Assembly: GCA_963836235.1 (NCBI GenBank)
Contig: CAWIIP010000004.1
Span: 128,001-192,000 of the forward strand
Source: an uncultured Pseudomonadota bacterium
GTDB taxonomy: Bacteria; Oederibacteriota; Muellerivitia; Muellerivitales; Muellerivitaceae
DNA length: 64,000 bases
Direction: 5' to 3'
Part shown: positions 1 to 64,000 of the stretch, piece by piece
How positions within the stretch are numbered: the stretch's first letter is position 1
Layout: each line of letters starts with the position of its first letter
The notes under the pieces: model-generated
Told to the model about the DNA's origin: nothing
Seen by the model: the letters and a program-made list of their open reading frames with translations, nothing else
The model's database searches: none
Position numbers and translations under genes: made by a program

Positions 1-574
1 AATGGCTGCGGAATTCGACCTAACCCACATGGGCAAAAGTGGGGCTATTTTTGACCCCATAAAACTTCATTGGATGGGCCAGCAGTATGTTGCCAAGATG
101 TCCCTGGAGGACTTGACCCGGGCTCTTTTGCCCTATCTCGAAAATTCCCAATATATAACCCGGGAACAGGCCCGGATGAAATTTGATTGGCTTAAGGGCG
201 TGGTTGATACGGTTCGGACCAGCCTGGGGTGCTTTTCGGATATCGTGAAAGAAACTTTTTATTTTTTCTCGGACGAGTTGAGCTTTAGTCCCGATCAAAC
301 CGAAGAAATGAAGGAACAAAAAAATCTGTTGGAAGCCTTTGAAAAGGCCTTTGCCCAAATTAGCGAGTTCAATGGTGATAGTTTCTTGAAGGCGGTGAAG
401 GATGTTGGGAAACAGATGAACCTGAAAGGTAAGGCTCTTTATCATCCCTTGCGACTGGCCATGACGGGACGGGAAGATGGCCCGGAATTGGTGAAGGTTG
501 CCCCTTTGTTGGGACAAAATAAAGTGGTTGAACGGCTGACGCTCTGGACGACGGAACCGACTAAAAAAGGTTAA
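1..574 (+). CDS. gltX: Glutamate--tRNA ligase, 3' part (truncated by window edge)
   Basis: Anticodon-binding domain motifs ([30 protein letters not shown]); conserved gltX-cysE-cysS order. Confidence 0.92.
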
Positions 575-582
575 TTAAAACG

Positions 583-1218
583 ATGTTTGAATATATTAAA
601 TCCATCCTTGATAGAGACCCGGCGGCGAAGTGGTGGGAACTTCCTTTGTATCCCAGCCTCTATGCTTTGTTCCTGCATCGGGTCGCCCATTTTCTATGGT
701 CGCTGGGGTTTATCCCAATTATTCCTCGCCTTATTTCCCAGATTTCCAGGTTTTTGACGGGCATTGAAATCCATCCAGGGGCCAGGATCGGCAGATGTTT
801 CTTTATCGATCATGGAATGGGGACGGTTATCGGTGAAACTTGTGATATTGGTGATTACGTTACTTTGTTCCAAGGCGTGACCTTGGGCGGTACGGGTAAG
901 GAAAAGGGCAAGCGCCATCCGACCTTGCGAAACCATGTGGTCGTCGCGGCCGGGGCCAAAGTGCTGGGAAACATCGAAATTGGGGAATATTCCAAAGTAG
1001 GGGCTAATGCGGTTGTGGTTTCAAAGGTCCCGCCGCACTCAACGGTGGTCGGAGTACCGGGAAGGGTCGTTTCCTTAAGAGGCCAGAAACTGGAAGGGCA
1101 CGAGCTGGATCATAACAAGCTTCCAGACCCGCTTTTACGACGGCTGGAACATCTCGAAAGGGATTTAGCCCGCCATGCCGGATCCTGGGTTTCCCGTAAC
1201 GAAAAAAAGTCCAAGTAA
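583..1218 (+). CDS. cysE: Serine O-acetyltransferase
   Basis: RDPAA, TGIEIHPGA, FFIDHGMG, KRHPT hexapeptide-repeat motifs. Confidence 0.96.
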   Translation: MFEYIKSILDRDPAAKWWELPLYPSLYALFLHRVAHFLWSLGFIPIIPRLISQISRFLTGIEIHPGARIGRCFFIDHGMGTVIGETCDIGDYVTLFQGVTLGGTGKEKGKRHPTLRNHVVVAAGAKVLGNIEIGEYSKVGANAVVVSKVPPHSTVVGVPGRVVSLRGQKLEGHELDHNKLPDPLLRRLEHLERDLARHAGSWVSRNEKKSK

Positions 1219-1285
1219 CACAAGGTTGCCTAGCCTCCTTCCCCCGTGTACCCTAGCCTAAAGTTCAATACCTTTTGAGGTTTTT

Positions 1286-2716
1286 ATGCTGAAAGTTACC
1301 AACACTCTGTCCGGCGATAAAGAAGTCTTCCAGCCAATAGATCCACCCCAAGTGAAGATGTATGTCTGCGGACCCACCGTTTATGGCGACATTCATATCG
1401 GGAATGCCCGCTCCCAAGTTAATTTTGACGTCATCCGAAAGTACCTTGTTTATTCGGGTTACCAGGTGACCTATGTGGTAAACATCACCGATATTGACGA
1501 TAAGATCATCAAGATTTCCATTGAGGAAAAGCGGGACGCCAAAGAAGTGGCCGAAACCTATACCAAAGCTTATTTTGAGGTGATGGAGAAACTAGGAGTT
1601 CAAAAGGCCGATTTGCATCCCAAGGCCACGGATTTTATTGGGGAAATGGTTAATCTCATTTCAGGCCTTGTGGAAAAGGGACACGCTTATGCCGTTCCCT
1701 CGACGGAATTTGGAAAAGACGTTCTCTATGACTCAACGTCCTTTAAAAGTTATGGAAAGCTTTCAGGGAAGAATTTGGAGGAGCTTTTGGAAGGCGCCCG
1801 GGTGGAAAAGAACGACACCAAAAGGAATCCAACCGATTTCGTTTTATGGAAAGCTTCTAAAGCCGGGGAACCGCAATGGGATTCGCCCTGGGGCAAGGGC
1901 CGCCCGGGTTGGCACATCGAATGCTCGGCCATGGTGCGCAAGCTTCTGGGGGATTCCATTGATATCCACGGTGGGGGGATCGACCTGATCTTTCCCCATC
2001 ATGAAAATGAAATCGCCCAGTGTGAGGCTTTTACGGAAAAGCCCTATGTGAAATATTGGCTCCATAACGGATTTATTGAAATCTCGGGCCAGAAGATGAG
2101 CAAGTCCCTGGGTAATATCTGGAAGGCCAAGGATGCCTTGGCGGATTTCCGACCCGAAGTCCTGCGTTACTTTTTCCTTAGCGCCCATTACCGCAGTGGG
2201 CTCAATTATGATCGGCCCATTTTGGAAGCCGCAGCCAGGGGATGGGAGGAGTTCAACCAGACCTTCCAACGCATTGAAGACGCGCTTACCGGGCCCGATG
2301 GAATTGATCCCATGGATCTTTTGGAATTGCGCCTTGGAATTGATGAGGTGGAAACGAAGTTTAAAGAGGCCATGGACGACGATTTCAACACACCGAGGGC
2401 TCTCGCGGTTTTGTTCGATCTCGCCCGGGAGACCCGCCGGGTCTTGAGTCAATCGGCAAGGCCCACGGCGGGCGCCAAGAGTCTTTTGGGAGAAGCTCTC
2501 GAAAAACTCAATCAATTTGGCGGACTCTTGGGAGTCGTCTCGGCCAAGCGGGTCTCCGTGCCCAAAGAGATAGAGGAACTGGCCCAAACCCGTGTCCAAT
2601 TGAAGGCCGAAAAGAAATTCAAGGAAGCCGATGGAATACGGGACAAAGTTCTTCAAATGGGGTTTACAATTGAGGATGTGAAGGGCGGTCAGTTTAGAAT
2701 CCTGCCCAAAAAGTAA
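1286..2716 (+). CDS. cysS: Cysteine--tRNA ligase
   Basis: YVCGPTVY, HIGNAR, GRPGWHIECSAM, KMSKS motifs. Confidence 0.98.
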   Translation: MLKVTNTLSGDKEVFQPIDPPQVKMYVCGPTVYGDIHIGNARSQVNFDVIRKYLVYSGYQVTYVVNITDIDDKIIKISIEEKRDAKEVAETYTKAYFEVMEKLGVQKADLHPKATDFIGEMVNLISGLVEKGHAYAVPSTEFGKDVLYDSTSFKSYGKLSGKNLEELLEGARVEKNDTKRNPTDFVLWKASKAGEPQWDSPWGKGRPGWHIECSAMVRKLLGDSIDIHGGGIDLIFPHHENEIAQCEAFTEKPYVKYWLHNGFIEISGQKMSKSLGNIWKAKDALADFRPEVLRYFFLSAHYRSGLNYDRPILEAAARGWEEFNQTFQRIEDALTGPDGIDPMDLLELRLGIDEVETKFKEAMDDDFNTPRALAVLFDLARETRRVLSQSARPTAGAKSLLGEALEKLNQFGGLLGVVSAKRVSVPKEIEELAQTRVQLKAEKKFKEADGIRDKVLQMGFTIEDVKGGQFRILPKK

Positions 2717-2730
2717 CCCCGGGTGTTTTT

Positions 2731-3681
2731 ATGAGCGAAAAAATATACGGCCGTAAACCTGTTTTGGAAGTCATCCGGTCGGGCAACCGGGCCGTTTCCC
2801 ATGTTTACCTATTGCAAGGCTCGCGAGATGTGGTCCTGGATCAAATTGAGTCCCACGCGAAGGCCCGGGGTATTCCCATCAATTTGGAAACCCGGCACCG
2901 CATGGACACCCTGGCCGGAAGCGACAACCATCAAGGTGTCATTGCCGTGGCGGATAACTACCAATACGCCGACCTGCAGGACCTTCTCGATATCGCCCGG
3001 GATAAAAACGAGGCCCCCTTCATCCTTCTTCTGGATGAAATTGAGGACCCACAAAATCTCGGTGCCATTCTTCGTTCCGCCGACGCGGCGGGTGTCCATG
3101 GAGTCGTCATCCCCAAACACCGGGCCGCGGATATTACCGCGGCGGTCATTAAATCTTCCGCCGGCGCGGCCGAACACGTGAATACCGTTAAAATTACCAA
3201 TCTCAATGAAACTATTCGATTGCTTAAGGAAGCCAATGTATGGGTAGTGGGTGCGGATGGGGAAGCGGAGAAGAATTTTTACGATTACGATTACCGCCAA
3301 CCGGTGGCTTTAATCATCGGGAATGAGGGCAATGGATTGAGGCGGTTGGTAAAGGAAAACTGCGACGAACTGGTCAAAATTCCCATGGCTGGGAAGATGT
3401 CTTCCTTGAACGCTTCCGTGGCTGCGGCTCTCGTCTTGTTTGAAGTGACCCGTCAGAGGAAGTGGGGCATGGGTCTTGCCAGCAAGGATCCCCCTCTTTC
3501 TTCCTATGGAGTCGGCCTGTCTCCTGAAAAAGACTTTTTTCGCTCACGCCCTGATCCGGATCCTGAAACGCCGGGTGAGGGCGATCCTCCGCGGTTCGAT
3601 ATAAGTCCGTCGGATCATCTAGAAGAGAATATTTCACAAGACTCGCCAGGTAATAATAAAGGCGGGGGTTTTAAGTGGTGA
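2731..3681 (+). CDS. rlmB: 23S rRNA (Gm2251) methyltransferase RlmB, with C-terminal low-complexity extension
   Basis: SpoU/TrmH motifs DPQNLGAILRSA, GNEGNG, SLNASVA; follows cysS. Confidence 0.92.
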   Translation: MSEKIYGRKPVLEVIRSGNRAVSHVYLLQGSRDVVLDQIESHAKARGIPINLETRHRMDTLAGSDNHQGVIAVADNYQYADLQDLLDIARDKNEAPFILLLDEIEDPQNLGAILRSADAAGVHGVVIPKHRAADITAAVIKSSAGAAEHVNTVKITNLNETIRLLKEANVWVVGADGEAEKNFYDYDYRQPVALIIGNEGNGLRRLVKENCDELVKIPMAGKMSSLNASVAAALVLFEVTRQRKWGMGLASKDPPLSSYGVGLSPEKDFFRSRPDPDPETPGEGDPPRFDISPSDHLEENISQDSPGNNKGGGFKW

Positions 3682-3695
3682 AAGGGCCTTGTCGC

Positions 3696-3724
3696 TTGAC
3701 GCCCTGAAGAGGCACTTCTATAAT
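3696..3724 (+). promoter_or_regulatory. Sigma70-type promoter of tRNA-Thr
   Basis: TTGACG-17 bp-TATAAT ending 37 bp upstream of the tRNA. Confidence 0.75.
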
Positions 3725-3761
3725 CCCCTTTCCTTTGACGACGTAGGCTTCACTTGCTCGG

Positions 3762-3837
3762 GCTGGCGTAGCTCAGTTGGTAGAGCAGCCGCCTTGTAAG
3801 CGGCAGGTCACCGGTCCGATTCCGGTCGCCAGCTCCA
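3762..3837 (+). tRNA. tRNA-Thr (anticodon UGU)
   Basis: 76 nt cloverleaf: acceptor GCTGGCG/CGCCAGC, D arm AGCTCAGTTGGTAGAGC, anticodon arm GCCGC-CTTGTAA-GCGGC, encoded CCA. Confidence 0.96.
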
Positions 3838-3925
3838 TTTTTAAAATTACTTGCCACTGGTGCACTTTAGAAGCCTTTGCCTGTAAGGGTTTTCATTAAC
3901 CTTGCCGGTGGAGGCTTTTTTTTAA

Positions 3926-3999
3926 ATCCATGAACATCCATGACCATCCAAGGCAATCCCTGGCAAAAATGGACTGAGTAAGACACGAATAAGACACGA
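3926..3999 (+). repeat. Short periodic direct repeats next to the att end (possible integrase arm/RDF sites)
   Basis: ATCCATGAAC-ATCCATGACC-ATCCAAGGCA-ATCCCTGGCA (10-bp period, 3926-3965) and TAAGACACGA twice (3979-3988, 3990-3999). Confidence 0.55.
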
Positions 4000-4107
4000 G
4001 GTTTTATTTAATTATTGGTCTTATATGAACTTGCCAACTTTGTGCGGTAGGAATAAAAGTTAAAGGGTCTTTTGTGTTCCAAAAACCTTTTAAGAAGATT
4101 TACCGCC

Positions 4108-5913
4108 ATGGCCTGGAATTTTTTTAAAAAAATTGAGAGCTATACCCCTCCCATATTGGTCGGATTTGGGGTCTATTCGGGCCTCAAATTCACTCTTGAG
4201 GTCTTAGGGGTCATTGGCCTGTCCTTTACCCCTTTTGACACCCTAGCAGCCCTTTCCGTGGGTTTTCTCTACTTGTTTGAGAAGCACGTCCGTATCGACC
4301 ACCTTCTGGCTATTGCACCGGCGGTTATAGCCTTGGCCTTTTGCCACGACTTTTTCGGGGTGTTCCTGGGTAACGAAGGGTTTACGGGTGATGTGGTGAT
4401 GGGCATTTCCATCATCATCGGCTTTTGCTTTTATTTCATTCATTTCTGGATGAGGCATGTCCCAGACCAACAGGGAGAATCACCCAAAGCGGAAGGCGGG
4501 AAATATTCCCTATACCTGGATGCGGAAAATAAATATTTCATTCCTGGGGACTTTCTCAAATACCACACTGAGGTTATCGGATCTTCAGGAATGGGAAAGA
4601 CCAATATTTTCAATTATCTCATTGAGCAGGGAATCAAGAATGGTCTTGGAATGTTTGTGTTCGATGCAAAATCAAATTACAACAAAACCATCCCTTATTA
4701 CGCCGAAAAGCACAAACGGCTTGGTGACCTTAAATACTTTGACTTAGCAGATATCAAAAGAAGCCAGACCTACAACCCAGACTTTAAGGAAAAGGCTGAC
4801 GAGGTTTTTAACGGCCTCATGAAGTCTATTTTCTTCGGGCCGGTGACTCAGGAATTTTACCGGGACCAAGCCGCTGACGTTTTGAGTAACCTAACAAACC
4901 TTCTTTTCCTAGAATTTAAGCATGTAACGCGGATGGATTACCAGAACCTTATATCCAATGAGATCAGGTCATTCGGTACGATCAAGGCTTTGGCAAAGCG
5001 TCACGAGGACACCGTCTCAGGGAAATACTTCTTGGAGAAATGGGTCAATATGTCCGAAAAGGACAGGGAGTTGAACCTATCGGGCCTAACTAGCAAACTT
5101 TCCCGGTTCACTAGCAGGGAATGGTCGCCCCTTATTAATACCTTGCACCCGGATATCCAGATGAAGGATGTAGTTGAGAAAGAGCAGATTTTCCTATTCG
5201 GAACGTCTTCCCTTGTGAACCAAGAAGACTCTAAACCGATCATTATTTCTGCCTTAATCGACTTGGCGGGGGTAATAGGTCGAAGGCTTATCGAGAAGTC
5301 CGATAGGCCTTTTTTCGTATTTTTGGACGAGTTCTATACCGCCGCTTATCCAGGGTTAAATGACCTTATTTCCCTTGGACGGGAGGCTAACGTTTGCTTC
5401 TTTCTGGCCCACCACAGCCTGGGCCAGTTAGGGGCGGTTAGCCAGGAGTTTAAGGACGACATTCTCACCAATACCAACCACAAAATTGTGATGAATATCA
5501 CGGAGAAGGCTACCGTGGATTTCTTCGCATCGATATTCGGAACCAAAGTCACCAAGAAGGACGTTTATTCCTATGACACTCGTATGGCTCAGGCAAGGGG
5601 AAGGACGGAGAAACAAGATGAGGAATTCATCATCCACCCCAATTACTTGCGGGGAATGAAGCGCGGGGAGGCCGTGTGCCGGATTGTTTACGTAACTGGT
5701 CCAAAAGTTTTCAAAATAAAGCTCAAGGAAGTTAAACCCCCGCCAAGGGAGTTTGATTATGTCGGTTGCGTTCCAATTCGTAATAACCATCAAAAGACAA
5801 ATGATTTTAATAAAGTTGAAATCCCCGATGCTCCTAAAAATAAAAAGGAAAAATCAAAAAAAGGGCCGCCGGACCAAGGAAACCTTGAAACCGAATTAAA
5901 GTTGAATAACTAA
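4108..5913 (+). CDS. Type IV coupling protein (VirD4/TraD-like)
   Basis: N-terminal TM helices, Walker A GSSGMGKT, Walker B FLDEF, GREANV, DILTNTNHKI; ATG at 4108 preferred to TTG at 4072. Confidence 0.85.
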   Translation: MAWNFFKKIESYTPPILVGFGVYSGLKFTLEVLGVIGLSFTPFDTLAALSVGFLYLFEKHVRIDHLLAIAPAVIALAFCHDFFGVFLGNEGFTGDVVMGISIIIGFCFYFIHFWMRHVPDQQGESPKAEGGKYSLYLDAENKYFIPGDFLKYHTEVIGSSGMGKTNIFNYLIEQGIKNGLGMFVFDAKSNYNKTIPYYAEKHKRLGDLKYFDLADIKRSQTYNPDFKEKADEVFNGLMKSIFFGPVTQEFYRDQAADVLSNLTNLLFLEFKHVTRMDYQNLISNEIRSFGTIKALAKRHEDTVSGKYFLEKWVNMSEKDRELNLSGLTSKLSRFTSREWSPLINTLHPDIQMKDVVEKEQIFLFGTSSLVNQEDSKPIIISALIDLAGVIGRRLIEKSDRPFFVFLDEFYTAAYPGLNDLISLGREANVCFFLAHHSLGQLGAVSQEFKDDILTNTNHKIVMNITEKATVDFFASIFGTKVTKKDVYSYDTRMAQARGRTEKQDEEFIIHPNYLRGMKRGEAVCRIVYVTGPKVFKIKLKEVKPPPREFDYVGCVPIRNNHQKTNDFNKVEIPDAPKNKKEKSKKGPPDQGNLETELKLNN

Positions 5914-5927
5914 GAATAGGGAAATTA

Positions 5928-6740
5928 ATGGAATCAACCATGGAAATATCCGAATTGGAAGCCAGTCATCTAACCTGGATTCATTCAAATAAATTCACAA
6001 CGCCAGAGCTTTTCCACAAACGGTTTATCCATCCAAAAACCTACCGTCAGGCCTGTTCAATTTTAAGGGACCAATATCTTGAAAAAGGGTTAGTCGGATT
6101 AACGAAAGCTGAGTCCACCACCTTTCAGGATTCGATGTATTTCCTCTCTACGAAAGCCATAAAGATTTTGGACGAAAAGGAAAAAATATTAGTAAAAAGC
6201 ACAAATTATCCCGTGAGGATTAACCCTTACGAAAGGCAGCACGACCTTGAGGTCCAAGCCATAAGGATAGCCTTTGAGAAAAATGTTCAACTCGGAAGGA
6301 TTTTTTGGCTTTCGGATTTCGAAATGAGGGGTGGTATCACCCAGGGCGTGAAAAAAGCCTTTTTGTCCGGTGATTTGGATAAGGAGGAATGGCGTTCTAA
6401 TTGGGTTAATACCCAGATAAGGGGGAGGAGAACCCCGGACGGGTATTTTGAAACGGATTTGGATGGAAAAAGGTACGGGTTCACTTTGGAGTATGAGCAT
6501 GTCCAAAACCCCGAGGCCAAGATCGGCAGGATGATTGAATACTTAAAAGATTCCTTTCCCAATGTTTTAAGGCTTGTTGTATCTGCGGATAAGAAAAATG
6601 CCACGAGGATGATGAATATCCTTCGGGGCAAGGTCAGGGAAAGCGAATGGGACCGTTGGTTTGTCTCATATTTCGAGAGGGCAACGACTTTGCCTTTTAA
6701 AAAAATATGGCACCAGCTAAACCAACCTATCAAGGGATAA
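5928..6740 (+). CDS. Replication-relaxation (Replic_Relax-like) protein, putative relaxase
   Basis: N-terminal wHTH-like region, HDL, PDG..., LEYE motifs; directly follows the coupling protein. Confidence 0.6.
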   Translation: MESTMEISELEASHLTWIHSNKFTTPELFHKRFIHPKTYRQACSILRDQYLEKGLVGLTKAESTTFQDSMYFLSTKAIKILDEKEKILVKSTNYPVRINPYERQHDLEVQAIRIAFEKNVQLGRIFWLSDFEMRGGITQGVKKAFLSGDLDKEEWRSNWVNTQIRGRRTPDGYFETDLDGKRYGFTLEYEHVQNPEAKIGRMIEYLKDSFPNVLRLVVSADKKNATRMMNILRGKVRESEWDRWFVSYFERATTLPFKKIWHQLNQPIKG

Positions 6741-6762
6741 AAACGGCATATATCGCGCTGGC

Positions 6763-6791
6763 TTGACATTGAGTCGCTTATAAGCGACTAT
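6763..6791 (+). promoter_or_regulatory. TA promoter with palindromic operator
   Basis: TTGACA (6763) followed by perfect 18-bp palindrome AGTCGCTTATAAGCGACT (6772-6789). Confidence 0.7.
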
Positions 6792-6810
6792 TGAGAAAGG
6801 AACCGTTTTG

Positions 6811-7167
6811 ATGGAGCAAAACCCTTGGGCGATAGAACACTATGAAACACGGTCGGGAGTCAAACCCTTTGAGGTCTGGTTTGACCATCAAAGGAAAAGT
6901 GACCCCGTTACAGCGGCCTTAGTTGGCAAAAGAATTTCCCGATTGAGGTTTGGACATTTGGGAGATTACGACAACGTTGGAGATGGGGTTCTCGAACTTA
7001 GGAATTTCCACGGGCCAGGATACCGGATATATACCGGGAGAATTGGGGCCACCATGTACCTTCTTCTTGTGGGAGGAAGCAAGGGAAACCAGAACTCGGA
7101 CATTAAGCTGGCACGGGAATACTTTCGGGAATTTAAGGGAAGAAAGAAGAAGGAAGGTTCAAAATGA
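6811..7167 (+). CDS. RelE/HigB-type addiction module toxin
   Basis: VGDGVLELR..GPGYRIY, LLVGGSKGNQNSDI motifs. Confidence 0.88.
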   Translation: MEQNPWAIEHYETRSGVKPFEVWFDHQRKSDPVTAALVGKRISRLRFGHLGDYDNVGDGVLELRNFHGPGYRIYTGRIGATMYLLLVGGSKGNQNSDIKLAREYFREFKGRKKKEGSK

Positions 7168-7499
7168 AAAAGAACGCCGCTACAACGGACCACGACGATT
7201 TTATCGTCGGACAGTTAAAAAAGGACCCACGGTTTCTTGAAGCTTACCTAAATGAAGCCCTAAGTGACGAAAACGAGGACCCCCGCGTCGTTCTGGATAT
7301 GCTTCGTAAAGTCGCTGAGGCCAGTGGTGGGGTTAGAAAGTTGGCCCAGGCCGCAGACCTCAACCGGCAGAACCTTTATAAGGCCCTTTCCGCAGAGAAG
7401 GGAAACCCTGAATTTTTCACCATCAATAAGATCGTTAACGCCCTTGGTTTTCATTTCAAGCTTGTCAAAAACAAAAGACGACTGGCGATGGCGAAGTAA
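7164..7499 (+). CDS. HigA-type addiction module antitoxin (HTH)
   Basis: YLNEAL, GGVRKLAQAADLNRQNLYKALS..GNP; overlaps the toxin stop. Confidence 0.88.
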   Translation: MKKNAATTDHDDFIVGQLKKDPRFLEAYLNEALSDENEDPRVVLDMLRKVAEASGGVRKLAQAADLNRQNLYKALSAEKGNPEFFTINKIVNALGFHFKLVKNKRRLAMAK

Positions 7500-7723
7500 T
7501 TTTATTAACCCCTCCAGACATTCCGAAGCCTAATAAATAATGTCAAAATTTTAATTACCAAAAGAGAAACCCTCAACCCTGAAGGCTTCAAAAGAGGTAA
7601 AATCAAAATGGTCTTTGTGAAAGCGGTGTCCACGATTGGGACCCGCATTGGACAGGATAATTTTAATGATCGAGCCGTTTCTAAAGAGTTGAAATCAAGG
7701 TTGGATATTGAAAGAATCCTTTC

Positions 7724-8497
7724 ATGACCACCCGAATCCTTAAACCCTGGCCCGTTCTGGCGGACGTCATCGCTTCCATTGATCTTCATGACACCGCAAC
7801 CACTGGCGAAGGTCCCGCCTATTCGGTTTTGCCCTCCCCCCAATTTGTCATGGGGTTTCAATTGCAAGGCCGTTTGAAAACGCTTCGTCCTGGGACCGAA
7901 ACAACCCTTACTCCCAGCGGCGTTACCGGACTCCAGGGGCAAAGCCGTCTTTATCAAGGGGTCGGTAAGACCCGGTCCATCCTGGTGCGGTTCAAACCAT
8001 GGGGGCCTTCCTGCTTTTTACCGGGGCCCATGGGCGAGCTGATGAACGAAAGTGTGGATTTGCGCCAGTTGTGGGACCCGCAAGAAGTCAGCGACCTCGA
8101 AGATAAGCTTTATCACTCTACGCCCGGACCGGCGGTGGTCCTCTTGCAAACTTTTCTGGTCAAGTGCCGCCGGTTTCAAACCATCGATCCTCTGGCGCTC
8201 AACGCCGCCCAACGGTTCATCCTCAAAGCGGGTAATGTTTTGATCGGACGCATGGCCGGGGAACTGGCCACCACCGAACGTTCCCTCGAAAGACGGTTCC
8301 AGCAATGGATCGGCACCAGCCCCAAACGGTTCGCGGCCCTGCTGCGCTTCCAGAAAAGCATCCAAATGCTTCAGGCGGGAAAGGATGGAACCGAAGTGGC
8401 CTATGAATGCGGCTATTTCGACCAGGCTCATTTCATCCAGGAATTCAAGAATTTTACCGGTGTTTCACCCCAAAAATACAAAATCGGGCTGCTTTAA
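7724..8497 (+). CDS. AraC-family transcriptional regulator
   Basis: C-terminal double HTH: ERSLERRF..IGTSPK, CGYFDQAHFIQEFKNFTG. Confidence 0.9.
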   Translation: MTTRILKPWPVLADVIASIDLHDTATTGEGPAYSVLPSPQFVMGFQLQGRLKTLRPGTETTLTPSGVTGLQGQSRLYQGVGKTRSILVRFKPWGPSCFLPGPMGELMNESVDLRQLWDPQEVSDLEDKLYHSTPGPAVVLLQTFLVKCRRFQTIDPLALNAAQRFILKAGNVLIGRMAGELATTERSLERRFQQWIGTSPKRFAALLRFQKSIQMLQAGKDGTEVAYECGYFDQAHFIQEFKNFTGVSPQKYKIGLL

Positions 8498-8582
8498 GAT
8501 TGTCGGATTTTTCCAATAGGTTTTTTTCACTCTTTCCTAAAATTATTCAAGTTGGTTTATTACATCAAACAGGAGGACGTCA

Positions 8583-9245
8583 ATGAAAACGGAACAAAGG
8601 GCAGAGGTTTTGATTAATGTACACAAGGGGCTCCGCCGGGGGCTGTTGGGCCTGGCCCTCAAGCTGGGAGCCCTGGACTGGCAGGATCAGGAAGAGGTCA
8701 AGGCGGCCGGGGCGGATTTCGCCACCATGCTTCACTTTTTAAGGGAACACGCGGCCAACGAGGATCAGATCCAATTTCCTCTGCTGGAAAACAAGGTGTC
8801 CGGGGCCGCCCGCCGGGAAATGGAAGAACACCATCGCCTGGATGCACAGATCGACGATTTGGAAAAACAATGGGTGAGGCTGGCTGTGGAAGAGGACAAA
8901 TCCAAGCCGGGTTACGCCTTCTATCTGGCCTATAACCGGTTCCTTTCGGATTATCTGGCCCACATGGACCACGAAGAGACGGATCTGACCGACGCCCTTT
9001 ATCAAAATTTCACCGACGCTGAAATCGAGGCGGAGTTCAAAAAAATCATCGCCCGCACCCAGCCCGCGGACATGGGCATGATGCTGGGCTATATGATCCC
9101 GGGGATGAATCCGGGGGAGAGGGCCCAGTTCCTTTCCAAGCTTCAAAAGACCGCGCCGGCGCCGGTTTTTGAGAAAGTGAAAGGATTGGCCCAAAAGGTT
9201 CTGTCTTCCGGCGATTGGGAAAAGCTATCAGCACGGTTAGGATAA
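8583..9245 (+). CDS. Hemerythrin-domain protein
   Basis: H..., HAANED, EH, HMDHEE metal-ligand pattern. Confidence 0.75.
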   Translation: MKTEQRAEVLINVHKGLRRGLLGLALKLGALDWQDQEEVKAAGADFATMLHFLREHAANEDQIQFPLLENKVSGAARREMEEHHRLDAQIDDLEKQWVRLAVEEDKSKPGYAFYLAYNRFLSDYLAHMDHEETDLTDALYQNFTDAEIEAEFKKIIARTQPADMGMMLGYMIPGMNPGERAQFLSKLQKTAPAPVFEKVKGLAQKVLSSGDWEKLSARLG

Positions 9246-9346
9246 CCGTGATGGTGAAAACCGCTACTAATGTTGTCCACGACGGGGACCCATCGTGGAC
9301 AAAGTGATAACCATTTACCGATCAAAAAAACTAGGTTATCTGAAGC

Positions 9347-9694
9347 TCAAGCGTTCTTGTAATCGGTGAGGGCCCAAACCGCCAAAATCACGATCCCGCA
9401 AGTAACATAAAAACCAAGGACCGCTGGTACGGAGGAAAGTCCTAGGACAAAGGGCAGGGCGATGAGGCAGGGCCCGACCACTAATTCGATATAGCCGTGT
9501 ATTTTAAAAGGTATTACCTTCACCAGACCCATGGGAAAGTTCGTCAAGAACGTGAGGGCGAAGTGCACTCCCGCCAGGGAGTAGGAAATGACTGCCGGTA
9601 TCCCTGAAAAATGGAGAAGGGAGGGGGCGGCCAAGAAAACCAAAACAACCACGTAATCCAAATAACCATGAATCTTTGAGTTGATTATTTTCAT
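9347..9694 (-). CDS. Small 4-TM membrane protein (SPW-repeat-like)
   Basis: Twofold HGYxDY/HGYIEL repeat, hydrophobic helices; coupled to the upstream gene. Confidence 0.65.
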   Translation of the reverse strand: MKIINSKIHGYLDYVVVLVFLAAPSLLHFSGIPAVISYSLAGVHFALTFLTNFPMGLVKVIPFKIHGYIELVVGPCLIALPFVLGLSSVPAVLGFYVTCGIVILAVWALTDYKNA

Positions 9695-10338
9695 TTCAAA
9701 GCATCCTTTGCCGCCTTCATTAAATCTTCCGGGTTGACTCTTATTTTAATATCCGCGTTGAAATAAACGAAATGAATAAGACCCTTGGTGTCCACCACAA
9801 AGGCCGCTGGAACGGGCAATTCGTGGAGGGAATTCCCCGTGGCTTTGTCCAGATCGTGGCCGTAACTTTTCATCATCCCCAGCGTTTTCTCATCCAGGCG
9901 ATAGGCCAGGCCGAATTGACGGGTCAACTCCATGGTCCGGTCGGAAAGCAGGATATAGTTGATCCCGTGTTTCTCCAGGCTTTCCTTCAGGCTTTCGGGT
10001 TTGTCCGGCGTAATCGCCAAGACTTGATAACCCATTTTCATCAAATCAGGTTCGATCTTCACCAATTGGCCCATTTGCAAGTTGCAATAGGGACACCATC
10101 CCCCCCGGTAAAAAATAAGGATACTGGGCTTTTGGGAAATAAGGGTTTTGAGGGCCACCTTTTTTCCATCAAGGGTCGTCAGCTCCCCGTTGGGAATGCT
10201 TTGCCCCTTTTTGAGGGGTTGGACATCCTGCGGATTATCGTAAATCGGTTTTTTCATGGAATCGGCCCGAGCCATTTCAACCATTCCCAAACCTCCTCCA
10301 AAAAGAACCGTCAGGATGAGCGCCCATCGCTTTAACAT
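9691..10338 (-). CDS. Exported peroxiredoxin-like (AhpC/TSA) protein
   Basis: Signal peptide; FYRGGWCPYC thioredoxin-fold motif; LPVPAAFVVD. Confidence 0.85.
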   Translation of the reverse strand: MLKRWALILTVLFGGGLGMVEMARADSMKKPIYDNPQDVQPLKKGQSIPNGELTTLDGKKVALKTLISQKPSILIFYRGGWCPYCNLQMGQLVKIEPDLMKMGYQVLAITPDKPESLKESLEKHGINYILLSDRTMELTRQFGLAYRLDEKTLGMMKSYGHDLDKATGNSLHELPVPAAFVVDTKGLIHFVYFNADIKIRVNPEDLMKAAKDALK

Positions 10339-10570
10339 TCACCACCTCCGTGATTTTTAGTTTCCCGATGATTTGAAGGGATGAATACCTGGCCCTAGTT
10401 ATGAGGGCAAATACGTTCATCTGGTATGAAAAGTTACTTCCCTTGACCAAAACAAAGGTAAAGTATTGGCCTTGTCCACGACGGGGACCCGTCGTGGACA
10501 GGCAAACCGACGGTTGAATCGGCCCCAATTTCGGTGTATTCTTACTGGTAAGATTACTGGGAGGTAACCT

Positions 10571-10831
10571 ATGACAGTAGCGACCACAAAGCTTTCCTCG
10601 AAGGGGCAGGTAGTTATTCCTGAATCCATCCGCAAGAGCCTGCATCTCAAAGAAGGAGACCAATTCGTCGTCGTCGGCCAGGGGGATTCGGTGATCTTCA
10701 AAGCCATCACCCCGCCTTCCCTGAATCAACTTGACGGCTTACTGGCGACGGCGCGAAAGCAGGCGCGTGAAGCCAGCTTGCGCCCATCGGATATAAAGAC
10801 CGCGATTGCCCGGGTCCGGCGCGGTAAATGA
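10571..10831 (+). CDS. AbrB/MazE-family antitoxin
   Basis: TKLSSKGQVVIPESIRK motif; upstream palindrome TCTTAC-TG-GTAAGA (10540-10553). Confidence 0.88.
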   Translation: MTVATTKLSSKGQVVIPESIRKSLHLKEGDQFVVVGQGDSVIFKAITPPSLNQLDGLLATARKQAREASLRPSDIKTAIARVRRGK

Positions 10832-11229
10832 AAAGGATTGTTGTAATCGACACAAATGTTCTTGTGTCAGGAATCTTCTGGAAAGGGACACCTTACCAAG
10901 TAATTAAATCTTGGGAACGGGGCGACTTCAAGTTGTTGGCATCCCCGGAAATCTTTGATGAATACCGCCGTGTCTTCGCCGACCTTGCCAAACGGCATCC
11001 CGGCGTCGAGGTTGGGGCCATCCTTGAAATTATCGAATTGAATTGCGAATTGGTGAATGCCAAACCTGTCCACGGTGTTTGTAAAGACCCAGATGATGAT
11101 AAGTTCATAGCAGTGGCATTGGCAGGTGGCGCTGAGTTTATTGTCTCAGGCGACAAGGCATTGTTGGATGTTGGGGTTCATCAAAATGTTAAAATCATGA
11201 ATCCGTCCAATTTTCTGAAAAACCTATAA
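10828..11229 (+). CDS. PIN-domain (VapC-like) toxin
   Basis: VIDTNVLVS, CKDPDDDKF, IVSGDKALL. Confidence 0.88.
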   Translation: MKRIVVIDTNVLVSGIFWKGTPYQVIKSWERGDFKLLASPEIFDEYRRVFADLAKRHPGVEVGAILEIIELNCELVNAKPVHGVCKDPDDDKFIAVALAGGAEFIVSGDKALLDVGVHQNVKIMNPSNFLKNL

Positions 11230-11300
11230 TTGGGTTGTCCACGACGGGGACCCGTCGTGGACAGGCTAAATTGAAAAGTATGTTTATAGATGAGGCTTAA

Positions 11301-11978
11301 ATGAAGCGAAAATTAATCATGATACTTTTTTTATCATGCTCACAATTATGGGCAATTACACCCACGGCATCCCCTGGGCCCGACCCATCTGATGTCGAGG
11401 TAGTGAAGGATATTGATAATCCGAATAAAACCATTACAGCCGATTTTAAAGAAATTTTTATTAAGGCGAGCCATCAACCAACAAATATGGTTTGGCCCTA
11501 TTATCTAGACTTGGAAGGAAGGGGTCGGGACGAAGTCATAGTTTTTGGGGGTAGCAAACTTTTAGTTTTGAATCCAAATACTTTAAAAGTCGTTTTTGTA
11601 TTAAAAAACGATTTTAAAATTGATTTCGATACTGACGATAATATTCATTTTGGCCGAATTATTCAAAAAGGGCCCTATTGTTTTTGGTTTGAAAAAATCA
11701 CAAAAGTTCCAATGGCTGAAAATATGGTTCTTATGTCTTATGACTGGTCCTATGAGTGGTTTTTTTATTCTTTCATAGATGGCCAATGGAAAAGAGTTTT
11801 TTGCCAGAAATTTATAGGGCAGGATGACCACTACGGTGATGATCCCAACAATGAGGTGGATTTAAAGGATGGTAATTTAAGATGTGTAGATGTAACGGCA
11901 AGATGGGATAAAAAGTATAATTGCTTTGTTAAAATAGCTAAAACCAAGTTTAAGGCCCACACTGGTACCGGAAATTGA
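11301..11978 (+). CDS. Exported hypothetical protein
   Basis: Signal peptide, RBS GAGG; fills one cassette. Confidence 0.7.
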   Translation: MKRKLIMILFLSCSQLWAITPTASPGPDPSDVEVVKDIDNPNKTITADFKEIFIKASHQPTNMVWPYYLDLEGRGRDEVIVFGGSKLLVLNPNTLKVVFVLKNDFKIDFDTDDNIHFGRIIQKGPYCFWFEKITKVPMAENMVLMSYDWSYEWFFYSFIDGQWKRVFCQKFIGQDDHYGDDPNNEVDLKDGNLRCVDVTARWDKKYNCFVKIAKTKFKAHTGTGN

Positions 11979-12036
11979 ATTTGAGACACATTAGATGATG
12001 TCCACGATGGGGACCCGTCGTGGACAGGGGACACCA

Positions 12037-12066
12037 TTGCATTGTAACTACATTGTAGTGTATACT
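12037..12066 (+). promoter_or_regulatory. brnTA promoter/operator
   Basis: TTGCAT...TATACT with palindrome ACTACA-T-TGTAGT (12047-12059) between them. Confidence 0.55.
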
Positions 12067-12072
12067 TAAGCC

Positions 12073-12345
12073 ATGCTCGTCATTTGGGATCCCCAGAAAG
12101 CTATTTCCAATCTAAGAAAGCACGGGGTCTCATTTGAAGAGGCCCAATCCGTCTTGGAATCCGACGTTCAGTTGGTGCTGGAAGACAGGGGACACCACGA
12201 AGAAAGATTCGTCGCGCTTGGGTATTCGAAGAAACTAAACCTATTGGTGGTGGTTTACGCGTATCGGGAGATCGATGTTATTCGGATCATCTCGGCCCGT
12301 AAGGCCATACGAAAGGAAAGGGAAAACTATGAAAAAAGAATATGA
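12073..12345 (+). CDS. brnT: BrnT-family toxin
   Basis: WDPQKAISNLRKHGVSFEEA, EERF, RIISARKA. Confidence 0.9.
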   Translation: MLVIWDPQKAISNLRKHGVSFEEAQSVLESDVQLVLEDRGHHEERFVALGYSKKLNLLVVVYAYREIDVIRIISARKAIRKERENYEKRI

Positions 12346-12586
12346 TTTTTCAAAAGCTAAGGTTCATAAAGGCCCTCTGTTGGCTTCCAAGGGCTCTAAA
12401 ATTCAGAAAACTTTCCGGTTGGATGAGTCTGTTTACCTTTGGCTCATCGAGGAAGGCAAAAAACTAGGAATCCCCTATCAAACCCTCATGAACTCGATTT
12501 TGAAGCGTTCGATGTCCGATAACTCAACCCTCGAAGAACGCGTCCGAAAAATCGAACATAAATTAGGCCTGAAAAAGACAGGCTGA
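12329..12586 (+). CDS. brnA: BrnA-family antitoxin
   Basis: MKKEYDFSK, RLD, GIPYQTLMN; ATG at 12329 overlaps brnT. Confidence 0.88.
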   Translation: MKKEYDFSKAKVHKGPLLASKGSKIQKTFRLDESVYLWLIEEGKKLGIPYQTLMNSILKRSMSDNSTLEERVRKIEHKLGLKKTG

Positions 12587-12701
12587 TTTCCTCGAACAAA
12601 TCGGTTTTGTGAACTCGAAAACTCTGTCCACGGCGGGGACCCGTCGTGGACACTTAAATTAAAAATGTGCTTTTAATCGAATGGGCGGGAGGAATTCTTA
12701 A

Positions 12702-13235
12702 GTGCGGCATTTTCTTTCGATGGTTTTGATTTTTGTGTTAGCGCCGATAGTGTGGGCAGACGAGGGTACCCCGGTCCCCACCCCAACCCACCCCCCTATC
12801 ACAACCCATTGGACGACCCTGGGAGGAATGCAATATTTACAAAATAACAAGGCGTTATCCGGGCCTGAGTTGAAAGATCTTATTAACTCCATCGACGATC
12901 AACAAGCCACCGCACTTCTGAATAAATCTGAATCGGATGAAACGCTAGGATTTTTTGGATTGGGTGGTTCGGTAATCCTGTCGGTTGGGTCTTTATTCTT
13001 CCCGAATACGCATATCTACATATTTGGCCTGGATATTTCCACTCCTTATATGCCTATCGCCGTTCCGGGGGCGGTTTTAGGCGTCGCGGGCGGGCTCCTT
13101 GAACTCGAAGCCAATACCGCCAAATACGCCTCTGTCCAACGCTATAACCACGTTACTAAACAATCGGATTCAATTACTTGGAACCTCACTCCCCAAAAAG
13201 ACGGTTTGGGCTTAAGTTTAGGTTATAGCTTTTGA
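12702..13235 (+). CDS. Exported/membrane hypothetical protein
   Basis: RBS GGAGGA, signal peptide, PT-rich linker, terminal YSF. Confidence 0.7.
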   Translation: MRHFLSMVLIFVLAPIVWADEGTPVPTPTHPPITTHWTTLGGMQYLQNNKALSGPELKDLINSIDDQQATALLNKSESDETLGFFGLGGSVILSVGSLFFPNTHIYIFGLDISTPYMPIAVPGAVLGVAGGLLELEANTAKYASVQRYNHVTKQSDSITWNLTPQKDGLGLSLGYSF

Positions 13236-13267
13236 ATACCAGATCAAATTGGGATTGAAAGAGTTCT

Positions 13268-14530
13268 ATGGTTAAGAAGGGCTTTACACAAAAACGTTCC
13301 CGGCGGGTTACCCTGAAAAAAACCTCTTTTCTCTATCTGTCTTTATTTGTAATGACAATGCTCTCCCTCGGATTCCTTTTTCAGGGTTGCACTTTACTTT
13401 TTGTGTCAAAAGGCGAAACACGGTACGTCGAAAATAAGACGCCTCAAACTCCCCCAGCGCCGTCACTCTCCCGTCAAATGAATAAAACGGTTGTTTTAAA
13501 ATACAAAGTTCAGGAAGGGGATACCTTCCAGTCCATTGCCGCCATTTACTATGGCGTGACTTCAAAAGCATCCAAGGTGGCATCCGCAAACCATTTGAGC
13601 CTGAAATCGAAGTTGAAAGAAGGAAAGGTCTTGAGGATCGTGGACCCGGTTAATTTCCCGAACCCCAAGGAATTGGTGAAGAAGAAACCGACAGCCCAGA
13701 CTACGACTGAAACCCCGAAACCCGGCCCTATATCCCACCTAGATACCACGCCGGAAAACATCACCCAAGTACCCCGTCCTAAAAAGAACTACGCCTTTGG
13801 GCCCGGAGAAAAGCTTACCTTTGAAGTAAAAGCTCTTTCCATGGTGGGGGGATACGGGACATTGGAGATTGGGAATCCGGTCACTGTCCAAGACCGTCCT
13901 TGTTATCCACTGTCCGCCAAAGCCACGGCGGCTTTTCCTTTCAGCATGGTTTACCAGGTACATGATGTGCAAACGAGTTATTTTGATGTGGTGGACTTCC
14001 TGACCTGGAAATTCGAGAACGACGTTCTGGAAGGCAAGCACAAGGCCCAGAACTTGGAAATCTATGACCAGGTCAAACACAAGGTCGTACGGTCCAAGGG
14101 AAATGAGCCTCCTGAGGAAATAGACATAGCCCCCTTCACCCAGGACATTATTTCCTGCTTTTTCTACTTCCGCCTTCTGCCTCTCGAAGTCGGGAAGAAC
14201 TATTCCATTCCCGCTCAGGCCGCAGGCTACAACTATAACTTGATCGTGGAGGTCATCAAAAAAGAACGAATTACCATACCTTCCGGTACTTATGATTGTC
14301 TGTTAGTGAAACCCCATGTCCGGTACGCGACGGTTTTTCGCAACACGGACGATATCAATATTTGGCTTACCGATGACCAAAGGCATTTGCCGGTATTGGT
14401 CACCAGCAAAATATTTATCGGAAATGTTGAGGCGACCCTTATCGAGGCTAACCTGCCAAAAGTGAAAGAACCTGAGAAAAAGCCCGAACCAAGAATCCAA
14501 ACCCATAAGCGCAAAAAGGAGGAAGAATGA
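13268..14530 (+). CDS. LysM + DUF3108-like lipoprotein
   Basis: Lipobox-like FQGC, LysM YKVQEGDTFQSIA, GEKLTF...IWLTDDQRHLPV. Confidence 0.75.
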   Translation: MVKKGFTQKRSRRVTLKKTSFLYLSLFVMTMLSLGFLFQGCTLLFVSKGETRYVENKTPQTPPAPSLSRQMNKTVVLKYKVQEGDTFQSIAAIYYGVTSKASKVASANHLSLKSKLKEGKVLRIVDPVNFPNPKELVKKKPTAQTTTETPKPGPISHLDTTPENITQVPRPKKNYAFGPGEKLTFEVKALSMVGGYGTLEIGNPVTVQDRPCYPLSAKATAAFPFSMVYQVHDVQTSYFDVVDFLTWKFENDVLEGKHKAQNLEIYDQVKHKVVRSKGNEPPEEIDIAPFTQDIISCFFYFRLLPLEVGKNYSIPAQAAGYNYNLIVEVIKKERITIPSGTYDCLLVKPHVRYATVFRNTDDINIWLTDDQRHLPVLVTSKIFIGNVEATLIEANLPKVKEPEKKPEPRIQTHKRKKEEE

Positions 14531-15012
14531 ACGATCCTCAGGAAATTAATCGAACTTTTAACCGTCCATTTTCGAAAGCGGCCTTTCTTCTCCTGCTTTT
14601 GCTCTTACTTCCAACTCCAAAAGCCTATTGCCGTAACGAAGCCGTAACCATCCCGCTTATCGCGGCGGATTATTATGGATGGGCCTATACCGAAGCCTTC
14701 ATGGATAAGTCCTATGTTTACGGCTGGTCCACGGCAGGCGTGGACACCTTGGGGTGGACGATCCTTCTGACACGGAAGGAATATTCGGGTTTGTTTTTCG
14801 TCAATGTGGCGGGCATCGCCAAAACCGTGTATCCGGTGGTACAGCTTTTAGCTTCGTCGGACTCGGATACCCGAAGCCGGGCGTGGATTGCCTTGGGTAC
14901 CCATACCGCGACGCTGATAAGCCTGGAACTTTTAGGCAAACCGGCTTTGAGCATTCAAACCATGGTTCCTAAAAATGGGGGCTATGGGGCGTCGTTGGCT
15001 TTTCGGTTTTAA
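14527..15012 (+). CDS. Exported/membrane hypothetical protein
   Basis: Overlapping start/stop with the upstream gene; hydrophobic N-terminus; terminal FRF. Confidence 0.6.
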   Translation: MNDPQEINRTFNRPFSKAAFLLLLLLLLPTPKAYCRNEAVTIPLIAADYYGWAYTEAFMDKSYVYGWSTAGVDTLGWTILLTRKEYSGLFFVNVAGIAKTVYPVVQLLASSDSDTRSRAWIALGTHTATLISLELLGKPALSIQTMVPKNGGYGASLAFRF

Positions 15013-15039
15013 AATAACACCAAATAATAAGAGGGAAAA

Positions 15040-15414
15040 ATGGACGATTTGATTCTGTATTTAGGTGCTTTCCTGATTGGGTCTATTCCGTTCGGATTTT
15101 TGTTGGCAATGACGTTCAAGAAAATCGACTTGAGGAAAAAGGGGACCGGCGATGTCGGCGTGACCAATGCCTGGAAGGTAGCGGGTACCCCATTGGGCCT
15201 GTTGACGCTAGTTTTGGATATTTTAAAAGGTGGCACGGCAATTTTCCTGGCCCATGGACTTTCCCCCAAAGACCAGCCGGATTGGGTTCTGGCCGGTTTC
15301 CTAGCCTTGCTTGCCGATGAATTTCCCGTTTTCTTAAAGTTCAAGGGCGGTAGAGGGATCGGAACAAGCATAGGCGTTTTTGCGTCGCTTCTTTACTGGA
15401 TGTTGAGTAAGTAA
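15040..15414 (+). pseudogene. Truncated/short PlsY-like glycerol-3-phosphate acyltransferase
   Basis: GSIPFG, DLRKKGTGDVGVTNAW, DILKG, FKGGRG motifs, but only 124 aa (full PlsY about 200 aa) and FPV-preceding His replaced (DEFPV). Confidence 0.6.
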
Positions 15415-15523
15415 AGGATCCAGCATTTTATAAACTCGTTGAAATGGTGAAAACCCCTGTCCACGACGGGGACCAGCCGTGGACAACCTCGTCCAGGCTT
15501 TTTGAACCTCACAGTGGTATGAG

Positions 15524-16300
15524 TCAGTTTTTGAAAATGCTCCAAATGTGATTAAGGAATTTTTTTGGTTTTGGCCCTGTTTCATTTTTTTGAACATCCG
15601 GCTTGGCAAGATCAAAGAGAAGAATTTCGGTGGGCATTTGGGCCGTAAATGAAACGGAAATTTCATCGGATAAACCGGCACCATCCCCTGTTTGAAGTTT
15701 TAGATCATTCATTAGAATTTGACCGCTCACCACATGAAGCCATCCGTTTCGGTCCGGGCCAAGCTCATGAATTACATGATTGCCCTTTTGAATGAGCGTG
15801 GAGTACATCCGAACGTCCTTTTGTATTTTGAGCGATTCCTTTTCCCCCTCGGGAGAGGCGATGAGTTTCAAAATCCCCTTCCGTTCTGCGTGAGTAAAGT
15901 GTTTTTTTCTATTGCCCGGTTTCGACACAAACATGCTTGGGATAAACCCGCTTTGGAAGACATGTGCGTCATCGGTTAGCAAAGTGTCGAACCCATACTC
16001 TTTTATGACGGAAGCGAGATTGATCTGATGGATTTCCCCGGATTCAAGCAACCCGGACGTTCCCAATGGGCCATCATAGATAATTAAGCCTTCCTTAACA
16101 TAAGCTACGATCACTGCATTCTCATGGGTGCTTAGTATGAATCCCGTACCTGGGGAAAGTATTTCTTCGTTGAATATTTTGAGTCCGCCAAACCCATTTT
16201 GTAGGGAATCGGTATTATTTTCCCAGTCGAAGGTTCTCCAGGTGTTTCGAACATTGTCCGCAATATGACGACGTTCTTCCGACTTCCGCACGTTAATCAT
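15524..16300 (-). CDS. Pirin-like bicupin (YhhW/YhaK type)
   Basis: RKSEERRH, FGGLKIFNEEIL.PGTGF, WLHVVSG, GDGA, EILLFDL. Confidence 0.8.
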   Translation of the reverse strand: MINVRKSEERRHIADNVRNTWRTFDWENNTDSLQNGFGGLKIFNEEILSPGTGFILSTHENAVIVAYVKEGLIIYDGPLGTSGLLESGEIHQINLASVIKEYGFDTLLTDDAHVFQSGFIPSMFVSKPGNRKKHFTHAERKGILKLIASPEGEKESLKIQKDVRMYSTLIQKGNHVIHELGPDRNGWLHVVSGQILMNDLKLQTGDGAGLSDEISVSFTAQMPTEILLFDLAKPDVQKNETGPKPKKFLNHIWSIFKN

Positions 16301-16650
16301 TTTTTTGATTTCGTAATCGTTATTGGACGTTCAGCGAAGTCTAGTATGAGTCGGTTTAAAAAAGTTCGGGGGGGGGCGAAATTTTAGATAGAACTCTCAT
16401 GGGAGATTCTCCGAAGCGGTGGATTGTGTGCGAAAAAATTGATGTTTAAAATATACCCTGGTTTGAAAATTAAACCTGCCGAATTCGAAACTATTTAATA
16501 TTCAAGATTCTCCCACTGGCAGATTTATCAAAATGAGAGCCATGAAAAAGGAAAAAATGGTTAAATTTAGGAGTTGAGGGTTGTCCACGACGGGGACCCG
16601 TCGTGGACAGGGCGAAACCATAAAAAGTCGTTCCATTGGAGGTGAATTTA

Positions 16651-17085
16651 ATGGCTATTGATACCAGTGGCAAGTTCTGGAAAGGTCAAAACACCGACGA
16701 CTTGATCGAATATATCCGTCTTCTCACAAAAGAGGGATATCCCACCAGTAAACATGTCGTCGCTAAATGTACCTGCGGAAAACAACACTTCCAACTTACC
16801 GCTGACCAAGATGAAGGATGCGCCAAACGCATTTGTACTTCCTGCGGGAAAGAAACGTTTATTTGCGATAGTGAAGAAGCGTGGCAGGACTCCTCCTCGA
16901 AGAAATTAAAGTGTAAATGCAAAACGGACATTTTTGAGATCGTTGTTGGCTTTTCCCTGAGAGACGATGGTGAGATAAAATGGGTTAACGTCGGTCAACG
17001 ATGTGTTAATTGCGGAATACTTGGGTCGTATGTTAATTGGGGTATTGATTATGCTCCAACGAAACAACTTTATACGATGGTATGA
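16651..17085 (+). CDS. Cys-rich (zinc-ribbon) hypothetical protein
   Basis: RBS GGAGGT; CTC, CTSC, CKC, CVNC pairs; fills one cassette. Confidence 0.7.
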   Translation: MAIDTSGKFWKGQNTDDLIEYIRLLTKEGYPTSKHVVAKCTCGKQHFQLTADQDEGCAKRICTSCGKETFICDSEEAWQDSSSKKLKCKCKTDIFEIVVGFSLRDDGEIKWVNVGQRCVNCGILGSYVNWGIDYAPTKQLYTMV

Positions 17086-17115
17086 CTTGTCCACGACGGG
17101 GAGGCAAAGTAAACA

Positions 17116-17403
17116 ATGTATTTTAAGTTTTTGAATAAGCCGATACCAAAACGTGTTTACATTGAAACTAAATGGCTAAGGAAATTAGTGGCTTGGTATC
17201 TTATAGTTCACACGTTAATAGGGTATTTAATATTCTGGAAAATTTTTCCCCGGTATCATGCAGATGGTTCACTGAACCCTTGGTATTTTGTTTTTTTGCC
17301 CGTGATGTTGTTATGCGTTCTTATAACTTTTGTTATCTTTTATTGCTTTGTGGGTTATGTGGAAAAGTTTTTCCTTAAAAAGCCAAAAAATATAAAAAGA
17401 TGA
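17116..17403 (+). CDS. Small 2-TM membrane protein
   Basis: Two hydrophobic helices, basic ends; exactly fills the interval between two sites. Confidence 0.6.
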   Translation: MYFKFLNKPIPKRVYIETKWLRKLVAWYLIVHTLIGYLIFWKIFPRYHADGSLNPWYFVFLPVMLLCVLITFVIFYCFVGYVEKFFLKKPKNIKR

Positions 17404-17481
17404 TTAGATTGTCCACGACGGGGACCCATCGTGGACAGGGAAAAGGCTTTAGAAGGCTTTTCGATATGAGGAGTAAAATTA

Positions 17482-17811
17482 ATGAGCGATGAAGAGATTT
17501 TTGAAAGCGCCATCAATCAAAACGGGGATTTGGGCGCTGTATTCGAACGGGCGGACGGCACTTGTTACTTTTACTTATGCAAAATAAAAGATGGAAAACC
17601 AGATGGGGTAATGGACACGATTCATGTCACCTCAAAAAAACCTGATTTTGGTCAAAAGGATATTGAAGTGAAGTGGAATCACTCAGGGGAAAAGGTTGGT
17701 TTCTTAGTGAAGGGGAAACTCGTTGCATTTTTTGACACGAAAACGAAAAGCAAACATGGAGAGAATATGACTCCGATTATTCCGGAGATCGTCGAAAGCT
17801 TCGGGGTTTAG
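17482..17811 (+). CDS. DUF2251-like hypothetical protein
   Basis: RBS GAGGAG; AVFERADGTCYFY...DTIHV...W....KVGFLVKG...FFD pattern. Confidence 0.55.
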   Translation: MSDEEIFESAINQNGDLGAVFERADGTCYFYLCKIKDGKPDGVMDTIHVTSKKPDFGQKDIEVKWNHSGEKVGFLVKGKLVAFFDTKTKSKHGENMTPIIPEIVESFGV

Positions 17812-17964
17812 AAAGCAAACAATAATTTGAGGTTGTCCACGATGGGGAGCCGTATTGGACGGTTAAATGATTAGTAGGCTTATTCAATAAGGGGAGGCGT
17901 TTATGAAATGGTGGATGAAAGGCCATTTTAATGGCGTTGAATTCATGTGGTGTGAGGTTCACAA

Positions 17965-18627
17965 ATGTTTCTGAATAGAGAAAAATATAAATGGTCTTTT
18001 GTTGGGATCGTTATAGGTTTTTTAATAGCGGGATGTTTTTGTAATGGTTTATTGTTTCATGAATGGAAAGATGTTATGGCGGCGTTGATTGGAGCTGCAG
18101 TTGGCGGTGGAGTTACATGGCTTACTACCAGAGAATTAATAGATCAACAAATTAAACTTGAAAAAGTGAAAAGCGAATTAATACAAATTCACTTCATTAA
18201 AGCCGTGAAAACAGAAATTAAAATTCTAAAAGATATTTATATGCAAATGGTTGGTAACGAAACTGAAAAACTTAAAGTTGGAGAACCTTTGAACCTTACG
18301 TGGTCAAATCACCAAGATTATTTTACGATTTATCAAGGCAACAGCAGTTTTATAGGTGGGGTGACAGATGATGCCTTGCGGGAATTGATTGTGGCCACAT
18401 ATGCGAAGGCGAAGGGGTTGTTGGATTCATACAGTCACAATAACGAATTGGTTGAAAGACTAGATTATTTAGCTAAAGAAAGTCGCACAGGATTTGGTAT
18501 GAAGCCGACGGTTACCGCAGAACAGTACAAAGATCATTTAACAATGATGGTTAAATATGCCGAAGGTATCAAAGGTTCGCATCAAGACTTTTTAAAAAAC
18601 GTAAATGAGTTATTGGCGAAAATCTAA
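17965..18627 (+). CDS. Membrane-anchored hypothetical protein
   Basis: Two N-terminal TM helices followed by a helical domain. Confidence 0.7.
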   Translation: MFLNREKYKWSFVGIVIGFLIAGCFCNGLLFHEWKDVMAALIGAAVGGGVTWLTTRELIDQQIKLEKVKSELIQIHFIKAVKTEIKILKDIYMQMVGNETEKLKVGEPLNLTWSNHQDYFTIYQGNSSFIGGVTDDALRELIVATYAKAKGLLDSYSHNNELVERLDYLAKESRTGFGMKPTVTAEQYKDHLTMMVKYAEGIKGSHQDFLKNVNELLAKI

Positions 18628-18793
18628 AAGGGGGTCTTGGTTGTCCACGACGGGGAGGCGTCCTTCTTAATTGCAATCCCAAGACCTGGCCCCATTTTTT
18701 CAGACCCAATTTTCCATAATCGTACGAGATGGTCAACACGGTTAGTCTCATTTCCATTCTAACGTCCTTAGGACTTTCAACCGTTTTTAAATA

Positions 18794-19387
18794 ATGGTAA
18801 AATTTCTTAACATGAGCAAAAAACTTGGAATTTTCATTGATAGCTGTGCTTGGAATTTCCTTTACGACCACGGAATAAATTTGTCCAAAGAATTGCCAGT
18901 GGATGAGTTTGATTTATTTGTTACGAAAGAAGTTGGTTCGTTCGAGATTCCAGAAATTCCTGAAGAGAAGAAAGGCCTCGCGGAATACATTCGAAAACAA
19001 AGGGAGGAGCGAGGCGTTAAGGAAGATTCGTATTTTGGTTTCTCTTCTTACAATGACCCGCCGGAAAAGCGATACAGAATTGGCGGTTTTGGTGAAGGGC
19101 GATTTGCAACTTACCGGGATGCAGAAGTGTTGAAGAAATTCCAGATAATACCGGCTCCGGGAGAAAAAGAGGGGAAGACAGGTCTTTATAAGAATGAAGC
19201 GGATGCCTCTCTCGCCGTCAGAGCTGGTGTTGGGAATGTTGTGTTGACAGCAGAGAAATTGAATAAAGGGCCGTTAAAAAAAGCCTCAAGTGAGTATGGG
19301 CGAGTAGTTAGTTTGTTGGGCTTTAATCCTTCAAATCAATCCTTGAAGAATTACATAATCTCGTCAGTTAAACCGAACAAACATTAA
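18794..19387 (+). CDS. PIN-like domain protein
   Basis: IFIDSCAWNFL, E, ADASLA, VLTAE pattern. Confidence 0.55.
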   Translation: MVKFLNMSKKLGIFIDSCAWNFLYDHGINLSKELPVDEFDLFVTKEVGSFEIPEIPEEKKGLAEYIRKQREERGVKEDSYFGFSSYNDPPEKRYRIGGFGEGRFATYRDAEVLKKFQIIPAPGEKEGKTGLYKNEADASLAVRAGVGNVVLTAEKLNKGPLKKASSEYGRVVSLLGFNPSNQSLKNYIISSVKPNKH

Positions 19388-19510
19388 CATACTTATTTGG
19401 TCCAACTGATTATTTCGACCTTTTTACCCATGGCGGGGGAGTGGTGTGGATAACAACCAAGCCCCTTTTAACCCGTTGCTTTGAATTTCCCTTGGAGGTT
19501 TTTTTAGCCA

Positions 19511-20242
19511 ATGTGTGGACGATACATAATCAGCTCTGATCCCGGTAAGGTTGCCAAGGACTTTAAGGCCGACCCTTACGAGTCCTTTAAGCCCAGCTAC
19601 AATGTCAAGCCGACCCAAAAGGCCCCGATCATTCGCCTGAACCCCGAAACCGGAAAAAGGGAACTGGTCCTGGTCAAATGGGGGATGCCTTTTTTTGACC
19701 TGAAATCCAAGAAATATATTTATAAGCTTATCAACGCCGTGGGCGAGACCATCACCGAGAAAGCGACCTTCAAGAAGCATTTCAGGGAAGACAGATGTTT
19801 GGTTCCTGTAGACGGCTTTTACGAATGGAAGGAAATCTCCAGTAAGTTGAAACAGCCTTACTTCATCGAGTTAAAGGCCAAAGGCACCTTCGCTTTTGCC
19901 GGTATTTGGGGCCGGTGGAACATGACGGTGGACGACGAAGCCACCATCCTCAAAAAGAAAATGGTAAACCCCAATTACGAACCCAAAAAGGAGGAAGTCG
20001 AGACTTTCTCCATTATCACAACCACCCCCAACAAACTGCTGAAAGAAATCCATAACACCAAGCCCCGTATGCCGGTCATCGTCGAAAAAAAGAATTGGGA
20101 TGCTTGGTTGGACCGTTCCTTCCAGGAGGAGGGTTCTTTAAAAGGCTTCTTGCGGTCTTATCCCGATGAGAAAATGCAGGCATGGCCGGTCAAGCCGCTC
20201 TCCGGGGATGATGCTTCGCTTATTGAAAAAGTAAAGATTTAG
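19511..20242 (+). CDS. SOS response-associated peptidase (SRAP/YedK)
   Basis: N-terminal MCGRY, YNVKPTQ, INA..E, GFYEW, H..RMPV. Confidence 0.93.
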   Translation: MCGRYIISSDPGKVAKDFKADPYESFKPSYNVKPTQKAPIIRLNPETGKRELVLVKWGMPFFDLKSKKYIYKLINAVGETITEKATFKKHFREDRCLVPVDGFYEWKEISSKLKQPYFIELKAKGTFAFAGIWGRWNMTVDDEATILKKKMVNPNYEPKKEEVETFSIITTTPNKLLKEIHNTKPRMPVIVEKKNWDAWLDRSFQEEGSLKGFLRSYPDEKMQAWPVKPLSGDDASLIEKVKI

Positions 20243-20244
20243 GA

Positions 20245-20451
20245 ATGAAAGACTTTCCTTTTTGGCGCGGGGCGATCTACGCCGCAAAGACAGCTCTTAT
20301 TTTAAAAACCGTTGGGGAGGATCTTTCAAATTTCCAAGCCCAATCCGGGCTTTTTGGCGACGAGGAGAAGAAGCTGACCGACGAACAAGTGGCTGTCCTG
20401 CGCACGCAATACTCTGAAAAGATGAAAAAACTTATCGCGGAGAGGATTTGA
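20245..20451 (+). CDS. Small hypothetical protein
   Basis: Tightly packed between SRAP and the nuclease gene. Confidence 0.5.
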   Translation: MKDFPFWRGAIYAAKTALILKTVGEDLSNFQAQSGLFGDEEKKLTDEQVAVLRTQYSEKMKKLIAERI

Positions 20452-20453
20452 AA

Positions 20454-20930
20454 ATGAAAAATATTAATTCTCTATCTACTTTGCAAATCGGGGCGCTTGG
20501 TGTGTTACTAACCCAATTTGAGCTTCTTAAGGAGGGAATTGAATCCGCGCATCTTACTACTGATGCCGGTATTGACCTTGTGGCCTATTCGCCAAAAAAA
20601 GTTAAACCAGTTACCATTCAGGTAAAAGCTAATTTAAAACCCAAACCAGGTGGCGGCAAAGGCCCGAATTCAGTTGATTGGACTGTTCCAGGTGATTCGC
20701 CAGCCGAATTGTTCTCCTTTGTCGATGTTTCGGAAAGACGGGTTTGGCTAGTTACAAAAAATGAAATAGAAAGGGTGGCTCAACAACACCCGAAAAGTGG
20801 GAAGCACCATTTATATATGTACGTTGTGGACCCGGCCAAACTTAAAGGAAAAATTGGTATCGCTTCCCACGTTTCTAATTTTGATAAATACCGCCTTGAA
20901 AAAAGAATTAAAGAGCTTTTTTTTACTTAA
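20454..20930 (+). CDS. PD-(D/E)xK nuclease-family protein
   Basis: GALG...DAGIDLV...IQVK motif. Confidence 0.6.
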   Translation: MKNINSLSTLQIGALGVLLTQFELLKEGIESAHLTTDAGIDLVAYSPKKVKPVTIQVKANLKPKPGGGKGPNSVDWTVPGDSPAELFSFVDVSERRVWLVTKNEIERVAQQHPKSGKHHLYMYVVDPAKLKGKIGIASHVSNFDKYRLEKRIKELFFT

Positions 20931-20987
20931 AAAATTCTTCAATTCCCTGAAAATTCTCTCATTTCAAATTTACTAACTCATTAAAAC

Positions 20988-21029
20988 TTGACCTTTACGA
21001 AAGGCGGAAGGTATACAAGAGTATACCTT
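20988..21029 (+). promoter_or_regulatory. umuDC promoter with palindromic operator
   Basis: TTGACC (20988); AAGGTATAC-AAGA-GTATACCTT (21008-21029) overlapping the -10 region. Confidence 0.6.
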
Positions 21030-21054
21030 TACCCTATTTCGCAAGGATATTGTC

Positions 21055-21522
21055 ATGCGCGCTCACTTTCTAGGACCCATCGATAAACACAAAGATATTC
21101 TCCTCGACCTGATAGACCCGCCCATTCATGCCGGGGCACCCGGCCCCCCGGAAGAGTACCGGCGAAAGAGGGTGGATCTCAACAAGCTCCTCATGGACAA
21201 CATGGACGCCACTTTTCTTTGGTTTGCCGAAGGGGAATCCATGATCGATATCGGCATCCGAACCGACGACCTTTTGGTGATTGATCGTTCCTTGGACGCG
21301 GTGGATGGGGACATTGTGGTGGCTGGCTTCAACGGGGACAACACCGTGAAACGGCTTTCCGTGAACAAGGAAAAAGTCTTTTTGCTTCCCGAAAATTCCA
21401 ATTACCAACCCATCCCCATCAACCCCGAGGAAGGCGTCACCATTTGGGGCGTGGTCATCCTTGTCATTCACCCCTTGAGGAAGTCCTATGAACTCCGTCG
21501 TCGCCTTAATCGATTGCAATAA
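21055..21522 (+). CDS. umuD: UmuD-like S24 peptidase
   Basis: HAG cleavage site, GESM (Ser), TVKRL (Lys), PENSNY. Confidence 0.9.
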   Translation: MRAHFLGPIDKHKDILLDLIDPPIHAGAPGPPEEYRRKRVDLNKLLMDNMDATFLWFAEGESMIDIGIRTDDLLVIDRSLDAVDGDIVVAGFNGDNTVKRLSVNKEKVFLLPENSNYQPIPINPEEGVTIWGVVILVIHPLRKSYELRRRLNRLQ

Positions 21523-22759
21523 CTACTACGTCAGTTGCGAGAGGCTGTTTAACCTCAGGCTACGCGATAGGCCGGTGGTGGTCTTGTCCAACAACGACGG
21601 CATTATTATTTCCCGCTCGAACGAGGCCAAGGCCTTGGGGATCAAGATGGGCTCCCCCTTATTCGAGGTTAGGGAAGCGGTCGAGAGGCTGGGGATCATT
21701 GTCATCTCCTCAAATTACCCCTTCTACTTCGACATGTGCGACCGGGTGCGGGGCGTCTTGGCCCGGTTCACCCCGCTCCTGGATAAATACTCCATAGACG
21801 AGTGCTTTCTTGACCTCTCCGGCATACCTGCCCACGAGCTGGACGGTTATGGGCGCTTGATAAAAAAGACGGTTGAGAAATGGACGGGGATACCGGTCAC
21901 CGTGGGGATCGCCGAGACGAAATGCCTCGCCAAGGTCGCCAATAAGATCGCCAAGAAATCGAAGAGGGCCAAGGGAGTCCTGAACCTTTACCAATCCCCC
22001 CACATGGAGAGGGCGTTGGGGATGACCGACGTGGGGAGCCTTTGGGGAGTTGGGCCGGCCTACGAGAACGCCTTGAAGGGGGTGGGGATCAAGACGGCCC
22101 TGGATTTCGTCAGGGCCGAGGAACATTGGGTGAGGAAAAAAATGACGGTGGTGGGGTCCAGGATACAGATGGAACTCAAGGGCTTCCCTTGCATTCCGCT
22201 GGAATGGATTCCTCCCTCTAAGGAGCAGATGGGTATCGCGCAGGGTTTCGGGGTGCTGGTGGAGACCTTGGAGGAAATGCGGGAGGCCGCGGCCTTCAAG
22301 GGCTCGGAAATGGCGGCCAAGGCGAGAAGGGAAAAGAAGGCCATCAAGGAAATGACCGTCTGGATTCAGACCAACCCTTTCAGCGACGGCCCCAGCCACG
22401 AGGATTCGGAACCTATCGTTTTTCCGGTGGCCACCCAGGACACGGCCACTCTCATCCGGGCGGTGGAGGGGCCGGTGTCCCGGCTTTACAAACCCGGTTT
22501 CGGCTACAAGCGCATCGGGGTTTGGGCGAAAAAACTTGAGGGCGAGGATTGCGTCCAGGGCCACCTCTGGGTCAACCCGGACCGGGAGAAAAAACCCAAG
22601 CTCCTTAAGTGTATGGACCAGATCAACCGGGACTTTGGGCCGGGCACCCTGCGCATGGCCTCGGTGGTACGGAACCCAAGGTGGCCCACCCGGTTCGACC
22701 ACCAAAGCCCGGCCTACACGACGGACCCGATGGGGATTCCAAGGGCCAGGGTGAAATAA
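21488..22759 (+). CDS. umuC: Y-family DNA polymerase V subunit UmuC
   Basis: DCNNYYVSCE, VLSNNDG, YSIDE, C-terminal SPAYTT. Confidence 0.93.
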   Translation: MNSVVALIDCNNYYVSCERLFNLRLRDRPVVVLSNNDGIIISRSNEAKALGIKMGSPLFEVREAVERLGIIVISSNYPFYFDMCDRVRGVLARFTPLLDKYSIDECFLDLSGIPAHELDGYGRLIKKTVEKWTGIPVTVGIAETKCLAKVANKIAKKSKRAKGVLNLYQSPHMERALGMTDVGSLWGVGPAYENALKGVGIKTALDFVRAEEHWVRKKMTVVGSRIQMELKGFPCIPLEWIPPSKEQMGIAQGFGVLVETLEEMREAAAFKGSEMAAKARREKKAIKEMTVWIQTNPFSDGPSHEDSEPIVFPVATQDTATLIRAVEGPVSRLYKPGFGYKRIGVWAKKLEGEDCVQGHLWVNPDREKKPKLLKCMDQINRDFGPGTLRMASVVRNPRWPTRFDHQSPAYTTDPMGIPRARVK

Positions 22760-22876
22760 AAAACACTCGTGAAATCATTTCAGCGAGGAATAGTAATGGT
22801 TTTGTCGATGTCCCATGGAAGTGAAACTTCCGCGCCATGGAAGTCGAAAAATGAAGTTTCCCGTTTGTTTGGGTCT

Positions 22877-22971
22877 GTTTTCTCATGCTCCGATGGCGAA
22901 CCCCCCTATCTACGCATCAAGTGATGATGCGAGAACCGATAGGGGGGTTCGCCCTCTACGCATGAGAAAAC
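22877..22971. repeat. Long imperfect hairpin
   Basis: GGCGAACCCCCCTATC/GATAGGGGGGTTCGCC 16-bp stem nested in GTTTTCTCATGC/GCATGAGAAAAC. Confidence 0.8.
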
Positions 22972-23185
22972 CTTTATAAACCAGAGAAATTGACTTGATG
23001 CGGAAGTTAATAGGAGTGAGAAAGACAACAGAAAAGACAAAGACACACATAGGAAACTGGAGTGGGAGGACGGGAGTGAAGTGGTGGGGGTATGCGATGT
23101 GGTAGGTGCTAAGGCAGACCGTAGCCGGGGGAGTTAGTGGTAGGTGGATATTGGACGGGTTAAAGACAAGGCAAAGGATCGAGGC

Positions 23186-23229
23186 AATGGGGCCTCCTGG
23201 AAAAACACCAGGAGGCCCCATTTTTTTTT
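23186..23229 (+). terminator. Intrinsic terminator
   Basis: AATGGGGCCTCCTGG-7 nt loop-CCAGGAGGCCCCATT followed by a T-run. Confidence 0.85.
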
Positions 23230-23533
23230 ACTTGTTAGGGAACAGGTTAGGGGACTGCTTATAGGGTTATGGATTAAACGCAAGAAGGCCATTTAAGGGG
23301 GGAACGAAAAAGGGAAGAACGTCCTTTTTCGTGGGCCTTCCCCCTGGTCCAAGCTTCCCCACAAAAGCGGTGGGGAATCTCGGACCACCCCTTTCCCCTG
23401 GGGGCTTTGCCCCCAAGCCCCTTACCAAAAGGGAAAGACCCCTTTTGGAATTCCCAAGGAAACACCGTTGGTAGTGATAGGAGTTGTCGCGTTGAAGCTC
23501 CCTTTCATTTTCCAACGGGGACCCCACCAAGCC

Positions 23534-23626
23534 GAAATCCCCCTTACCGGCTTTCTATCCAGCCAAAGTATTTGAGCCCTTCGGGGAATGGAATTTTGGA
23601 GGCTAAAAGCCGGTAAGGGGGATTTC
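23534..23626. repeat. 21-bp perfect inverted repeat with 51-nt loop
   Basis: GAAATCCCCCTTACCGGCTTT / AAAGCCGGTAAGGGGGATTTC. Confidence 0.85.
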
Positions 23627-24235
23627 AGATTGGCCCATCCCCGTTGGCACTGTCCCGCCTGGGCCACGGAAAAATGCGGCCCTGGCAGGACAGCGATAAA
23701 TGAAAGGGGACTTTGAGTCCTCAGGGCCGTTTCAAAAAAGGAAAATTTCGGGGTAACCGCAAAAGATACCCCCTCGGTTTCCCTTTTTTGAAAGGACTTC
23801 GTCCCCGCCTTCGGAAAGCACGAAGGCTCCCGGCACTTCGGGTATCGGGGAACCATTAAAACCTTCGCCGTGGATCTGAGTCGTTATTCCCGCCTGAAGT
23901 ATTCCAGCAAACCCATAAAGCAGACATAGAAGTCCGGTACCCCAGGTATTAGGACGATGGACAGTTTCGGGAATTCGTCCCGAGGCCTTATAGCAGTTTT
24001 CCTTTCCACACGGCCACCCTTGCAAGGCAACTTTTGCGCCAGCCAAAGAGCGGCTGTCACAAAAGTTAAGGGATGGCCTTGCCTTTCTTCTCCTCCGATT
24101 AGTTCAGGACGTTTCCCCGCACGAACTCCCAAAACTCCGGCTTTGCCTTCTCCCTCCCCCCTTTTTTGTGAGGGGGGAGGGGGAAGGCGGTTTTTAAAAG
24201 GCGAAGAGCCTTCAAAAAAAAAGGAGGTGGTGGAC

Positions 24236-24355
24236 ATGGACGAGAACACGAAGCCGGAGGAGAAGACGGGAGGAATCCAAGGCGAGGGCTGGAAAGTCAC
24301 CGACGAGGAGATCGACCGGGTCATCAAGAAGCTGGAAGAGGGTTGGGGGTTTTAA
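24236..24355 (+). CDS. 39-aa acidic small protein
   Basis: Strong RBS AAGGAGGTG upstream of the ATG; MDENTKPEEK...EEGWGF; first of a tight operon. Confidence 0.55.
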   Translation: MDENTKPEEKTGGIQGEGWKVTDEEIDRVIKKLEEGWGF

Positions 24356-24364
24356 GGAGGGGGT

Positions 24365-24595
24365 ATGGCGCGCTCATCGTTTCAGGTCAGGAAGTTCAAA
24401 GTTTTGGGCCGGTATGAAATCCACTTTGGGCAGGTGGAAGGGTTCTTTTTCTACGAGATCGAGGACTTGGAAACCCTTGCCATGGTGGACGTGAAAGACG
24501 GCTTGACCGAGGGCGAGTTTTTGGAAGCGGTGGGAAGCGCCATGAACCCGATGGAATTCTTTGTTTTTCAAAAGCTTATTCACTCAATCACATAA
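24365..24595 (+). CDS. Small acidic hypothetical protein
   Basis: RBS AAGGAGG, operon context. Confidence 0.65.
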   Translation: MARSSFQVRKFKVLGRYEIHFGQVEGFFFYEIEDLETLAMVDVKDGLTEGEFLEAVGSAMNPMEFFVFQKLIHSIT

Positions 24596-24607
24596 GGAGG
24601 CAGACAG

Positions 24608-25516
24608 ATGAAAAACAACATCGCCGAGGAAATCACGAACCGGATTTTGCAGGACTTGGAAAAGGGCGTCATGCCTTGGGAGAAACCCTGGAAGCAGGGG
24701 CGGGGGCTCCCCCTGCCGGTTAACGCCAGCACGGGGAAGCACTACCGGGGGATTAACGTTTTGGTTCTATGGGACGAGGCCGTGAAGCGGGGATTTTCTT
24801 CCCCCTCATGGGTCACCTTCAACCAAGCCAAGGCCTTAAAGGGAAACGTCAAGAAGGGCGAAAAGGGTTGCGGGGTCGTTTTCTACAAGCGCCTCGCCAA
24901 GACCAAATCCTTGAACCTTTCGGATGAAGTCATGCTCGAACAGCAGACCTTTTGGATTTTGAGGACTTACACGGTTTTCAACCTCGACCAAGTAGAAGGG
25001 CTTGACCACCTGAAAGTAAAACCCGAAACCATCGAGCCCTTTGCCGCCATCGAGGAGGCCGAAGGGCTTTTAGTGGATTCGGGGGCGGAGATTCACCACG
25101 CCGCCCAAGATCGGGCCTTTTACGACCGCAAGGGGGACTTTATCTCCCTCCCCTTGAAAGAGAGCTTCAAGACCCCGGAAGGCTACTACGGCACTGCCTT
25201 GCACGAGTTGACCCACTGGACGGGCCACGAAACCCGCTTGAAACGGGAATTCGGGAAATGGTTTGGCGATCAAGCCTATGCCTTCGAGGAATTGGTGGCC
25301 GAAATGGGAGCCGCCTTCCTTTCCGTTTCTTGCGGCATTCCTTACGTCACCCGGCATTCCGACTACATCGGCGACTGGATTCAGGTTTTGAAAGACCACA
25401 AGAGGGCCATCTTCACGGCGGCGTCAAAGGCCCAGGCCGCCATGGATTTTGTCTTGAAGAGAACCCAAGAGGATTCCGAAGCCACTGAAACCATGCCGGA
25501 CCAATCAGCCGCCTGA
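24608..25516 (+). CDS. ardC: ArdC-family ssDNA-binding antirestriction protein
   Basis: PWEKPW, YRGIN, WVTFNQA, VFNLDQ, HELTHWTG, YAFEELVAE. Confidence 0.92.
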   Translation: MKNNIAEEITNRILQDLEKGVMPWEKPWKQGRGLPLPVNASTGKHYRGINVLVLWDEAVKRGFSSPSWVTFNQAKALKGNVKKGEKGCGVVFYKRLAKTKSLNLSDEVMLEQQTFWILRTYTVFNLDQVEGLDHLKVKPETIEPFAAIEEAEGLLVDSGAEIHHAAQDRAFYDRKGDFISLPLKESFKTPEGYYGTALHELTHWTGHETRLKREFGKWFGDQAYAFEELVAEMGAAFLSVSCGIPYVTRHSDYIGDWIQVLKDHKRAIFTAASKAQAAMDFVLKRTQEDSEATETMPDQSAA

Positions 25517-25528
25517 AAGGAGGGGATT

Positions 25529-26011
25529 ATGAAAAAGCAATTAGTCATGAGATTCAACTTGGATAGTTTCCCCGCGCCGACCGTTCCGCCCGCGTCTTGG
25601 GCGGAGGCGCGGGCCACCTATAAGCGAGGGCCGGTGGTGGGAAGCCCAGACGCAGTGGTTTCATACTTCAAGAAGTTCATCGGAGGGAAACCCAACGAGG
25701 CTTTCCTTTGTATGTTTTTGGACCACCGGAACCACGTCTTGGACTGCGTCTTGATGCAGGAGGGAACTGTGGACCACACCGCAGTCTACCCAAGGGAGAT
25801 TTTCAAGAAAGCTTTCGAACTGAAATCGGCCAGCGGTTTGATCCTCGTGCATAACCATCCGGCTGGAAGCCTGGAACCGTCCGAGGGGGACAAGGCTTTG
25901 ACCCGGCAGATGATGACCGCCGCCCGTTCCTTGGGGTTCACCATCCACGATCATTTGATCGTGGCCCACGAGGGGCATTTTTCTTTCCGCCTAGCCGGAC
26001 TTTTAACCTAA
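25529..26011 (+). CDS. radC: RadC-like JAB-domain protein
   Basis: E..., VYPRE, HNHPAGSLEPSEGD, DHLIV. Confidence 0.9.
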   Translation: MKKQLVMRFNLDSFPAPTVPPASWAEARATYKRGPVVGSPDAVVSYFKKFIGGKPNEAFLCMFLDHRNHVLDCVLMQEGTVDHTAVYPREIFKKAFELKSASGLILVHNHPAGSLEPSEGDKALTRQMMTAARSLGFTIHDHLIVAHEGHFSFRLAGLLT

Positions 26012-26020
26012 GGGGGAACT

Positions 26021-26242
26021 ATGGAAGCCAAGATCAAGAAAATCGGCCAGGAGGCTTTTTGGGTAAGGGGTGGAAATTACCGAACCGTCACAAAGGTCTT
26101 TTTCAAGGATGGGACGGCCATAACCTTTTGGGAAAAGCTTTCCCGGAAGGAGGCGAGTTTTAAGGCCTATTACCAGAAGGGGGTGGACGCAGGAATGACG
26201 GTTGAGGAGGCAACCGTTTTTGCCCAAGGGGGCGGGGTATGA
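26021..26242 (+). CDS. Small hypothetical protein
   Basis: RBS AGGGGG, operon context. Confidence 0.55.
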   Translation: MEAKIKKIGQEAFWVRGGNYRTVTKVFFKDGTAITFWEKLSRKEASFKAYYQKGVDAGMTVEEATVFAQGGGV

Positions 26243-26424
26243 GCCCCCTTGAATCGAATCCCCCGAAGGAAAAACCTGCCAAAATGGGCTTTGACAATTT
26301 CCACCTAGACCATTTTACCTGTAGATGTTGCGGGGCTCATGTGGTCATAAAGAACACCGAGCATTTCAAGATGCTTTGCCCGGAATGCGATCCGGACAGT
26401 TACCAGGAACCTAGTTGGGACTAA
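26239..26424 (+). CDS. Small zinc-finger protein
   Basis: CRCC...CPEC; overlapping start/stop. Confidence 0.5.
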   Translation: MSPLESNPPKEKPAKMGFDNFHLDHFTCRCCGAHVVIKNTEHFKMLCPECDPDSYQEPSWD

Positions 26425-26767
26425 CCCTTTGAACCAGGGAAACCAACCGCCACCTTTGCCGGTGTGGCCTCCGTGACCAAAGGTGGCGGCGCGGGTTTAA
26501 AAATAGATTTTTAAGCTCCGAGGGCTTCACCCCGAACATATAAAGAATTGATTCGTTATTTCTCTGAAACCAGATGGCTTTCTTCCCCCCATTCCTGCCG
26601 GGGGTAGATTAAAGTCAGTTAGGGAAGGGCTCACGCAGTGAATATTAACCACTTCAAGAGTGGCTAACCTGGGAATTTCACAATTATGAAAGGTCCTTGG
26701 CCAACTAGACCCTATTGCCTTTTCTGATTATCAAAACATTAACTGTATAATGACCCTTAATTAAATC

Positions 26768-27727
26768 ATGCCCCACGACCTCGAACGAAAACTTGTCCTG
26801 CTTACCTTATTGGCTTCCAGCCGATATCCTTTGACGCGCGCCGAGATATTCAAAAAACTCCCGTCCTATTATGGCGACCCTAAACGCAAAGCCGATTCAG
26901 CCAAAAAAATGTTCGAGCGGGATAAGGCGGAATTATCGGATGCAGGGTATGAACTTCTAGCAGAACCCATGGAAAGCGGGGATTTTAAGTATCGTCTTAA
27001 CAAGCCAACTGATTTTTTAGACCGAAATTTCCTTCTAACCCAAGAACAAGCTCAAACACTCAACAAAAGCCTAAACGACCCAGTTTTCAGAGGTCAACTT
27101 CCGGGAGTGGCCCTGCTGTCCCTGGCGAAACTGCTCACATTCCATGCTCCTTTCCTAGCAGGGGCTAAAACCCCAAAGGTCGGCCTCGACAAAGAAAGCC
27201 ACACTCTCCATTTCGCCCTTCGGGCGACGCAGGAAGAAAGAGCCATCGACGTGGAATATCCCTCGAAAGAAGGAAAGATGGAACGAAGGATATTCAGCCC
27301 CTATGGCGTATTTACCCAATCGGGAGCTGGTTATCTGACGGCCTGGTGCCATCGGGAAGAAATTCCCAAAGTCCTGGCTCTTTACAAAATCGGACGAATC
27401 GGTTTTTCTCCGGAATCCTACCACCCCAAACCAGATGGCCTTTCTATCGAACGGGATTATGCCTTCACCAATAAATGGGTCAAAGATGAAGCCAGAGGTC
27501 AAAGGGTCATCCTGCGGGTGGATAAAAGAAAAGCCAAACAAATACAGGAACAACACAAGTATTCACTACTCGACATTAAAAAAGACGGGTCTGTTCTGGC
27601 TGAATTTTGGGTGACCAACCCCAAGAGGTTCTTCCGCTTTGTCCTCCAGTTTGGACGTTACGCTCAAATCTTGGAGCCGCTGGAAACCTATAAAGCCTTT
27701 TCGGCTTTTCTGAAGGCCATTTCATGA
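26768..27727 (+). CDS. PafB-like HTH-WYL-WCX regulator
   Basis: KMFERDKAEL..GY (PafB signature), R..SPYG...GYLTAWC WYL domain, C-terminal QFGRYAQILEP. Confidence 0.8.
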   Translation: MPHDLERKLVLLTLLASSRYPLTRAEIFKKLPSYYGDPKRKADSAKKMFERDKAELSDAGYELLAEPMESGDFKYRLNKPTDFLDRNFLLTQEQAQTLNKSLNDPVFRGQLPGVALLSLAKLLTFHAPFLAGAKTPKVGLDKESHTLHFALRATQEERAIDVEYPSKEGKMERRIFSPYGVFTQSGAGYLTAWCHREEIPKVLALYKIGRIGFSPESYHPKPDGLSIERDYAFTNKWVKDEARGQRVILRVDKRKAKQIQEQHKYSLLDIKKDGSVLAEFWVTNPKRFFRFVLQFGRYAQILEPLETYKAFSAFLKAIS

Positions 27728-28701
27728 AAAAGAAAGCCTCTCGTCTTGAATGGTCCATCTCTAGGCTCATTGCACTCTTTGCCGGTTTAAAAAACCCCAT
27801 GACTTTGGAACAATTGGAAAAAAGATTCGGAGTCCGTTATCCAGATTTGATGTTCCTGGAAAAACACTTTTTGGGCCAGTCCGAAGAAATGAGTTCCACC
27901 GGTGACTTTGGTTTTCGCCTTGACATGCAAAAACTCAAGAACGGTCAAACCCTGGTCACCCCGATTGTGCCTACGGTTTTAGAAAGGGCGGTGGGGGTCT
28001 CCAATTCCGAGGCCCAATTGGCGTTGGCGGCTTTAACTTATATTGAGGTTCCCGAACCTCGCCGAAAGATATTAAAGGAAATCGAAACGGATTTAAGCGA
28101 AGCCTTGAAAAAGGTTAAAAACCCAACCAATATCCCATTTTTGTTTTCCCGCCAAAGCCCGCCTTTTCTGGACCCCGAGGGGTTGAAGGTTGCCCAAGGG
28201 GTTCAAGAAGAAACCGAGTTGGAATTCAACTATGAAGGGGCCAACAAATTCGAACGGAAAGTGCAACCTTTAAGCCTACGGAATGACGATGGGGTTTGGC
28301 GGCTTCTGGCTTGGGATTTGGATCGGCAAGGTCTTAGGATATTCAAACTATCCAATATCCAGAAGGTGGTTCCAGGAAAGGGGTTTAAATGGCCGACACA
28401 ACTCGACAAAGCCAAAATCCGCGCCACAGATTTAAGTGTTTACCAACCCAATGGGAAAGAACAAAAGGTGGTCCTTCAAATTCGTAATCCCACACTGGAA
28501 AGGTATCGAAGCTTTTTTCCGAATGTTCGGATCAATAAGAAGGACAATGGTTGGAAAAAAATTTCCATGGTCAGCCAAGACCCGCAGTGGGCCGCAAGAC
28601 TATTTTTACCTGGCCTGGGGGATGTCAAAATCCTTGGGCCGGCGGAGTTTAAGACGGCCTGGTTGGAAGAGATCAAAGCGGTAAAAGCCCTCTACCCCTA
28701 A
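27724..28701 (+). CDS. PafC-like HTH-WYL-WCX regulator
   Basis: RKVQPLSL...WRLLAWD..RQGLRIFKLSNI; W...LGDVKILGP; overlaps the pafB-like stop. Confidence 0.78.
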   Translation: MKKKASRLEWSISRLIALFAGLKNPMTLEQLEKRFGVRYPDLMFLEKHFLGQSEEMSSTGDFGFRLDMQKLKNGQTLVTPIVPTVLERAVGVSNSEAQLALAALTYIEVPEPRRKILKEIETDLSEALKKVKNPTNIPFLFSRQSPPFLDPEGLKVAQGVQEETELEFNYEGANKFERKVQPLSLRNDDGVWRLLAWDLDRQGLRIFKLSNIQKVVPGKGFKWPTQLDKAKIRATDLSVYQPNGKEQKVVLQIRNPTLERYRSFFPNVRINKKDNGWKKISMVSQDPQWAARLFLPGLGDVKILGPAEFKTAWLEEIKAVKALYP

Positions 28702-28790
28702 TTTAACTTTCTTCGGAAATCCTCAAATAACTTCAAAAACTAGCCATGTCCGTGGCGTCTTTCATGATCTCTCTTAAATCAGGGGGGGAC

Positions 28791-29732
28791 ATGAACATCA
28801 AAATTATCGGAATTGGCGGCGGGGGTTGTAACGCCCTTAACTATTTAATTCGTTCCAGGAAACTGAAAGCGGATTTTATCGCCATCAATTCCGACTATCG
28901 CTCCTTACGTCGTTCTAAAGCCAAAAAGAAACTTATCTTAAGCCCTAATTTATTGAACGGTTATGGAGCAGGAGGCAACCCAGATTTGGCTCAACAGGCC
29001 GCATGGCAAAGCGCACAAGCCATTCTAGGCTTGTTTAAAAAACCGGATTGGGTCTGCATCCTGGCGGGATTAGGTGGGGGTACGGGCACTGGAGCGGCCC
29101 CGGTGGTTGCCCAAATTGCCCGGGATGCGGGCATTCAAGTGGCTTCGGTTGTCACCCTTCCCTTTAGACATGAAGGGCCTATTCGCCACGCCCAAGCCCA
29201 AGAAGGTATGGAACTTTTGAAATCCCATTGTGATATCGTCTTGAAATTTTCAAATGACCAATTGAATCTCTTTGTTGACCGCGAGGGGTTGGACCTAAGA
29301 GAAGCCTTTGCCTTAATGGACGAGTGGTTTTCAAGGGCGGCCATGGCGGTGGGAGATCTATTACTCTATCGGCGTATTTTAGGACCTAAGCCTAGTGAGT
29401 GGAAAACCATTTTAGGAAAAGGAAGAAGCCTTTGGGTCGGGACGGGGTCTGCTTCTGGAAACTCGAGGTTTTTAAAAGTCTGTGAAGAGGCAATCCGATA
29501 TCCGATTGTGGAAGAAGTACAACTTTCCAAAGCGAAGAAATGGTACCCCTTGGTGGTGTGCCGAAGCATCACTCTTGGACAGTTCAACGCTATCAATGGT
29601 CATCTTTTAGCTAGAGTGCCTAAAGGGGTTAAGATCATCCCCGGAATTGCTTACGACAAAACTATGAAAAAGGACCAATTGCGTTTATCCCTTTGGGCAT
29701 CAGCGCCGCCAGAGAAGCACAAAAAACTTTGA
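28791..29732 (+). CDS. FtsZ/tubulin-family protein, divergent (no T7 loop consensus, no C-terminal tail)
   Basis: GIGGGGCNA, GAGGNP, GLGGGTGTG, PFRHEG; ATG at 28791 after a G-rich RBS. Confidence 0.85.
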   Translation: MNIKIIGIGGGGCNALNYLIRSRKLKADFIAINSDYRSLRRSKAKKKLILSPNLLNGYGAGGNPDLAQQAAWQSAQAILGLFKKPDWVCILAGLGGGTGTGAAPVVAQIARDAGIQVASVVTLPFRHEGPIRHAQAQEGMELLKSHCDIVLKFSNDQLNLFVDREGLDLREAFALMDEWFSRAAMAVGDLLLYRRILGPKPSEWKTILGKGRSLWVGTGSASGNSRFLKVCEEAIRYPIVEEVQLSKAKKWYPLVVCRSITLGQFNAINGHLLARVPKGVKIIPGIAYDKTMKKDQLRLSLWASAPPEKHKKL

Positions 29733-29780
29733 AAAGGGAAGGTTTCAAGCGGGAATGGAACCACTTCTAGGAGGTTGAAA

Positions 29781-30242
29781 ATGTGGGATGCAAAAGAATC
29801 GGATGAAATGATATTTGATAAATTATTGCGCACTGGACAAAAGGTGAGGACCTTGGAATGGGTCCTAGATGAAGTCGGAAAGAGACCATGGAGCACAGAA
29901 TTGAGGGCTTTGGCAGCTTTTGGATCGCTAACTTTAAGGTTTGATAAGGCGGCTAGGTCATTTGCAAAAACGGTTCTCTCCACCAATCGTTATAATAAAT
30001 GGGCCTTGACTGTCATGTTCGCATACACCCCAAATTCGACCATTGAGGAAATGCCGGAATTTTTTTACAGCAAAGGTTTTTATTTGGACTCTCTTTTGTA
30101 CTTACGCTTGAACCGACTAGGGTTAAAAGCCCCGGCCAGAAGACTTTGGGGTTTCATTGCCCGGTATGGACCAGAAGTGGAAAAGTGGTATTTGTTAAAA
30201 TCCGAGTTTGGGGTGGACAGGCGAGGTGGGCTAAATAGCTGA
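29781..30242 (+). CDS. Hypothetical helical protein
   Basis: RBS AGGAGG upstream of ATG 29781. Confidence 0.6.
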   Translation: MWDAKESDEMIFDKLLRTGQKVRTLEWVLDEVGKRPWSTELRALAAFGSLTLRFDKAARSFAKTVLSTNRYNKWALTVMFAYTPNSTIEEMPEFFYSKGFYLDSLLYLRLNRLGLKAPARRLWGFIARYGPEVEKWYLLKSEFGVDRRGGLNS

Positions 30243-30296
30243 GATTGATAACTTGTTCTGAAATTTATTCAAAAATGAAGACTCCTGAGGGGAATA

Positions 30297-31946
30297 ATGG
30301 GAACCCAGATAAATAATTATAATCTTAAAGACCTCATTAAATTTATTGAGTCAAAAAATGTTGCCGTTCCCGAATTCCAAAGAGGTTTTGTTTGGAGGAC
30401 TAAACAAGTTAAAGCCCTCTTTGATAGTCTTGTAAAAAATTACCCTGTCGGGAGTTTTATTATTTGGAGGACTAAAAAGCAAATTGAGGCCCGTCCGTTA
30501 AGTGGGGATAAACTTCCTAGTTTGAAATATTTGATCCTTGATGGACAACAACGAATGACGAGTATTTACTATTTATACCGGCAAAAAAAATTTAAGGAAT
30601 CAATAAAAGATAGATTTCACGAAACCTGTGAAAACCCCGAGAGAAACCTAATAGATTTTGAAAAATTCGAGATATCCAAAAATGGTGGTGATCAGTCCTT
30701 GGAATACACCAGAGATGGTGACTGCAAGATTGATTATCGAAAATTATTAAGCCGCGTTAAAAAAAGTTACAAATTTCCAGTGGTCGTAATCTCTCTAGAT
30801 GATTATCGTCAGGCCATAGAGGTTTTTGAGAGAATAAACCAAGCTGGAACTAGGATTTCTACTGAGTCTATTTTCTTGTCTGAAACATGGAACAGTCGAT
30901 CCAACATCGGAAAAATTTTAAGGACTAGAAAAAAGAAAAAAACTGGTTCTCTGACAAGAAAAATTGACACTGTTATATTTATACATGTTTTCGCTATCGT
31001 CCTTCAAATTAATAAGTCGAATTCCACGAACTCTAGAATAGAAATAAATATTGGAACACTTAAAAAAATTGCTGATGAAGTAAGAAAAGATAAAAGAGGA
31101 AAATATAAACGGACTTTTGAAGATTGTATTGAATCTGTAGGGCGCGCTTTGCGATTTCTAACTGAGGAATACCGGATAGTCAATGTTAGAGAACTTCCCT
31201 CACAAACAATGATTACGGTTTTGAGTATATTTTTTTATTTTGAAAAATCAGCGACCAGTTTTCAAAAAAAAGAATTGAGGAAATGGTATTGGAGATCGTC
31301 TCTAAGGAATCAATATATTGGGGCTGGATATACCAAAAACATTAATGATGATGCGAAGGCCATGAAGCTGCTTGCCTTAAAAAATATAAAATTAAACATT
31401 CCAAAAGCTTCTCTTTGGAAATTTAACAAAATAGTTGAAGACGGGGATATAAGGTCCGGCAGATCAACCTACCGAAATATTTTCAAACAGGCTCTATGGC
31501 AACAGAACCCCGTATTTATTGACGGCGAGCCAGTCAGCCGAGAGGATAAGGAGACTGAACAACACAAGCCAGAAGATGACCACTTTTTTCCCTACTATTT
31601 GCATAAACGGAGGATGGCCGGTAGTGAAATCAACAATATTTTAAATATTCATTTTTTGAATAGGGATGAGAACAGAACTAAAACCAAAAAATTACCATCT
31701 GAATGGTTGGAAGAAAGGATCGAAAAGGAAAAACCGGACCAAAAGGCCATAGAAAAATATTTTAAAAGTGAACTTTTGCCTTTTAAAACGTTAGGGGAGT
31801 TAAAAAGGTATGAACGTCCATTTATGTTAAAAACCCCAAAAGCTGTTCAAAAACAATTTGAAAAAAATTATGAACGTTTTTTGCGAAAGAGATATGAACT
31901 TTTTCAAAAGGCTTTAATTCGATTACAAGATGGGAAGCAAAAATAG
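30297..31946 (+). CDS. GmrSD-like (DUF262 + HNH-like) type IV restriction protein
   Basis: PEFQRGFVW, LDGQQR, FERINQAG; C-terminal DHFFP...N..N...N. Confidence 0.8.
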   Translation: MGTQINNYNLKDLIKFIESKNVAVPEFQRGFVWRTKQVKALFDSLVKNYPVGSFIIWRTKKQIEARPLSGDKLPSLKYLILDGQQRMTSIYYLYRQKKFKESIKDRFHETCENPERNLIDFEKFEISKNGGDQSLEYTRDGDCKIDYRKLLSRVKKSYKFPVVVISLDDYRQAIEVFERINQAGTRISTESIFLSETWNSRSNIGKILRTRKKKKTGSLTRKIDTVIFIHVFAIVLQINKSNSTNSRIEINIGTLKKIADEVRKDKRGKYKRTFEDCIESVGRALRFLTEEYRIVNVRELPSQTMITVLSIFFYFEKSATSFQKKELRKWYWRSSLRNQYIGAGYTKNINDDAKAMKLLALKNIKLNIPKASLWKFNKIVEDGDIRSGRSTYRNIFKQALWQQNPVFIDGEPVSREDKETEQHKPEDDHFFPYYLHKRRMAGSEINNILNIHFLNRDENRTKTKKLPSEWLEERIEKEKPDQKAIEKYFKSELLPFKTLGELKRYERPFMLKTPKAVQKQFEKNYERFLRKRYELFQKALIRLQDGKQK

Positions 31947-32000
31947 AATGTTAAACATTATTGTCGTGTTCTTGCAGGTTTCGACTCCGGCGGCAAAGAA

Positions 32001-35000
32001 GTGAAAAAAAACCCTCCTGGGATCATCTACTCTGCGACTGATTTGTCCAATTTTCTTGAATGCGAACACTTGACCGCAATGGATCGGATCAATCTAGACC
32101 ATCCCATGAAAAAATCAGTGGTGGATGAGATGGGTTCCCTAATGCAAGAAAAAGGTATCGCTCACGAAAAAAACTACGTTGACCGATTGAAAAAGAAACA
32201 CAAGTCTTTCGTTGATATCAATGAAATTGCCAAGAACAACGAAAGTAAAGCACCTGCCACCTTGGAAGCGATGAAAGATGGTGTAGAAATCATCTATCAA
32301 GCTGCCCTCAATGAAGGTAATTTGGGAGGGTTTTCCGACTTTCTTCGCCGCGTGGATAGGCCCTCTGGTCTCGGTAAATTCTCTTATGAAGTCGTAGACG
32401 CTAAGCTAGCCTACAGCGGTAAAAGCAAATTCTTGATCCAGTTGGCTTTTTACTCTGACTTGGTCACCGGTATTCAAAAACTTCAACCTCATAAGATGCA
32501 TCTGGTTTTAGGCAATGGCACTGAACAGAGCTACCGCGTTTCGGATTACTTCCATTACTACCAAAAGCTCAAGGCTAGATTTTTCGATAGCGTTAGTAAT
32601 CCTACCGCAAATGAAACTTATCCCAACCCCTGTGGGCATTGTGATTATTGCCAATGGAACGATCTTTGTAAGGAACGTAGGATTAAGGATGACCATTTAA
32701 GTCTGGTGGCCAATATTTCCCGTCTTCAAATCAAGCGTCTCAACGGGGTTGGTATCCAAACCCTAGAACAATTGGCCAATAGTAAGGATAAACCAACCAA
32801 ACTTAAGCTGAAAATCCAAGATTCCAGCTTCAAAAGGCTCAATCATCAGGCTTCCTTGCAATTTCGGGCAAGGGAAAGCGGTAAGAGAATATTCGAACTA
32901 CTGGATGAGCAAGAGGATCGCGAAGAAGGTCTTCGGGGTTTTACTCGTCTACCCAAACCCCATTCGGGCGATTTGTTTTTTGATATGGAAGGCAACCCTC
33001 TGGAATTGGGCGGACTGGAATATCTTTTTGGCCTACTTTATTTAAAGGATAAAAAACCTGTTTATAAACACTTTTGGGCGCATAGCAGGGAAGAAGAAAA
33101 AGGTTCTTTTGAGGGGTTCATGGATTTTGTGACTGACCACTTGCAAAAGAATCCAGGTGCCCACATCTACCATTATGCCGGTTATGAAAAAACCGCCTTG
33201 AAGAAGTTGATGTCCCTCCACGCAACCCGCGAATCCCAGGTGGATGATCTATTAAGGCAAGGGAAATTAATCGATCTTTTCCAAGTGGTTAGAGAAGCGG
33301 TAAGGGTTTCCGAACCCCGGTATTCCATTAAAAATATTGAGCATTTCTACATGAAAGACCGCGAAGGGGATGTAACGGATGCCGGGGCCAGTATTGTTTA
33401 TTACGAAAAGTGGAAAATGTTAAAGACCCCCAAATTACTTTCCGATATCAAGGACTATAACAAGGTGGATTTGGACTCAACCCAAAAACTCAGGGATTGG
33501 CTTCTGGAAATCGGTTCGAAGTTTGTGGGGGGGGAAAATGTTACCGATGCGGAACCGGTGGATGCAAAAGAAAGGGTGAAATCCCTAAAAATCATTGAAA
33601 GAGAGGAGAAGATCGAAGGTTATCGAAAGAAACTAATGAGCGGCCTTCCGGCAAATCTTATTGATTGGAATGACGAGGACAGACTGAAAGAATTGACTTT
33701 TCACCTGATGGATTTTCACCGCCGGGAAGCCAAACCCCAATATTGGGCCATCTATGACCGTCAACAGATGACCTATGAAGAGCGATTGGACGATGATCTT
33801 TGCATTGCCGGTTGTGAAATGATCAGCCAAGACCCAGATCCCAATAGCCCTTCTTCTATTCGATATACCTTTCGTTATCCCGAACAGGAGACAAAACTTA
33901 AGGATGGTTCAAAATGTCTAAACATTAATACCTTGGAAAACTTGGGCGAGATTGAGGTGGATTACGACAAAAAAGAAGTTAGCTTTCATCTGAGTAAAAA
34001 CAGGCAAAAACCCGAAAAGGTAATTGATATTGGCCAAGGATGGCCCGTGGATACGAGTAGGCTTGAAGGCACAGTTGAACGGTATGTGGATGATTATCTT
34101 CAATCGTTAGGAGGTGGCGAGAGACGTTATAAGGCGGTTTCCTCGTTTTTAAAAAGGGAAATTCCAAAGATCAAAAGCAGCGCCCATGGCAAGCCGCTTG
34201 TGGATGAAGAACTGGATTCTAAAGCAAGACTCTCCAAGATCGTTGAAGCGGTCCTCAATATGGAAAAGAGTTGCTTGTTTATCCAGGGCCCTCCGGGTGC
34301 AGGAAAAACCTTTACTGGTTCTCGAATTATTGTTGAGCTCATTGCCCAGGGTAAAAAGGTCGGCATTACATCGAATAGCCATAAAGCTATCATTAATTTA
34401 TTAAAAGCCATTGAGGGAGCGGCGAAGGAAAGTGGGCTTAAATTTCGTGGCGTTAAAAAATCCTCTGACGACGAGGATACCCTTCATCTTGGTGAACAGA
34501 TCGAAAATGTTACCGATAACAAAAAGGCCATTGGGAAAATCACAAGTGGATATTGCTCCCTGATTGCAGGAACGGCTTGGTTATTCGCGGACGCTAATAT
34601 TGATCAACAATTGGATTATCTTTTTATTGATGAAGCGGGACAGGTGTCCCTGGCCAATTTGTTGGCCGTGGGTACCAGCGCTAGTAATATCGTGCTTTTA
34701 GGCGATCAAATGCAGTTGGCCCAACCCATTCAAGGAGTTCACCCAGGCCAATCGGGCTTGTCCGCGTTAGATTATCTTTTAGAGGGTAATGCAACAGTGG
34801 CGCCTGAAAAGGGCATTTTCTTGGCAACAACCTTTCGCCTCCATCCGGATATTTGCGAGTTTATCTCAGAAGCGGTTTATGAGGGCCGACTTAAACCTGA
34901 AAAACGGACAACAAAACGAGTGATTGTGCTTGATGGTAAAACCGATCCAGCCCTTGCCCCTTCCGGCATAAGATATGTTCCTGTTGACCACGATGGTTGT

Positions 35001-35426
35001 TCGCAATTCAGCGATGAAGAAATTAAGCGTGTTTCCGAAATATTTAACAGCTTAATGAAGGTGTCTTATATCGACGAAAAAGGCGAAAAAAAGCCAATGG
35101 GCTATGAAAACATTCTGATCGTCTCACCCTATAACATGCAGGTGAACAAATTAACCGATGCTTTGCCAAAAAGCGCCAGGGTTGGAACGGTGGATAAATT
35201 TCAGGGGCAGGAAGCAGAGGCGGTGATCATTTCAATGGCCACCTCCAGCGCGGACTTTCTCCCGAGAAACATTGAGTTTTTATTCAGTAAAAACCGTCTC
35301 AATGTGGCCGTTTCGCGGGCAAAGTGTTTGGCTATATTGGTGGCCAATCCTGCTTTATTAACCATTCCCTGCAAAACTCCTGAGCAAATGGCCTTGGTGA
35401 ATACCCTTTGTTGGGTGGCCCAATAA
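32001..35426 (+). CDS. TM0106-type RecB-like nuclease / RNase H-like / SF1 (DNA2-Nam7) helicase fusion
   Basis: SDFLRR..EVVDAK nuclease, CxxCxWxxxC, FFDMEG, GPPGAGKT, DEAGQ, TVDKFQGQE, NVAVSRAK. Confidence 0.85.
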   Translation: MKKNPPGIIYSATDLSNFLECEHLTAMDRINLDHPMKKSVVDEMGSLMQEKGIAHEKNYVDRLKKKHKSFVDINEIAKNNESKAPATLEAMKDGVEIIYQAALNEGNLGGFSDFLRRVDRPSGLGKFSYEVVDAKLAYSGKSKFLIQLAFYSDLVTGIQKLQPHKMHLVLGNGTEQSYRVSDYFHYYQKLKARFFDSVSNPTANETYPNPCGHCDYCQWNDLCKERRIKDDHLSLVANISRLQIKRLNGVGIQTLEQLANSKDKPTKLKLKIQDSSFKRLNHQASLQFRARESGKRIFELLDEQEDREEGLRGFTRLPKPHSGDLFFDMEGNPLELGGLEYLFGLLYLKDKKPVYKHFWAHSREEEKGSFEGFMDFVTDHLQKNPGAHIYHYAGYEKTALKKLMSLHATRESQVDDLLRQGKLIDLFQVVREAVRVSEPRYSIKNIEHFYMKDREGDVTDAGASIVYYEKWKMLKTPKLLSDIKDYNKVDLDSTQKLRDWLLEIGSKFVGGENVTDAEPVDAKERVKSLKIIEREEKIEGYRKKLMSGLPANLIDWNDEDRLKELTFHLMDFHRREAKPQYWAIYDRQQMTYEERLDDDLCIAGCEMISQDPDPNSPSSIRYTFRYPEQETKLKDGSKCLNINTLENLGEIEVDYDKKEVSFHLSKNRQKPEKVIDIGQGWPVDTSRLEGTVERYVDDYLQSLGGGERRYKAVSSFLKREIPKIKSSAHGKPLVDEELDSKARLSKIVEAVLNMEKSCLFIQGPPGAGKTFTGSRIIVELIAQGKKVGITSNSHKAIINLLKAIEGAAKESGLKFRGVKKSSDDEDTLHLGEQIENVTDNKKAIGKITSGYCSLIAGTAWLFADANIDQQLDYLFIDEAGQVSLANLLAVGTSASNIVLLGDQMQLAQPIQGVHPGQSGLSALDYLLEGNATVAPEKGIFLATTFRLHPDICEFISEAVYEGRLKPEKRTTKRVIVLDGKTDPALAPSGIRYVPVDHDGCSQFSDEEIKRVSEIFNSLMKVSYIDEKGEKKPMGYENILIVSPYNMQVNKLTDALPKSARVGTVDKFQGQEAEAVIISMATSSADFLPRNIEFLFSKNRLNVAVSRAKCLAILVANPALLTIPCKTPEQMALVNTLCWVAQ

Positions 35427-35676
35427 GTAACTCTGAAGCATCCCCGCCGAAACCTATTCCCTCAATTCGTTAAAAATTCATTTAAAGAAGCCCTTTTCTG
35501 CCATGTCCGTGCCGGAGTTTAAGGTATGGATGTTGAAAGACATTGGAATTGGGTGTGGAAAAATGAGTTCTCAAATTGACGAGAAAAATATCCCGAGTAA
35601 GGACCGAAAGTTTCAACTTCGAAATGATTGGTCCGATTGTTTGCGGGTTCCTTTTGCAATTTCTTAAGAGGCTAAA

Positions 35677-36804
35677 ATGATCGACCATGTTGAGGAATAT
35701 TCAGTTGATTTGAACCAGAAACCATTTCGGGTTCTATGTATTGACGGTGGTGGTATGCGTGGTTTGTATTCTCTTTGCGTGCTGGAAGGGTTGGCGAAGC
35801 GGCTAACTCAACCTTTAAATGGCGATGAACTTGACCTGGGTAAGGCGTTTGATTTGGTTGTGGGTACGAGTACCGGAGCTATACAAGCTTGTGGTTTAGC
35901 CGCTGGAATTTCCACTACGAAGATGCAAGAACTTTATGTCAAACATGGACGCTCAATTTTCCCTGACCCCATGCCATCCAAAAAAGGCGGAATATGGTTT
36001 TGGCTTTGGGTTATTAGGCATATTTCAAAACCTTCTGCAAACGCCTCAAGACTTCGAGATGCTCTTTTTGAGGCATTTGGTAAGGAAACATTGGAACAGG
36101 TCTACGGTCGTCGAAAAATAGCTCTTTGCGTTCCAGCTATTCGTGGTTCCAACTTTAAATCACTCGTATTTAAAACACCCCACGGTAATTTTTTCCGAGA
36201 TAAAGAACATAGTTTGGTAAATGTTTGTTTGGCAAGTTCGGCAGCACCTTCTTTTTTCCCACTTCATAAAATTATGGAAAGTCCAAAAGGTGACAAAGAT
36301 GATGTTTTCATTGATGGGGGCCTATGGGCCAATACGCCAGTTTTGGTGGGTTTGGCAGAGGCGGTTCAATTGTCAGGAAATGGTCAAGCCATTGAAATTC
36401 TAAGCATAGGAAATTGCGCTCAACCTTCCGGTGATCCATCTGCCCTTGATGATTGTAATTGGGGTCTTAAAAAGTGGCGGGTGGGAATCGAAATGCTAAA
36501 TGCTTCAATATCAGCCCAAGCAATGGGCCATAAATATATTGCCGAAGTGATTTCAAACGCTTTTTGCAACCTTGGAAAGCGAGTTATGGTTTATCGACTT
36601 CCAGAGACAGCAAAGTCTCCTGATCAGTTCAGCGCTATCGGTCTTGATAAGGCCGATGAAAGAGCAATTCGAACTCTCCGGGCTATGGCTGAATCTGATG
36701 TTGATGAAGCAAATAGTAAGATGGTTCGGTCGCAAGACCCCTTTGTGATTCCATTTAGGGAAATTCTTTCAACGGTTCCTCTAAAAAATGTTAAGGAGGC
36801 TTAA
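35677..36804 (+). CDS. CBASS patatin-like phospholipase effector (CapV-like)
   Basis: DGGGMRG, GTSTG, DGG motifs; directly upstream of the CD-NTase. Confidence 0.88.
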   Translation: MIDHVEEYSVDLNQKPFRVLCIDGGGMRGLYSLCVLEGLAKRLTQPLNGDELDLGKAFDLVVGTSTGAIQACGLAAGISTTKMQELYVKHGRSIFPDPMPSKKGGIWFWLWVIRHISKPSANASRLRDALFEAFGKETLEQVYGRRKIALCVPAIRGSNFKSLVFKTPHGNFFRDKEHSLVNVCLASSAAPSFFPLHKIMESPKGDKDDVFIDGGLWANTPVLVGLAEAVQLSGNGQAIEILSIGNCAQPSGDPSALDDCNWGLKKWRVGIEMLNASISAQAMGHKYIAEVISNAFCNLGKRVMVYRLPETAKSPDQFSAIGLDKADERAIRTLRAMAESDVDEANSKMVRSQDPFVIPFREILSTVPLKNVKEA

Positions 36805-37944
36805 ATGCCTAATTTATCGAACGGGTTTGAAGCATTTTTAAATAAATTGGAACTTCCCCTTGCGGTCGTTCAAAAAATTGAACAGGCCCAAGCAATCATA
36901 GAGGCGGAGTTAAAAAGCGGATTGGAATTATTCTCCGCCAGCAAGCAAGGGGGCGGGGTAAAGATCACCCCGAAATTTATTCCCCAGGGTTCCAAAGTAT
37001 ACCGAACCTTAAATTATCCCTGTCACACTCCACCTCAGCAGGTAGATTTTGATTATGGTGTCTATTTGCCGGTATCGTACCATGCGAATAATGGAGAACC
37101 CTCCATCGCAGCCCTGGAATATTTTGCTCAGGTAGACACGATTTTGGATCGTGTAGCTCGTTCTAGGGGGTGGGTGATTGATCGGTCCAAGAAAACCTGC
37201 ACTCGTCTTATTATTGACAACTTGATTCATATTGATATCCCCCTTTATTCGATACCTGATGTGGAATTTCAACGAATCACAAAGGCAATGGAAAGCGAAA
37301 GGTTAGTGAAGAATTCTCGCGGGGAAACCTTTCAATTTGATAACGAAATTGAATTTTGGGATAACTTCGCTATTGATAAGGTCCTTTTGTGCAGGCGAGA
37401 GGGACGTTGGATTCCGTCCGATCCAAGAAAAATTGCAAAAGCCTTTAGGGAAGCCATTTCAAAACATGGGGAACAACTCCGGAGGGTTTGGCGTTATCTC
37501 AAAGCTTGGCGGGATAATCTATGGCCCAATGGGAATGGGCCATCGTCTATTTACTTGATGTTTGGTGCCCTTAAAACCTACAAAGCCGCAATGTGGCGTG
37601 ATGACATCGGGCTACATTCTGCCCTTCAAGCCTTTTTAACAGCATCCAGTACTAAAGTATTGACCAATGAGGGAGAAGATCTTGCGAAGAACCAAAAACC
37701 GGAAGAACTAGTTGCTCTTGAACGGGCGGCCAACAGTTTTTCTTCCGAATTGGCTCAGGCAATTAATTTGTCCGAAGAAGATGGACGGGCGGAAAGGATT
37801 GTTGTTCAACACCTCGGGAACCGATTTCCGATTCCTGATAAACCAAAAAATCCTGGGAATATGCCTGAACAGGAAAAGATAGACCTTATTCAACGACACC
37901 ATGCCCAGCAACCGGTGGGACGGCCCCATTTCAAGAATGCCTAA
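36805..37944 (+). CDS. CBASS cGAS/DncV-like nucleotidyltransferase
   Basis: QGSKVYRTLN, DFDYGVY, HIDIPLY, SDP, RYLKAWRD. Confidence 0.88.
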   Translation: MPNLSNGFEAFLNKLELPLAVVQKIEQAQAIIEAELKSGLELFSASKQGGGVKITPKFIPQGSKVYRTLNYPCHTPPQQVDFDYGVYLPVSYHANNGEPSIAALEYFAQVDTILDRVARSRGWVIDRSKKTCTRLIIDNLIHIDIPLYSIPDVEFQRITKAMESERLVKNSRGETFQFDNEIEFWDNFAIDKVLLCRREGRWIPSDPRKIAKAFREAISKHGEQLRRVWRYLKAWRDNLWPNGNGPSSIYLMFGALKTYKAAMWRDDIGLHSALQAFLTASSTKVLTNEGEDLAKNQKPEELVALERAANSFSSELAQAINLSEEDGRAERIVVQHLGNRFPIPDKPKNPGNMPEQEKIDLIQRHHAQQPVGRPHFKNA

Positions 37945-38677
37945 GGGGATTCTGTGGTATGAAAAACATTCGGCTCTTTTGCGAACGGTGGAAAAGGCCC
38001 TAGCCCTAAGAGCTCCAGGAATTAAATTGGAGGCCCTTAATGGAAGCGTGGCCGGGAAGGGACCTTTTCCGGTCGTTTGCCTTGAAGAAGAAGTGGGAGA
38101 ACCTTTTCAAATAGGGATTATTTTTCCCGTAGATTATCCGAATAATTTTCCAAAGATCATAAATCTTGATTCGAGGATACCACTTGGGCCAAATGCTGAA
38201 TGGCATATCGAGTCAGAAAATGTTGCTTGCCTAGGTTTGGTCGAACAAATTTGGCTTGATGTTGGTGACCCAAGAAATATTGAATTATTTCTTTCCAAAA
38301 CGGTTAACGATTACTTTATTCAGCAATCTTATAAGATTATCAAGAAAGTTTACCTTAGCGAGTGGAAGCATGAAACCCCGGGAAGACTAGATTTTTATTA
38401 CGAAACGTTTCCGCAGGCAGGTAATGACCCATTTAAAATCTATGCTGTTCTTGGAATTGTAACAGCCAAAGAAATCAAGGGTCACCATTCTTGTCCATTT
38501 TGTTATGGTAAGAAAATCCGAGATTGCCACATTGACATGCTTAAAATTTTTAAAAGTAAAATCCGAAATGATTATTTACTCGCCGCTTATGCTGAAATTG
38601 GAAAACATCTTAAAAATAAAACGAAGGTTCAACAGATTCCATTAGTAACCAAAAATTTGGGTGGTGTCTCAGTTTGA
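37937..38677 (+). CDS. E2-like protein with C-terminal SEC-C-like Zn motif (CBASS ancillary)
   Basis: FPVDYPNNFP, WHI.....ACLG E2 motif, CPFC.GKKIRDCH. Confidence 0.7.
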   Translation: MPKGILWYEKHSALLRTVEKALALRAPGIKLEALNGSVAGKGPFPVVCLEEEVGEPFQIGIIFPVDYPNNFPKIINLDSRIPLGPNAEWHIESENVACLGLVEQIWLDVGDPRNIELFLSKTVNDYFIQQSYKIIKKVYLSEWKHETPGRLDFYYETFPQAGNDPFKIYAVLGIVTAKEIKGHHSCPFCYGKKIRDCHIDMLKIFKSKIRNDYLLAAYAEIGKHLKNKTKVQQIPLVTKNLGGVSV

Positions 38678-38722
38678 AATCCACCCCTGCCTTTCGAATC
38701 GGCTTTTAACTGGAGTTTGGAT

Positions 38723-39514
38723 ATGAAATATGCGTTAGTTAATGGAGAACGCCGTGAGGCCGCGTCTGCTCTTTCAGGGAAGTGCCCGGACTGCGATGGT
38801 CTGATGGTGTCGAAGTGCGGAGAAGTCAAGATTCGGCACTGGGCTCACCATGGAAAGCGCAACTGTGACCTCTGGTGGGAGAACGAAACCGAGTGGCACC
38901 GCGCGTGGAAGGACAAATTCCCTAGTGATTGGCAGGAGGTTGTCCACCGAGCAGAAAACGGAGAGAAGCACATTGCCGATGTGAAAACGGACCAAGGTTG
39001 GGTACTCGAGTTCCAACATTCCTTTCTCAAACCAGGAGAACGGCGGGCTCGTGATAACTTTTATCCAAAGTTGGTTTGGATCGTCGATGGAACAAGGCGT
39101 AAAAGAGACATACCGCAATTCAACAATGCCTTGAAAGAAGCCGTACAGCTTAAAGAAAATATACCCGTATGGAGGTTGCGAGGTTTCTTAGACGAGTGTG
39201 CCCTGTTCCGAGAATGGTCCAGCACCCCCATACCTATCTTCTTTGATTTCCACGAACCGCAAATCCTTTGGTATCTGTTTCCCAAGACTCCCGATGGAAA
39301 TTTGTATGTCTCCAGGTTCAACCGCAGTTATTTCCTTGAGCTCTTTCTGGGCGGAGCCCAGAAGGCTCCCGAGATAGAGTCTTGGTTTAAAGAAATCGTC
39401 AAAATTGCTTCGGATTTCTCCCAACTTCAAACCCGGTCGCAAAGACAGCCCTCCCCACTCCCAAGCTTCCAGAGATATTTATTCCGTAACAATAGCTCCC
39501 GGAGACGTTTTTAG
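38723..39514 (+). CDS. CoiA-like nuclease
   Basis: CPDC...HWAH..C, ETEWHRAWK, HIADV, LEFQHS. Confidence 0.8.
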   Translation: MKYALVNGERREAASALSGKCPDCDGLMVSKCGEVKIRHWAHHGKRNCDLWWENETEWHRAWKDKFPSDWQEVVHRAENGEKHIADVKTDQGWVLEFQHSFLKPGERRARDNFYPKLVWIVDGTRRKRDIPQFNNALKEAVQLKENIPVWRLRGFLDECALFREWSSTPIPIFFDFHEPQILWYLFPKTPDGNLYVSRFNRSYFLELFLGGAQKAPEIESWFKEIVKIASDFSQLQTRSQRQPSPLPSFQRYLFRNNSSRRRF

Positions 39515-39808
39515 AGGGGATGCCAAATTAACCTATGGACGTGAGACCCGACTATTTCATGAAGAAAAATACGGTGCCAACTAGACTTAAAGGCAAGGAA
39601 CGGCTTCTTGATCCAAAAGCGCGGCCTTGATATGAAAAAACGTATTGTGCCATTTATTTTACTATCCTAACCAAAATCCATAAATTTCCATACGGGCCTG
39701 TCAAGAAGATGGCGAGGAAAAGAAATTCGATGTTTTATTTTTTACTTCTTGAACTCAACCCTTTTTGAGGCCTATGATTTTCATATAGGGTCAGAAAGCT
39801 AGGGGGGA

Positions 39809-40288
39809 GTGAAACCTATGAAACTTTTAACCGAAATCTTTTCTCACCTGTTTATCTACGGCCTAATTACCACCGCAGGAATCTTTGTCCTTTTCATGAT
39901 TATGGGTGCCTTTGGATATGTCGGCCAAATCCTTTCCGCAATTTTCTATCCCCTTTACGCCATCACTTTGAAACCGATTATTTGGGGGACTAAAACCCTC
40001 TTCCGAACCCGTTGCCCCGAGTGCAAGGGGTTCTTCAATAAGAAAAACGTGAATTATGAAATCACCGACGAGCATGAAGTCCACAGAACTTTAAACCGGG
40101 TAGATCAAGGCATCCTCTATTCAAACAATCTATTCGCTCTTAACCAAGGTTTTGAAATAATCCGCCAAGAGCAAACGACCTTTGTGGAACGGACTATTAC
40201 GAAAACTTGGGGGTGCAAAGACCCGACTTGCGGCCATCAGTGGCAAACAGAGGAATTCCAAGAATACGAAGGGGTATTGGAAAAGTGA
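39809..40288 (+). CDS. Membrane-anchored zinc-ribbon protein
   Basis: N-terminal TM helices; CPEC ... CKDPTCGHQW. Confidence 0.6.
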   Translation: MKPMKLLTEIFSHLFIYGLITTAGIFVLFMIMGAFGYVGQILSAIFYPLYAITLKPIIWGTKTLFRTRCPECKGFFNKKNVNYEITDEHEVHRTLNRVDQGILYSNNLFALNQGFEIIRQEQTTFVERTITKTWGCKDPTCGHQWQTEEFQEYEGVLEK

Positions 40289-40516
40289 CTTGTTTGGCCT
40301 TTTGGAACCTGATTTATTCCTTGGATTTACCTTATTTTTCCTTCCTAAAACTTAGCAAATTAGCGTTATTCGTTGTTGAAAACCCTTCAAAACCTCAATC
40401 TAGGCTTTGAAATCAAAGAATATTAACAATAAATCTTATTAAAATAAAGAAATCTTGAAACCGTCAAGAAAAAATAAAAAAATTGTGGTAAACTTCTTTC
40501 ATCAAGGAGGTTTGCC

Positions 40517-43126
40517 ATGAGTATATCCGACGTGTTGTTACCCCGCCCAGAGGTTCTACGCAAAGAAGGCATCGAAGGAATAATCGATGTCCAAAACCTC
40601 TACGACCCCAACAAGAAGGCATTGGAGACGAGGCCTGAAGCTTTCTTTGACCTTACCTATCCCACGGGTGATGTCCGGATCGTTCTTGAAAAACTCCACG
40701 AAAGATTCAATGAGGGCGGTAAGACGCCTGGGTTGTTCCTGTTGGAAGGATTCAAGGGAAGCGGTAAGTCCCACATGGAGTTGCTGGCCTACCATCTTTT
40801 CCAAAGCAAAGAAGCCTCCCGCGTTTGGTTGGAACAGCATGGGTTGACCTGTAATCTCCCGGATAATGCCGTTGTCGTCATCCACAAGTTCACTGATTTC
40901 CCAATCGATTCCATTTGGGCTTTGGTATTCGAAAAGCTGGGGGCGAAAGCCGCCAAGTTGCCAAGCCTTAACGATTTCAAAAAAGCCCTAGGTGATAAGA
41001 AGCTCATTCTCATTTTGGACGAACTAGAAATGGGGATCCAAAACATTCAGGACTCCGCCCTTCGTTCGCAGAACATTACCTTCCTTCAGATGTTAAGTGA
41101 GGAAGCGGCTCGTTCGGAGTCGGCCTCTGTAACGATATTCGCTTCCGTGTATGATTCGAATCAAGAGCCTGGTTCCACGCTCAAGCGGGTACAGCGGATT
41201 GAAGTGAAGTTTTCTGAACCCTCCGACCGTCAGAAAGTCCTTTTCCACCGCCTCTTCAAGAAGGGGCCAGAGACGGAGACCTCTAAGATCATGGAGATTG
41301 TTAAGAGTTATGTGAACTATTGGAAGCGTTTGGGGTTGAATGTCAACGAACGTTATTTCGATGAACTGAAAAAGGCTTATCCCTTCACCCCGGAATTGTT
41401 AAAGATGTTGCTCTCGAATGTACCCAGACGGAGTTTCCAAGGGAATCGGGGACCATTGGGCCTGTTGGGATATTTAGTCCAACTCCAATACAAGAAAGCC
41501 GACCTTTTAACGGCGGCCCACTTGGACATACGGGATGCGGCCATCCGAAACCGGTTGATGGATTTAGACCCGAGCCAAAATCTCCTTCAGTGCGCCCAGA
41601 ATGATTTAAAAGATTTGAATGCGCAGAAGTTCGCTTCGGAAATTGTGTCAGCTGTTTTAACTGCCACCTTAACCAGCACGGGGAACCTTCGGGGTATTTC
41701 CGGGGAAGAATTGGCAAAGCAAGTCCTAAAGCCGGGGGATGATGTCAACGAATACAACGCGACATTACAAGCCTTCGTGAAGTATGGCACATTCTTCCAA
41801 AACGCGGAGGAGCATTACTTTTTTGATGTCCAGGAAAAGCCGAATGCTAAAGTTGAATATCATTCTCTGAGAGTTGACCCGAACGAAGCGAGGGACATTG
41901 CTTTCTATCGCTGGAAAACAAATGTCTTTGGTGATGCCCAAGCGGTTGTTCTAAAGGATGTCCAGCAAGCCAGAGCAGAGATCGCCCAACGGGATAAGAA
42001 TGCACCCCGGTTTGTTTTGGCTCCTAAACGACTCTCCAAAGATGAGCGGGTTCAGTTGTATCACGGGATGGAGAACCGCAATCTGATTCTTTTGGTGGAA
42101 CCAAAATCCGACAACTTCAATGCCCTTGAGAATAAAGATATTCAAAAATGGGCACAAAGAGCTAAGGCGGCTGGGGATTTAAAAGAAAACGCTGCCGATG
42201 CTGAAAGAAAAAGGGAATATGACAGAATTGAACGCGAAGATATGGGATACATTGAAAATGAATTTAAGAAAGCGGGTTGGGTTTACGTATCAATGCGGTT
42301 GGCTCCTGGCGCTGAAGAACTAGAGTTTGAGTTGGAGCCTTCTCCGGGTGGGCATGTAGATCAAATCAAAAAACTCATTAAGGAAACGGTGTATCCGCGC
42401 CAGATATTTGAAGAGCATCTGGCGAAGTTGTTGAAGGATGAACGTTTGCGCGGGATTGCATTTGGAAAGACTGTTCGTGATCTCAGGGCGGAGTATCGCA
42501 AGAACTTGGGTTTTCCTGTTCTCATGGCTGAAACCACTCTTATTGATTCCCTTCGTAATTTGACGACTCAAGGAAAGATCGGTTTGCGAAACGCCAGAGT
42601 TGGGCACTGTAGGAGGGCACCAACTTACAACGCGATGGAATGGGATGAGGTTCATATAACTGAACCATTTGAAGACGAGTCGAGTTCCCCACGGCCTGGA
42701 CTGCCTGTGTCGGAGCCCCTGCCGCCAATTATCGCCCCGGGTGTTGTTGGAGAACCTCTATCTCCGTCATCGAGACGGCAGTTAATCACCCTTCAAACAA
42801 CTAATTGTTCTTCAACGGGGGAACTGCGCCAGGTTATCGCCCAAAAACTCTCGGAGTCACCTGAGGCCAAAATCCGCCGGTGTCGTTTTGTGGTTTTTGT
42901 CCAGGCGCCCATGTTGGATTTGGGAACACTCCCTTCCGCTTTGCGAGGTAATTTAAACGGGGTAGCCGAGTTCAATTTGGAATTGGATATTGTTAAGGAA
43001 GGTGACTTTACCAAAGCCCAAATAGAATCAATGGCTGAACAGCTTCCGGGTTTACCTGGGGCCATCTATCGGGCGGATATGGCGGGTGATGTTGAATCGG
43101 TGGAGGTTTCCAATGCCAGGGTTTGA
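40517..43126 (+). CDS. DUF499-family AAA+ ATPase (BrxC-related)
   Basis: FFDLTYPT, GFKGSGKSH, LILDE, YPFTPEL. Confidence 0.8.
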   Translation: MSISDVLLPRPEVLRKEGIEGIIDVQNLYDPNKKALETRPEAFFDLTYPTGDVRIVLEKLHERFNEGGKTPGLFLLEGFKGSGKSHMELLAYHLFQSKEASRVWLEQHGLTCNLPDNAVVVIHKFTDFPIDSIWALVFEKLGAKAAKLPSLNDFKKALGDKKLILILDELEMGIQNIQDSALRSQNITFLQMLSEEAARSESASVTIFASVYDSNQEPGSTLKRVQRIEVKFSEPSDRQKVLFHRLFKKGPETETSKIMEIVKSYVNYWKRLGLNVNERYFDELKKAYPFTPELLKMLLSNVPRRSFQGNRGPLGLLGYLVQLQYKKADLLTAAHLDIRDAAIRNRLMDLDPSQNLLQCAQNDLKDLNAQKFASEIVSAVLTATLTSTGNLRGISGEELAKQVLKPGDDVNEYNATLQAFVKYGTFFQNAEEHYFFDVQEKPNAKVEYHSLRVDPNEARDIAFYRWKTNVFGDAQAVVLKDVQQARAEIAQRDKNAPRFVLAPKRLSKDERVQLYHGMENRNLILLVEPKSDNFNALENKDIQKWAQRAKAAGDLKENAADAERKREYDRIEREDMGYIENEFKKAGWVYVSMRLAPGAEELEFELEPSPGGHVDQIKKLIKETVYPRQIFEEHLAKLLKDERLRGIAFGKTVRDLRAEYRKNLGFPVLMAETTLIDSLRNLTTQGKIGLRNARVGHCRRAPTYNAMEWDEVHITEPFEDESSSPRPGLPVSEPLPPIIAPGVVGEPLSPSSRRQLITLQTTNCSSTGELRQVIAQKLSESPEAKIRRCRFVVFVQAPMLDLGTLPSALRGNLNGVAEFNLELDIVKEGDFTKAQIESMAEQLPGLPGAIYRADMAGDVESVEVSNARV

Positions 43127-44081
43127 GAAGGTAATGGGCGTTTTAACGCGGCCTGGACGGCGGCTGGGGCCATTAGTGAATTGGCTTCAGGCGGATGTTT
43201 GGTCGGCGGAGCGTTTTCAAAACCTTCAGACCGAGAAGTATCTTTCCGATGGGGAAAAGATGGTCAAGCAGGCTGAGGAGGTTGCCTTGAGTGCCGCCTA
43301 TGGAATTTATGATGAGTTCACCGCAGAGTCCCAGAGTCGGAAATCCCTGTTGGACGAATACTCCAAAGACGTTCCGACGACGGTCGTGGTTCTGGATGGG
43401 GTATCCATCCGGGAGATTCCGCTTCTGTTGAAGCATGCCCAGGAGACGGGTTTCAAAGTGCTTGAATCATCTTACAGCTTGGCGGCGGTTCCCAGCGAAA
43501 CCCAGAGCTTTGTTGAGCAACGTGTTATTGGAAAGCGGTTGGCCCCGTCACAACTTCCTGGTCGCCGTGAATTGACGGCGTTGAATGTTTCAGCTTATTA
43601 CTACGATACCCCGATAAGGAGTTTTGAATTACCTGATGACGGAAGATCATTTCTTTTATGGTCGGCTTTCCCCGATGGAACCTACACCGATTTCGAGGCC
43701 CGAAACGCGGCCCACTTTGAGGCGATTGTCCGACAGTTCGACGTGGTTTGGAAGAACGTGATTCTGGCGATCCCGGCGGGACACCGGATCATCATCACCA
43801 GCGACCACGGATATGTTTATTTTGGGGTTGGGTTGGAATCGGATAGGAACGGGGAAGAGGCTCTCCGGTGGTTGGATCAGGATAGAGCCAAGTTCTGGGA
43901 GGAAGGCGCCGCTGGTTCGCCCGATTGCCCGGAGTTGCAGGTTGTTCCTGGAAAGCGGTTGGCGATGTTGCGTGGCCGTATTAAGAATCGCCCGCAGGGC
44001 AAAAGTGCGAATAAGGTATTCCGCCATGGCGGCATGTCCTTTATGGAGATGCTGACACCGTGGCTGGTGATTCAAAAGTAA
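43113..44081 (+). CDS. PglZ-like alkaline-phosphatase-fold protein
   Basis: VVLDG, PSET, ITSDHG, HGGMS..EM..P; RBS GGAGG before ATG 43113. Confidence 0.78.
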   Translation: MPGFEKVMGVLTRPGRRLGPLVNWLQADVWSAERFQNLQTEKYLSDGEKMVKQAEEVALSAAYGIYDEFTAESQSRKSLLDEYSKDVPTTVVVLDGVSIREIPLLLKHAQETGFKVLESSYSLAAVPSETQSFVEQRVIGKRLAPSQLPGRRELTALNVSAYYYDTPIRSFELPDDGRSFLLWSAFPDGTYTDFEARNAAHFEAIVRQFDVVWKNVILAIPAGHRIIITSDHGYVYFGVGLESDRNGEEALRWLDQDRAKFWEEGAAGSPDCPELQVVPGKRLAMLRGRIKNRPQGKSANKVFRHGGMSFMEMLTPWLVIQK

Positions 44082-44092
44082 GGAGGCTGGTA

Positions 44093-44365
44093 ATGAGAAA
44101 CAAATCACAGTTTAGTGACCATCCCAAGGAGAAAGTGGGAACCATCCTGGACAAGGAAGTGGTTCAGCTCCTTCGTGATAAGGCGGCCCAGGAGGGCCGT
44201 GCTATCAGCGAGATCATTCAGGATGCGGTGTTGCGGTACGAGGGTTCCGATTCTTCCTCCTCGGAGATGAGGTTGGCGGCCGTCGGAAGGTTCTGTTCAA
44301 AGCCCTTCAACCTTTCGGCCAAAGACATTGATGAAATTCTAAAAGAGGATTATTACGACCAATGA
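44093..44365 (+). CDS. Ribbon-helix-helix antitoxin (VapB-like)
   Basis: KVGTILDKEVVQLLRDKAAQEGRAISEIIQDAV; RBS AAGGAGG. Confidence 0.7.
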   Translation: MRNKSQFSDHPKEKVGTILDKEVVQLLRDKAAQEGRAISEIIQDAVLRYEGSDSSSSEMRLAAVGRFCSKPFNLSAKDIDEILKEDYYDQ

Positions 44366-44865
44366 ACCTTAAACAAATTCCCTTTGATCAATCGGTTCTC
44401 TTGGATGCGAATGTTCTTCTTTATGCCAACCAGCGCGCCTCGTTGCAGTGTGTGGGTTTGATGGAACGTTGTGCCCGAAGGGAAGTAACGGGCATTATTC
44501 CCGCGCATATCCTCGCGGAAGTCATGCACGGGCTTATGGTGGCCGAGGCTAAGGATGCCGGTTGGGTTCAAGGTTCGCAACCTGCGCGACAGTTGGCCGC
44601 TAAGCCAGAAATGGTGAAAAGACTTAACCGGTACGAGGGCTATATGCGTGATCTGCTTTCCATTGGAATAAAGCTGGAACCGATCCAGCGGGAAGATTTC
44701 CTGACCGCAATGGGATTGCAACGGAAGTACGGTTTGATGACCAATGACGCCTTACTATTGGCCGTGGGGGAACGCCTTCGAGTAACGGCCCTGGTATCCA
44801 ATGATTCCGGCTTTAAAGAAGCGCGTGGTTTTATTCAATACAGTCCCGACGATTTGGAGGCCTGA
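44362..44865 (+). CDS. PIN-domain toxin (VapC-like)
   Basis: LLDANVLLY, E, YGLMTNDA, SNDSGF. Confidence 0.85.
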   Translation: MNLKQIPFDQSVLLDANVLLYANQRASLQCVGLMERCARREVTGIIPAHILAEVMHGLMVAEAKDAGWVQGSQPARQLAAKPEMVKRLNRYEGYMRDLLSIGIKLEPIQREDFLTAMGLQRKYGLMTNDALLLAVGERLRVTALVSNDSGFKEARGFIQYSPDDLEA

Positions 44866-44866
44866 A

Positions 44867-47800
44867 TTGACGAGACGAGCAATAGAAGATTATTTCCCCA
44901 TTGTGGACATCAACCATTTATCGGTTCCCGAAACGGTATCCTTTAAACCGATTTATACAATGCACAAATGGTTTGCCAGGAGAACCTCTTCGGTTTTCCG
45001 AGCAATCTTGCTTGGGGCGATGAAACCAGCTGGAACTAACATCATGGATGAGTTCTATAAGAATCACTCAAATGATCCTGATACCAAGGGAAAAGTTGTT
45101 CTAGATCCATTTATGGGTGGTGGAACCACCATTGTGGAATCGCTCAGATTGGGGTGTAGGGTAGTCGGGGTAGATTTGAACCCTGTGGCATGGTTCATCG
45201 TCAGGACCGAGGCTGAAGCAGCCGATCTCAAGGAACTCCAGGCGTCTTTTGTCCGACTAACCGAACATAAGGTGGGATGGTCAGGCAAGTCTCTCAAAGA
45301 AACTTTACTCGATCTTTATAAGACCCAATGCCCCGCTTGTGGAAACGCGGATGCTGATATCATTTACACTTTCTGGGTAAAATCGGCGCCTTGTACGACG
45401 GCAATCTGTGACCATTTGACACCTCTCTTTTCTGAGTTCCTTGTCACCCAAAAGAAACCCTCCATCCGTTATTTCGCAGATTGTTCCTGCCCCCAATGCA
45501 AAAAGAAGTTTGATTGGGACAGGGAGCCCGCTACGTTTGTTGGTGAGGAGAGATTGATGGTGAATTCGGGGAAGTTCTCAGCGGGGGAAGGCAGGACGAA
45601 TACGCGTTGGGCTTATTCAGAAGGTAATACTGTGAATTGCCCTTGGTGCATAGAAACAGTTCAACCTGTTTTACAGAAAACGAAGAAGGAACGGAAGAAA
45701 GTAACGCTTTCGGTATTTTATTGCCCATCCTGCGAGGAAGTGTGGCAGTTCCGCGGTGAATTGGAAGGCAAAGTTAAGTGTCCCTCCTGTAACCACGATT
45801 ACGATCCGATGGAAGGAAACTTTCCAGAGGACGGGAAGTTCATTTGTCGTGGTAAGTGCAATGGCAACTTAGATTCAGTAATCAATGCGATCCGTAAACT
45901 CAAAGAGACTGAAAGGTTTACGGCTCGGCCCTATGCCATGGAGGGTTGGTGTCCCAAATGTGGGGGTCAAAGCTCGGGAAGAAAAGTTCAAGACGACCTT
46001 TTCGGTGCAGAGGACAAAGATGAGGATGAGTACGATGCCCCGGTGGATAGCACATCCATACTCCGCAAGAACAAGGGTAAGTTTATAAAACGTATAACGG
46101 CAGCGGATTATTCCAATTACAAGGAAGCCTCGAGGGTGTGGGGGAAAGAAAAGGCAAAACTGCCACATCCTCAATCGGAAATCCCTGTTGGTGAAAAGAC
46201 AAAGTCCGGCTTGCATGCGCATCATTACTTTTATTGGAATCAAATGTTCAATGATCGTCAATTGTTGGCGTTGAGCACGTTATTGGATGCCATCAAAAAG
46301 GAGTCCAAGCAAAAATACCGAGACTTTTTACTCCTTGCTTTTTCCCACACTCTTGATGCGAATAATGAGTTTACTCGCAATAGAGCGAAGCGAAATACCC
46401 CGGGTGGCACCGCGCCTGGCGGGATATTTTCAAGGCATGACTTCCAATCCAAGTCGACTTTCTGTGAGCAAAATGTGTTCGGGACTATTTCTGGCTATAA
46501 GACTTTCTTGAATTGCTGGGATCTAGTAACGGATGGAAAAAAACACAATCTGGAACCCTATGACCGCATGATTAAAGATGGGAAGCAAATTGAATTAAGG
46601 AGTGGCGAAGGAATTGAGGCAACGAAACAAGATATGTTGCTTTCGCAATCTTCCAAAGAATTACCGGTGTCTGTTCAAGCGGACTTTGTCATTACCGATC
46701 CGCCCTATGCTGACAACGTCAATTATTCTGAGTTATCAGATTTCTTTTACGTTTGGCTGAGGTTGATACTGAAGGACGATCACAAACATTTTCAACCAGA
46801 ATATACCCCCAAGGCCGAGGAGATAATTGAAAATCCAACGCGTGGTAAGACCACAGAGGATTTCCAAAAGGGACTTCAGGGAGTTTTTGAAGAATGTAAG
46901 CGGCACTCAAAGGAAGACGCTTTGCTGGTGTTTACCTTTCATCATTCAGAGGGGGCCGCTTGGGAAGCTTTATTAAACGCTGTTTGTGAGGCGGGTTTTT
47001 GTGTCGAAGCAGTTTATCCGGTTCAAAGTGAAGCCGAATCCTCAATGCACTTACAGGGTAACGAGGCAATATCCTACGATTTAATTCATGTTTGTCGTAA
47101 GAGGCCTGTTGAAAGCGAAGTTGAAAGGCGGTCTTGGGCTGGTATCCGGCAGGAAATACGCCGAAAGGCCCGTGAGGAAGCGACGGTCATCCAAGGTGGA
47201 CGATACGGGAATGAACCTTTAAGTCCTGCCGACGCCAATATTCTACTCATTGGCAAATGCCTGGAACTTTACAGTCGCCATTACGGGGCTGTTGTGGATC
47301 ACGAGGATAAGCCCGTTCCGCTTCGAAAAGCATTGGAAGAAATAAAGATGATGGTGGATCAGATAGTGACAAAGGAAGATCCTCTTCCAACTGAGTTGGC
47401 CGATATCGACATCCCGTCCTACATTTACTTCACTTCACTTTGTAATCGCAGGGAAATCAGCGGTGACGACCTGAGTAAGAGTACTCGCGGTATCGTGGAA
47501 ACTTCGGTATTGCGGGATTGTGGGTTGCTGGTGAAAGGCCGCCAGAAGGGTGGTCGGACATTTGAGGTGAAGCGTCCTGGGGAACGGTTAAATGATTTGA
47601 AGTCGGCCTTTAAGAATGGGATGGATGACAAGCAGGGCGATATGTTTGGTGAAGTCGTTCAGGCGGTACTCCCGAAGGGAACCATCTTCGCTGATTGTAT
47701 CCAGCTATTGTTGGGGCTTTCAGAGAGCGGAGAGAACCTTCTTCCGTGGTTGGAGAAGTTCCGTGGTATGCGGCCCCAAGTCCGCGCCGCTATGGAGTAT

Positions 47801-47884
47801 ATGGCGAAACGTAATAAGAACTTTGCACCGTCAGCCCAAAAGGTGCTGGCGCTCATCGATGAAAAGACGTTGTTCGGATCGTGA
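44867..47884 (+). CDS. DUF1156-family adenine DNA methyltransferase with multiple zinc ribbons
   Basis: HKWFARR, DPFMGGGT, TDPPY, many CxxC; TTG start after GGAGG. Confidence 0.85.
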   Translation: MTRRAIEDYFPIVDINHLSVPETVSFKPIYTMHKWFARRTSSVFRAILLGAMKPAGTNIMDEFYKNHSNDPDTKGKVVLDPFMGGGTTIVESLRLGCRVVGVDLNPVAWFIVRTEAEAADLKELQASFVRLTEHKVGWSGKSLKETLLDLYKTQCPACGNADADIIYTFWVKSAPCTTAICDHLTPLFSEFLVTQKKPSIRYFADCSCPQCKKKFDWDREPATFVGEERLMVNSGKFSAGEGRTNTRWAYSEGNTVNCPWCIETVQPVLQKTKKERKKVTLSVFYCPSCEEVWQFRGELEGKVKCPSCNHDYDPMEGNFPEDGKFICRGKCNGNLDSVINAIRKLKETERFTARPYAMEGWCPKCGGQSSGRKVQDDLFGAEDKDEDEYDAPVDSTSILRKNKGKFIKRITAADYSNYKEASRVWGKEKAKLPHPQSEIPVGEKTKSGLHAHHYFYWNQMFNDRQLLALSTLLDAIKKESKQKYRDFLLLAFSHTLDANNEFTRNRAKRNTPGGTAPGGIFSRHDFQSKSTFCEQNVFGTISGYKTFLNCWDLVTDGKKHNLEPYDRMIKDGKQIELRSGEGIEATKQDMLLSQSSKELPVSVQADFVITDPPYADNVNYSELSDFFYVWLRLILKDDHKHFQPEYTPKAEEIIENPTRGKTTEDFQKGLQGVFEECKRHSKEDALLVFTFHHSEGAAWEALLNAVCEAGFCVEAVYPVQSEAESSMHLQGNEAISYDLIHVCRKRPVESEVERRSWAGIRQEIRRKAREEATVIQGGRYGNEPLSPADANILLIGKCLELYSRHYGAVVDHEDKPVPLRKALEEIKMMVDQIVTKEDPLPTELADIDIPSYIYFTSLCNRREISGDDLSKSTRGIVETSVLRDCGLLVKGRQKGGRTFEVKRPGERLNDLKSAFKNGMDDKQGDMFGEVVQAVLPKGTIFADCIQLLLGLSESGENLLPWLEKFRGMRPQVRAAMEYMAKRNKNFAPSAQKVLALIDEKTLFGS

Positions 47885-47893
47885 GGTAACGAA

Positions 47894-48334
47894 ATGCCTG
47901 GTTACATATTGGTCGAACAAAAATCACTGACGCCACCCATGCCGCCTGGAAGGGGGCTGACCGCGAATCAAACTCGTATTGGGTTCGCTGACTTCCTCCG
48001 TGAATTGGAATCGGATACATTTCCCTACGATGAGAACAGCAGTTTGCTGGTGGTGGGTTTGGAAGACATTCTCATAGGTTCCCGCCCCGACATGGAGGGT
48101 ATGGCCAAAATGATCCATGCGAAGCTTCAAAAGGCGGCTGGACCATTCAATGACCGTAACTGTGGGTTTGTTCAAATAGCATTCCGCAGACCGCTAAAGC
48201 GTGGCGACCGGTTGGTGGTGGATCACGAAGTTGGGGAACTCCCAATCTATTTGATCTTTGGATCTCCACCTGATGAAGACATTAATGGGATTAAGATTTT
48301 CAGAAGGGATTTCAATTTGAGCAGTCTGACTTGA
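47894..48334 (+). CDS. Hypothetical protein of the BREX-related operon
   Basis: RBS GAGGT; LLVVGLED Walker-B-like strand suggests a degenerate ATPase fold. Confidence 0.6.
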   Translation: MPGYILVEQKSLTPPMPPGRGLTANQTRIGFADFLRELESDTFPYDENSSLLVVGLEDILIGSRPDMEGMAKMIHAKLQKAAGPFNDRNCGFVQIAFRRPLKRGDRLVVDHEVGELPIYLIFGSPPDEDINGIKIFRRDFNLSSLT

Positions 48335-48345
48335 AGGAGGGTGAA

Positions 48346-51192
48346 ATGAAAGAAACCATTACATATCAACCTAAAGAAGGTGACTTGGCTCGAATCCAGG
48401 GTCGTGAGGATTTGGGAGTTGTTGAAGTTTACCGAGTTAGCGAGGCCTTCGGTGTGTACCAGGCCGATGTGGTTTGGGAGGACGTATCCGGGCGTCACTT
48501 GCAAAGCTTTCCCATTGAACGGTTGGAACCAGCGCCCGACCTTTGGAGCCGTATGAAGAGCGGCCAAGTGAACGAACCTATCGATTTTCTCTTAAAACAA
48601 CTGGCGTTCCAGATACCGCTTCAAAATACCGGGGGTCAACTTTCAAATAGCCGTACCGATCTTTTACCCCACCAGATTCTTTTAACCCGCGATGTCGTAA
48701 CTGCTACCCGACGCCGGTTCCTTATTGCGGATGAAGTGGGTCTTGGCAAAACCATTGAGGTCGGCATGATCCTTCGCGAGTTGATCAGCCGCGGTGAGGC
48801 TCGCCGCATCCTGGTTATCACCCCTGCGGGGTTGGTCAAGAACTGGCAGAGGGAATTGAAGAACGCCTTCCGTTTGGATTTTGAAATTCTAGGTGTGGAC
48901 TTTGTGGATCAGGGCGCCGCTTCCTGGGAAACCCATCGTCAGGTAATCGCGTCCATTGATACCTTGAAAAGACCTCAGAGGATGGAGCGTTTGTTAGCCG
49001 GGCCTCGTTGGGATGTCGTGGTATTCGATGAAGCCCACCATTTGAGCCGTCTTCGCTATGGAAAAAAAATATCGCTAACCCAAAACTATCGGTTGGCAGA
49101 GGCCCTTCGAGCCCATACCAGGGACATGCTGTTCTTATCGGCGACTCCACACCAAGGAAACTCATTCCAGTTCTGGTCATTGATTCAGCTATTGGATGAC
49201 ACCCTTTTCGATTCTGAGGACGCCATGATGGATCACCGTGGCTTTTTAAGTCGGGTGATGATTCGCCGTACCAAACGGGAGGTTACCGACAAGGACGGAA
49301 ACCCTATCTTTGTCCGCCGCCAGGTTCATACCCAGGCATTTTATTTGGCCGCGCGTGAGAAAAACTTCTACGATAAATTGACTGACTATCTGAGAGAGGG
49401 ATATTCCAAGGCAGGCCTGGGGCAGGCCAAGACGACCTCGCAACAACGAGCTATTGGTTTTGTTATGACGACCTTTCAGAAGATTATGTCCTCAAGTATG
49501 AGGGCTATTCGCCAAGCCCTACGCCGGCGACTTCTAGTGTTGTTGATCCATCGATACATTGAGTTGGAAAACCGCCGTACCCATAAATCGGCCAGCGATA
49601 AATTGGCTGGTGACATCATGCGCCTAACGGATGACATGAGGGCGGTAGCCGCGACCTTATATGACATGGAGAACAACGCTGAGACCCGTGCCGAACTGGA
49701 TGCCTATGTGACCCAGATGCGGCAAAGGATCAGCAGGAATTTGGTGCCGACGGAGGATTCCACCGAATGGGCATTGGATGGGGATGAGGAAGGAGATGAA
49801 GGATTGTATGCCGAAACGGATATACCGGATGAAATCGAGAAAGTTCGCTCACTGTTGAACCTGATACCAGACGGTGTTGATAGGAAATTCGAAACCCTAA
49901 CGCGTGCCATTGATCTTATTCGGAAGGATCAACCCGAAGAGAAGTTCATTATATTCACCCAATACGTGGAGACCTTGTGGTTTTTGCAGGAGAAGCTTGA
50001 AGCGATATATGGGGAAAACAAGGTCAGCTATATCAAGGGCGGTTCCTTGGATGACAAGATCGCCGCTATGGAGCGCTTTTGGGATGAGAAGGGCGCTCAG
50101 TTTTTGATTTGCACGTCAGCAGGTGGTGAAGGGATAAACCTTCAAGTTGGGCACATCCTTTTCAATTACGACCTGCCCTGGAATCCGATGGCAGTGGAAC
50201 AAAGAATCGGACGTATTCACCGGTATGGACAGAAGGAAACAACCCAGGTTTATAACCTCGTGGCCGAGGACACGGTTGAAAAGAAGATTTACGAATTACT
50301 TGAAATGAAATTGGGTGAAATTGCCCACCAGATCGGGAAGGTGGATAGCCAAACAGGTCAACCGCAAGAGGACTTTAGAGCAGAGATTTTGGGATTTCTC
50401 GGTTCATCGCCAGACTACTTAGAACTATATAAGAAAGCCCTTTTCGATAAGGACTATCAGCGTACACCTGGTGAAATTGAGGAGGCGATGCAGAAGGCCT
50501 TACAGGCCAGCGAAGCCTTAAAGAGCCTAACGCAAGACATGAAGACCTTTAATCTTCAGGACTACTTGAACATTGAAGGCCGTTTTTCCTTGGCTGATCT
50601 TAAGGAATTCGCGGTTGCGGCCCTGCTTCGATTGGGTGGAAGCGTTCTGCCGCAGGCGGAGTACATGACAATCATTACGCCGAAGGTATTACTGAAACAT
50701 CCGAACGTCTCTTCCAAATATGAACTGGCAACTTTTGACCGAGATGCCGCGATGAGAAAGAAGTCCGCGGAGTTTCTGGGGCTGGGACATCCTTTGGTGG
50801 ACGCCCTCATCGACCATTTCCGGCAGATGTCGACAGATGGGGATGTGGCCGTATTGAGAAGGCCCCAGGGTGATCCGGGTGCCCATGCGGTAATAAGCAC
50901 CTTGTTTTCGATAGACCTGGAGGGCGGGAAGCAACACAAGGAATTGAAGCTGGTTCGCGTAACCGGTACAGGTGATTCACAGGTTCTTCCGGAGGATTGG
51001 CTGATTGTACGGTTAAGACGATTCAAGGATGCAGATGAAACGGGTGGGTCGACGGTCACGGATATTGATTGGCGGCGAGTTCGGGAGTCCTATGAGGGCG
51101 CCATCGGCGCAATCTTGAGCCAGATGAAAGGTAATTTGGAGAGCCCGGTCGGTGCCCGAGTCAGGTTGTTGGGTATTGCGCAGGTGGCTTAA
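48346..51192 (+). CDS. SNF2/RapA-like helicase
   Basis: ADEVGLGKT, DEAHH, SATPHQG, EGINLQ, QRIGRIHRYGQ. Confidence 0.9.
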   Translation: MKETITYQPKEGDLARIQGREDLGVVEVYRVSEAFGVYQADVVWEDVSGRHLQSFPIERLEPAPDLWSRMKSGQVNEPIDFLLKQLAFQIPLQNTGGQLSNSRTDLLPHQILLTRDVVTATRRRFLIADEVGLGKTIEVGMILRELISRGEARRILVITPAGLVKNWQRELKNAFRLDFEILGVDFVDQGAASWETHRQVIASIDTLKRPQRMERLLAGPRWDVVVFDEAHHLSRLRYGKKISLTQNYRLAEALRAHTRDMLFLSATPHQGNSFQFWSLIQLLDDTLFDSEDAMMDHRGFLSRVMIRRTKREVTDKDGNPIFVRRQVHTQAFYLAAREKNFYDKLTDYLREGYSKAGLGQAKTTSQQRAIGFVMTTFQKIMSSSMRAIRQALRRRLLVLLIHRYIELENRRTHKSASDKLAGDIMRLTDDMRAVAATLYDMENNAETRAELDAYVTQMRQRISRNLVPTEDSTEWALDGDEEGDEGLYAETDIPDEIEKVRSLLNLIPDGVDRKFETLTRAIDLIRKDQPEEKFIIFTQYVETLWFLQEKLEAIYGENKVSYIKGGSLDDKIAAMERFWDEKGAQFLICTSAGGEGINLQVGHILFNYDLPWNPMAVEQRIGRIHRYGQKETTQVYNLVAEDTVEKKIYELLEMKLGEIAHQIGKVDSQTGQPQEDFRAEILGFLGSSPDYLELYKKALFDKDYQRTPGEIEEAMQKALQASEALKSLTQDMKTFNLQDYLNIEGRFSLADLKEFAVAALLRLGGSVLPQAEYMTIITPKVLLKHPNVSSKYELATFDRDAAMRKKSAEFLGLGHPLVDALIDHFRQMSTDGDVAVLRRPQGDPGAHAVISTLFSIDLEGGKQHKELKLVRVTGTGDSQVLPEDWLIVRLRRFKDADETGGSTVTDIDWRRVRESYEGAIGAILSQMKGNLESPVGARVRLLGIAQVA

Positions 51193-51261
51193 TTTTTGGG
51201 AATGTCACTTAGGTCTTCGTGAGTTTTCTTTTGAGCTTTTCGGAAATGAGTAAAGGTTATC

Positions 51262-52239
51262 ATGCCAGAATCCAATCAATCTGAATCTAATATTGAAAAA
51301 GCATTCAAGTCCCTACTCCGAGGTGGTACGAATGATTTTGATGCTCATTTAATTACCGTTGCACCTTCAGTGAATTTGGTGGGAACAAAGGCAATCCTCC
51401 ATTGTCACCACATCCAATTAGATGGAAATGGGATTCCAAAGGTTAGGGAACTGCTGGACTCACTAGTAAATCGAGTGGCGGATTACGCTATTCCAAGAAT
51501 TGAAATAAATCGTGCACATGCTAAGGATTTGGCTAATAGCTCTAACGCGGCTAGTTCAGAACTCCATAGGCGAGCTGCTCGACTTTTTGTCGAATCGGAT
51601 TGCTCTGGGGAGGTAGGGGAAGTGCTCCTCTATTGCCTTATTCAGTCAAAATTAAGAATTCCTCAAATACTATGTAAAATGTCCCTCAAAACAAATGCAA
51701 ATCTTCATTTTAATGGAATCGATGGTATTCATGCGACGATTGAACCTGAAACGGGTCAACTTGCGTTTTATTGGGCGGAATCTAAATTGCACAAAGACAT
51801 TGGTGGAGCAGTCTCTGATTGTTTAGATTCAATTCTGCCATTTCTTTATGAACCGCCCAGTACCAATGGTCGCCCGCGACGTGAACGGGATCTAGAACTA
51901 GTGCGAGCGGATTTATCAAAGTTGGACAATAGCGTTCTCGAAGACGCTTTATTAAACTATTTGGACCCTAATCACACAGATTATAATAAAGTTAATTTCC
52001 GAGGGGCTTGTCTTGTTGGGTTTGATTGTAAGAACTACCCAGAAAAGCCAAACGAGCTTACAACCGATAAAGTTGCTCAAGCTGTTAAAACCGAACTAGA
52101 AACTCAATGGAAAAAGAGGGTCGGAGATAAGATTACCGACCGGTCGCCACTCGAAACTTTTCACCTTGAAGTTTTCTTGGTTCCGATGCCTGATATCGAG
52201 GCTTTTCGCACCGGTTTTGTCCAGGCGCTAAAATCATGA
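51262..52239 (+). CDS. hamA: Hachiman HamA (DUF1837)
   Basis: GEVGEVLLY, KMSLKT, GIDGIH, AESKL; coupled to a Ski2-like helicase. Confidence 0.85.
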   Translation: MPESNQSESNIEKAFKSLLRGGTNDFDAHLITVAPSVNLVGTKAILHCHHIQLDGNGIPKVRELLDSLVNRVADYAIPRIEINRAHAKDLANSSNAASSELHRRAARLFVESDCSGEVGEVLLYCLIQSKLRIPQILCKMSLKTNANLHFNGIDGIHATIEPETGQLAFYWAESKLHKDIGGAVSDCLDSILPFLYEPPSTNGRPRRERDLELVRADLSKLDNSVLEDALLNYLDPNHTDYNKVNFRGACLVGFDCKNYPEKPNELTTDKVAQAVKTELETQWKKRVGDKITDRSPLETFHLEVFLVPMPDIEAFRTGFVQALKS

Positions 52240-54794
52240 CATTCCAAGAACGGTTACTTGCTTTACCTGCTCTTAGGGATAGGCTTAAAAAGTTAACTGT
52301 GGAATCAGTCGCTTCATCATTCGACCAGTTGGCACTTCAGGAAGCTAATGCGGATGCAGATTGGCCCTATTTATTGAAATGCGCCAGTGTTTTGGCGTAT
52401 TCGCATCTCGGGAAGTGTCAAGCCGCTGCCCTTCGAATCGCTCATGCTTGTCTTTCCACCAGGACTACAACGCCAGATCAGCGGGCAGGGGCGGGAGTCG
52501 TACTAGATACACTTACGAATTACCCGGCGCTTGGACTGGCAATTAAAAAGAATCTTTTGGATTCTGAGTTTAAGAAAAAACTTCCGGCGTCTCTTAAATT
52601 TGATGCAATTTCCAGATCAATCGAAAGTTCGATTTCTTACAATGATGCGATAAAGTTGACGAGATTTCAAAAAAACTTATTTGTCGCTCTTGAAGATCGG
52701 AAATATGTGAGCGTGTCGGCTCCAACGTCTGCCGGAAAAAGCTTTGTATTGACTCAATTCGTAGCTCAATTCATTTCTAAAAACGCACACGCAAATGTCA
52801 TTTACATTGTGCCAACTCGCGCATTGATTCAGCAGTGTGAGGACGACTTTCATATCGCAACTTCTGAATTGTCCCCGAAACCAATTATTACAAGCATCCC
52901 GCAACTGCCGGAGGGTTGGCAAGAGAACAAGTGCCTCTTCATCTTGACTCAGGAACGGTTTCATTGGATTTTAAATAATGCGCCGACATCATTTAACATG
53001 GACCTATTGGTAGTTGATGAAGCTCAAAAAGTTGGTGACACCACGCGCGGAATCCTTCTTCAACAAGTAATTGAAGAAGCAATGGTTAGATCGCCAGAAG
53101 TTCAAGTCCTTTTCTCAAGCCCTATGTCGGGAAATCCGAACATTCTTCTCAAGAATTTTTCTATTGAAGAAGCTGGATTCGTAATTGATTCGGATGGCGT
53201 TACCGTCAATCAAAACCTGATTTGGGTTTCGCAGAATCCCGGACAACCCTTAAATTGGAAGGCTTCGCTATGTATTGAGGATGATAATGTTGCTCTTGGA
53301 GAATTTGTTCTCCCGTCGAGAGCGAGTGTATCAAAAAGATTGCCGTTCGTCGCTTTTGCGTTGGCAGGGCCATCGCATGGCAATTTGATTTATATGAATG
53401 GGCAGGCTTCTGCTGAAAAGGCGGCCCAACAAATCTGGGGCCTAATGGGTCCCGCCCAGGAGACCGACGATCCTGAAATATTAGAACTTATAAAATTGGT
53501 AAAAAAAGTTGTACACAAGGATTATTCACTAGCCAACGTACTTACTCGTCGAGTCGCATTTCATTATGGGAATATGCCACATGTAATTCGCGCTGAATTA
53601 GAACGTCTTTTTAAGGAGGAAAAAATTCACTACCTTCTTTGTACCTCAACTTTGCTAGAAGGAGTGAACTTACCCGCCAAATCAATATTTTTGCGTAATC
53701 CATCACGGGGTCGAAATATTCCACTAACGGCGCTAGATTTCTGGAATTTGGCGGGTCGCGCCGGGCGCCTCGGGAAAGAGTTTCAAGGAAATGTTATTTG
53801 CGTTGATCCGGTGGACCCGAACGTGTGGGGTGACAGGCCCCCCCGTCACCGGGAGCGTTACAACATACAGTTTTCGTTCGATAAGGTAATGGCCAAACCT
53901 GAAGTTTTGATTAGTTACTTTGGGGAGGGAACGCCAAGGGAAACATCGCGGAACAACCCTGAAGTGGAACAAGCGGCTGTCTATCTTGTTAGAAGATACC
54001 TATCAGGCCATACATTGCTTACTGATGACCTTACAAAGCGCTTTCCCCGTGAAACCCTTGTCGGGTTCGAAGCCAATTGCCGGGCATTGATTGATGCTGT
54101 AGAAATTCCTGAAAGTATTATTCGCCGTAATCCTGGAATAAGCCCATTGGCCCAACAATCCTTACTTGTCTATTTTCGGGGCTTTGAACGAAATTCGAGA
54201 GAACTAATTCCGGCTCTGCCGGAAAGTCCCGATGCTGCTAAAGATTCATATCAACTTATCATTAAACGTATAAACAAATATCTTTCTGGGGGCCACAGCA
54301 CGCCTCGGGATTTCTATCTTGCGATTCTCGTAGTTAACTGGATGCGGGGACATTCACTTGCAAGGATGATTGCAGCAAATTTTGCTTATTGGGAATCCAA
54401 AGGTGGAAATTTAGCTACTGTGATTCGGGATACCATGCGTGACATTGAAGAGTTTGCCCGATTCCAATTCGTAAAATATTCTTCGTGTTATGTGGATGTA
54501 TTGAGGCTTCACTTTAGCCAATCGGGGATGGAAAATTTAATTAGTGAAATTCCAGATTTAAATATTTGGCTTGAGTTTGGCGCTTCCCAACAAACCCAGA
54601 TATCCTTAATTAGTGTTGGTATATCGCGTACTGCGGCAATCGAAATCGCGGAATTTATTGCGCAAGACAATTTGACCCAGGCTCAATGTATCGATTGGCT
54701 TAAATCGTCTAATATTGGTGGCATGGATTTATCACCGATCCTAATGCGCGAGATCGAAAGAATGAAAGCAGAACTTATAGATAGGGAGAAGTAA
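52236..54794 (+). CDS. hamB: Hachiman HamB Ski2-like helicase
   Basis: APTSAGKS, TQER, DEAQ, TSTLLEGVNLP, NLAGRAGR. Confidence 0.87.
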   Translation: MTFQERLLALPALRDRLKKLTVESVASSFDQLALQEANADADWPYLLKCASVLAYSHLGKCQAAALRIAHACLSTRTTTPDQRAGAGVVLDTLTNYPALGLAIKKNLLDSEFKKKLPASLKFDAISRSIESSISYNDAIKLTRFQKNLFVALEDRKYVSVSAPTSAGKSFVLTQFVAQFISKNAHANVIYIVPTRALIQQCEDDFHIATSELSPKPIITSIPQLPEGWQENKCLFILTQERFHWILNNAPTSFNMDLLVVDEAQKVGDTTRGILLQQVIEEAMVRSPEVQVLFSSPMSGNPNILLKNFSIEEAGFVIDSDGVTVNQNLIWVSQNPGQPLNWKASLCIEDDNVALGEFVLPSRASVSKRLPFVAFALAGPSHGNLIYMNGQASAEKAAQQIWGLMGPAQETDDPEILELIKLVKKVVHKDYSLANVLTRRVAFHYGNMPHVIRAELERLFKEEKIHYLLCTSTLLEGVNLPAKSIFLRNPSRGRNIPLTALDFWNLAGRAGRLGKEFQGNVICVDPVDPNVWGDRPPRHRERYNIQFSFDKVMAKPEVLISYFGEGTPRETSRNNPEVEQAAVYLVRRYLSGHTLLTDDLTKRFPRETLVGFEANCRALIDAVEIPESIIRRNPGISPLAQQSLLVYFRGFERNSRELIPALPESPDAAKDSYQLIIKRINKYLSGGHSTPRDFYLAILVVNWMRGHSLARMIAANFAYWESKGGNLATVIRDTMRDIEEFARFQFVKYSSCYVDVLRLHFSQSGMENLISEIPDLNIWLEFGASQQTQISLISVGISRTAAIEIAEFIAQDNLTQAQCIDWLKSSNIGGMDLSPILMREIERMKAELIDREK

Positions 54795-54862
54795 AAATTT
54801 AATTCCGGCAGAATTTTCCGAATCCAAATGAATTGGATGATTTTTAGTCTAAAAACTTGGCC

Positions 54863-55156
54863 CTAATTAAGTGACTGATCGGTGGTTGATCTTTTCCTCT
54901 TCGGAAGGCCTCGCAATGGCCGTTTAGTTTTAGGAACCTTGAAAAACTCCACGATGGGACAACCTAGTGCTTTTGACAATTTTCGTAATGTTTTAAGACT
55001 CAGTCCTCCAATCGTTTCCCATCTTTGGATTTCCTTCGTGTCCGCTTCAGCCTTTACCGCAAGTTGTTCTTGGGTTATCCCTTTTTCACGGCGGATTTCC
55101 CCAATCCGGTGATAGATATTCCTGAAAAATTTCTCATCGGTTTCCCATTCAAGCAT
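54863..55156 (-). CDS. XRE-family HTH regulator
   Basis: IRREKGITQEQLA...WE...LKTLRKLSKALG; divergent from the transfer operon. Confidence 0.85.
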   Translation of the reverse strand: MLEWETDEKFFRNIYHRIGEIRREKGITQEQLAVKAEADTKEIQRWETIGGLSLKTLRKLSKALGCPIVEFFKVPKTKRPLRGLPKRKRSTTDQSLN

Positions 55157-55185
55157 TTCTGCATCGTCCTTAATACACTTCCCGG

Positions 55186-55213
55186 ATAACACCTAGAAAA
55201 GTCTAGGTGTTAT
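55186..55213. promoter_or_regulatory. Palindromic operator between the XRE gene and the transfer operon
   Basis: ATAACACCTAGA-AAAG-TCTAGGTGTTAT. Confidence 0.65.
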
Positions 55214-55293
55214 TTTTTTTCTGAATTTTCCAGAATAATCGCCTAGTCAATTCAAAAAAACGGGTTTTAAGGTGCAAATCGGAGGGCGATTTT

Positions 55294-56382
55294 ATGAAAA
55301 AGAACATCACTATCATTTTGGGAGTATTGCTGGTCGTAACTTTTTCTGTATTTTTTTCAATTGGGTGTAAAAACAGCGGCCCTTCTACCCCCTACGATAT
55401 TGGCTTTACCCCCACCCCTGTCCGTATCTATGGACCAATTAATGCTTTTGTCGAGGATAAGGGGATTGCTGTTCCCAACCTGTTGGTTCAAGCGATTCCA
55501 CCTTCCGGGGTGACAGTCTTTAGCCAATCGACTACGGCAAGCGGGATCGCAACTTTTAACCCGCCTTATCTTGAATTGGGGAATTGGACTTTTGTGGTTC
55601 CAGCCCAAACTCCGTTCCCATATGCCCCAAGCACCATCACAATGCCGGTTTCGGTTGTAAATGAAACGGCCAACTTCAACACGGCGGGGGCTACGATTTA
55701 TTTGACCCCGACTGTGCCGGAGTCCTTCACCTCCACCAACCCAGGGTCTCCTTATACCTACAACATGATTTACAGTCAGCCAGGAAATTTGTTCGTTCCC
55801 GGAAAAATTGCCTTTTCAGGGTTTCCAACAAATTGGAACGCGACTTATGGACCGGCGACGATTGGATTTGGGAATGCCGACACCGGCTCCGTTACCGTTG
55901 TTGGTGTCAATTGTGTCGACAGGCAACCGAGTTTCGCTGTGACCGCCCTCGATCTTGAACCAACACCTTATCCGCGCGCCAACAGTTCACCACAGACCAT
56001 CTCCAAAGGTTTCGCTTCGACGGTCACCGTTACTTGGAACACGACTGGGTTGAATTCCGATTTCTGCAACAACGGAACTGCAATTGGAATCGTATATGGA
56101 ACCCTTACTGTTTCAACTTCCAATGCTTGTTCTTACGATGCCGTTGTTTCAGTTTCAATGAACGCGGGGAATTGTTGTTACAGCCAATTCCAGACACCCA
56201 ATGGAAACGTCTCCGCCGCGAATTGTGGTGGGGGTGGAGTTAATTTTGGGCCGGGGTCCTATAACTGCACTGTCCTGAGTGGTGCCACTTGGGGAGCCCT
56301 TAATTGTTCCTTCAACGGTGTCTCACATACCGTGAACGTTCCGACATCGGGTTCGGTCCAGCTTTTAAGCACAAGTTACTAA
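55294..56382 (+). CDS. Lipoprotein with beta-rich, Cys-containing C-terminal domain
   Basis: Lipobox SIGC; Thr/Ser/Asn-rich composition. Confidence 0.7.
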   Translation: MKKNITIILGVLLVVTFSVFFSIGCKNSGPSTPYDIGFTPTPVRIYGPINAFVEDKGIAVPNLLVQAIPPSGVTVFSQSTTASGIATFNPPYLELGNWTFVVPAQTPFPYAPSTITMPVSVVNETANFNTAGATIYLTPTVPESFTSTNPGSPYTYNMIYSQPGNLFVPGKIAFSGFPTNWNATYGPATIGFGNADTGSVTVVGVNCVDRQPSFAVTALDLEPTPYPRANSSPQTISKGFASTVTVTWNTTGLNSDFCNNGTAIGIVYGTLTVSTSNACSYDAVVSVSMNAGNCCYSQFQTPNGNVSAANCGGGGVNFGPGSYNCTVLSGATWGALNCSFNGVSHTVNVPTSGSVQLLSTSY

Positions 56383-56394
56383 GGGGCCGGAATT

Positions 56395-57150
56395 ATGAAA
56401 TATCTACCGGCACTTTTATTGATTTGTTTGATTTGGGGATGCGCTAAAGGCCCGGCTGGACCGACAGGCCCTCAAGGTTCCCCTGGTACGGGTATTCCTT
56501 CATTCCAATTGGAATTCGAGCAAGGGGCATATCCCGATAGTGGATATGCCGGTGTTGATACCCACTGGCTGGACGGAAGCAATCCCAATACCGCGTCCGG
56601 TACTGGTGAGATTCAAGTTGCCACCGGAACAACTACCTCCAATGTGGCTTTGGGGTTAGTGAGGTTCGACCTTTCTTATGGCATTCCATCAAACGCCACT
56701 ATCACAGCCGCAAGTCTTCAACTAACAACCGAAACCAGCTCGATCCTTTCAGCCGGAACTTATGTTTTTGGAGTCCATCAAGTCATCCAGCCACCGGCGG
56801 GGCAGGTGCCTTGGAACGACTCAAGCACATGGAATGTTTTGGTGACGCCGTATGGTTGGGATGGGGGAAGCAGTTCTTCAATTACGGCGGGGGTCGATTA
56901 TAGCAATTCCCCAATGGACGCCGTGACTGTGACCGCCTCGCAGATCAACGCAAACCAAATCCTACTTGCTTGGAATATCACACCATCACTAGCCCAAGTT
57001 TGGGTGAACAAAGCCAACAACAATTACGGGGTTTTGATTTCTCCTGAACCCGAAACAAGTGGGTCGGTTTCAGGTTTTATTTCGTTTTGGGACAACATGG
57101 GGAACACCCAACAAAAGCCAAAGATGCTGGTCTCTTACACCATTCCTTGA
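56395..57150 (+). CDS. Lipoprotein with short collagen-like repeat and DNRLRE-like domain
   Basis: Lipobox IWGC, GPAGPTGPQGSPG, LVRFDLS..IPSNATITAASLQL, NNYG, PKMLVSY. Confidence 0.7.
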   Translation: MKYLPALLLICLIWGCAKGPAGPTGPQGSPGTGIPSFQLEFEQGAYPDSGYAGVDTHWLDGSNPNTASGTGEIQVATGTTTSNVALGLVRFDLSYGIPSNATITAASLQLTTETSSILSAGTYVFGVHQVIQPPAGQVPWNDSSTWNVLVTPYGWDGGSSSSITAGVDYSNSPMDAVTVTASQINANQILLAWNITPSLAQVWVNKANNNYGVLISPEPETSGSVSGFISFWDNMGNTQQKPKMLVSYTIP

Positions 57151-57159
57151 GGTGGATAT

Positions 57160-58377
57160 ATGAAAAAAAGAATATTTGTTATTATATTCCTGATCTTATT
57201 TCATTCCGTAATGGTTTATGCCAAGACAAAACCAAAAGCCACGCCTACCGTAAGCCCGACTTCAACCCCGGAACCTAAGCCCCGGTGGGTTCCGCCACCC
57301 TATGTGGGTAACGACTCTAAAGTCCTTAATGCGACTGTTGCGGCCCATTACGGGAGTACCGCATCCGGGAACCTTGGTTATTCCTTATTCGACCTTTCTG
57401 GAATCCGAAAACTGGACGAGAACGACGTTTCGGCCCAAGGGACTGTCCGGTTCTTAAAAGATTTTTCCAGTTCAGATGATGTTGGGGAACTCCAATTGAG
57501 GGAAGCCAATCTTTCCCTTTCCGAGCCCTGGATCGAGGTAAGGTTGGGCCGTATGGATTTGTCCGATATCGCCAGCACCACTCACTTTTTTGGCCGTTAT
57601 CCACTAATGGGTTTAAGGCGATTGGACGGAATCAAGGTTTATATCCCTTTCAAGTTTTTCTTCGGAGTTGAGGATTACAAGAGCGTTTCAAGCCCGCCGA
57701 CATCGTTAAGCTTTTTTTATTTTCCAACCCTTCTTTCGGCCCAGGACGCGGTTATTGACGGCTCCCAAGGTTATTTCATGGGACAGGCCCGCATGAAGCT
57801 TAATTTCGGGGATCTTCGGACGGTCCTTCTTTTCAACATGGGGGCCAGCTCGTCGGATGATTTTGAATATTCCTCAATGAGCGGGAATCCTGCTTATTCC
57901 ATTTGCGGGGAGGCCAACTTCAGCAGGGATTACACCCTTTATTTTGAGTACGGGGTTCAGGATTCCGCCCGGTCGGGCGATACCAGCGCATTCACATTTG
58001 GGGGAAAAGCCGAGCATTTATTTACCTTCGACTTTCTTTCCCTCGACCAAGTCATCCTAGAAGTCCAAGTTCCGATTGCCAACAATCCCAATAATCCATT
58101 TACGGGCGGGAATGGCATTGATCCGGCATCCGCAGTACTCCCTCAGACCGCTTTGTATGGGAAGGCGCGGATTCGAATCCGCTCAATTTTCATTGATTTC
58201 AACGTCACTGATTCAATGGGGGACTTCACCTTCGCTCGGTTGAATCCCAACAACATCAACACACCACTACCCATGCCGGTGGGTGGGGGGAATGAGACGG
58301 ACGGCCTAGAAATCCCGCTTCTTTCATCTGGTTACAACAACTACGCCTTCAGCGTGGATACGGGGGTCCAATTTTGA
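57160..58377 (+). CDS. Putative outer-membrane beta-barrel protein
   Basis: Signal peptide, LREA....EVRLGR porin-like pattern, terminal aromatic (GVQF). Confidence 0.6.
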   Translation: MKKRIFVIIFLILFHSVMVYAKTKPKATPTVSPTSTPEPKPRWVPPPYVGNDSKVLNATVAAHYGSTASGNLGYSLFDLSGIRKLDENDVSAQGTVRFLKDFSSSDDVGELQLREANLSLSEPWIEVRLGRMDLSDIASTTHFFGRYPLMGLRRLDGIKVYIPFKFFFGVEDYKSVSSPPTSLSFFYFPTLLSAQDAVIDGSQGYFMGQARMKLNFGDLRTVLLFNMGASSSDDFEYSSMSGNPAYSICGEANFSRDYTLYFEYGVQDSARSGDTSAFTFGGKAEHLFTFDFLSLDQVILEVQVPIANNPNNPFTGGNGIDPASAVLPQTALYGKARIRIRSIFIDFNVTDSMGDFTFARLNPNNINTPLPMPVGGGNETDGLEIPLLSSGYNNYAFSVDTGVQF

Positions 58378-58880
58378 ACGAGGTATTTCTTTTCATCATT
58401 TTTTGCTTGGTTTCGAGGGCATTGGCCCAGGATAACAATCCTTTCATTGGCGTCCGGGACAGGGACCAATGGGCTATAGAACAGGTTATGGAGCATAAAG
58501 CCCCCGAGGATTCTTGGGATAGAAGTTCAAGTGAGGGAGGCACCCATAAGGGGAAAAAAGCCGGACCAGTTACTCTCCCTACCGCAACTCCTTTTCAAAC
58601 TAAATTATACAACTTCCAAACGGAAACAGACGAGGCCAAGGTCGCCGCATCCATTACGGACAATGGTTCCAATTTCACGATTGATATTTCCTGTGACCAA
58701 ACAATCCAGGGTTGGCTTTTGAAACTCCAATCAACCAAACAGGTTTTGCTAAAAGGGGGGACGCCCACGGATAACCCTTACAAATGCCGAATCACAGTGG
58801 ACAGGCCCTATATCCCGGATTTTGGATTAACCGTTTATGTCACCCAGGATAGCGACCCGGCGTTTATCCAACTCTTTTAG
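58374..58880 (+). CDS. Exported hypothetical protein
   Basis: Signal peptide (SRALAQ); overlapping start/stop. Confidence 0.6.
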   Translation: MNEVFLFIIFCLVSRALAQDNNPFIGVRDRDQWAIEQVMEHKAPEDSWDRSSSEGGTHKGKKAGPVTLPTATPFQTKLYNFQTETDEAKVAASITDNGSNFTIDISCDQTIQGWLLKLQSTKQVLLKGGTPTDNPYKCRITVDRPYIPDFGLTVYVTQDSDPAFIQLF

Positions 58881-58889
58881 GCGGGAATT

Positions 58890-59336
58890 ATGAACAAAGA
58901 AAAAATAAAGCCCAAAGGTTTTGAGGAGTTTCATCCATCGTTCTTCCAATGTTTTCCTGTGCTTTTTATCCCCGCGCCGTTATTCGCCTTTCTCATTTTG
59001 GGAGTTCGCCTTTATTACATCCTTTTGCTGGTTTGGTTCCTTGAAATGTCGTTTCTTGTTTCCATCTGGGTTTTTCTTTCGACAACCATCTACTGCATCC
59101 TGCCTGACCGGGTCGAAATAAAAACCGGGGTGTTCGTAAAACGATCAAGAACCGTTCCTTTGAAACAAATCACCAACATCACCTGCAAACAGAATATCGC
59201 ACAAAGGCTTTTCAAGATTGGTGACATTTTCATCGATTCCCCCAGCGGGAAACCTTTTGAATTGGCTTTGGCTGGGGTCGAAAATCACGAAAAAGTTGCG
59301 GAGCTTCTTCTTGCCTTCAGGAAAGAGGTGGTATGA
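58890..59336 (+). CDS. Membrane protein with bacterial PH (bPH_2) domain
   Basis: 2 TM then TIY...RVEIKTGVF...VPLKQITNI..QNIAQRLFKIGDI. Confidence 0.8.
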   Translation: MNKEKIKPKGFEEFHPSFFQCFPVLFIPAPLFAFLILGVRLYYILLLVWFLEMSFLVSIWVFLSTTIYCILPDRVEIKTGVFVKRSRTVPLKQITNITCKQNIAQRLFKIGDIFIDSPSGKPFELALAGVENHEKVAELLLAFRKEVV

Positions 59337-60166
59337 AAGCTCTCTCTTTTGTTTTCCTTATATGGTTGGTTTATCAACCAATTTTTGCCGATACACCCGC
59401 CGATGATTCTAAGACCCAGGACACTTTAAAGGGTAACGTCGTGGATTTTAGGGATTGGCTGATAAAGGAACTTTCTCAATTCCCCAAAACCCCTAACAAG
59501 AATATGGCTGTTCTTTCAAGAATGTATGCCTCGATCCCAAGGAAAGGCCGGGTCATTAGTTCCAACCAATACAACCAAGCCGCCAAGTCGGATTGGGTGA
59601 AAGGCCAGGTTCTGCAAGGACTTTCCACTTTGAGCCAACAGCTTGCGAATACCGCAGGGACGGCATTCGCACCCCAGGGCGCGGGCCAGCTTCAACAATA
59701 CTCAACTCAATTACAGCAAAGTAACGATCCCCAATTCCAACAGGTTGGGGCTCTTTACTCCCAGGAAGCTCAAGCCTTGCAAACGGGGAACACCCAGGCC
59801 GCCAACCAAGCGGCCAGCCAGGTTGCCGTCGTTCCCCAGCCTTATGTCCCGCCTGGATACCAACCCAGCCAAAACGAAACCTCGTTGGCCGCGACCCTTA
59901 ACCAGATCACAGGGCAGCTTATTAATGCGGTCCTTGGGGTGGTCATCACCCTTTATGGCGGCCCTGCGGCGACCGCTCTTTATTCACAGACCCTTGGGCC
60001 TGTCTTTACGAGCGGCCAGAACCCCGGAACCTCGATAGCTAATGCGGGAAATAGCACCCTCCAAACAGGGGGAAGCTCCGCCCTCCAACAATTAGGAAGC
60101 GTCAACGTGAAGCAACTACAAAACCAGGGGTCGTCAAACGCCGGTGTGGCTCCCCCAGCCCAATAA
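59333..60166 (+). CDS. Exported Gln-rich hypothetical protein (possible VirB5-like)
   Basis: Signal peptide, Q/A-rich helices, just upstream of the pilin-like gene. Confidence 0.55.
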   Translation: MKALSFVFLIWLVYQPIFADTPADDSKTQDTLKGNVVDFRDWLIKELSQFPKTPNKNMAVLSRMYASIPRKGRVISSNQYNQAAKSDWVKGQVLQGLSTLSQQLANTAGTAFAPQGAGQLQQYSTQLQQSNDPQFQQVGALYSQEAQALQTGNTQAANQAASQVAVVPQPYVPPGYQPSQNETSLAATLNQITGQLINAVLGVVITLYGGPAATALYSQTLGPVFTSGQNPGTSIANAGNSTLQTGGSSALQQLGSVNVKQLQNQGSSNAGVAPPAQ

Positions 60167-60182
60167 TTTAAAGGAGAAAATT

Positions 60183-60545
60183 ATGAGAAAAAGAATTCAT
60201 TTAGGTTGGATGAAGACGATTGTAAACATGACATTGTTCTTCTTTTACACCTGTCAGGCTCATTCCCAGGCTTTAACCAGTATGCCGGAATTATCCCCGG
60301 TCAAAATGCTCATCCTGTTTCTCCTGGACGCCTACGGCCTTTGGAAAATTTTACAGTGCGTCAAGAACGTCCTGGATCATTTGGCTGATTCCAGCAAGGG
60401 GGACCCCAGTGCAAAAGAGAGGGTTTGGGGTAGCGTCCTCGCCATCGTGGGAATCCTCATGGTGGGGGTGGTTTTGAACGTCGTAATCCTCAAGGCGGGC
60501 GAATTCGGAGCGAGGCCAGTTAGTTCCGTTTTGTCCGGCAATTGA
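60183..60545 (+). CDS. VirB2/TrbC-like pilin
   Basis: Signal peptide (AHSQA), two TM helices around KGDPSAKE; RBS AAGGAG. Confidence 0.6.
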   Translation: MRKRIHLGWMKTIVNMTLFFFYTCQAHSQALTSMPELSPVKMLILFLLDAYGLWKILQCVKNVLDHLADSSKGDPSAKERVWGSVLAIVGILMVGVVLNVVILKAGEFGARPVSSVLSGN

Positions 60546-62465
60546 ATGGGAAAGCACTTTCTTCTTCTCACTTTTATTTGCTTCTTGGGAGCTTCAAGAG
60601 TTTTTGCTCTTTCGGTTTTGTCCACCGACAGCGGCCCAACCTCGCAAACAATCGAGCAAGGCGTCGCCGCGGGGATCTTCGATTCGATGACGAAGCACGC
60701 GGGGGATTGGGTCGCCCAGGGGATGGATAAAATCGGTAATTGGGCTTTGCAGACCTTATTCGGAATTTACGATAAATATATCGGCACTTTCCTTATCTAT
60801 ATCCCGAATTTGGCTTCTCCTAATACCTACACCGCGTTGGTTAATAACCTGGGAGCAGTCAATACTGGGGCCAATGCCGTCCAAGTGGTTTTGAATATTC
60901 TAGAAATAACCAGTGGAACAGGAATATTCATCCTCATTGTGGGGTTCGTGGTCGACACGGGTCAGAGGTCATCGGGCCTATGGAACAGATTCGTAGACCC
61001 GAATCTTGTTATCGGATTTGTGGCGGCATTCCTATGTCTCTTCGGTTGGCCGACGATTCTTTCCTACATGACGACCGGGGTTACGGCTATGGGTTATTAC
61101 CTCTACAACCAGAACACATTGAGAACATCGGGGGTTTTGGAAGGCTTCCAGAATATTGACATCAACGCGGATGGGGGAACCAATGCTTTCCAGATGTCCC
61201 AATATGACTTCAGGGGAAATTTCATCACGGTACAAGGAATCACCTGGAACCTGATTTACCTGGTTTCGTTGGGGTTGGTAGTGCTTGGCTTTTACGAATG
61301 TTATTCGGCGTTTTCTGCCGGAGAGTCCCAAAAGGGGAACCATCGGTTTTTCCAGGCAATGGCCGGGATCATTTTAATTCTTGGAATGCCGACCCTCGTT
61401 CACGTCCTAATCACCAAAGGGGCCGATACAATCGGAAACCAGCCAGTAATACCGGGGCAAACACTCCCCACCTATTCGATCAAGGGATTAATCCAAGACA
61501 ACGGCGTCCAATACCCCCAGCAATCGGGGCAGGCTTCTCCCAACATTGGGACAGCAACTAACACCGCGTCGGCCCCGCCTACAAGCCGGTTGGCTGAGTT
61601 TTCAGCCGGGTTGCTCAAATGCGGGGTTGCCATCTGGGGGCTGATCATTTGTTTTGCCGTCATTTTTGCGAAGTTCTTCCAGGTATTGAACCTATGGGTT
61701 CTGTTCGTCCTTGGTCCCATCTTCATCGGCTGTCTCGGTCACCCTGCGACCGCACCCATCTTTTGGGGAGCGGCCCGTTACTTCATAAAACTCCTTCTTT
61801 ATTCCGTAATTTGGGCCATTACTCTTGTCGGCCTTTACCTGATTCCAAACATCAATTGGGGAGTGGAAACAATTGGGGTGAATAGCCTTCTTACCGCAGT
61901 GGCGGTACTGGCCGGCCTTCAACTCATCGCAAACGTCCAGGAATTCGCTTCCCTATTCACGACTTTTTCCGGGGCCAATCTCAAGGGGGAGGGCTACAAG
62001 GAATTCACCCGTGACACCAAGGGGGTCGTTGGCGGAGCAAACCAAGCACGGCTTGGGACTTTTGGGATGATGAATAAGATGACAGGAGAAACCGGTCAAG
62101 CGGTGGGGGCCGCAACAGGAGCGGCGGTAGCTTCCATAATTCCAGGAGTCGGGACAGCAAGCGGGGCTTTGGCGGGACAAAAGGCGATGAAGGGATTAAA
62201 CACTGTCGCAAAACTCGGAGGGATGGGCGGGAAACCCAAGTTTTCAGACCCGAACAACCCCATTTCCAGTTTCTTGAAAAAGTTTTCCGGAGATTCCATT
62301 TCAGGAAGTCTGAAAAAGGATTCCAAAAACTTTAATAATTTCACTCCCGAAGAAAAAGAAAAACACAAATTAGTAAGTGATTACGCGAAAAAACTTCAAA
62401 AGGGGAAAGAGGGTTATAAGCCAAGGTCGGGAAACCAGGGTTCTCAGGGAAAGGGGACCGTTTAA
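60546..62465 (+). CDS. VirB6/TrbL-like membrane protein
   Basis: Multiple TM helices, LFVLGPIFIGCLGHPAT..IF..A, Gly/Ala-rich tail. Confidence 0.7.
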   Translation: MGKHFLLLTFICFLGASRVFALSVLSTDSGPTSQTIEQGVAAGIFDSMTKHAGDWVAQGMDKIGNWALQTLFGIYDKYIGTFLIYIPNLASPNTYTALVNNLGAVNTGANAVQVVLNILEITSGTGIFILIVGFVVDTGQRSSGLWNRFVDPNLVIGFVAAFLCLFGWPTILSYMTTGVTAMGYYLYNQNTLRTSGVLEGFQNIDINADGGTNAFQMSQYDFRGNFITVQGITWNLIYLVSLGLVVLGFYECYSAFSAGESQKGNHRFFQAMAGIILILGMPTLVHVLITKGADTIGNQPVIPGQTLPTYSIKGLIQDNGVQYPQQSGQASPNIGTATNTASAPPTSRLAEFSAGLLKCGVAIWGLIICFAVIFAKFFQVLNLWVLFVLGPIFIGCLGHPATAPIFWGAARYFIKLLLYSVIWAITLVGLYLIPNINWGVETIGVNSLLTAVAVLAGLQLIANVQEFASLFTTFSGANLKGEGYKEFTRDTKGVVGGANQARLGTFGMMNKMTGETGQAVGAATGAAVASIIPGVGTASGALAGQKAMKGLNTVAKLGGMGGKPKFSDPNNPISSFLKKFSGDSISGSLKKDSKNFNNFTPEEKEKHKLVSDYAKKLQKGKEGYKPRSGNQGSQGKGTV

Positions 62466-62756
62466 ATGGCAATACCCCTTGAGAAGGAATCCAAAATGTG
62501 GGGGCTCTTTTATTCCTCCGATTTTAATAAGTTGATGTTTGTTTTTATCGGGGATGCGTTTGCCTTCGTCGCTTTCATGGTCTTCTGGGGCCTGGAGGGT
62601 TCTTTAATTCTTTTTTTTGGAATCCTGAGCCTCACCACTATTTATTTCGTGATGAAAAGCTTTTGGCCTGAAAAACACCTGGAAAATATGATTCGGTACA
62701 ACAACGAACCGAAACAATATTTCCCAGGCGGGGAACAAAGCGAGTTTGAACCATGA
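62466..62756 (+). CDS. VirB3/PrgI-like small membrane protein
   Basis: 96 aa, 2 TM, immediately upstream of the VirB4-like ORF. Confidence 0.6.
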   Translation: MAIPLEKESKMWGLFYSSDFNKLMFVFIGDAFAFVAFMVFWGLEGSLILFFGILSLTTIYFVMKSFWPEKHLENMIRYNNEPKQYFPGGEQSEFEP

Positions 62757-64000
62757 AAGGATTTTTCGAAACTAAATCAAAGCATAACCCGGTCGCTGGA
62801 CTTTTAAGGATAAGGGCGGTAGGGCCGGGATATCTTGTATTGAGGAATCCCGACCAATATGTCTGTATTTTCAGGTTAGCCGGTGGATTGAACCCATGGA
62901 TGGAAGACACTGAGGTATTGGGAGAAAAGGTCAGGAAATTAGATTCGGTTTTGGCGGATTTGAGGAGCGGGGAAGAAGTCCAATTCCTTACCAAAAGAGT
63001 TCTGGCCGACGTTGAGGAAGTTATCGAACGTTTCGATGGAAGAATCCATGAAAACGCCCCAGAAGTTTTCAGGAACCAATACCCGGAATTTTTGAGAAAT
63101 TGGCTTAGGCGGTTCTATTCGGAAGAAAAGATTTGTCATTTCAGGTCATACATTCTCTTTACCGTTTCGCCCCCAAGTACTTCCAAAAAAGCCAAAGAAA
63201 AGGATTTTTTGCCCATAGAAGAAATCCTGCGGCGAGGAAAATCATGGGTTTCTCAACTCAATATTGTTGGTTTTGAGCCCCAAGAGCCTACCGAAGAGGA
63301 AATATACACCCTCTTATATGAAGAGTTATCCCTAGAAAGATTCCAAGGGAATCCAGACCGGTTCAAAAAATCCTCAGGTTATTCAGGGGGTGATTATGGG
63401 ATTCAAACTCTTAGGGAAATGCTTACCGCGACACCTTGGGATTTTAAAGAACCGACCTATTTCAAGGTGGGGGAAACTTTTGGAAAAACCCTTTATGTGA
63501 CGGAATTCCCATCATTCAACGAGGAAAATCTTTTCTTTCAGGAACTATACGAGCGAACCGACAATTTCAAAATTTCACTCTTTGTTAAAGGGGTTGACCT
63601 ATACCGTGCCCAATCCATCGTGGAAAAACAGATCCAAAGTGACCAAGGAGCCTTGTGGAAAAGAAAAAACGTGATGAATTTCGATGCACAAGCGGCGCTT
63701 GATTACCGCCAAAGCGTCCTTTCCCTGGTTTCAGAAAGAAAAACTTCACTCGCCAAATTTTCCCTCTATATAACACTGTTTTCCAAAAGCCAAAAGGAAC
63801 TCATTTCAGGTTATGAGAGCCTTTCGCGGATGTTCAAGAATGTCCACCCCTTATCTGGATATGCGGAGCAAAAAAGGCTTTTCCTTTCAAACATCCCTCA
63901 AGCGACAGACTTGGCAGGGCATGAGCACCTCCAAGCCACGGCAGTTATGGCAAATGCCGTTCCCTGTTTGTATGACCCCATTGCCGAAACTGAAGGGGTT
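62753..64000 (+). CDS. VirB4/TraE-like ATPase, N-terminal part (runs off the window)
   Basis: ATG overlaps the upstream stop (ATGA); MKGFFETKSKHNPVAGLLRIRAV...; frame appears open to the end; call rests on position, Walker motifs not yet reached. Confidence 0.55.
   Translation, partial: MKGFFETKSKHNPVAGLLRIRAVGPGYLVLRNPDQYVCIFRLAGGLNPWMEDTEVLGEKVRKLDSVLADLRSGEEVQFLTKRVLADVEEVIERFDGRIHENAPEVFRNQYPEFLRNWLRRFYSEEKICHFRSYILFTVSPPSTSKKAKEKDFLPIEEILRRGKSWVSQLNIVGFEPQEPTEEEIYTLLYEELSLERFQGNPDRFKKSSGYSGGDYGIQTLREMLTATPWDFKEPTYFKVGETFGKTLYVTEFPSFNEENLFFQELYERTDNFKISLFVKGVDLYRAQSIVEKQIQSDQGALWKRKNVMNFDAQAALDYRQSVLSLVSERKTSLAKFSLYITLFSKSQKELISGYESLSRMFKNVHPLSGYAEQKRLFLSNIPQATDLAGHEHLQATAVMANAVPCLYDPIAETEGV

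What the first reader, a model, noticed from the sequence alone, without database searches (positions are those of the whole stretch)
7627..19452. Integron-like gene-cassette array delimited by a 28-bp 13-2-13 palindrome
Seen: 12 intergenic copies of TGTCCACGACGGG-GA-CCCGTCGTGGACA (7627, 9274, 10473, 11236, 11999, 12625, 15458, 16582, 17088 half, 17410, 17834, 18642 half), all with the asymmetric GA centre on the same strand, and no full copy noticed elsewhere in the window. They split about 12 kb into unrelated 0.3-2.8 kb units of 1-4 genes (AraC+hemerythrin, peroxiredoxin pair, VapBC-like TA, secreted protein, BrnTA, envelope cluster, pirin, several orphans). Plus-strand cassettes end 2-43 bp before the next site. 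Known: integron arrays and pdif modules have this logic, but attC sites have GTTRRRY/RYYYAAC ends and bulged stems, and dif sites have different XerC and XerD arms; neither fits. Inference: a gene-capture platform using symmetric recombination sites (28 bp fits either serine resolvase site I, 13-2-13, or a tyrosine recombinase 11-6-11 site), carried on an ICE, with the recombinase outside this window.
Basis: partly seen in the sequence, partly recalled or inferred. Interest (0 to 1): 0.92.

Follow-up and report, generated by a model that had tools for sequence, protein, structure and literature searches.

The report
Integron-like gene cassettes, novel 28-bp site
A 28-base near-palindrome splits this stretch, and a dozen other places in the genome, into small swappable gene units much like an integron, but with a different site and no integron enzyme, in an uncultured peat-soil bacterial lineage.

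Summary
All 12 copies are at the stated coordinates on one strand: 8 at 3 or fewer mismatches, 2 at 5, and 2 left halves.

The array is not unique. The genome has 77 copies: 70 in 13 co-oriented arrays and 7 singletons. The same 28-mer occurs in 18 of 24 genomes of the family and in 0 of 15 genomes of other families of the phylum.

The units behave as cassettes. In 18 cross-context homologous pairs, none aligns more than 10 bp past a site, and 9 end at the sites on both sides. Cassettes that are 97-100% identical occur in another genus, among unrelated neighbours. The window's array is cargo of a tRNA-Thr ICE. A related ICE carries different cassettes at the same backbone position.

The site is functionally asymmetric. 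Positions 1-18 and 23-28 are conserved, and 19-22 vary without compensation.

No integron integrase is present. Serine and Y1 enzymes are missing from array-rich relatives, and no recombinase gene recurs beside arrays.

Best reading (about 0.6): an IntI-independent cassette system using site-specific recombination, enzyme unidentified. Main rival: hairpin repeats shuffled by homologous recombination.

The parts
7627..7654 (+). first, degenerate copy of the 28-bp site (5 mismatches)
   Evidence: weak ssDNA hairpin, -7.3 kcal/mol
7655..9273 (+). cassette 1: AraC-type regulator (7724-8497) and hemerythrin-domain protein (8583-9245)
   Evidence: Pfam
9274..9301 (+). site, 1 mismatch
9302..10472 (-). 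cassette 2, genes on the minus strand: SPW-repeat protein (9347-9694) and AhpC/TSA peroxiredoxin (9691-10338)
   Evidence: Pfam
10473..10500 (+). site, exact consensus
   Evidence: ssDNA hairpin -17.7 kcal/mol, z -7.2
10501..11235 (+). cassette 3: MazE-like antitoxin (10571-10831) and PIN toxin (10828-11229)
   Evidence: Pfam
11236..11263 (+). site, exact consensus
11264..11998 (+). cassette 4: 225-aa protein with no family (11301-11978)
11999..12026 (+). site, 1 mismatch
12027..12624 (+). cassette 5: BrnT toxin (12073-12345) and BrnA antitoxin (12275-12586). Homologous cassettes occur in G001 (88%) and G018 (84%), with homology ending at the sites and with other neighbours.
12625..12652 (+). 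site, 1 mismatch
12653..15457 (+). cassette 6: 177-aa orphan, LysM/DUF3108 protein (13268-14530), 161-aa orphan, and a PlsY-like fragment (15040-15414). The homologue in metagenome contig L073 starts exactly at a site and lacks the fourth ORF.
15458..15485 (+). site, 2 mismatches
15486..16581 (-). cassette 7, gene on the minus strand: pirin-like protein (15524-16300). Both ends of the cassette are 98.6-100% identical to contig ends of G018, a different genus.
16582..16609 (+). site, exact consensus
16610..17087 (+). cassette 8: 149-aa orphan
17088..17115 (+). left-half-only copy (2 mismatches in the left 18, right arm lost)
17116..17409 (+). cassette 9: 95-aa orphan
17410..17437 (+). site, 1 mismatch
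17438..17833 (+). cassette 10: DUF2251 protein (17482-17811)
17834..17861 (+). site, 5 mismatches
17862..18641 (+). cassette 11: 220-aa protein with a weak SLATT_1 hit, below the cut-off
18642..18669 (+). terminal left-half-only copy; likeness ends after about position 15-18
3762..3837 (+). tRNA-Thr, attachment site of the ICE that carries the array
   Evidence: Its 3' half is repeated at C4:197213-197266 and C4:245911-245972.
4072..7499 (+). ICE backbone before the array: type IV coupling protein (4072-5913), relaxase-like 270-aa protein (5928-6740), 119-aa ORF and HI1420-type antitoxin (7164-7499)
   Evidence: Collinear with the G001 ICE up to about 180 bp before the first site.
19511..25516 (+). 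ICE backbone after the array: SRAP (19511-20242), UmuD-like (21055-21522), UmuC-like (21488-22759), ArdC (24608-25516)

Best explanation
The 28-mer is the recombination site of a cassette system that works like an integron but is not one.

Each mobile unit is the last 10 bases of one site (NNNN-TGGACA), then one to four genes, then the first 18 bases of the next site (TGTCCACGACGGGGACCC). A recombinase acting in trans is proposed to exchange strands inside or at the 3' edge of the invariant, asymmetric core GGGGACCC (positions 11-18). That would release a unit as a circle with one site and insert it at any other site in one fixed orientation. The result is co-oriented arrays in chromosomal loci and in ICE cargo regions. 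ICEs then carry the arrays between genera.

Shown:
- the array architecture and its strict polarity
- conservation of the site sequence across the family
- arms that assort with their own cassette
- homology that stops at the sites
- near-identical cassettes in other genera among different neighbours

Inferred:
- a dedicated site-specific recombinase rather than homologous recombination
- its class, most likely a tyrosine recombinase with a 10-8-10 site
- the circular intermediate

The enzyme is not identified.
For: Architecture:
- The genome has 77 sites: 70 in 13 arrays and 7 singletons. 68 of the 70 arrayed sites share their array's orientation.
- There are 57 inter-site intervals, median 800 bp. 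Among crude ORF calls inside arrays, 75 are co-oriented and 15 are opposed. Units with opposed genes keep the site polarity.

Mobility:
- One search gave 20 cassette pairs from non-adjacent contexts. 2 are physical overlaps of neighbouring flanks.
- Of the other 18, 0 align more than 10 bp past a site although 150 bp of flank was offered.
- Among those 18, 9 end at the sites on both sides in both members, 5 share one end at the sites, and 4 are internal partial matches.
- One 1276-bp cassette is 100% identical at C2:1195352-1196597 and C4:57529-58774, with unlike flanks.
- A single G018 contig holds one cassette 96.8% identical to G000 C2:1193140-1193919 and the start of the window's pirin cassette at 100%. 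They are separated by cassettes without a close G000 counterpart.
- Core DNA between these genera is about 71-80% identical.
- The cassettes of one G001 array have homologues at 8 scattered G000 places on 3 contigs.
- The ICE backbone is collinear between the window and G001 up to about 180 bp before the first site. After that only the sites match.

Site anatomy:
- In 182 sites, positions 1-18 and 23-28 carry 1.1-1.9 bits. Positions 19-22 carry 0.55-0.87 bits.
- Inner-stem pairing is no better than chance: 469 of 732 cells paired, against 477.6 +/- 6.1 in shuffles. All four inner pairs form in 55 of 183 sites.
- Variant right arms (TTCG, AAGGAACA) travel with the downstream cassette. Homology of a terminal cassette ends at 18|19.
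- Both copies of a group II intron interrupt the site at 18/19.

Conservation:
- The same 28-mer occurs in 18 of 24 family genomes, across 13 of 17 genera, and in 0 of 15 genomes of other families of the phylum.
- Exact copies in 185,579 species representatives fall in 46 stretches. 24 titles name candidate division FCPU426. The other 22 name other or no taxa, and I did not check their placement.

Not a terminator: 0 of the 12 window sites appear in the intrinsic-terminator scan.
Against: No enzyme was found:
- The integron integrase model scores at most 40.9 bits against a cut-off of 265.
- No protein family recurs beside sites in the 66 loci clustered; the most widespread is in 5 loci.
- No recombinase gene lies within 10 kb of an array in the positions compared for G010, G018, G021 and G023.

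No excised circle and no site-to-site deletion was seen. Every joint in the metagenome contigs had at most 31 letters on one side, which is only the repeat itself.

28 bp of identity may be enough for rare homologous recombination (recalled, not tested). That would also favour direct over inverted alignment.

Array polarity equals the local gene and replication direction in 13 of 13 arrays. Selection on gene orientation could therefore explain part of the polarity.

Group II introns and IS110-family elements also target REPs and terminators (recalled). Their presence does not single out a recombination site.

The second ICE in tandem has no array.

Left-half-only copies outnumber right-half-only copies: 21 against 4 of 306, and 16 against 3 in G000. 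A simple reciprocal model does not predict this.
Confidence: 0.6

Rival explanations
1. The 28-mer is a REP-like structured intergenic repeat: a hairpin at the 3' ends of accessory genes, perhaps stabilising mRNA or binding a host protein. Cassette shuffling would be a by-product of RecA-dependent or replication-slippage recombination between 28-bp identities, with no dedicated recombinase.
For: - The consensus folds into a strong hairpin, -17.7 kcal/mol, z -7.2.
- Copies sit 2-43 bp after stop codons.
- No recombinase was found.
- Introns and IS110 elements use the site, as they do REPs and terminators (recalled).
- Polarity follows gene and replication direction in 13 of 13 arrays.
Against: - The hairpin is not maintained. 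Inner pairs are at chance level and only 55 of 183 sites pair fully. Degenerate copies fold weakly yet keep positions 1-18.
- Conservation is side-specific.
- Copies are not dispersed beside core genes: 70 of 77 lie in 13 arrays.
- The non-palindromic centre GA is 97-98% conserved.
- Units with reversed genes keep the site polarity.
- No Y1 (RAYT-type) gene was found in G018, which is 99% complete and has the most sites.
- The three Y1 genes of G000 are not flanked by the 28-mer.
- There is no T tail after the hairpin.
Confidence: 0.22
2. The sites are dif-like (11-6-11) and are recombined by the host's single Xer-type recombinase, as in the pdif modules of Acinetobacter.
For: - The site is 28 bp long and can be read as 11-6-11.
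- Of the two tyrosine-recombinase kinds recognised in array-bearing G010, the Xer-like gene, a 353-aa frame as in G000 and not re-scored by family model, is the kind that could be universal. Its distribution across the family was not tested (one search failed).
- The G000 protein scores 169 bits to XerC, below the cut-off of 335.
Against: - The Xer-like gene sits at the gene-strand switch of contig C1. Two bases upstream of it lies its own 28-bp 11-6-11 palindrome with an AT-rich centre. That palindrome shares no arm sequence with the cassette site.
- The palindrome was matched at 3 or fewer mismatches in 4 of 31 family genomes, and is single-copy in each of the four.
- pdif modules are bounded by sites in alternating orientation (recalled), whereas these are direct.
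- About 77 dif-like sites in one chromosome would be hazardous.
Confidence: 0.05
3. The sites are 13-2-13 crossover sites of a small or large serine recombinase, with the GA centre as the 2-bp overlap that sets polarity.
For: - The geometry and the invariant asymmetric GA fit.
- Some left-only copies diverge right after position 15, in the GGGGA|GG class.
- A truncated large serine recombinase ORF ends 35 bp from the end of the array at C2:164698.
Against: - No PF00239 match was found in G021 (90% complete), G023 (89%) or G005 (98%), which are 3 of the 5 array-rich genomes searched.
- G000 has only two such genes, one truncated and one inside another island.
- Most left-only copies keep positions 16-18, and the GGGGAGG/GGGGAGC variant also occurs in full sites.
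Confidence: 0.05
4. The arrays are relics of true integrons (clusters of attC sites lacking an integrase) with an extremely shortened attC.
For: The arrays have the same architecture, including toxin-antitoxin cassettes and a group II intron inside the site.
Against: - No IntI: the best score is 40.9 bits against a cut-off of 265.
- The site is 28 bp with no conserved flanks beyond one base on each side.
- Its ends, TGTCCAC and GTGGACA, do not match RYYYAAC and GTTRRRY (consensus recalled, compared by eye).
- Here the sequence is conserved, whereas in attC the structure is conserved and the sequence is not (recalled).
Confidence: 0.03

Closest known systems
Integrons and clusters of attC sites lacking an integrase (IntI / attC / attI)
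   Same: - Co-oriented arrays of mostly single-ORF, mostly co-oriented cassettes, each with a site just after its stop codon.
- Toxin-antitoxin cassettes.
- The site is split asymmetrically between neighbouring cassettes.
- Cassettes are shared between taxa among different neighbours.
- The site is a target of a group II intron, and of IS110-family elements in relatives.
- Arrays occur both in chromosomes and on conjugative elements.
   Different: - No IntI gene.
- The site is 28 bp, against roughly 55-140 bp for attC (recalled).
- The sequence, not the structure, is conserved.
- No RYYYAAC/GTTRRRY ends.
- No attI-like common sequence or adjacent integrase at array starts.
- There are 13 arrays per genome instead of one platform.
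pdif (Xer) modules of Acinetobacter plasmids and chromosomes
   Same: 28-bp sites bound small gene modules that occur in different contexts. The recombinase is not encoded next to the modules. What I saw of the papers was the search listing and abstracts only.
   Different: - The sites here are direct repeats with near-identical arms and a GC-rich centre.
- The host's probable dif, next to its single xer gene, is a different sequence.
- pdif modules are bounded by sites in alternating orientation (recalled).
REP/BIME elements with their RAYT (Y1 HUH) transposases
   Same: A short GC-rich near-palindrome in intergenic DNA, conserved within a lineage, with tens of copies, and used as a target by IS110-family elements.
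   Different: - 70 of 77 copies lie in gene-cassette arrays.
- No RAYT gene is flanked by the repeat.
- The Y1 family was not found in the genome with the most sites.
- No GTAG-type 5' motif (recalled feature; logo).
- The pairing is not maintained.
Group IIC-attC introns and IS1111-attC elements (parasites of integron sites)
   Same: - A group II intron lies inside the site in both of its G000 copies.
- IS110-family transposase genes lie 68-69 bp from a site in L042, L048 and L054.
   Different: The host site is not attC. The intron's class was not determined beyond the Rfam hits RF02005 and RF00029.

Membership tests
Integron / CALIN | Integron integrase IntI (tyrosine recombinase with the IntI-specific insertion) | tested here: not met
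   TIGR02249 over the whole genome: best 40.9 bits against a cut-off of 265. The Xer-like protein scores 77.9 bits.
Integron / CALIN | attC site: R''-L''...L'-R' with RYYYAAC/GTTRRRY ends, structure conserved rather than sequence, roughly 55-140 bp | tested here: not met
   The conserved block is positions 0-29 only. The ends are TGTCCAC and GTGGACA. The sequence is conserved and the pairing is not. The attC consensus is recalled, and no attC covariance model was available.
Integron / CALIN | Co-oriented array of promoterless cassettes, each ORF followed by a site | tested here: met
   68 of 70 arrayed sites are co-oriented. There are 75 co-oriented against 15 opposed ORFs, and the median interval is 800 bp. 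Whether the cassettes lack promoters was not tested.
Integron / CALIN | attI and Pc next to the integrase at the head of the array | tested here: not met
   The 500 bp upstream of the 13 arrays share no sequence except between paralogous genes. A weak 30-bp match did not recur.
pdif / Xer modules | Sites resemble the host's dif and are bound by its Xer recombinase(s) | tested here: not met
   The probable dif at C1:329898-329925, 2 bp from the single xer-like gene at the gene-strand switch, is unlike the 28-mer. Binding was not testable.
pdif / Xer modules | Modules bounded by sites in opposite orientation | tested here: not met
   The sites are direct repeats within arrays. The feature itself is recalled.
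REP / RAYT | A RAYT (Y1 HUH) gene flanked by the repeat and co-occurring with it | tested here: not met
   G000 has three PF01797 genes, none near a 28-mer. The family was not found in G018 (99% complete), G001 or G023.
REP / RAYT | Dispersed copies in intergenic regions across the core genome | tested here: not met
   70 of 77 copies lie in 13 arrays and 7 are singletons.
Serine resolvase/invertase crossover site | A serine recombinase gene present wherever the sites are kept | tested here: not met
   PF00239 was not found in 3 of 5 array-rich genomes: G021, G023 and G005.
Intrinsic terminator | GC-rich stem-loop followed by a T run | tested here: not met
   0 of 12 window sites are in the terminator-like list. 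The consensus downstream of the site is A-rich.
CRISPR array | Short repeats separated by 25-50 bp spacers | tested here: not met
   The intervals are 21-4719 bp, median 800, and hold genes.
Tyrosine-recombinase core site (arm - asymmetric overlap - arm) | Inverted arms around a 6-8 bp asymmetric overlap that must be identical between partners | tested here: inconclusive
   The 10-8-10 reading fits. GGGGACCC carries 1.57-1.86 bits at each position, and both left-only and right-only hybrids keep it. No enzyme or cleavage data exist.

The most novel reading that the evidence does not exclude
This is a second, IntI-independent gene-cassette capture system in an uncultured candidate phylum (record titles: candidate division FCPU426). 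It would use a sequence-defined 28-bp site with an 8-bp asymmetric core, served in trans by a recombinase that is either a specialised member of the ICE-integrase family or an unrecognised enzyme class. It would spread cassettes between genera on ICEs. On this reading it is a convergent reinvention of the integron.
Probability: 0.5. Interest if true: 0.9.

Novelty: new variant of a known kind. Interest (0 to 1): 0.8.

Why it matters
Integrons are the only well-established general platform that stockpiles and shuffles single-gene cassettes. pdif modules are a narrower case.

A system with the same logic, but a short sequence-defined site and no IntI, would show that cassette capture evolved more than once. 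It would also give a simple 28-bp site for studying how genes acquire recombination sites. And it would point to an undescribed recombinase, or to a new activity of ICE integrases.

It also shows how uncultured peat bacteria exchange toxin-antitoxin, stress and envelope genes across genera.

The claim can be tested with two-site plasmids and with long reads from peat metagenomes that already hold near-identical cassettes.

Tried and rejected
Enzyme hunt:
- Y1 HUH transposases were rejected. They are not found in G018, G001 or G023, and the G000 copies have other flanks.
- Serine recombinases were disfavoured.
- The ICE-type integrases of about 370 aa occur in 26 of 31 family genomes. They were not found in three zero-site genomes (G006, G019, G024) but are present in two others (G009, G017). 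This is suggestive only, and the genomes are kin.
- The 425-aa integrase at C2:929190 is sporadic.
- The two 100%-identical multi-copy genes inside arrays look like ordinary IS transposases. I judged this from their sequences and copy numbers, not from a family search.
- A weak tyrosine-recombinase hit 2.8 kb from a site in G001 contig C18 lies in a stretch that looks compositionally foreign: dense overlapping ORFs and arginine- and alanine-rich translations. GC was not computed. It was dropped.

Other leads:
- A variant-arm motif (TGTTCCTT.../...AAGGAACA) is not a second repeat family.
- A short degenerate dif motif found no dif.
- An attI-like motif did not recur.

Metagenome runs:
- 20 runs from 10 studies hold 21-38% of the sampled words.
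- The 14 joints listed all have sides of 20-31 letters, which is only the repeat, so they are no evidence of excision.
- Parts of the array without cover are no evidence either.
- Contigs of four studies cover all or much of window 12625-16599 at high identity (for example 10 differences in 3745 bp in X1), in one piece in X1 and X15. They break at the sites.
- One X7 contig (record 32) leaves the window right after the site at 15458-15485. Depth in the next bin (15520-16120) is 0.2 in that run.

Atlas search of CysS for taxonomy was uninformative.

Supplementary files of papers were not consulted.

Claims of absence from print rest, which gave listings and abstracts only. No paper was opened.

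Full report
OBSERVATION. The consensus TGTCCACGACGGGGACCCGTCGTGGACA occurs at 8 window positions at 3 or fewer mismatches, against 0.00 expected in 100 shuffles. A search seeded on either half adds 7627 and 17834 (5 mismatches each). It also adds 17088 and 18642, which keep only the left part. Pfam confirms the gene content of the intervals. Plus-strand ORFs stop 2-43 bp before the next site.

GENOME-WIDE PICTURE. The window is G000:C4:128001-192000, from a 3.97-Mb assembly in 5 contigs that is 99.4% complete.
- The genome holds 77 copies: 70 in 13 arrays of 2-14 sites on four contigs, plus 7 singletons. 68 of the 70 arrayed sites share their array's orientation.
- The 57 inter-site intervals have a median of 800 bp and a range of 21-4719 bp. 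With a crude ORF caller, 75 ORFs inside arrays are co-oriented with the sites and 15 are opposed. Units with opposed genes, such as the peroxiredoxin and pirin units of the window, still have sites in the array's orientation.
- In 13 of 13 arrays the site orientation equals the majority gene strand of the flanks. This genome has a strong gene-strand bias that follows GC skew.

DISTRIBUTION.
- At 3 or fewer mismatches the 28-mer is found in 18 of 24 other genomes of the same family, in 13 of 17 genera. Counts run from 1 to about 50 per genome.
- There is one 3-mismatch hit in the single genome of a second family, and none in 15 genomes of other families of the phylum. The reversed control pattern gives 0 everywhere.
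- Six family genomes have none. They are G009 (97% complete), G017 (97%), G024 (94%), G006 (85%), G007 (85%) and G019 (82%).
- An exact-match scan of one genome per 185,579 species found 46 stretches, all in metagenome-assembled genomes. 24 titles name candidate division FCPU426. The other 22 read uncultured proteobacterium or Alphaproteobacteria, Candidatus Firestonebacteria, uncultured bacterium or bacterium. I did not check where those lie.
- No paper in the library holds the sequence. The papers that mention FCPU426 are community surveys, judging from listing and abstracts.

THE UNITS ARE CASSETTES. I cut out every interval between consecutive co-oriented sites in G000 and in 20 loci of G001 (same genus) and G018 (another genus). 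Each interval kept 150 bp of flank beyond each site. All were compared with all.
- 20 pairs from non-adjacent contexts matched over at least 200 bp. 2 are physical overlaps of neighbouring flanks.
- Of the remaining 18, none aligns more than 10 bp beyond a site. 9 end at the sites on both sides in both members, 5 share one end at the sites, and 4 are internal partial matches.
- A 1276-bp unit is 100% identical at C2:1195352-1196597 and C4:57529-58774, with unlike DNA outside.
- The window's BrnTA unit is 88% identical to one in G001 and 84% to one in G018. In G001 it lies next to a toxin-antitoxin unit whose G000 homologue is on another contig.
- One G018 contig carries a unit 96.8% identical to G000 C2:1193140-1193919 and, 4.6 kb away, the first 173 bp of the window's pirin unit at 100%. 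The units between them have no close G000 counterpart. The other end of the pirin unit is 98.6% identical at another G018 contig end. Core DNA between these genera is about 71-80% identical.
- The cassettes of one G001 array have G000 homologues at 8 scattered places on 3 contigs.
- A metagenome contig (L073) has the window's envelope unit at 76% identity. It starts exactly at a site, has other neighbours, and lacks the fourth ORF.

ICE CONTEXT.
- The window has tRNA-Thr at 3762-3837, then a coupling protein, a 270-aa protein that resembles Replic_Relax clusters (Atlas lead only) and a toxin-antitoxin pair. The array follows, and then SRAP, UmuDC and ArdC.
- The 3' half of the tRNA is repeated at C4:197213-197266 and C4:245911-245972. 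Each repeat lies just after an integrase of about 370 aa. Two ICEs therefore lie in tandem, and the first runs about 5 kb past the window end.
- The second ICE has the same backbone but no array.
- The G001 relative of the first ICE is collinear up to about 180 bp before its first site. After that it shares only the sites.
- Backbone genes of this ICE type turned up within 25 kb of only 3 of the 12 other arrays. So the ICE carries an array but does not define the system.

ANATOMY OF THE SITE.
- A logo of 182 sites shows a conserved block from one base before to one base after the 28-mer. Positions 1-18 and 23-28 carry 1.1-1.9 bits and positions 19-22 carry 0.55-0.87 bits. Their mirror positions 7-10 carry 1.1-1.6 bits. 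The centre GA is 97-98% conserved.
- The inner stem is not maintained. 469 of 732 cells pair, against 477.6 +/- 6.1 when right halves are shuffled among sites. Only 55 of 183 sites form all four inner pairs.
- The consensus folds strongly as single-stranded DNA (-17.7 kcal/mol). Degenerate copies fold weakly (-7.3 and -7.8 kcal/mol) yet keep the left 18 bases.
- None of the 12 window sites scores as an intrinsic terminator.
- In homologous cassettes, unusual right arms (TTCG, AAGGAACA) go with the downstream cassette. A terminal cassette's homology ends at 18|19.
- Hybrids that keep only one outer arm still keep the core GGGGACCC. Left-only copies outnumber right-only copies: 21 against 4 of 306 distinct sites, and 16 against 3 in G000 with mirrored patterns.
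- The simplest reading is arm (1-10), asymmetric overlap (11-18), arm (19-28), with exchange within or at the 3' edge of the overlap.

PARASITES OF THE SITE.
- A 1.94-kb group II intron (Rfam RF02005 at 60.4 bits and RF00029 at 51.5 bits, with a 436-aa ORF) has two 99.8%-identical copies. Both are inserted inside a 28-mer after position 18 or 19.
- In other genomes, group II reverse-transcriptase genes lie in 5 loci that hold sites. IS110-family transposase genes lie 68-69 bp from a site in 3 loci. G000 has no IS110-family gene.

THE ENZYME. It was not found.
- No integron integrase is present.
- G000 has 8 PF00589 genes: six ICE-type paralogues that are 57-70% identical, one Xer-like gene and one 425-aa integrase.
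- Serine recombinases were not found in 3 of 5 array-rich relatives.
- Y1 transposases were not found in G018, G001 or G023.
- In G010, which is 99% complete, the five PF00589 hits fall into two kinds. Four (at three places) coincide with matches to the ICE-type integrase. The fifth is a 353-aa frame that I take to be the Xer-like gene, from its length only.
- The Xer-like gene sits at the gene-strand switch of contig C1, with a different 28-bp 11-6-11 palindrome 2 bp upstream. That palindrome is single-copy in each of the 4 of 31 family genomes where it was matched. It is probably dif, which argues against Xer acting on the cassette site.
- ICE-type integrases occur in 26 of 31 family genomes. 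They were not found in three zero-site genomes but are present in two others.
- No protein family recurs beside sites in the 66 loci clustered. Array heads share no attI-like sequence.

POPULATION DATA.
- Twenty runs from 10 studies of peat, moss and related samples hold 21-38% of the array's sampled words.
- Laid contigs of four studies cover all or much of 12625-16599 at high identity, in one piece in X1 and X15, and break at sites. One X7 contig leaves the window right after the site at 15458-15485.
- All listed joints have at most 31 letters on one side and are not evidence.

VERDICT. The cassette reading is well supported by comparison. The mechanism, site-specific recombination by a trans-acting and probably tyrosine-type enzyme, is inferred, and homologous recombination between hairpin repeats remains the main rival.

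The system works like an integron but fails every sequence-level membership test for integrons, pdif modules and REP/RAYT. I file it as a new variant of a known kind.

Noticed in passing
window 3762-64000 and beyond (G000 C4:131762-245972): Two ICEs lie in tandem at tRNA-Thr. They are bounded by 54-62 bp repeats of the tRNA's 3' half, and each ends with an integrase of about 370 aa. Only the first carries a 28-mer array.
   Followed up: partly
window 26768-54794: The ICE cargo is rich in defence-type genes: two WYL proteins, an FtsZ/tubulin-like protein, GmrSD, a PD-(D/E)XK/RNase H-like helicase of 1141 aa, patatin plus a DncV-like cyclase (CBASS-like), DUF499 with a DUF1156 methylase and an SNF2 helicase, and HamA plus a helicase (Hachiman-like).
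   Followed up: no
G000 C1:223031-224988 and C2:1476544-1478501 (L001): A 1.94-kb group II intron has two 99.8%-identical copies, each inserted inside a 28-mer after position 18 or 19.
   Followed up: yes
L042:5803-6879, L048:5396-6472, L054:6564-7049: IS110-family transposase genes start 68-69 bp from a 28-mer in other genomes of the family. This suggests an insertion sequence that targets the site. G000 has none.
   Followed up: partly
G000 C1:328834-329925 (L024): A single Xer-like recombinase gene lies at the gene-strand switch, which looks like the terminus. A 28-bp 11-6-11 AT-centred palindrome sits 2 bp upstream and is probably dif. It was matched once each in 4 of 31 family genomes at 3 or fewer mismatches.
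   Followed up: partly
G000 C2:1231169, C2:427130, C2:1943049; similar copies in G001/G018 loci: A recurrent hybrid joins the left 18 bases of the site to ATTCGAC- or CGTTCGAC-type sequence, outside arrays. Two copies share 41 bp. Unexplained.
   Followed up: partly
G000 C2:163828-164725 (L002:3828-4726): A large-serine-recombinase ORF truncated at 278 aa ends 35 bp before the terminal left-only site of a 3-site array.
   Followed up: partly
window 15040-15414: A PlsY-like ORF of 124 aa, matching profile positions 2-102 of 164, is appended to the envelope cassette with no site in between. The homologous cassette in L073 ends with a site right after the third ORF. This could be two cassettes fused by loss of a site.
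   Followed up: partly
whole genome G000: Gene-strand bias is very strong, with 80-99% of coding length on one strand over long stretches, and it follows GC skew. Every array points the same way as the local majority strand.
   Followed up: partly
window 16452-16609 vs L005:5876-6034: A 158-bp segment that includes a site matches G001 at 87% in the opposite orientation, so it lies on the other side of the palindromic site. This could be an inversion with a breakpoint at the site.
   Followed up: no
L081:7800-18000 (G001 contig C18): The contig appears to change composition abruptly after its last 28-mer: dense overlapping ORFs and arginine- and alanine-rich translations (GC was not computed). 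It is probably a chimeric or contaminant join in that assembly.
   Followed up: no

Follow-up and report, generated by a model that had tools for sequence, protein, structure and literature searches.

Two apparent half-sites in a gene-cassette array of candidate division FCPU426 are probably decayed copies of a 28-bp boundary palindrome

INTRODUCTION

Gene-cassette capture is, to our knowledge, known almost solely from integrons, where a tyrosine recombinase acts on folded attC sites. These sites are 57–141 bp long, with R''/L''/L'/R' boxes, a GTTRRRY core, imperfect pairing and extrahelical bases, and clusters of attC sites without an integrase are called CALINs. Shorter sites serve other recombinases. 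The dif sites are 28 bp, and one strong and one weak arm are usual for the sites of Xer- or integron-like tyrosine recombinases. In the Xer-dependent pdif modules of Acinetobacter, 28-bp sites that resemble dif and alternate in orientation flank small accessory modules, including toxin–antitoxin genes, on mobile elements. The sites of small serine recombinases (res site I, hix/gix) have 12–13 bp inverted arms around a 2-bp centre, 26–28 bp in total, and an asymmetric central dinucleotide fixes their orientation.

Here we describe a cassette array in a stretch of 64 kb, referred to below as the window (G000:C4:128001-192000, within a 3.97-Mb genome of five contigs). The repeat that bounds its cassettes is also present in public records of candidate division FCPU426. 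As in integron arrays and CALINs, the cassettes mostly carry a single gene, lie in one orientation and frequently encode toxin–antitoxin pairs; a palindromic site just 3' of the stop codon ends each cassette, many arrays have no recombinase gene nearby, and group II introns occur in the sites. Co-oriented, site-bounded cassettes are exchanged between genomes, as in integrons. The differences lie in the site and the enzyme. The FCPU426 site is a compact 28-bp near-perfect palindrome with a conserved sequence instead of the attC architecture, neither IntI in 31 genomes nor a shared attI-like platform was found, and the candidate enzyme is a serine recombinase, encoded at the array 3' end in convergent orientation to the cassettes. 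In its workings the system resembles an integron with CALIN-type arrays, but the searches for IntI and for attC architecture were both negative.

Inverted arms around a 2-bp centre are shared with res site I and hix/gix, and the geometry of the site and its invariant asymmetric centre, GA, match a serine recombinase crossover site. Unlike those sites, the palindromes number tens per genome and bound cassettes, and their arms are G+C-rich and unequally conserved; the enzymes of res and hix are helix-turn-helix resolvases and invertases, whereas the candidate here comes from the large serine recombinases, with Resolvase and Recombinase domains. SCC elements with their Ccr enzymes are likewise serine-recombinase-driven units able to lie in tandem, and CcrB, CcrA and XisF are the models that score best with the candidate, all below their cut-offs. 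SCC elements are large, however, and use one chromosomal site and enzymes of 440–560 aa, as opposed to 0.3–2.8 kb units in dispersed arrays and an enzyme of ∼277 aa with nothing past the Recombinase domain. The pdif modules resemble the array in having 28-bp sites that flank small accessory modules, toxin–antitoxin genes included, but differ from its uniform orientation, and no link to Xer was found. Judged by titles and abstracts, the listed papers on FCPU426, and those on serine recombinases with cassette arrays or integron-like cassettes, gave no description of such a system, and the underlying cassette system looks new.

RESULTS

A cassette array on a conjugative element

The window holds 12 copies of a 28-bp palindrome between 7627 and 18669, on the + strand throughout, with the consensus TGTCCACGACGGG-GA-CCCGTCGTGGACA (13-2-13). 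The 15-mer formed by the left arm and GA has 21 matches with at most three mismatches in the window, against 1.73 expected, and none of 100 shuffles reached 21. The array opens with a degenerate site at 7627..7654 (two mismatches in the left arm and three in the right), which on folding gives no hairpin (-7.8 kcal/mol). Full 28-bp sites follow at 9274..9301 (left/right arm mismatches 0/1), 10473..10500 (0/0), 11236..11263 (0/0), 11999..12026 (1/0), 12625..12652 (1/0), 15458..15485 (0/2), 16582..16609 (0/0) and 17410..17437 (0/1), all on the + strand, and full sites fold with -18 to -26 kcal/mol. The remaining three copies, at 17088, 17834 and 18642, are treated separately below.

The sites lie 2–40 nt 3' of the stop codons of small genes. 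Among the cargo are VapBC-like and BrnT/BrnA pairs, a peroxiredoxin, a pirin-like protein and several ORFs without a family. The array is hosted by a conjugative element, which encodes a TraG/TraD-like coupling protein (4072) and TrbL/VirB6 (60546). A related conjugative element without an array lies in tandem (C4:197-245 kb); it holds no copy of the sequence 3' of 18642, so that no 'empty site' can be read from it. In each of the tandem elements (window 4072-64000; C4:197494-246500) the coupling protein and a ∼370-aa tyrosine integrase are encoded at opposite ends.

Contigs from four peat and moss runs gave long cover only for 12625-16599. They end at palindromes, the site at 12625 being one of their start points, and the apparent 'joints' in them are short (20–31 nt) matches to the repeat itself. 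The part at 16683-18787 is nearly without cover in these four runs, which carries no weight either way.

The palindrome family across genomes

An unbiased scan of the genome that contains the window yielded about 75 real sites, grouped in about 20 clusters of one orientation each. Exact copies of the 15-mer occur in 20 of the 24 other family genomes and in the single genome from a second family in the order, and none was found in 15 genomes from other families of the phylum. Pooling the arrays of this genome with those of 12 relatives gave 322 sites in 528 kb, with uniform orientation in 65 of 66 sources. The conserved element measures 28–30 bp; information content in the flanks stays below 0.7 bits at each position, and a GTT core is lacking. 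Of the 176 sites with two good arms, 173 have a 2-nt spacer, which reads GA in 169 of them. The array ends have no sequence in common, and no attI-like platform was seen there.

The first point to note is that the two arms are not equally conserved, an asymmetry that is strong and unusual for a dimeric serine recombinase site. In the symmetric scan of the window's own genome, left-only sites outnumber right-only sites by about 13 to 2. Among the 322 pooled sites a good left arm accompanies a poor right arm 100 times and the reverse holds six times, a count somewhat biased by the choice of relatives' loci through the left 15-mer. The information content is 0.6–1.2 bits at R4–R7 as against 1.4–1.9 bits at L7–L10, and about half of the right arms have inner mismatches. 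Compensatory change between paired arm positions was not seen (L10 × R4, p = 0.51; L9 × R5, p = 0.70), which speaks against selection for a hairpin. The sequence of the palindrome itself, beyond its structure, is conserved across 16 genera.

Two known classes were considered and rejected for the family. As an intrinsic terminator the site fails, since the positions after it are A-rich and no T run follows; membership of the REP/RAYT class fails because the Y1_Tnp genes have other flanks and the sites are clustered in about 20 arrays. The genome does encode three ∼320-aa IS200-like proteins with a Y1 transposase domain (C2:2047677, C5:263448 and C2:1841972), whose genes have short inverted motifs of their own in the flanks and no cassette palindrome.

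A natural GG subclass of right arms

In the pooled set the two bases after GA are CC in 256 sites, GG in 27, GC in 21 and TC in eight, and GGC follows GA in 13 of the 322. With GG and GGC at these frequencies, the GGC common to the sites at 17088 and 18642 is unremarkable. The distal right arm (R8–R13) is intact, with at most one mismatch, in 12 of the 27 GG sites, as in GGCGTAGTGGACA at C1:236010. To judge from such arms, GG after GA is a natural subclass and no mark of foreign DNA, contrary to a first-pass annotation of the window, which had read the two sites as junctions with non-cognate GGAGGC-like sites. The degenerate copy noted there at 17834 is a GCC-type site (17834..17861, + strand): it reads TGTCCACGATGGGGA, then GCC, as described, and retains its distal right arm (arm mismatches 1/4).

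The subclass also has features of its own. The distal arm is lost in 12 of 27 GG sites as against 19 of 256 CC sites (p = 2e-6). An ORF of at least 60 codons starts within 15 nt of GGAGG at eight of the 15 GG sites with a lost or weak arm, which include both 17088 and 18642, compared with 17 of 221 intact CC sites (p = 2e-5). We infer that the GGGGA of the left arm together with GG serves as ribosome-binding site for genes that start at the site, and that pairing between the arms would be selected against where the bases are so used.

The sites at 17088 and 18642

The site at 17088..17115 (+) begins with TGTCCACGACGGGGA at 17088-17102, a perfect left arm and GA, followed by GGCAAAG, exactly as annotated, and an ATG does follow at 17116. 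The right arm, which had been called absent, can still be recognised in diverged form as GGCAAAGTAAACA. Scored with a profile built from 231 right arms outside the window, its bases R3–R13 reach 3.18 bits (p = 0.002 against the 13-mers of contig C4). It is identical at 10 of 13 positions to a natural arm, GCCAAAGTGGACA (L093), and its distal GTAAACA is common to C1:376354 and L106. On these matches, the right part of the site is a diverged GG-type arm, not foreign DNA.

A 149-codon ORF (16636..17085, +) ends 2 nt ahead of this site, and a 95-codon ORF encoding a hydrophobic orphan protein (17116..17403, +) starts at the ATG. GGGGAGG stands 11 nt ahead of that ATG, and the GGAGG across the site centre (17100..17104, +) is likely to be its Shine–Dalgarno sequence, given the spacing and the statistics of the GG class. 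The hairpin is gone (-4.9 kcal/mol, compared with -18 to -26 kcal/mol for full sites). A search for donor loci of the downstream genes, as the annotation had proposed, yielded none: with the 921-base stretch 16560-17480, relatives matched solely at palindromes, and the 95-aa protein had no relative among 5.8 billion proteins.

At 18642..18662 (+), the last site of the array, the letters again agree with the annotation (TGTCCACGACGGGGA at 18642-18656, then GGCGTCC). The right arm as a whole is not arm-like (profile p = 0.13). Its first six bases, R1–R6 (GGCGTC), do match GG-type arms such as that at C1:236010, so that here the arm is truncated, not absent; the site reads GGCGTCCTTCTTA. From 18663 the flank is 86–97% identical over 30–37 nt to a short repeat found in G017 (three copies), G011 (two) and G008 (one), in unrelated settings, while the genome of the window has a single copy. 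Since homology to this unrelated repeat starts at 18663, the break lies 6–7 nt to the right of GA. The two sites had both been described as breaking exactly after GA; with an arm recognisable at 17088 and a break further right at 18642, neither marks a crossover point.

The earlier remark that GGAGG is also a ribosome-binding sequence holds for 17088, by its spacing and the ORF statistics of the GG class. It does not extend to 18642, where the distance to the next ORF of 60 codons or more is 135 nt. For the 197-aa gene that follows 18642, G020 has a relative with 72% DNA identity; no site lies near that relative, and the homology is confined to the coding part. An 11-nt match, GCAATCCCAAG, after a half-site in L119 was followed up and dropped, as it did not extend into wider homology with the window. 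The ∼33-nt repeat that replaces the rest of the arm at 18663-18698 (+; TTCTTAAYTGCAATCCCAAGACCTGRCCCC type) occurs in three other genera, including G017, a genome without the exact palindrome 15-mer. An 8-bp inverted repeat has one half on either side of the 18642 site (GGTCTTGG / CCAAGACC).

Cassette mobility and the position of exchange

Homologous cassettes in differing contexts have their shared sequence confined between two palindromes and ending inside them. One such cassette is 99.2% identical over 858 nt between a genome of another genus (G021) and that of the window (C2:1479156-1479984), and two arrays of the latter share another that is 100% identical over 1276 nt. A rare left-arm variant, T at L8, moves with the upstream cassette, and three pairs whose upstream cassettes are homologous have right arms that diverge at R1, GG versus CC. 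Taken together, the boundary falls between L8 and R1. One informative pair shares G at L9, a base found in 27 of 322 sites, at the 5' site despite differing upstream flanks; unless this is coincidence, the boundary may lie to the left of the centre.

Good left arms are present in 294 sites, of which 40 have lost the distal right arm. Plotting where these sites diverge, as had been suggested, gave a non-random distribution. In 21 of them divergence sets in at R1, directly after GA (12 with GG, four with GC), and in the others after two bases (two sites), three (six), four (two), five (two), six (one), seven (five) or eight (one). The concentration directly after GA makes exchange at GA plausible, and the later breaks, judged by what follows them, are largely insertions. 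Two are group II introns, recognised by Rfam matches for D1-D4-6 and domain V/VI (RF02005 and RF00029) and encoding a 436-aa reverse transcriptase, which lie inside the palindrome after GACCC(A) at C1:223049-224980 and C2:1476562-1478493; the right arm (TCGTGGACA) resumes at the intron 3' end, and a relative, L090, has two instances of this junction. A second recurrent flank, CCCATTCGAC..., stands in place of the right arm after GACCC at C2:427130, C2:1231169 and C2:1943049. Recurrent arm-replacing flanks (CCCATTCGAC..., CCCCGTTCGACTC...) are also seen in L096, L117, L120 and L123, and at C2:1943049-1943597 about 520 bp separate the left from the right arm, as if a small element had been inserted.

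A candidate serine recombinase

No recombinase gene lies in or beside the array of the window, and when the ORFs within 10 kb of the 20 arrays of this genome were clustered, cargo-like families and no recombinase were obtained. The same genome nevertheless encodes a 278-aa copy of a protein of about 277 aa that combines a Resolvase with a Recombinase domain. Its gene (C2:163827-164663) lies at the 3' end of a three-site array, where an inverted site follows 35 nt after the stop codon. Orthologues with 72–79% identity in G022, G042 and G045 share this arrangement, so that four genomes, G000 included, have an inverted site within about 40 nt of the recombinase stop codon; fragments are present in G018 and G046. 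The loci of these relatives have no homology outside the gene. Of the metagenome orthologues (at least 75% identity), six extend past the stop codon; five of these also carry an inverted site within about 40 nt, and the sixth has a direct site 113 nt away, whereas 73 relatives at 55–61% identity have no palindrome. In G001 the site beside the recombinase gene has no left arm and breaks at the centre, while a metagenome relative, L243, has it whole. The last 26 codons of such a gene were found beside the terminal site of another array in the genome of the window. With a dN/dS of 0.08–0.16, the recombinase is under purifying selection.

The gene is not evenly distributed. A Resolvase domain was detected in only 12 of the 31 family genomes, and is missing from the nearly complete, array-rich genomes G005 (98% complete), G010 (99%) and G021. 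The link between recombinase and site is circumstantial. Searches for an integron integrase (TIGR02249) gave no match above the cut-off in any of the 31 family genomes, the best score in the window's genome being 40.9 bits against a cut-off of 265. That genome has eight tyrosine recombinases, none of them next to an array; seven are integrases of ∼370 aa that accompany conjugative-element modules. No homologue of them was seen in 52 array loci of relatives.

A variant palindrome with TGTCCCCTNAGGG-type arms lies beside some of the recombinase genes (C2:164698 and the metagenome contigs L240 and L241), and could be a recombinase-proximal site type.

DISCUSSION

We consider it probable that the sites are the boundary palindromes of mobile cassettes and that the two apparent half-sites are decayed full sites of the GG subclass; separately, exchange near GA by the short serine recombinase fits the data from the family. 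The 28-bp palindrome would thus be the boundary site of mobile gene cassettes in FCPU426, in which the strongly conserved left arm and GA close each cassette and the weakly constrained right arm opens the next. At 17088 the drift of the right arm would stem from its overlap with the start of translation of the next gene, GGGGAGG being used as Shine–Dalgarno sequence, with the hairpin lost and the ATG at 17116. At 18642 six nt of a GG-type arm seem to be left and the remainder to have been replaced by the unrelated short repeat, and in the absence of a nearby ORF start the ribosome-binding explanation covers 17088 alone. The ∼277-aa serine recombinase, encoded at array ends elsewhere, may act in trans at or next to GA. 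Exchange at the central GA by this enzyme is plausible from the comparisons across the family, and the two window sites are no evidence for it. The general idea of the first-pass annotation, exchange at GA by a serine recombinase, is partly borne out, whilst its two examples are not.

That annotation had taken both sites for hybrid junctions, in which a serine recombinase cuts at GA and the left half is joined to a GGAGGC-like secondary site, so making or capturing cassettes. The 21 of 40 arm-less sites that diverge directly after GA, 12 of them with GG, would agree with this, as would the near-invariant centre, the association of a serine recombinase with arrays and the centre break beside the G001 gene, whole in L243. 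At 17088, however, the right arm is retained, at 18642 GGCGTC is retained and foreign DNA begins only at 18663, and 12 of the 27 GG sites have intact arms. If secondary sites were the targets of insertion, left-only and right-only hybrids should moreover arise equally often, whereas the former are in large excess, both in the symmetric scan and overall; nor was a donor found. We regard hybrid junctions as quite unlikely. A tyrosine recombinase of Xer- or integron-like type, for which the same 28 bp would be read as 11-bp arms around a 6-bp GGGACC centre (11-6-11) and GGGAGG as a separate compatibility class, is in our estimate unlikely. The 31 genomes gave no integron integrase above the family cut-off, the ∼370-aa integrases go with conjugative-element modules and not with arrays, the 52 array loci of relatives hold no homologue, and nothing conserved at the array ends could act as an attI-like site. 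The points that favour it are the length of 28 bp, as in dif sites, the unequal arms and the eight tyrosine recombinase matches in the genome.

The palindromes might instead be REP-like or terminator-like hairpins, kept or spread for their RNA or DNA structure, with half-sites arising by ordinary mutational decay and no site-specific exchange. Full sites fold strongly, they lie 2–40 nt after stop codons, and group II introns, which part of the literature describes as targeting stem-loops, are inserted in two sites of the genome. The arms nevertheless show no compensatory changes and frequent inner mismatches on the right, no T run follows the sites, 16 genera conserve the sequence and not just the structure, the homology between cassettes stops within the sites, and the three Y1-transposase genes lack a flanking palindrome. 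Purely structural hairpins are, in our view, very unlikely.

Returning to boundary sites of mobile cassettes, a wider hypothesis, which we put forward tentatively and at rather less than even chances, is that FCPU426 carries an analogue of the integron. Cassettes would be excised and inserted at the 28-bp palindrome, with crossover at GA, by the ∼277-aa serine recombinase, an enzyme derived from large serine recombinases with the catalytic and Recombinase domains only; the arrays are scattered on the chromosome and carried on conjugative elements, and a GG cassette, wherever it is inserted, would make up its own ribosome-binding site with the help of the invariant GGGGA in the site upstream. 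If this is true, a second, independently evolved cassette system exists in an uncultured peat phylum, using a short double-stranded site and a serine recombinase; this organisation of accessory genes would be convergent, and a compact recombinase–site pair would be available for study. The two sites also illustrate that, before apparent half-sites are called recombination scars, they need scoring against the range in which the repeat naturally varies.

Elsewhere in the window, Pfam matches at 26768-54794 reveal a dense run of defence-like genes. These include two WYL proteins with an FtsZ/tubulin-like protein, GmrSD and a 1141-aa nuclease-helicase, together with a patatin and DncV-like nucleotidyltransferase (CBASS-like), a DUF499 protein with a DUF1156 methylase and SNF2 helicase, and HamA with a helicase (Hachiman-like).

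Follow-up and report, generated by a model that had tools for sequence, protein, structure and literature searches.

A truncated FtsZ paralogue behind a PafBC-type promoter box on a conjugative element, a possible poison of host FtsZ

What does an FtsZ homologue do in a mobile defence island, and could it act on the division of the host that carries it? The initial annotation of this locus described a mobile FtsZ homologue with an intact GTP-binding face and no T7 loop, and proposed that it could cap or poison host FtsZ filaments or act as a nucleotide sensor. The window analyzed here, the whole 64,000-nucleotide stretch of DNA, encodes this protein at positions 28791..29732 (+), and Pfam, NCBIfam, alignment, AlphaFold2, and tree analyses identified it as a truncated FtsZ paralogue of 313 aa (FtsZl). 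The ORF listing gives the reading frame as 28746/28791-29732 (+). ATG 28791 is most likely the start codon, because a G-rich Shine-Dalgarno sequence lies just 5' of it, the relatives share this start (MN[IMV]KI forms the N-terminus in 5/5), and ATG 28746 falls inside a promoter box.

Alignment with the host FtsZ bears out the claim of intact GTP-binding motifs, with the GIGGGGCNA (GGGGCNA-type), GAGGNP, GGGTGTG, and PFRHEG (PFxxEG) loops and the T6 Asn all kept. The T7 region of FtsZl reads GPKPSEW, with G-P-K-P-S-E (GxKxxE) replacing N-x-D-x-x-D, and the alignment sets ILGPKPSEWKTIL of FtsZl opposite IINRDFADVRRIL of the host FtsZ. NxDxxD is present in all 115 canonical FtsZs (114 listed matches plus the host FtsZ) and in none of the six members of the FtsZl family. 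The T7 loss claimed earlier holds for this signature and not for the loop as a whole: Glu occupies the last acidic position, the catalytic one, throughout the family, and the distant member P0006 retains N-x-D-x-x-E, so that the clade of the window protein, P0002, and P0003 is the only part of the family to which "no T7 loop" strictly applies. These features resemble the T7 loop of alpha-tubulin. Given the Glu in 6/6 and the motif of P0006, the family may formerly have been, or may still be, a hydrolyzing polymer.

FtsZl has neither a linker nor a C-terminal peptide: about 10 residues beyond its final core strand, the protein stops. At this end the host FtsZ (386 aa) runs on for roughly 70 more residues, C-terminal peptide included, which agrees with the earlier description of a protein that stops at the globular core. 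The host ftsZ adjoins ftsA on contig C2, and FtsZl lies in an island on C4, outside the ftsA-ftsZ cluster. Pfam Tubulin (PF00091) matches FtsZl at 2.1e-37, FtsZ_C reaches 25.7 bits (under its cut-off of 27), and the cell-division equivalog TIGR00065 reaches 208.6 bits (under its cut-off of 295.2). FtsZl is like the cell-division FtsZs of TIGR00065 in its fold and T1-T6 nucleotide-binding loops and, unlike them, scores under the equivalog cut-off and is without NxDxxD, linker, C-terminal peptide, or an ftsA neighbor. Structure prediction was suggested in the initial annotation alongside the alignment. The AlphaFold2 model has a mean pLDDT of 87.3, and Foldseek comparison with solved FtsZ gave TM values of 0.78-0.82 for most listed chains (about 0.5 for three Spiroplasma chains), the two proteins having the same fold across ~305 residues. 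With a complete and confidently predicted fold, FtsZl is therefore not a wreck. Assignment to the TubZ/PhuZ/RepX tubulins was rejected: the PhuZ PHROG matches residues 16-136 only (4.8e-6), FtsZ is far closer (1e-49) than RepX (1.6e-4), and no adaptor gene is present.

Among the best 120 matches in a collection of 5.8 billion proteins, six form the FtsZl family. Its members are 46-78% identical and share 80 invariant alignment positions, and the family-specific invariants include E-W-K at the T7 end (common to all six), W215, and W302. These invariant positions and family-specific residues point to selection on the family. Phylogenetic analysis recovered a monophyletic family (SH-aLRT 100) whose very long stem measures 1.82 substitutions per site and which is nested in a supported (98) set composed entirely of FtsZs of the host's phylum, 14 of them from the host's family. 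Identity is 35-41% when FtsZl is compared with FtsZs from the host's family, and 27-35% for those of the phylum's other families. On this phylogenetic evidence, FtsZl descends from an FtsZ of the host's own lineage. Identity of the FtsZl family to the host FtsZ is 0.40-0.48 in the N-domain, 0.05-0.20 in H7, 0-0.19 in T7+H8, and 0.22-0.32 in the C-subdomain, compared with lowest values among the 114 canonical FtsZs of 0.48, 0.30, 0.38, and 0.40, respectively. The nucleotide-binding N-domain is thus still FtsZ-like, and H7, T7/H8, and the C-subdomain have moved past every canonical FtsZ compared. Scans of metagenome and genome collections returned canonical FtsZs as the best 80 loci each (≤40% identity to FtsZl), the matches in plasmid and phage collections were canonical-type FtsZ only (≤38% identity), and no family members were found on the viral contigs scanned. 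Contigs of four DNA runs gave only short, near-identical fragments, and stretches left uncovered by them carry no meaning. Low-depth contigs from two runs carry the FtsZl variants Q137H and N224K.

The surroundings of FtsZl support the description of the gene as mobile. At one end of the region is a type IV coupling protein that adjoins tRNA-Thr, and at the other a TrbL/VirB6 gene; ArdC and RadC lie alongside. The neighbors named earlier are also present: a WYL+WCX pair lies 5' of FtsZl, and downstream of FtsZl and the small gene that follows it (ORF153) are a GmrSD-like protein, a nuclease-helicase, and a CBASS system. The same island contains Hachiman and a DUF499/methylase/SNF2 set. An Rfam search of positions 22700-26800 returned only a sub-threshold plant microRNA model on a hairpin.

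The paired genes encode HTH-WYL-WCX regulators, a PafB-like protein of 319 aa (WYL1, 26768..27727, +) and a PafC-like protein of 325 aa (WYL2, 27724..28701, +), and the start of WYL2 overlaps the stop of WYL1 by 4 nt. Pfam identified WYL (4.4e-9) and WCX (4.2e-8) in WYL1, and WYL (2.8e-12) and WCX (5.8e-4, under the curated cut-off) in WYL2; no other WYL domains were found in the whole genome. The closest solved relative of WYL1 is the mycobacterial PafB chain 7p5x_AY (E 5e-7, residues 5-258), and that of WYL2 is PafBC (6sj9, E 2.9e-6). Both links are weak (E 1e-6 to 1e-7) yet top-ranked. The N-terminal region of WYL1 aligns with the PafB HTH, and its recognition-helix motif MFERDK is identical to PafB 47-52. 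In the published account of PafB, R46 and R50 of the recognition helix read the GTC triplet (PMC8635444); WYL1 retains R50 and has K in place of R46. The upstream pair thus resembles a PafB/PafC heterodimer in its sequence. As described for mycobacterial PafBC, the two HTH-WYL-WCX genes are adjacent, and WYL1 has the PafB motif in its recognition helix; unlike mycobacterial PafBC, the pair is encoded on a mobile element.

The published PafBC promoter consensus is tGTCgg(N10)tA(N3)T (PMC8635444). A matching box (TGTCCG-10 nt-CATGAT) lies at 28747..28768 (+), 22 nt 5' of the FtsZl start, with a -10 hexamer that begins with C instead of T; transcription from it is predicted to start near 28775. 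A second box (TGTCCG-10 nt-TAAGGT) is located at 35504..35525 (+), within the 250-nt intergenic stretch 5' of the CBASS patatin gene (35677). As in the descriptions of the mycobacterial RecA-NDp/-26 element promoters, these boxes come without a -35 (PMC8635444, PMC6789036). The loci of relatives, 29.9 kb in total, contain 8 nonredundant PafBC-type sites against 0.53 expected, and all 8 are on the gene strand, 17-166 nt 5' of the next ORF of at least 60 aa. In L168, L170, and L171, the box is at the same place 3' of WYL2. Genome-wide, a stricter pattern gave 5 matches, 2 of them intergenic and both inside the island. A matrix built from the relatives only ranked the FtsZl box 5th in the genome and the 35504 box, at 23.2 bits, as the top site, a test that is partly circular since all sites were gathered with one pattern picked after the window site was known. 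The 35504 box is syntenic with an L168 box that follows the same helicase gene. One more high-scoring site accompanies a second UmuD-UmuC-ArdC module ~24 kb beyond the window, and the other credible boxes are confined to the island. A chromosomal damage regulon for the box was rejected, as the other high-scoring sites fall within long open frames. A literature search with an 8-nt motif returned primer matches only.

Between WYL2, FtsZl, and ORF153, terminator-like sites were limited to a weak hairpin overlapping the box. The PafB/PafC-like pair, the consensus box, and the recurrence of the box in relatives and before CBASS indicate that FtsZl-ORF153 is most likely an ssDNA- or DNA damage-induced operon of an integrative conjugative element. 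More generally, the locus suggests that PafBC-type heterodimers and their -26/-10 promoters are at work on a conjugative element, with a cargo slot of variable content and the adjacent CBASS operon as their targets. New here are the PafB/PafC resemblance of the WYL pair, the PafBC-type box before FtsZl, and its recurrence before ORF153 homologues and CBASS.

ORF153 (29781..30242, +; frame 29775/29781-30242) was suggested earlier as a partner of FtsZl. Its start, an ATG at 29781 behind a strong Shine-Dalgarno sequence (AGGAGG), is 48 nt 3' of FtsZl in the same orientation. Pfam, NCBIfam, PHROG, and PADLOC gave no match to ORF153. Its AlphaFold2 model (pLDDT 86.6) has nine helices, and Foldseek against the PDB returned weak matches, all of them TPR domains (best E, 0.047); a fold search of a protein atlas likewise found generic TPR look-alikes only. 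ORF153 is thus described as a small all-helical TPR-like protein. About two dozen small relatives were found among 1.84 billion representatives, and the homologues in four related genomes are preceded by PafBC-type boxes. In G058, two N-domain-only FtsZ copies are followed by an ORF153 homologue, an independent adjacency that favors partnership. At three of the four related loci, the homologue stands without an FtsZ-like neighbor, and ORF153 is thus not dependent on FtsZl. Complex prediction for the two proteins, from a 6-row alignment of FtsZl and a 7-row alignment of ORF153, gave no answer (score 0.00 against a mark of 0.32) and counts neither for nor against a partnership.

These relatives raise another explanation, in which the true effector under WYL control is ORF153, and FtsZl was inserted recently as an accessory or modulator, such as a GTP-dependent regulator or nucleotide sensor for ORF153. 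The box lies directly before the ORF153 homologue in two genomes, L170 and L171, whereas in L168 and L169 a separate box serves that gene (18 nt 5' of it in L169). The slot after WYL2 differs by genome, with FtsZl here and a 188-aa protein in L168. We regard this explanation as unlikely: ORF153 shows a generic TPR-like fold and no recognizable catalytic or membrane feature, and the explanation gives no reason for the insertion of an FtsZ derivative, or for the particular losses it has undergone.

The reading we favor, tentatively and at somewhat less than an even chance, is that FtsZl acts on host FtsZ as a poison subunit or capper under PafBC-type activation, with an effect comparable to that of SulA, DidA, and AciT. 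FtsZl would be a neofunctionalized copy of the host-lineage FtsZ, carried as cargo by an integrative conjugative element. The PafB/PafC-like heterodimer would sense ssDNA arising from damage, from transfer or replication of the element, or from phage infection, and would then activate the -26/-10 "sigma-adaptation" promoter of FtsZl-ORF153. FtsZl would bind GTP and attach to the T7 face of host FtsZ through its own top face, the conserved nucleotide-binding one. The remodeled bottom face of FtsZl would be unable to complete the next active site, because the Asn and first Asp of T7 are missing, or to extend the filament normally, and the protein would not be tethered by FtsA or similar anchors because it has no tail. 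Z-ring filaments would thereby be capped or poisoned and division paused until the signal is over. The family-specific invariant residues on the bottom half argue that this half is not merely degraded, and they may form a binding surface that is new and serves another purpose.

The earlier proposal of a capping or poisoning role is therefore supported in part. The anatomy on which it relied is correct, and the descent, N-domain retention, tail loss, PafBC-type box, and precedents fit it as indirect evidence; ssDNA induction, binding to host FtsZ, and division arrest are inferred. The nucleotide-sensor alternative gained neither support nor counterevidence. Against this reading of a poison or capper, what relatives conserve behind the box is ORF153 and not FtsZl, Glu persists at the catalytic position in 6/6, FtsZl occurs in 1 of 99 genomes of the host's phylum, both population variants are amino-acid changes, and the -10 hexamer starts with C. 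That a mobile element turned a host division protein into a regulated weapon or brake, a "poison FtsZ" under a PafBC-type ssDNA sensor, is possible and, in our estimate, less likely than not.

To our knowledge, the inhibitors considered here (SulA, MciZ, DidA, AciT, Kil, and Gp0.4) are small proteins unrelated to FtsZ, and FtsZl, if the poison reading is true, would be the first FtsZ-derived bacterial division inhibitor. ARC3 of plants inhibits FtsZ assembly with an FtsZ-derived domain whose normal GTPase function is lost; compared with FtsZl, it is eukaryotic, plastid-targeted, fused to other domains, and of unrelated origin. T7-mutant FtsZ is known to be dominant. Interface fragments of FtsZ are described as dominant-negative, with the longitudinal interface as the site where filaments are capped or poisoned (PMC9245647). 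FtsZl would share this mechanism with MciZ and with engineered interface or T7 mutants. MciZ is a 40-residue peptide, and FtsZl is a natural full-core paralogue.

The FtsZ1 and FtsZ3 paralogues of Hyphomicrobiales (Agrobacterium) are, like FtsZl, tail-less duplicates of the FtsZ GTPase domain, and overexpression of the truncated Agrobacterium FtsZ1 is reported to inhibit division (bioRxiv 10.1101/2025.09.29.679267); the searched text of that preprint does not mention the T7 loop. FtsZl is ≤34% identical to rhizobial plasmid or chromid FtsZ copies among the 25 records listed, and it branches with its own phylum, which together indicate an independent origin. As described, the Hyphomicrobiales paralogues are chromosomal or chromid genes, and FtsZl lies behind a putative WYL-controlled promoter on a conjugative element. 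The proposed regulatory logic also has parallels. WYL activators are reported to drive division inhibitors in Caulobacter (DriD and DidA; PMC4211646, PMC9186387) and Acinetobacter (DdaA and AciT; PMC13010146). These pairs, and SulA under LexA, would share with FtsZl the path from a damage or ssDNA sensor to a division blocker. The regulators of DidA and AciT are of the WYL type, as at FtsZl, where a PafBC-like heterodimer with a -26/-10 box is found instead of a DriD-type homodimer site.

If the poison reading is true, the element would carry a portable PafBC-style regulon covering FtsZl-ORF153 and CBASS, and such control would bring the sensing of ssDNA together with division control and phage defence in a single portable unit. 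As a capper, an FtsZ paralogue would amount to a naturally evolved counterpart of the engineered interface mutants with which filament polarity and treadmilling were worked out, and it would offer a ready-made tool to halt division in the host lineage. Since six sequences were found, the general importance of FtsZl is limited, unless the N-domain-only FtsZ copies in related genomes (G058, G070, and G051) do the same job.

The dense defence island around FtsZl could point to a different role, in which the protein mimics host FtsZ and either soaks up phage FtsZ inhibitors or triggers immunity with ORF153 or the defence genes. The same promoter box stands ahead of the CBASS operon, fast divergence of the family and its amino-acid polymorphisms would suit an arms race, and a defence protein has been described that senses a phage inhibitor complexed with FtsZ (PMC13423816). 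Such a guard or decoy seems improbable here. PADLOC models match neither FtsZl nor ORF153, FtsZl has neither a fused nor a coupled effector domain, and no relatives of it were found in the phage, plasmid, and viral collections. In addition, the most diverged surfaces make up much of the lower half of FtsZl, which would make it a poor mimic.

The retained Glu and the P0006 motif could instead indicate an independent cytoskeletal or scaffold GTPase, perhaps working with ORF153, whose own polymer or complex would serve the conjugative element or the damage response and leave the Z ring untouched. Family-specific invariants on the remodeled half and the pairing of FtsZ-like genes with an ORF153-like gene in a second genome (G058) are consistent with such a role. 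It has a small chance in our view, as the window clade is without both the first Asp and the Asn of T7, the neighborhood of FtsZl contains no partition-type partner (e.g., a DNA-binding adaptor), and the similarity of FtsZl to true FtsZ is far greater than that to TubZ or PhuZ. A decaying duplicate without function, which the very long stem branch, lost canonical motifs, and rarity of the family might suggest, is highly improbable given an open frame with a good ribosome-binding site, a full fold predicted confidently, 80 columns that stay invariant in six members as little as 46% identical, the appearance of new invariant residues, and a fixed position behind a conserved promoter. The 188-aa protein in the L168 slot has, as judged by eye, a hydrophobic N-terminal stretch.

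The gene at 28791-29732 encodes a 313-amino-acid protein, FtsZl, that clearly belongs to the tubulin/FtsZ superfamily (Pfam PF00091, 2.1e-37), and solved FtsZ structures align to its residues 3 to 303 (E value, 1e-49). Its score of 208.6 bits lies below the FtsZ equivalog cutoff of 295.2, and its match to the Pfam FtsZ_C domain is subthreshold. The AlphaFold2 model (mean pLDDT, 87.3) shows a complete two-domain fold with a minimum of ∼70 around the T7 region, and it superposes on most of the listed FtsZ chains with TM scores of 0.78 to 0.82 and on three Spiroplasma chains with ∼0.5. The initial annotation had described an intact GTP-binding face, an altered T7 loop, and a protein ending right after the globular core, and all of these features were recovered. 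Every FtsZ motif it listed (GGGGCNA, GAGGNP, GGGTGTG, and PFxxEG) is present, the T7 stretch reads ILGPKPSEWKTIL in FtsZl and IINRDFADVRRIL in the cell-division FtsZ of the same genome, and FtsZl stops ∼10 residues past the last core strand, whereas the host FtsZ (386 aa, encoded next to ftsA on contig C2) continues for ∼70 more residues that include the terminal peptide. Translation most likely starts at 28791, because MN[IMV]KI begins all relatives, a G-rich ribosome-binding site lies just before it, and the other ATG (28746) falls within a promoter box. A second reading frame in the same orientation (29775/29781-30242) encodes a 153-aa protein, ORF153.

A search of a 5.8-billion-protein collection returned 7,587 of 8,000 scored candidates at an E value of ≤0.001. 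Among the best 120 hits, which were inspected, six (window protein included) make up an FtsZl family of 310 to 328 aa and 46 to 100% identity, and the remaining 114 are ordinary FtsZs of 359 to 461 aa with no more than 39% identity to FtsZl. The N-x-D-x-x-D signature is present in all 115 canonical FtsZs (the 114 hits and the host FtsZ) but in none of the six family members, whose T7 follows G/T/N-x-K/D-x-x-E-W with an invariant E-W-K. FtsZl and two relatives (P0002 and P0003) lack the Asn as well as the first Asp, the Asp is retained in P0004 and P0005, and P0006 carries N-x-D-x-x-E. Alpha-tubulin has this arrangement in its catalytic loop, and by this analogy the family may initially have been an active GTPase. 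All six sequences share 80 invariant columns, new tryptophans at 204, 215, and 302 among them, which argues against simple decay. Divergence from the host FtsZ is uneven: the identity of family members is 0.40 to 0.48 in the N-domain, 0.05 to 0.20 in H7, 0 to 0.19 in T7 plus H8, and 0.22 to 0.32 in the C-subdomain, against minima of 0.48, 0.30, 0.38, and 0.40, respectively, among the 114 canonical FtsZs, a set biased to top database hits.

Matches to FtsZl (E value, ≤1e-5) occur in 94 of 99 species genomes of the phylum, and in all but five of these the match is single and evidently the genome's own FtsZ; full-length FtsZl is carried by the window's genome alone. FtsZl is 35 to 41% identical to FtsZs of its own bacterial family versus 27 to 35% to those of the phylum's other families. 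In a maximum likelihood tree of 58 rows rooted on three archaea (6 FtsZl family, 14 own bacterial family, 18 from elsewhere in the phylum, and 20 outgroup rows that count the archaea), the six FtsZl rows form one clade (SH-aLRT, 100), whose stem measures 1.82 substitutions per site, compared with 0.27 for the median tip branch. This clade is nested in a 24-row group (support, 98) composed exclusively of FtsZs of the window's phylum, a placement obtained by a quick search with a long branch and deviant composition in four of the FtsZl rows. On this evidence, FtsZl is a derivative of the host lineage's FtsZ.

Upstream of FtsZl lie two HTH-WYL-WCX regulator genes, WYL1 (26768-27727) and WYL2 (27724-28701), which overlap by 4 nt. 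Both products have WYL and WCX domains (the WCX of WYL2 falling below the curated cutoff), and no WYL domain was found elsewhere in the genome. Among solved structures, the two regulators come closest to mycobacterial PafB (7p5x_AY, 5e-7) and PafBC (6sj9, 2.9e-6). In the recognition helix of WYL1, MFERDK is shared with PafB, R50 is kept, and R46 is replaced by Lys; these two arginines are reported to read the GTC triplet in PafB, and the PafBC consensus, tGTCgg(N10)tA(N3)T, pairs a −26 element with a −10 and has no −35 (PMC8635444). A match, TGTCCG-N10-CATGAT, lies in the 90-nt gap that follows WYL2, and its end is 22 nt upstream of the FtsZl start codon. Just upstream of WYL1 (26700-26767), a promoter-like sequence with an extended −10 (TGTATAAT) is nearly identical in a related locus (L168:130-176).

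Similar boxes occur in four related genomes from within the bacterial family (loci L168 to L171), located 3′ of WYL2 in L168, L170, and L171, just upstream of ORF153 homologs in all four (18 nt before the gene in L169), and also before other small genes. These loci hold eight nonredundant boxes in 29.9 kb, where the genome-wide rate predicts 0.53; a single pattern, picked after the first examples were seen, was used to gather all box sites. All eight lie on the gene strand, with the next frame of at least 60 aa 17 to 166 nt downstream. A weight matrix trained on the relatives' sites alone ranks a second window box (35504-35525, in the gap upstream of the CBASS patatin gene) first and the box before FtsZl fifth in the 3.97-Mb genome. 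Of eight other top-scoring sites checked, seven fall within open frames of at least 350 aa; the exception (C4:216414, minus strand, 20.7 bits) lies ∼24 kb past the window in a second UmuD-UmuC-ArdC module. A stricter pattern gives five genome matches, about the chance expectation from 116 core occurrences, and the two intergenic ones are both in the FtsZl/CBASS island. From WYL2 to the end of ORF153, the only noncoding terminator-like site in gene orientation is a weak 5-bp hairpin overlapping the box; one further weak site lies inside FtsZl and another, on the opposite strand, inside ORF153. The firmest step of our interpretation is that the PafBC-like pair drives FtsZl-ORF153 through the −26/−10 box, as we infer from these data, and it probably drives CBASS as well. 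The 35504-35525 box is syntenic with an L168 box that follows a 79%-identical helicase gene, and since L168 has no CBASS, it looks as if CBASS was inserted behind a preexisting WYL-controlled promoter.

ORF153 has no family match in the four libraries searched. Its predicted fold has nine helices (pLDDT, 86.6) and weakly resembles TPR domains (best E value, 0.047), and the similar entries in the atlas are TPR proteins or unnamed. In an exhaustive profile search, 750 proteins reached an E value of ≤0.001; among the 150 listed, 24 are small single-stretch relatives and the others are long multi-TPR proteins. In a survey of the phylum, 4 of the 30 other members of the bacterial family carry a homolog in their genome, versus none of 68 outside it. 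L170 and L171 lack an FtsZ-like gene and are arranged WYL1-WYL2-box-ORF153-like. In L168 (genome G070) a 188-aa protein (L168:2331-2897) lies just behind the post-WYL2 box in place of FtsZl, accompanied by a 109-aa frame; an ORF153 homolog with its own box and then the helicase gene follow. Compared with this L168 order, the GmrSD-like gene and CBASS are additions in the window, most simply read as insertions. The 188-aa protein has an N-terminal hydrophobic stretch, as judged by eye. Small membrane proteins are known among the division inhibitors under WYL control, and the 188-aa protein may therefore be a candidate alternative inhibitor.

In L169 (genome G058), tandem genes for FtsZ N-domains only (L169:5630-6220, 196 aa, and L169:6233-6811, 192 aa, whose GTP loops are degenerate) lie directly 5′ of an ORF153 homolog, and another homolog lies nearby behind a box. 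Further N-domain-only genes occur at L184:7009-7608 (G070) and L185:6945-7547 (minus strand, G051). These copies from three genomes of the bacterial family have 192 to 200 aa, stop before T7, and have intact GTP loops in three of four cases; only the G058 pair has ORF153-like neighbors. The suggestion that ORF153 may be a partner of FtsZl gains some support, as an FtsZ-derived gene adjoins an ORF153-like gene in two of five loci, but ORF153 also occurs without need of FtsZl.

The best fit, a tentative one, is that FtsZl would act as an induced poison subunit or capper of the host FtsZ. This reading draws on its descent from the host lineage's FtsZ, the preserved nucleotide-binding half, the remodeled lower half that has lost the Asn and Asp of T7, the missing tail, and the damage-type promoter. 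It also has precedents by analogy in division inhibitors activated by WYL regulators (PMC4211646, PMC9186387, and PMC13010146), dominant-negative FtsZ interface fragments (PMC9245647), and a truncated Agrobacterium FtsZ1 that blocks division on overexpression (bioRxiv 10.1101/2025.09.29.679267). Against it count new residues that are conserved in the lower half, the Glu kept at the catalytic position, the N-x-D-x-x-E member, and the fact that the constant gene behind the box is ORF153 rather than FtsZl. Two rivals, each considered unlikely, stay live: that FtsZl is a guard or decoy, a reading favored by a defense protein that responds to FtsZ in complex with a phage inhibitor (PMC13423816), and that it forms an independent polymer working with ORF153.

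Contigs from four public DNA runs are near-identical to the window, and one bridges the FtsZl-ORF153 junction (29707-29857). These short, low-depth fragments, too few for a selection test, show FtsZl variants Q137H and N224K (two runs each, at family-variable positions), three amino acid changes and one silent change in ORF153, and two silent changes in WYL1.

An FtsZ paralog and a WYL-controlled damage module are known kinds; the PafBC-like regulators and promoter box at this locus are new in this analysis. Literature on FtsZ with WYL or division inhibitors, on capping and T7, and on truncated paralogs and mobile elements yielded no T7-altered, tail-less FtsZ paralog that is WYL controlled or carried by a mobile element. 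As far as the sources consulted extend, truncated FtsZ paralogs of Hyphomicrobiales and the FtsZ-like families described by Makarova and Koonin come closest.

The setting is a conjugative element with a defense island. It includes tRNA-Thr (3762-3837), a type IV coupling protein (4072-5913), SRAP, UmuD-like, UmuC-like, ArdC, and RadC genes (19511-26011), and TrbL/VirB6 (60546-62465). As initially annotated, FtsZl lies between the WYL pair and defense genes: the block from the WYL pair to ORF153 (26768-30242) is followed from 30297 onwards by a GmrSD-like gene, a 1,141-aa protein (32001-35426), and CBASS (patatin, 35677-36804; cyclase, 36805-37944; E2, 37901-38677), and then by CoiA-like, DUF499, DUF1156 methylase, SNF2, and HamA plus helicase genes. 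The 1,141-aa protein combines a PD-(D/E)XK/Cas4-like N terminus, an RNase-H-like domain, and an SF1 helicase matching the C-terminal part of Mokosh MkoA, and its 79%-identical G070 counterpart lies directly 3′ of the ORF153 homolog. Between the UmuC-like gene and ArdC, ∼1.8 kb (22760-24600, 55% GC) contains no convincing gene, and its sole Rfam match is a subthreshold hairpin (23527-23632). Comparable stretches lie upstream of ArdC in L171 and in the second module (C4:214182-218845, ∼22 to 27 kb past the window end), where UmuD-like, UmuC-like, noncoding, and ArdC segments resemble window 21055-25516; the stretch could be a structured leading-region element.
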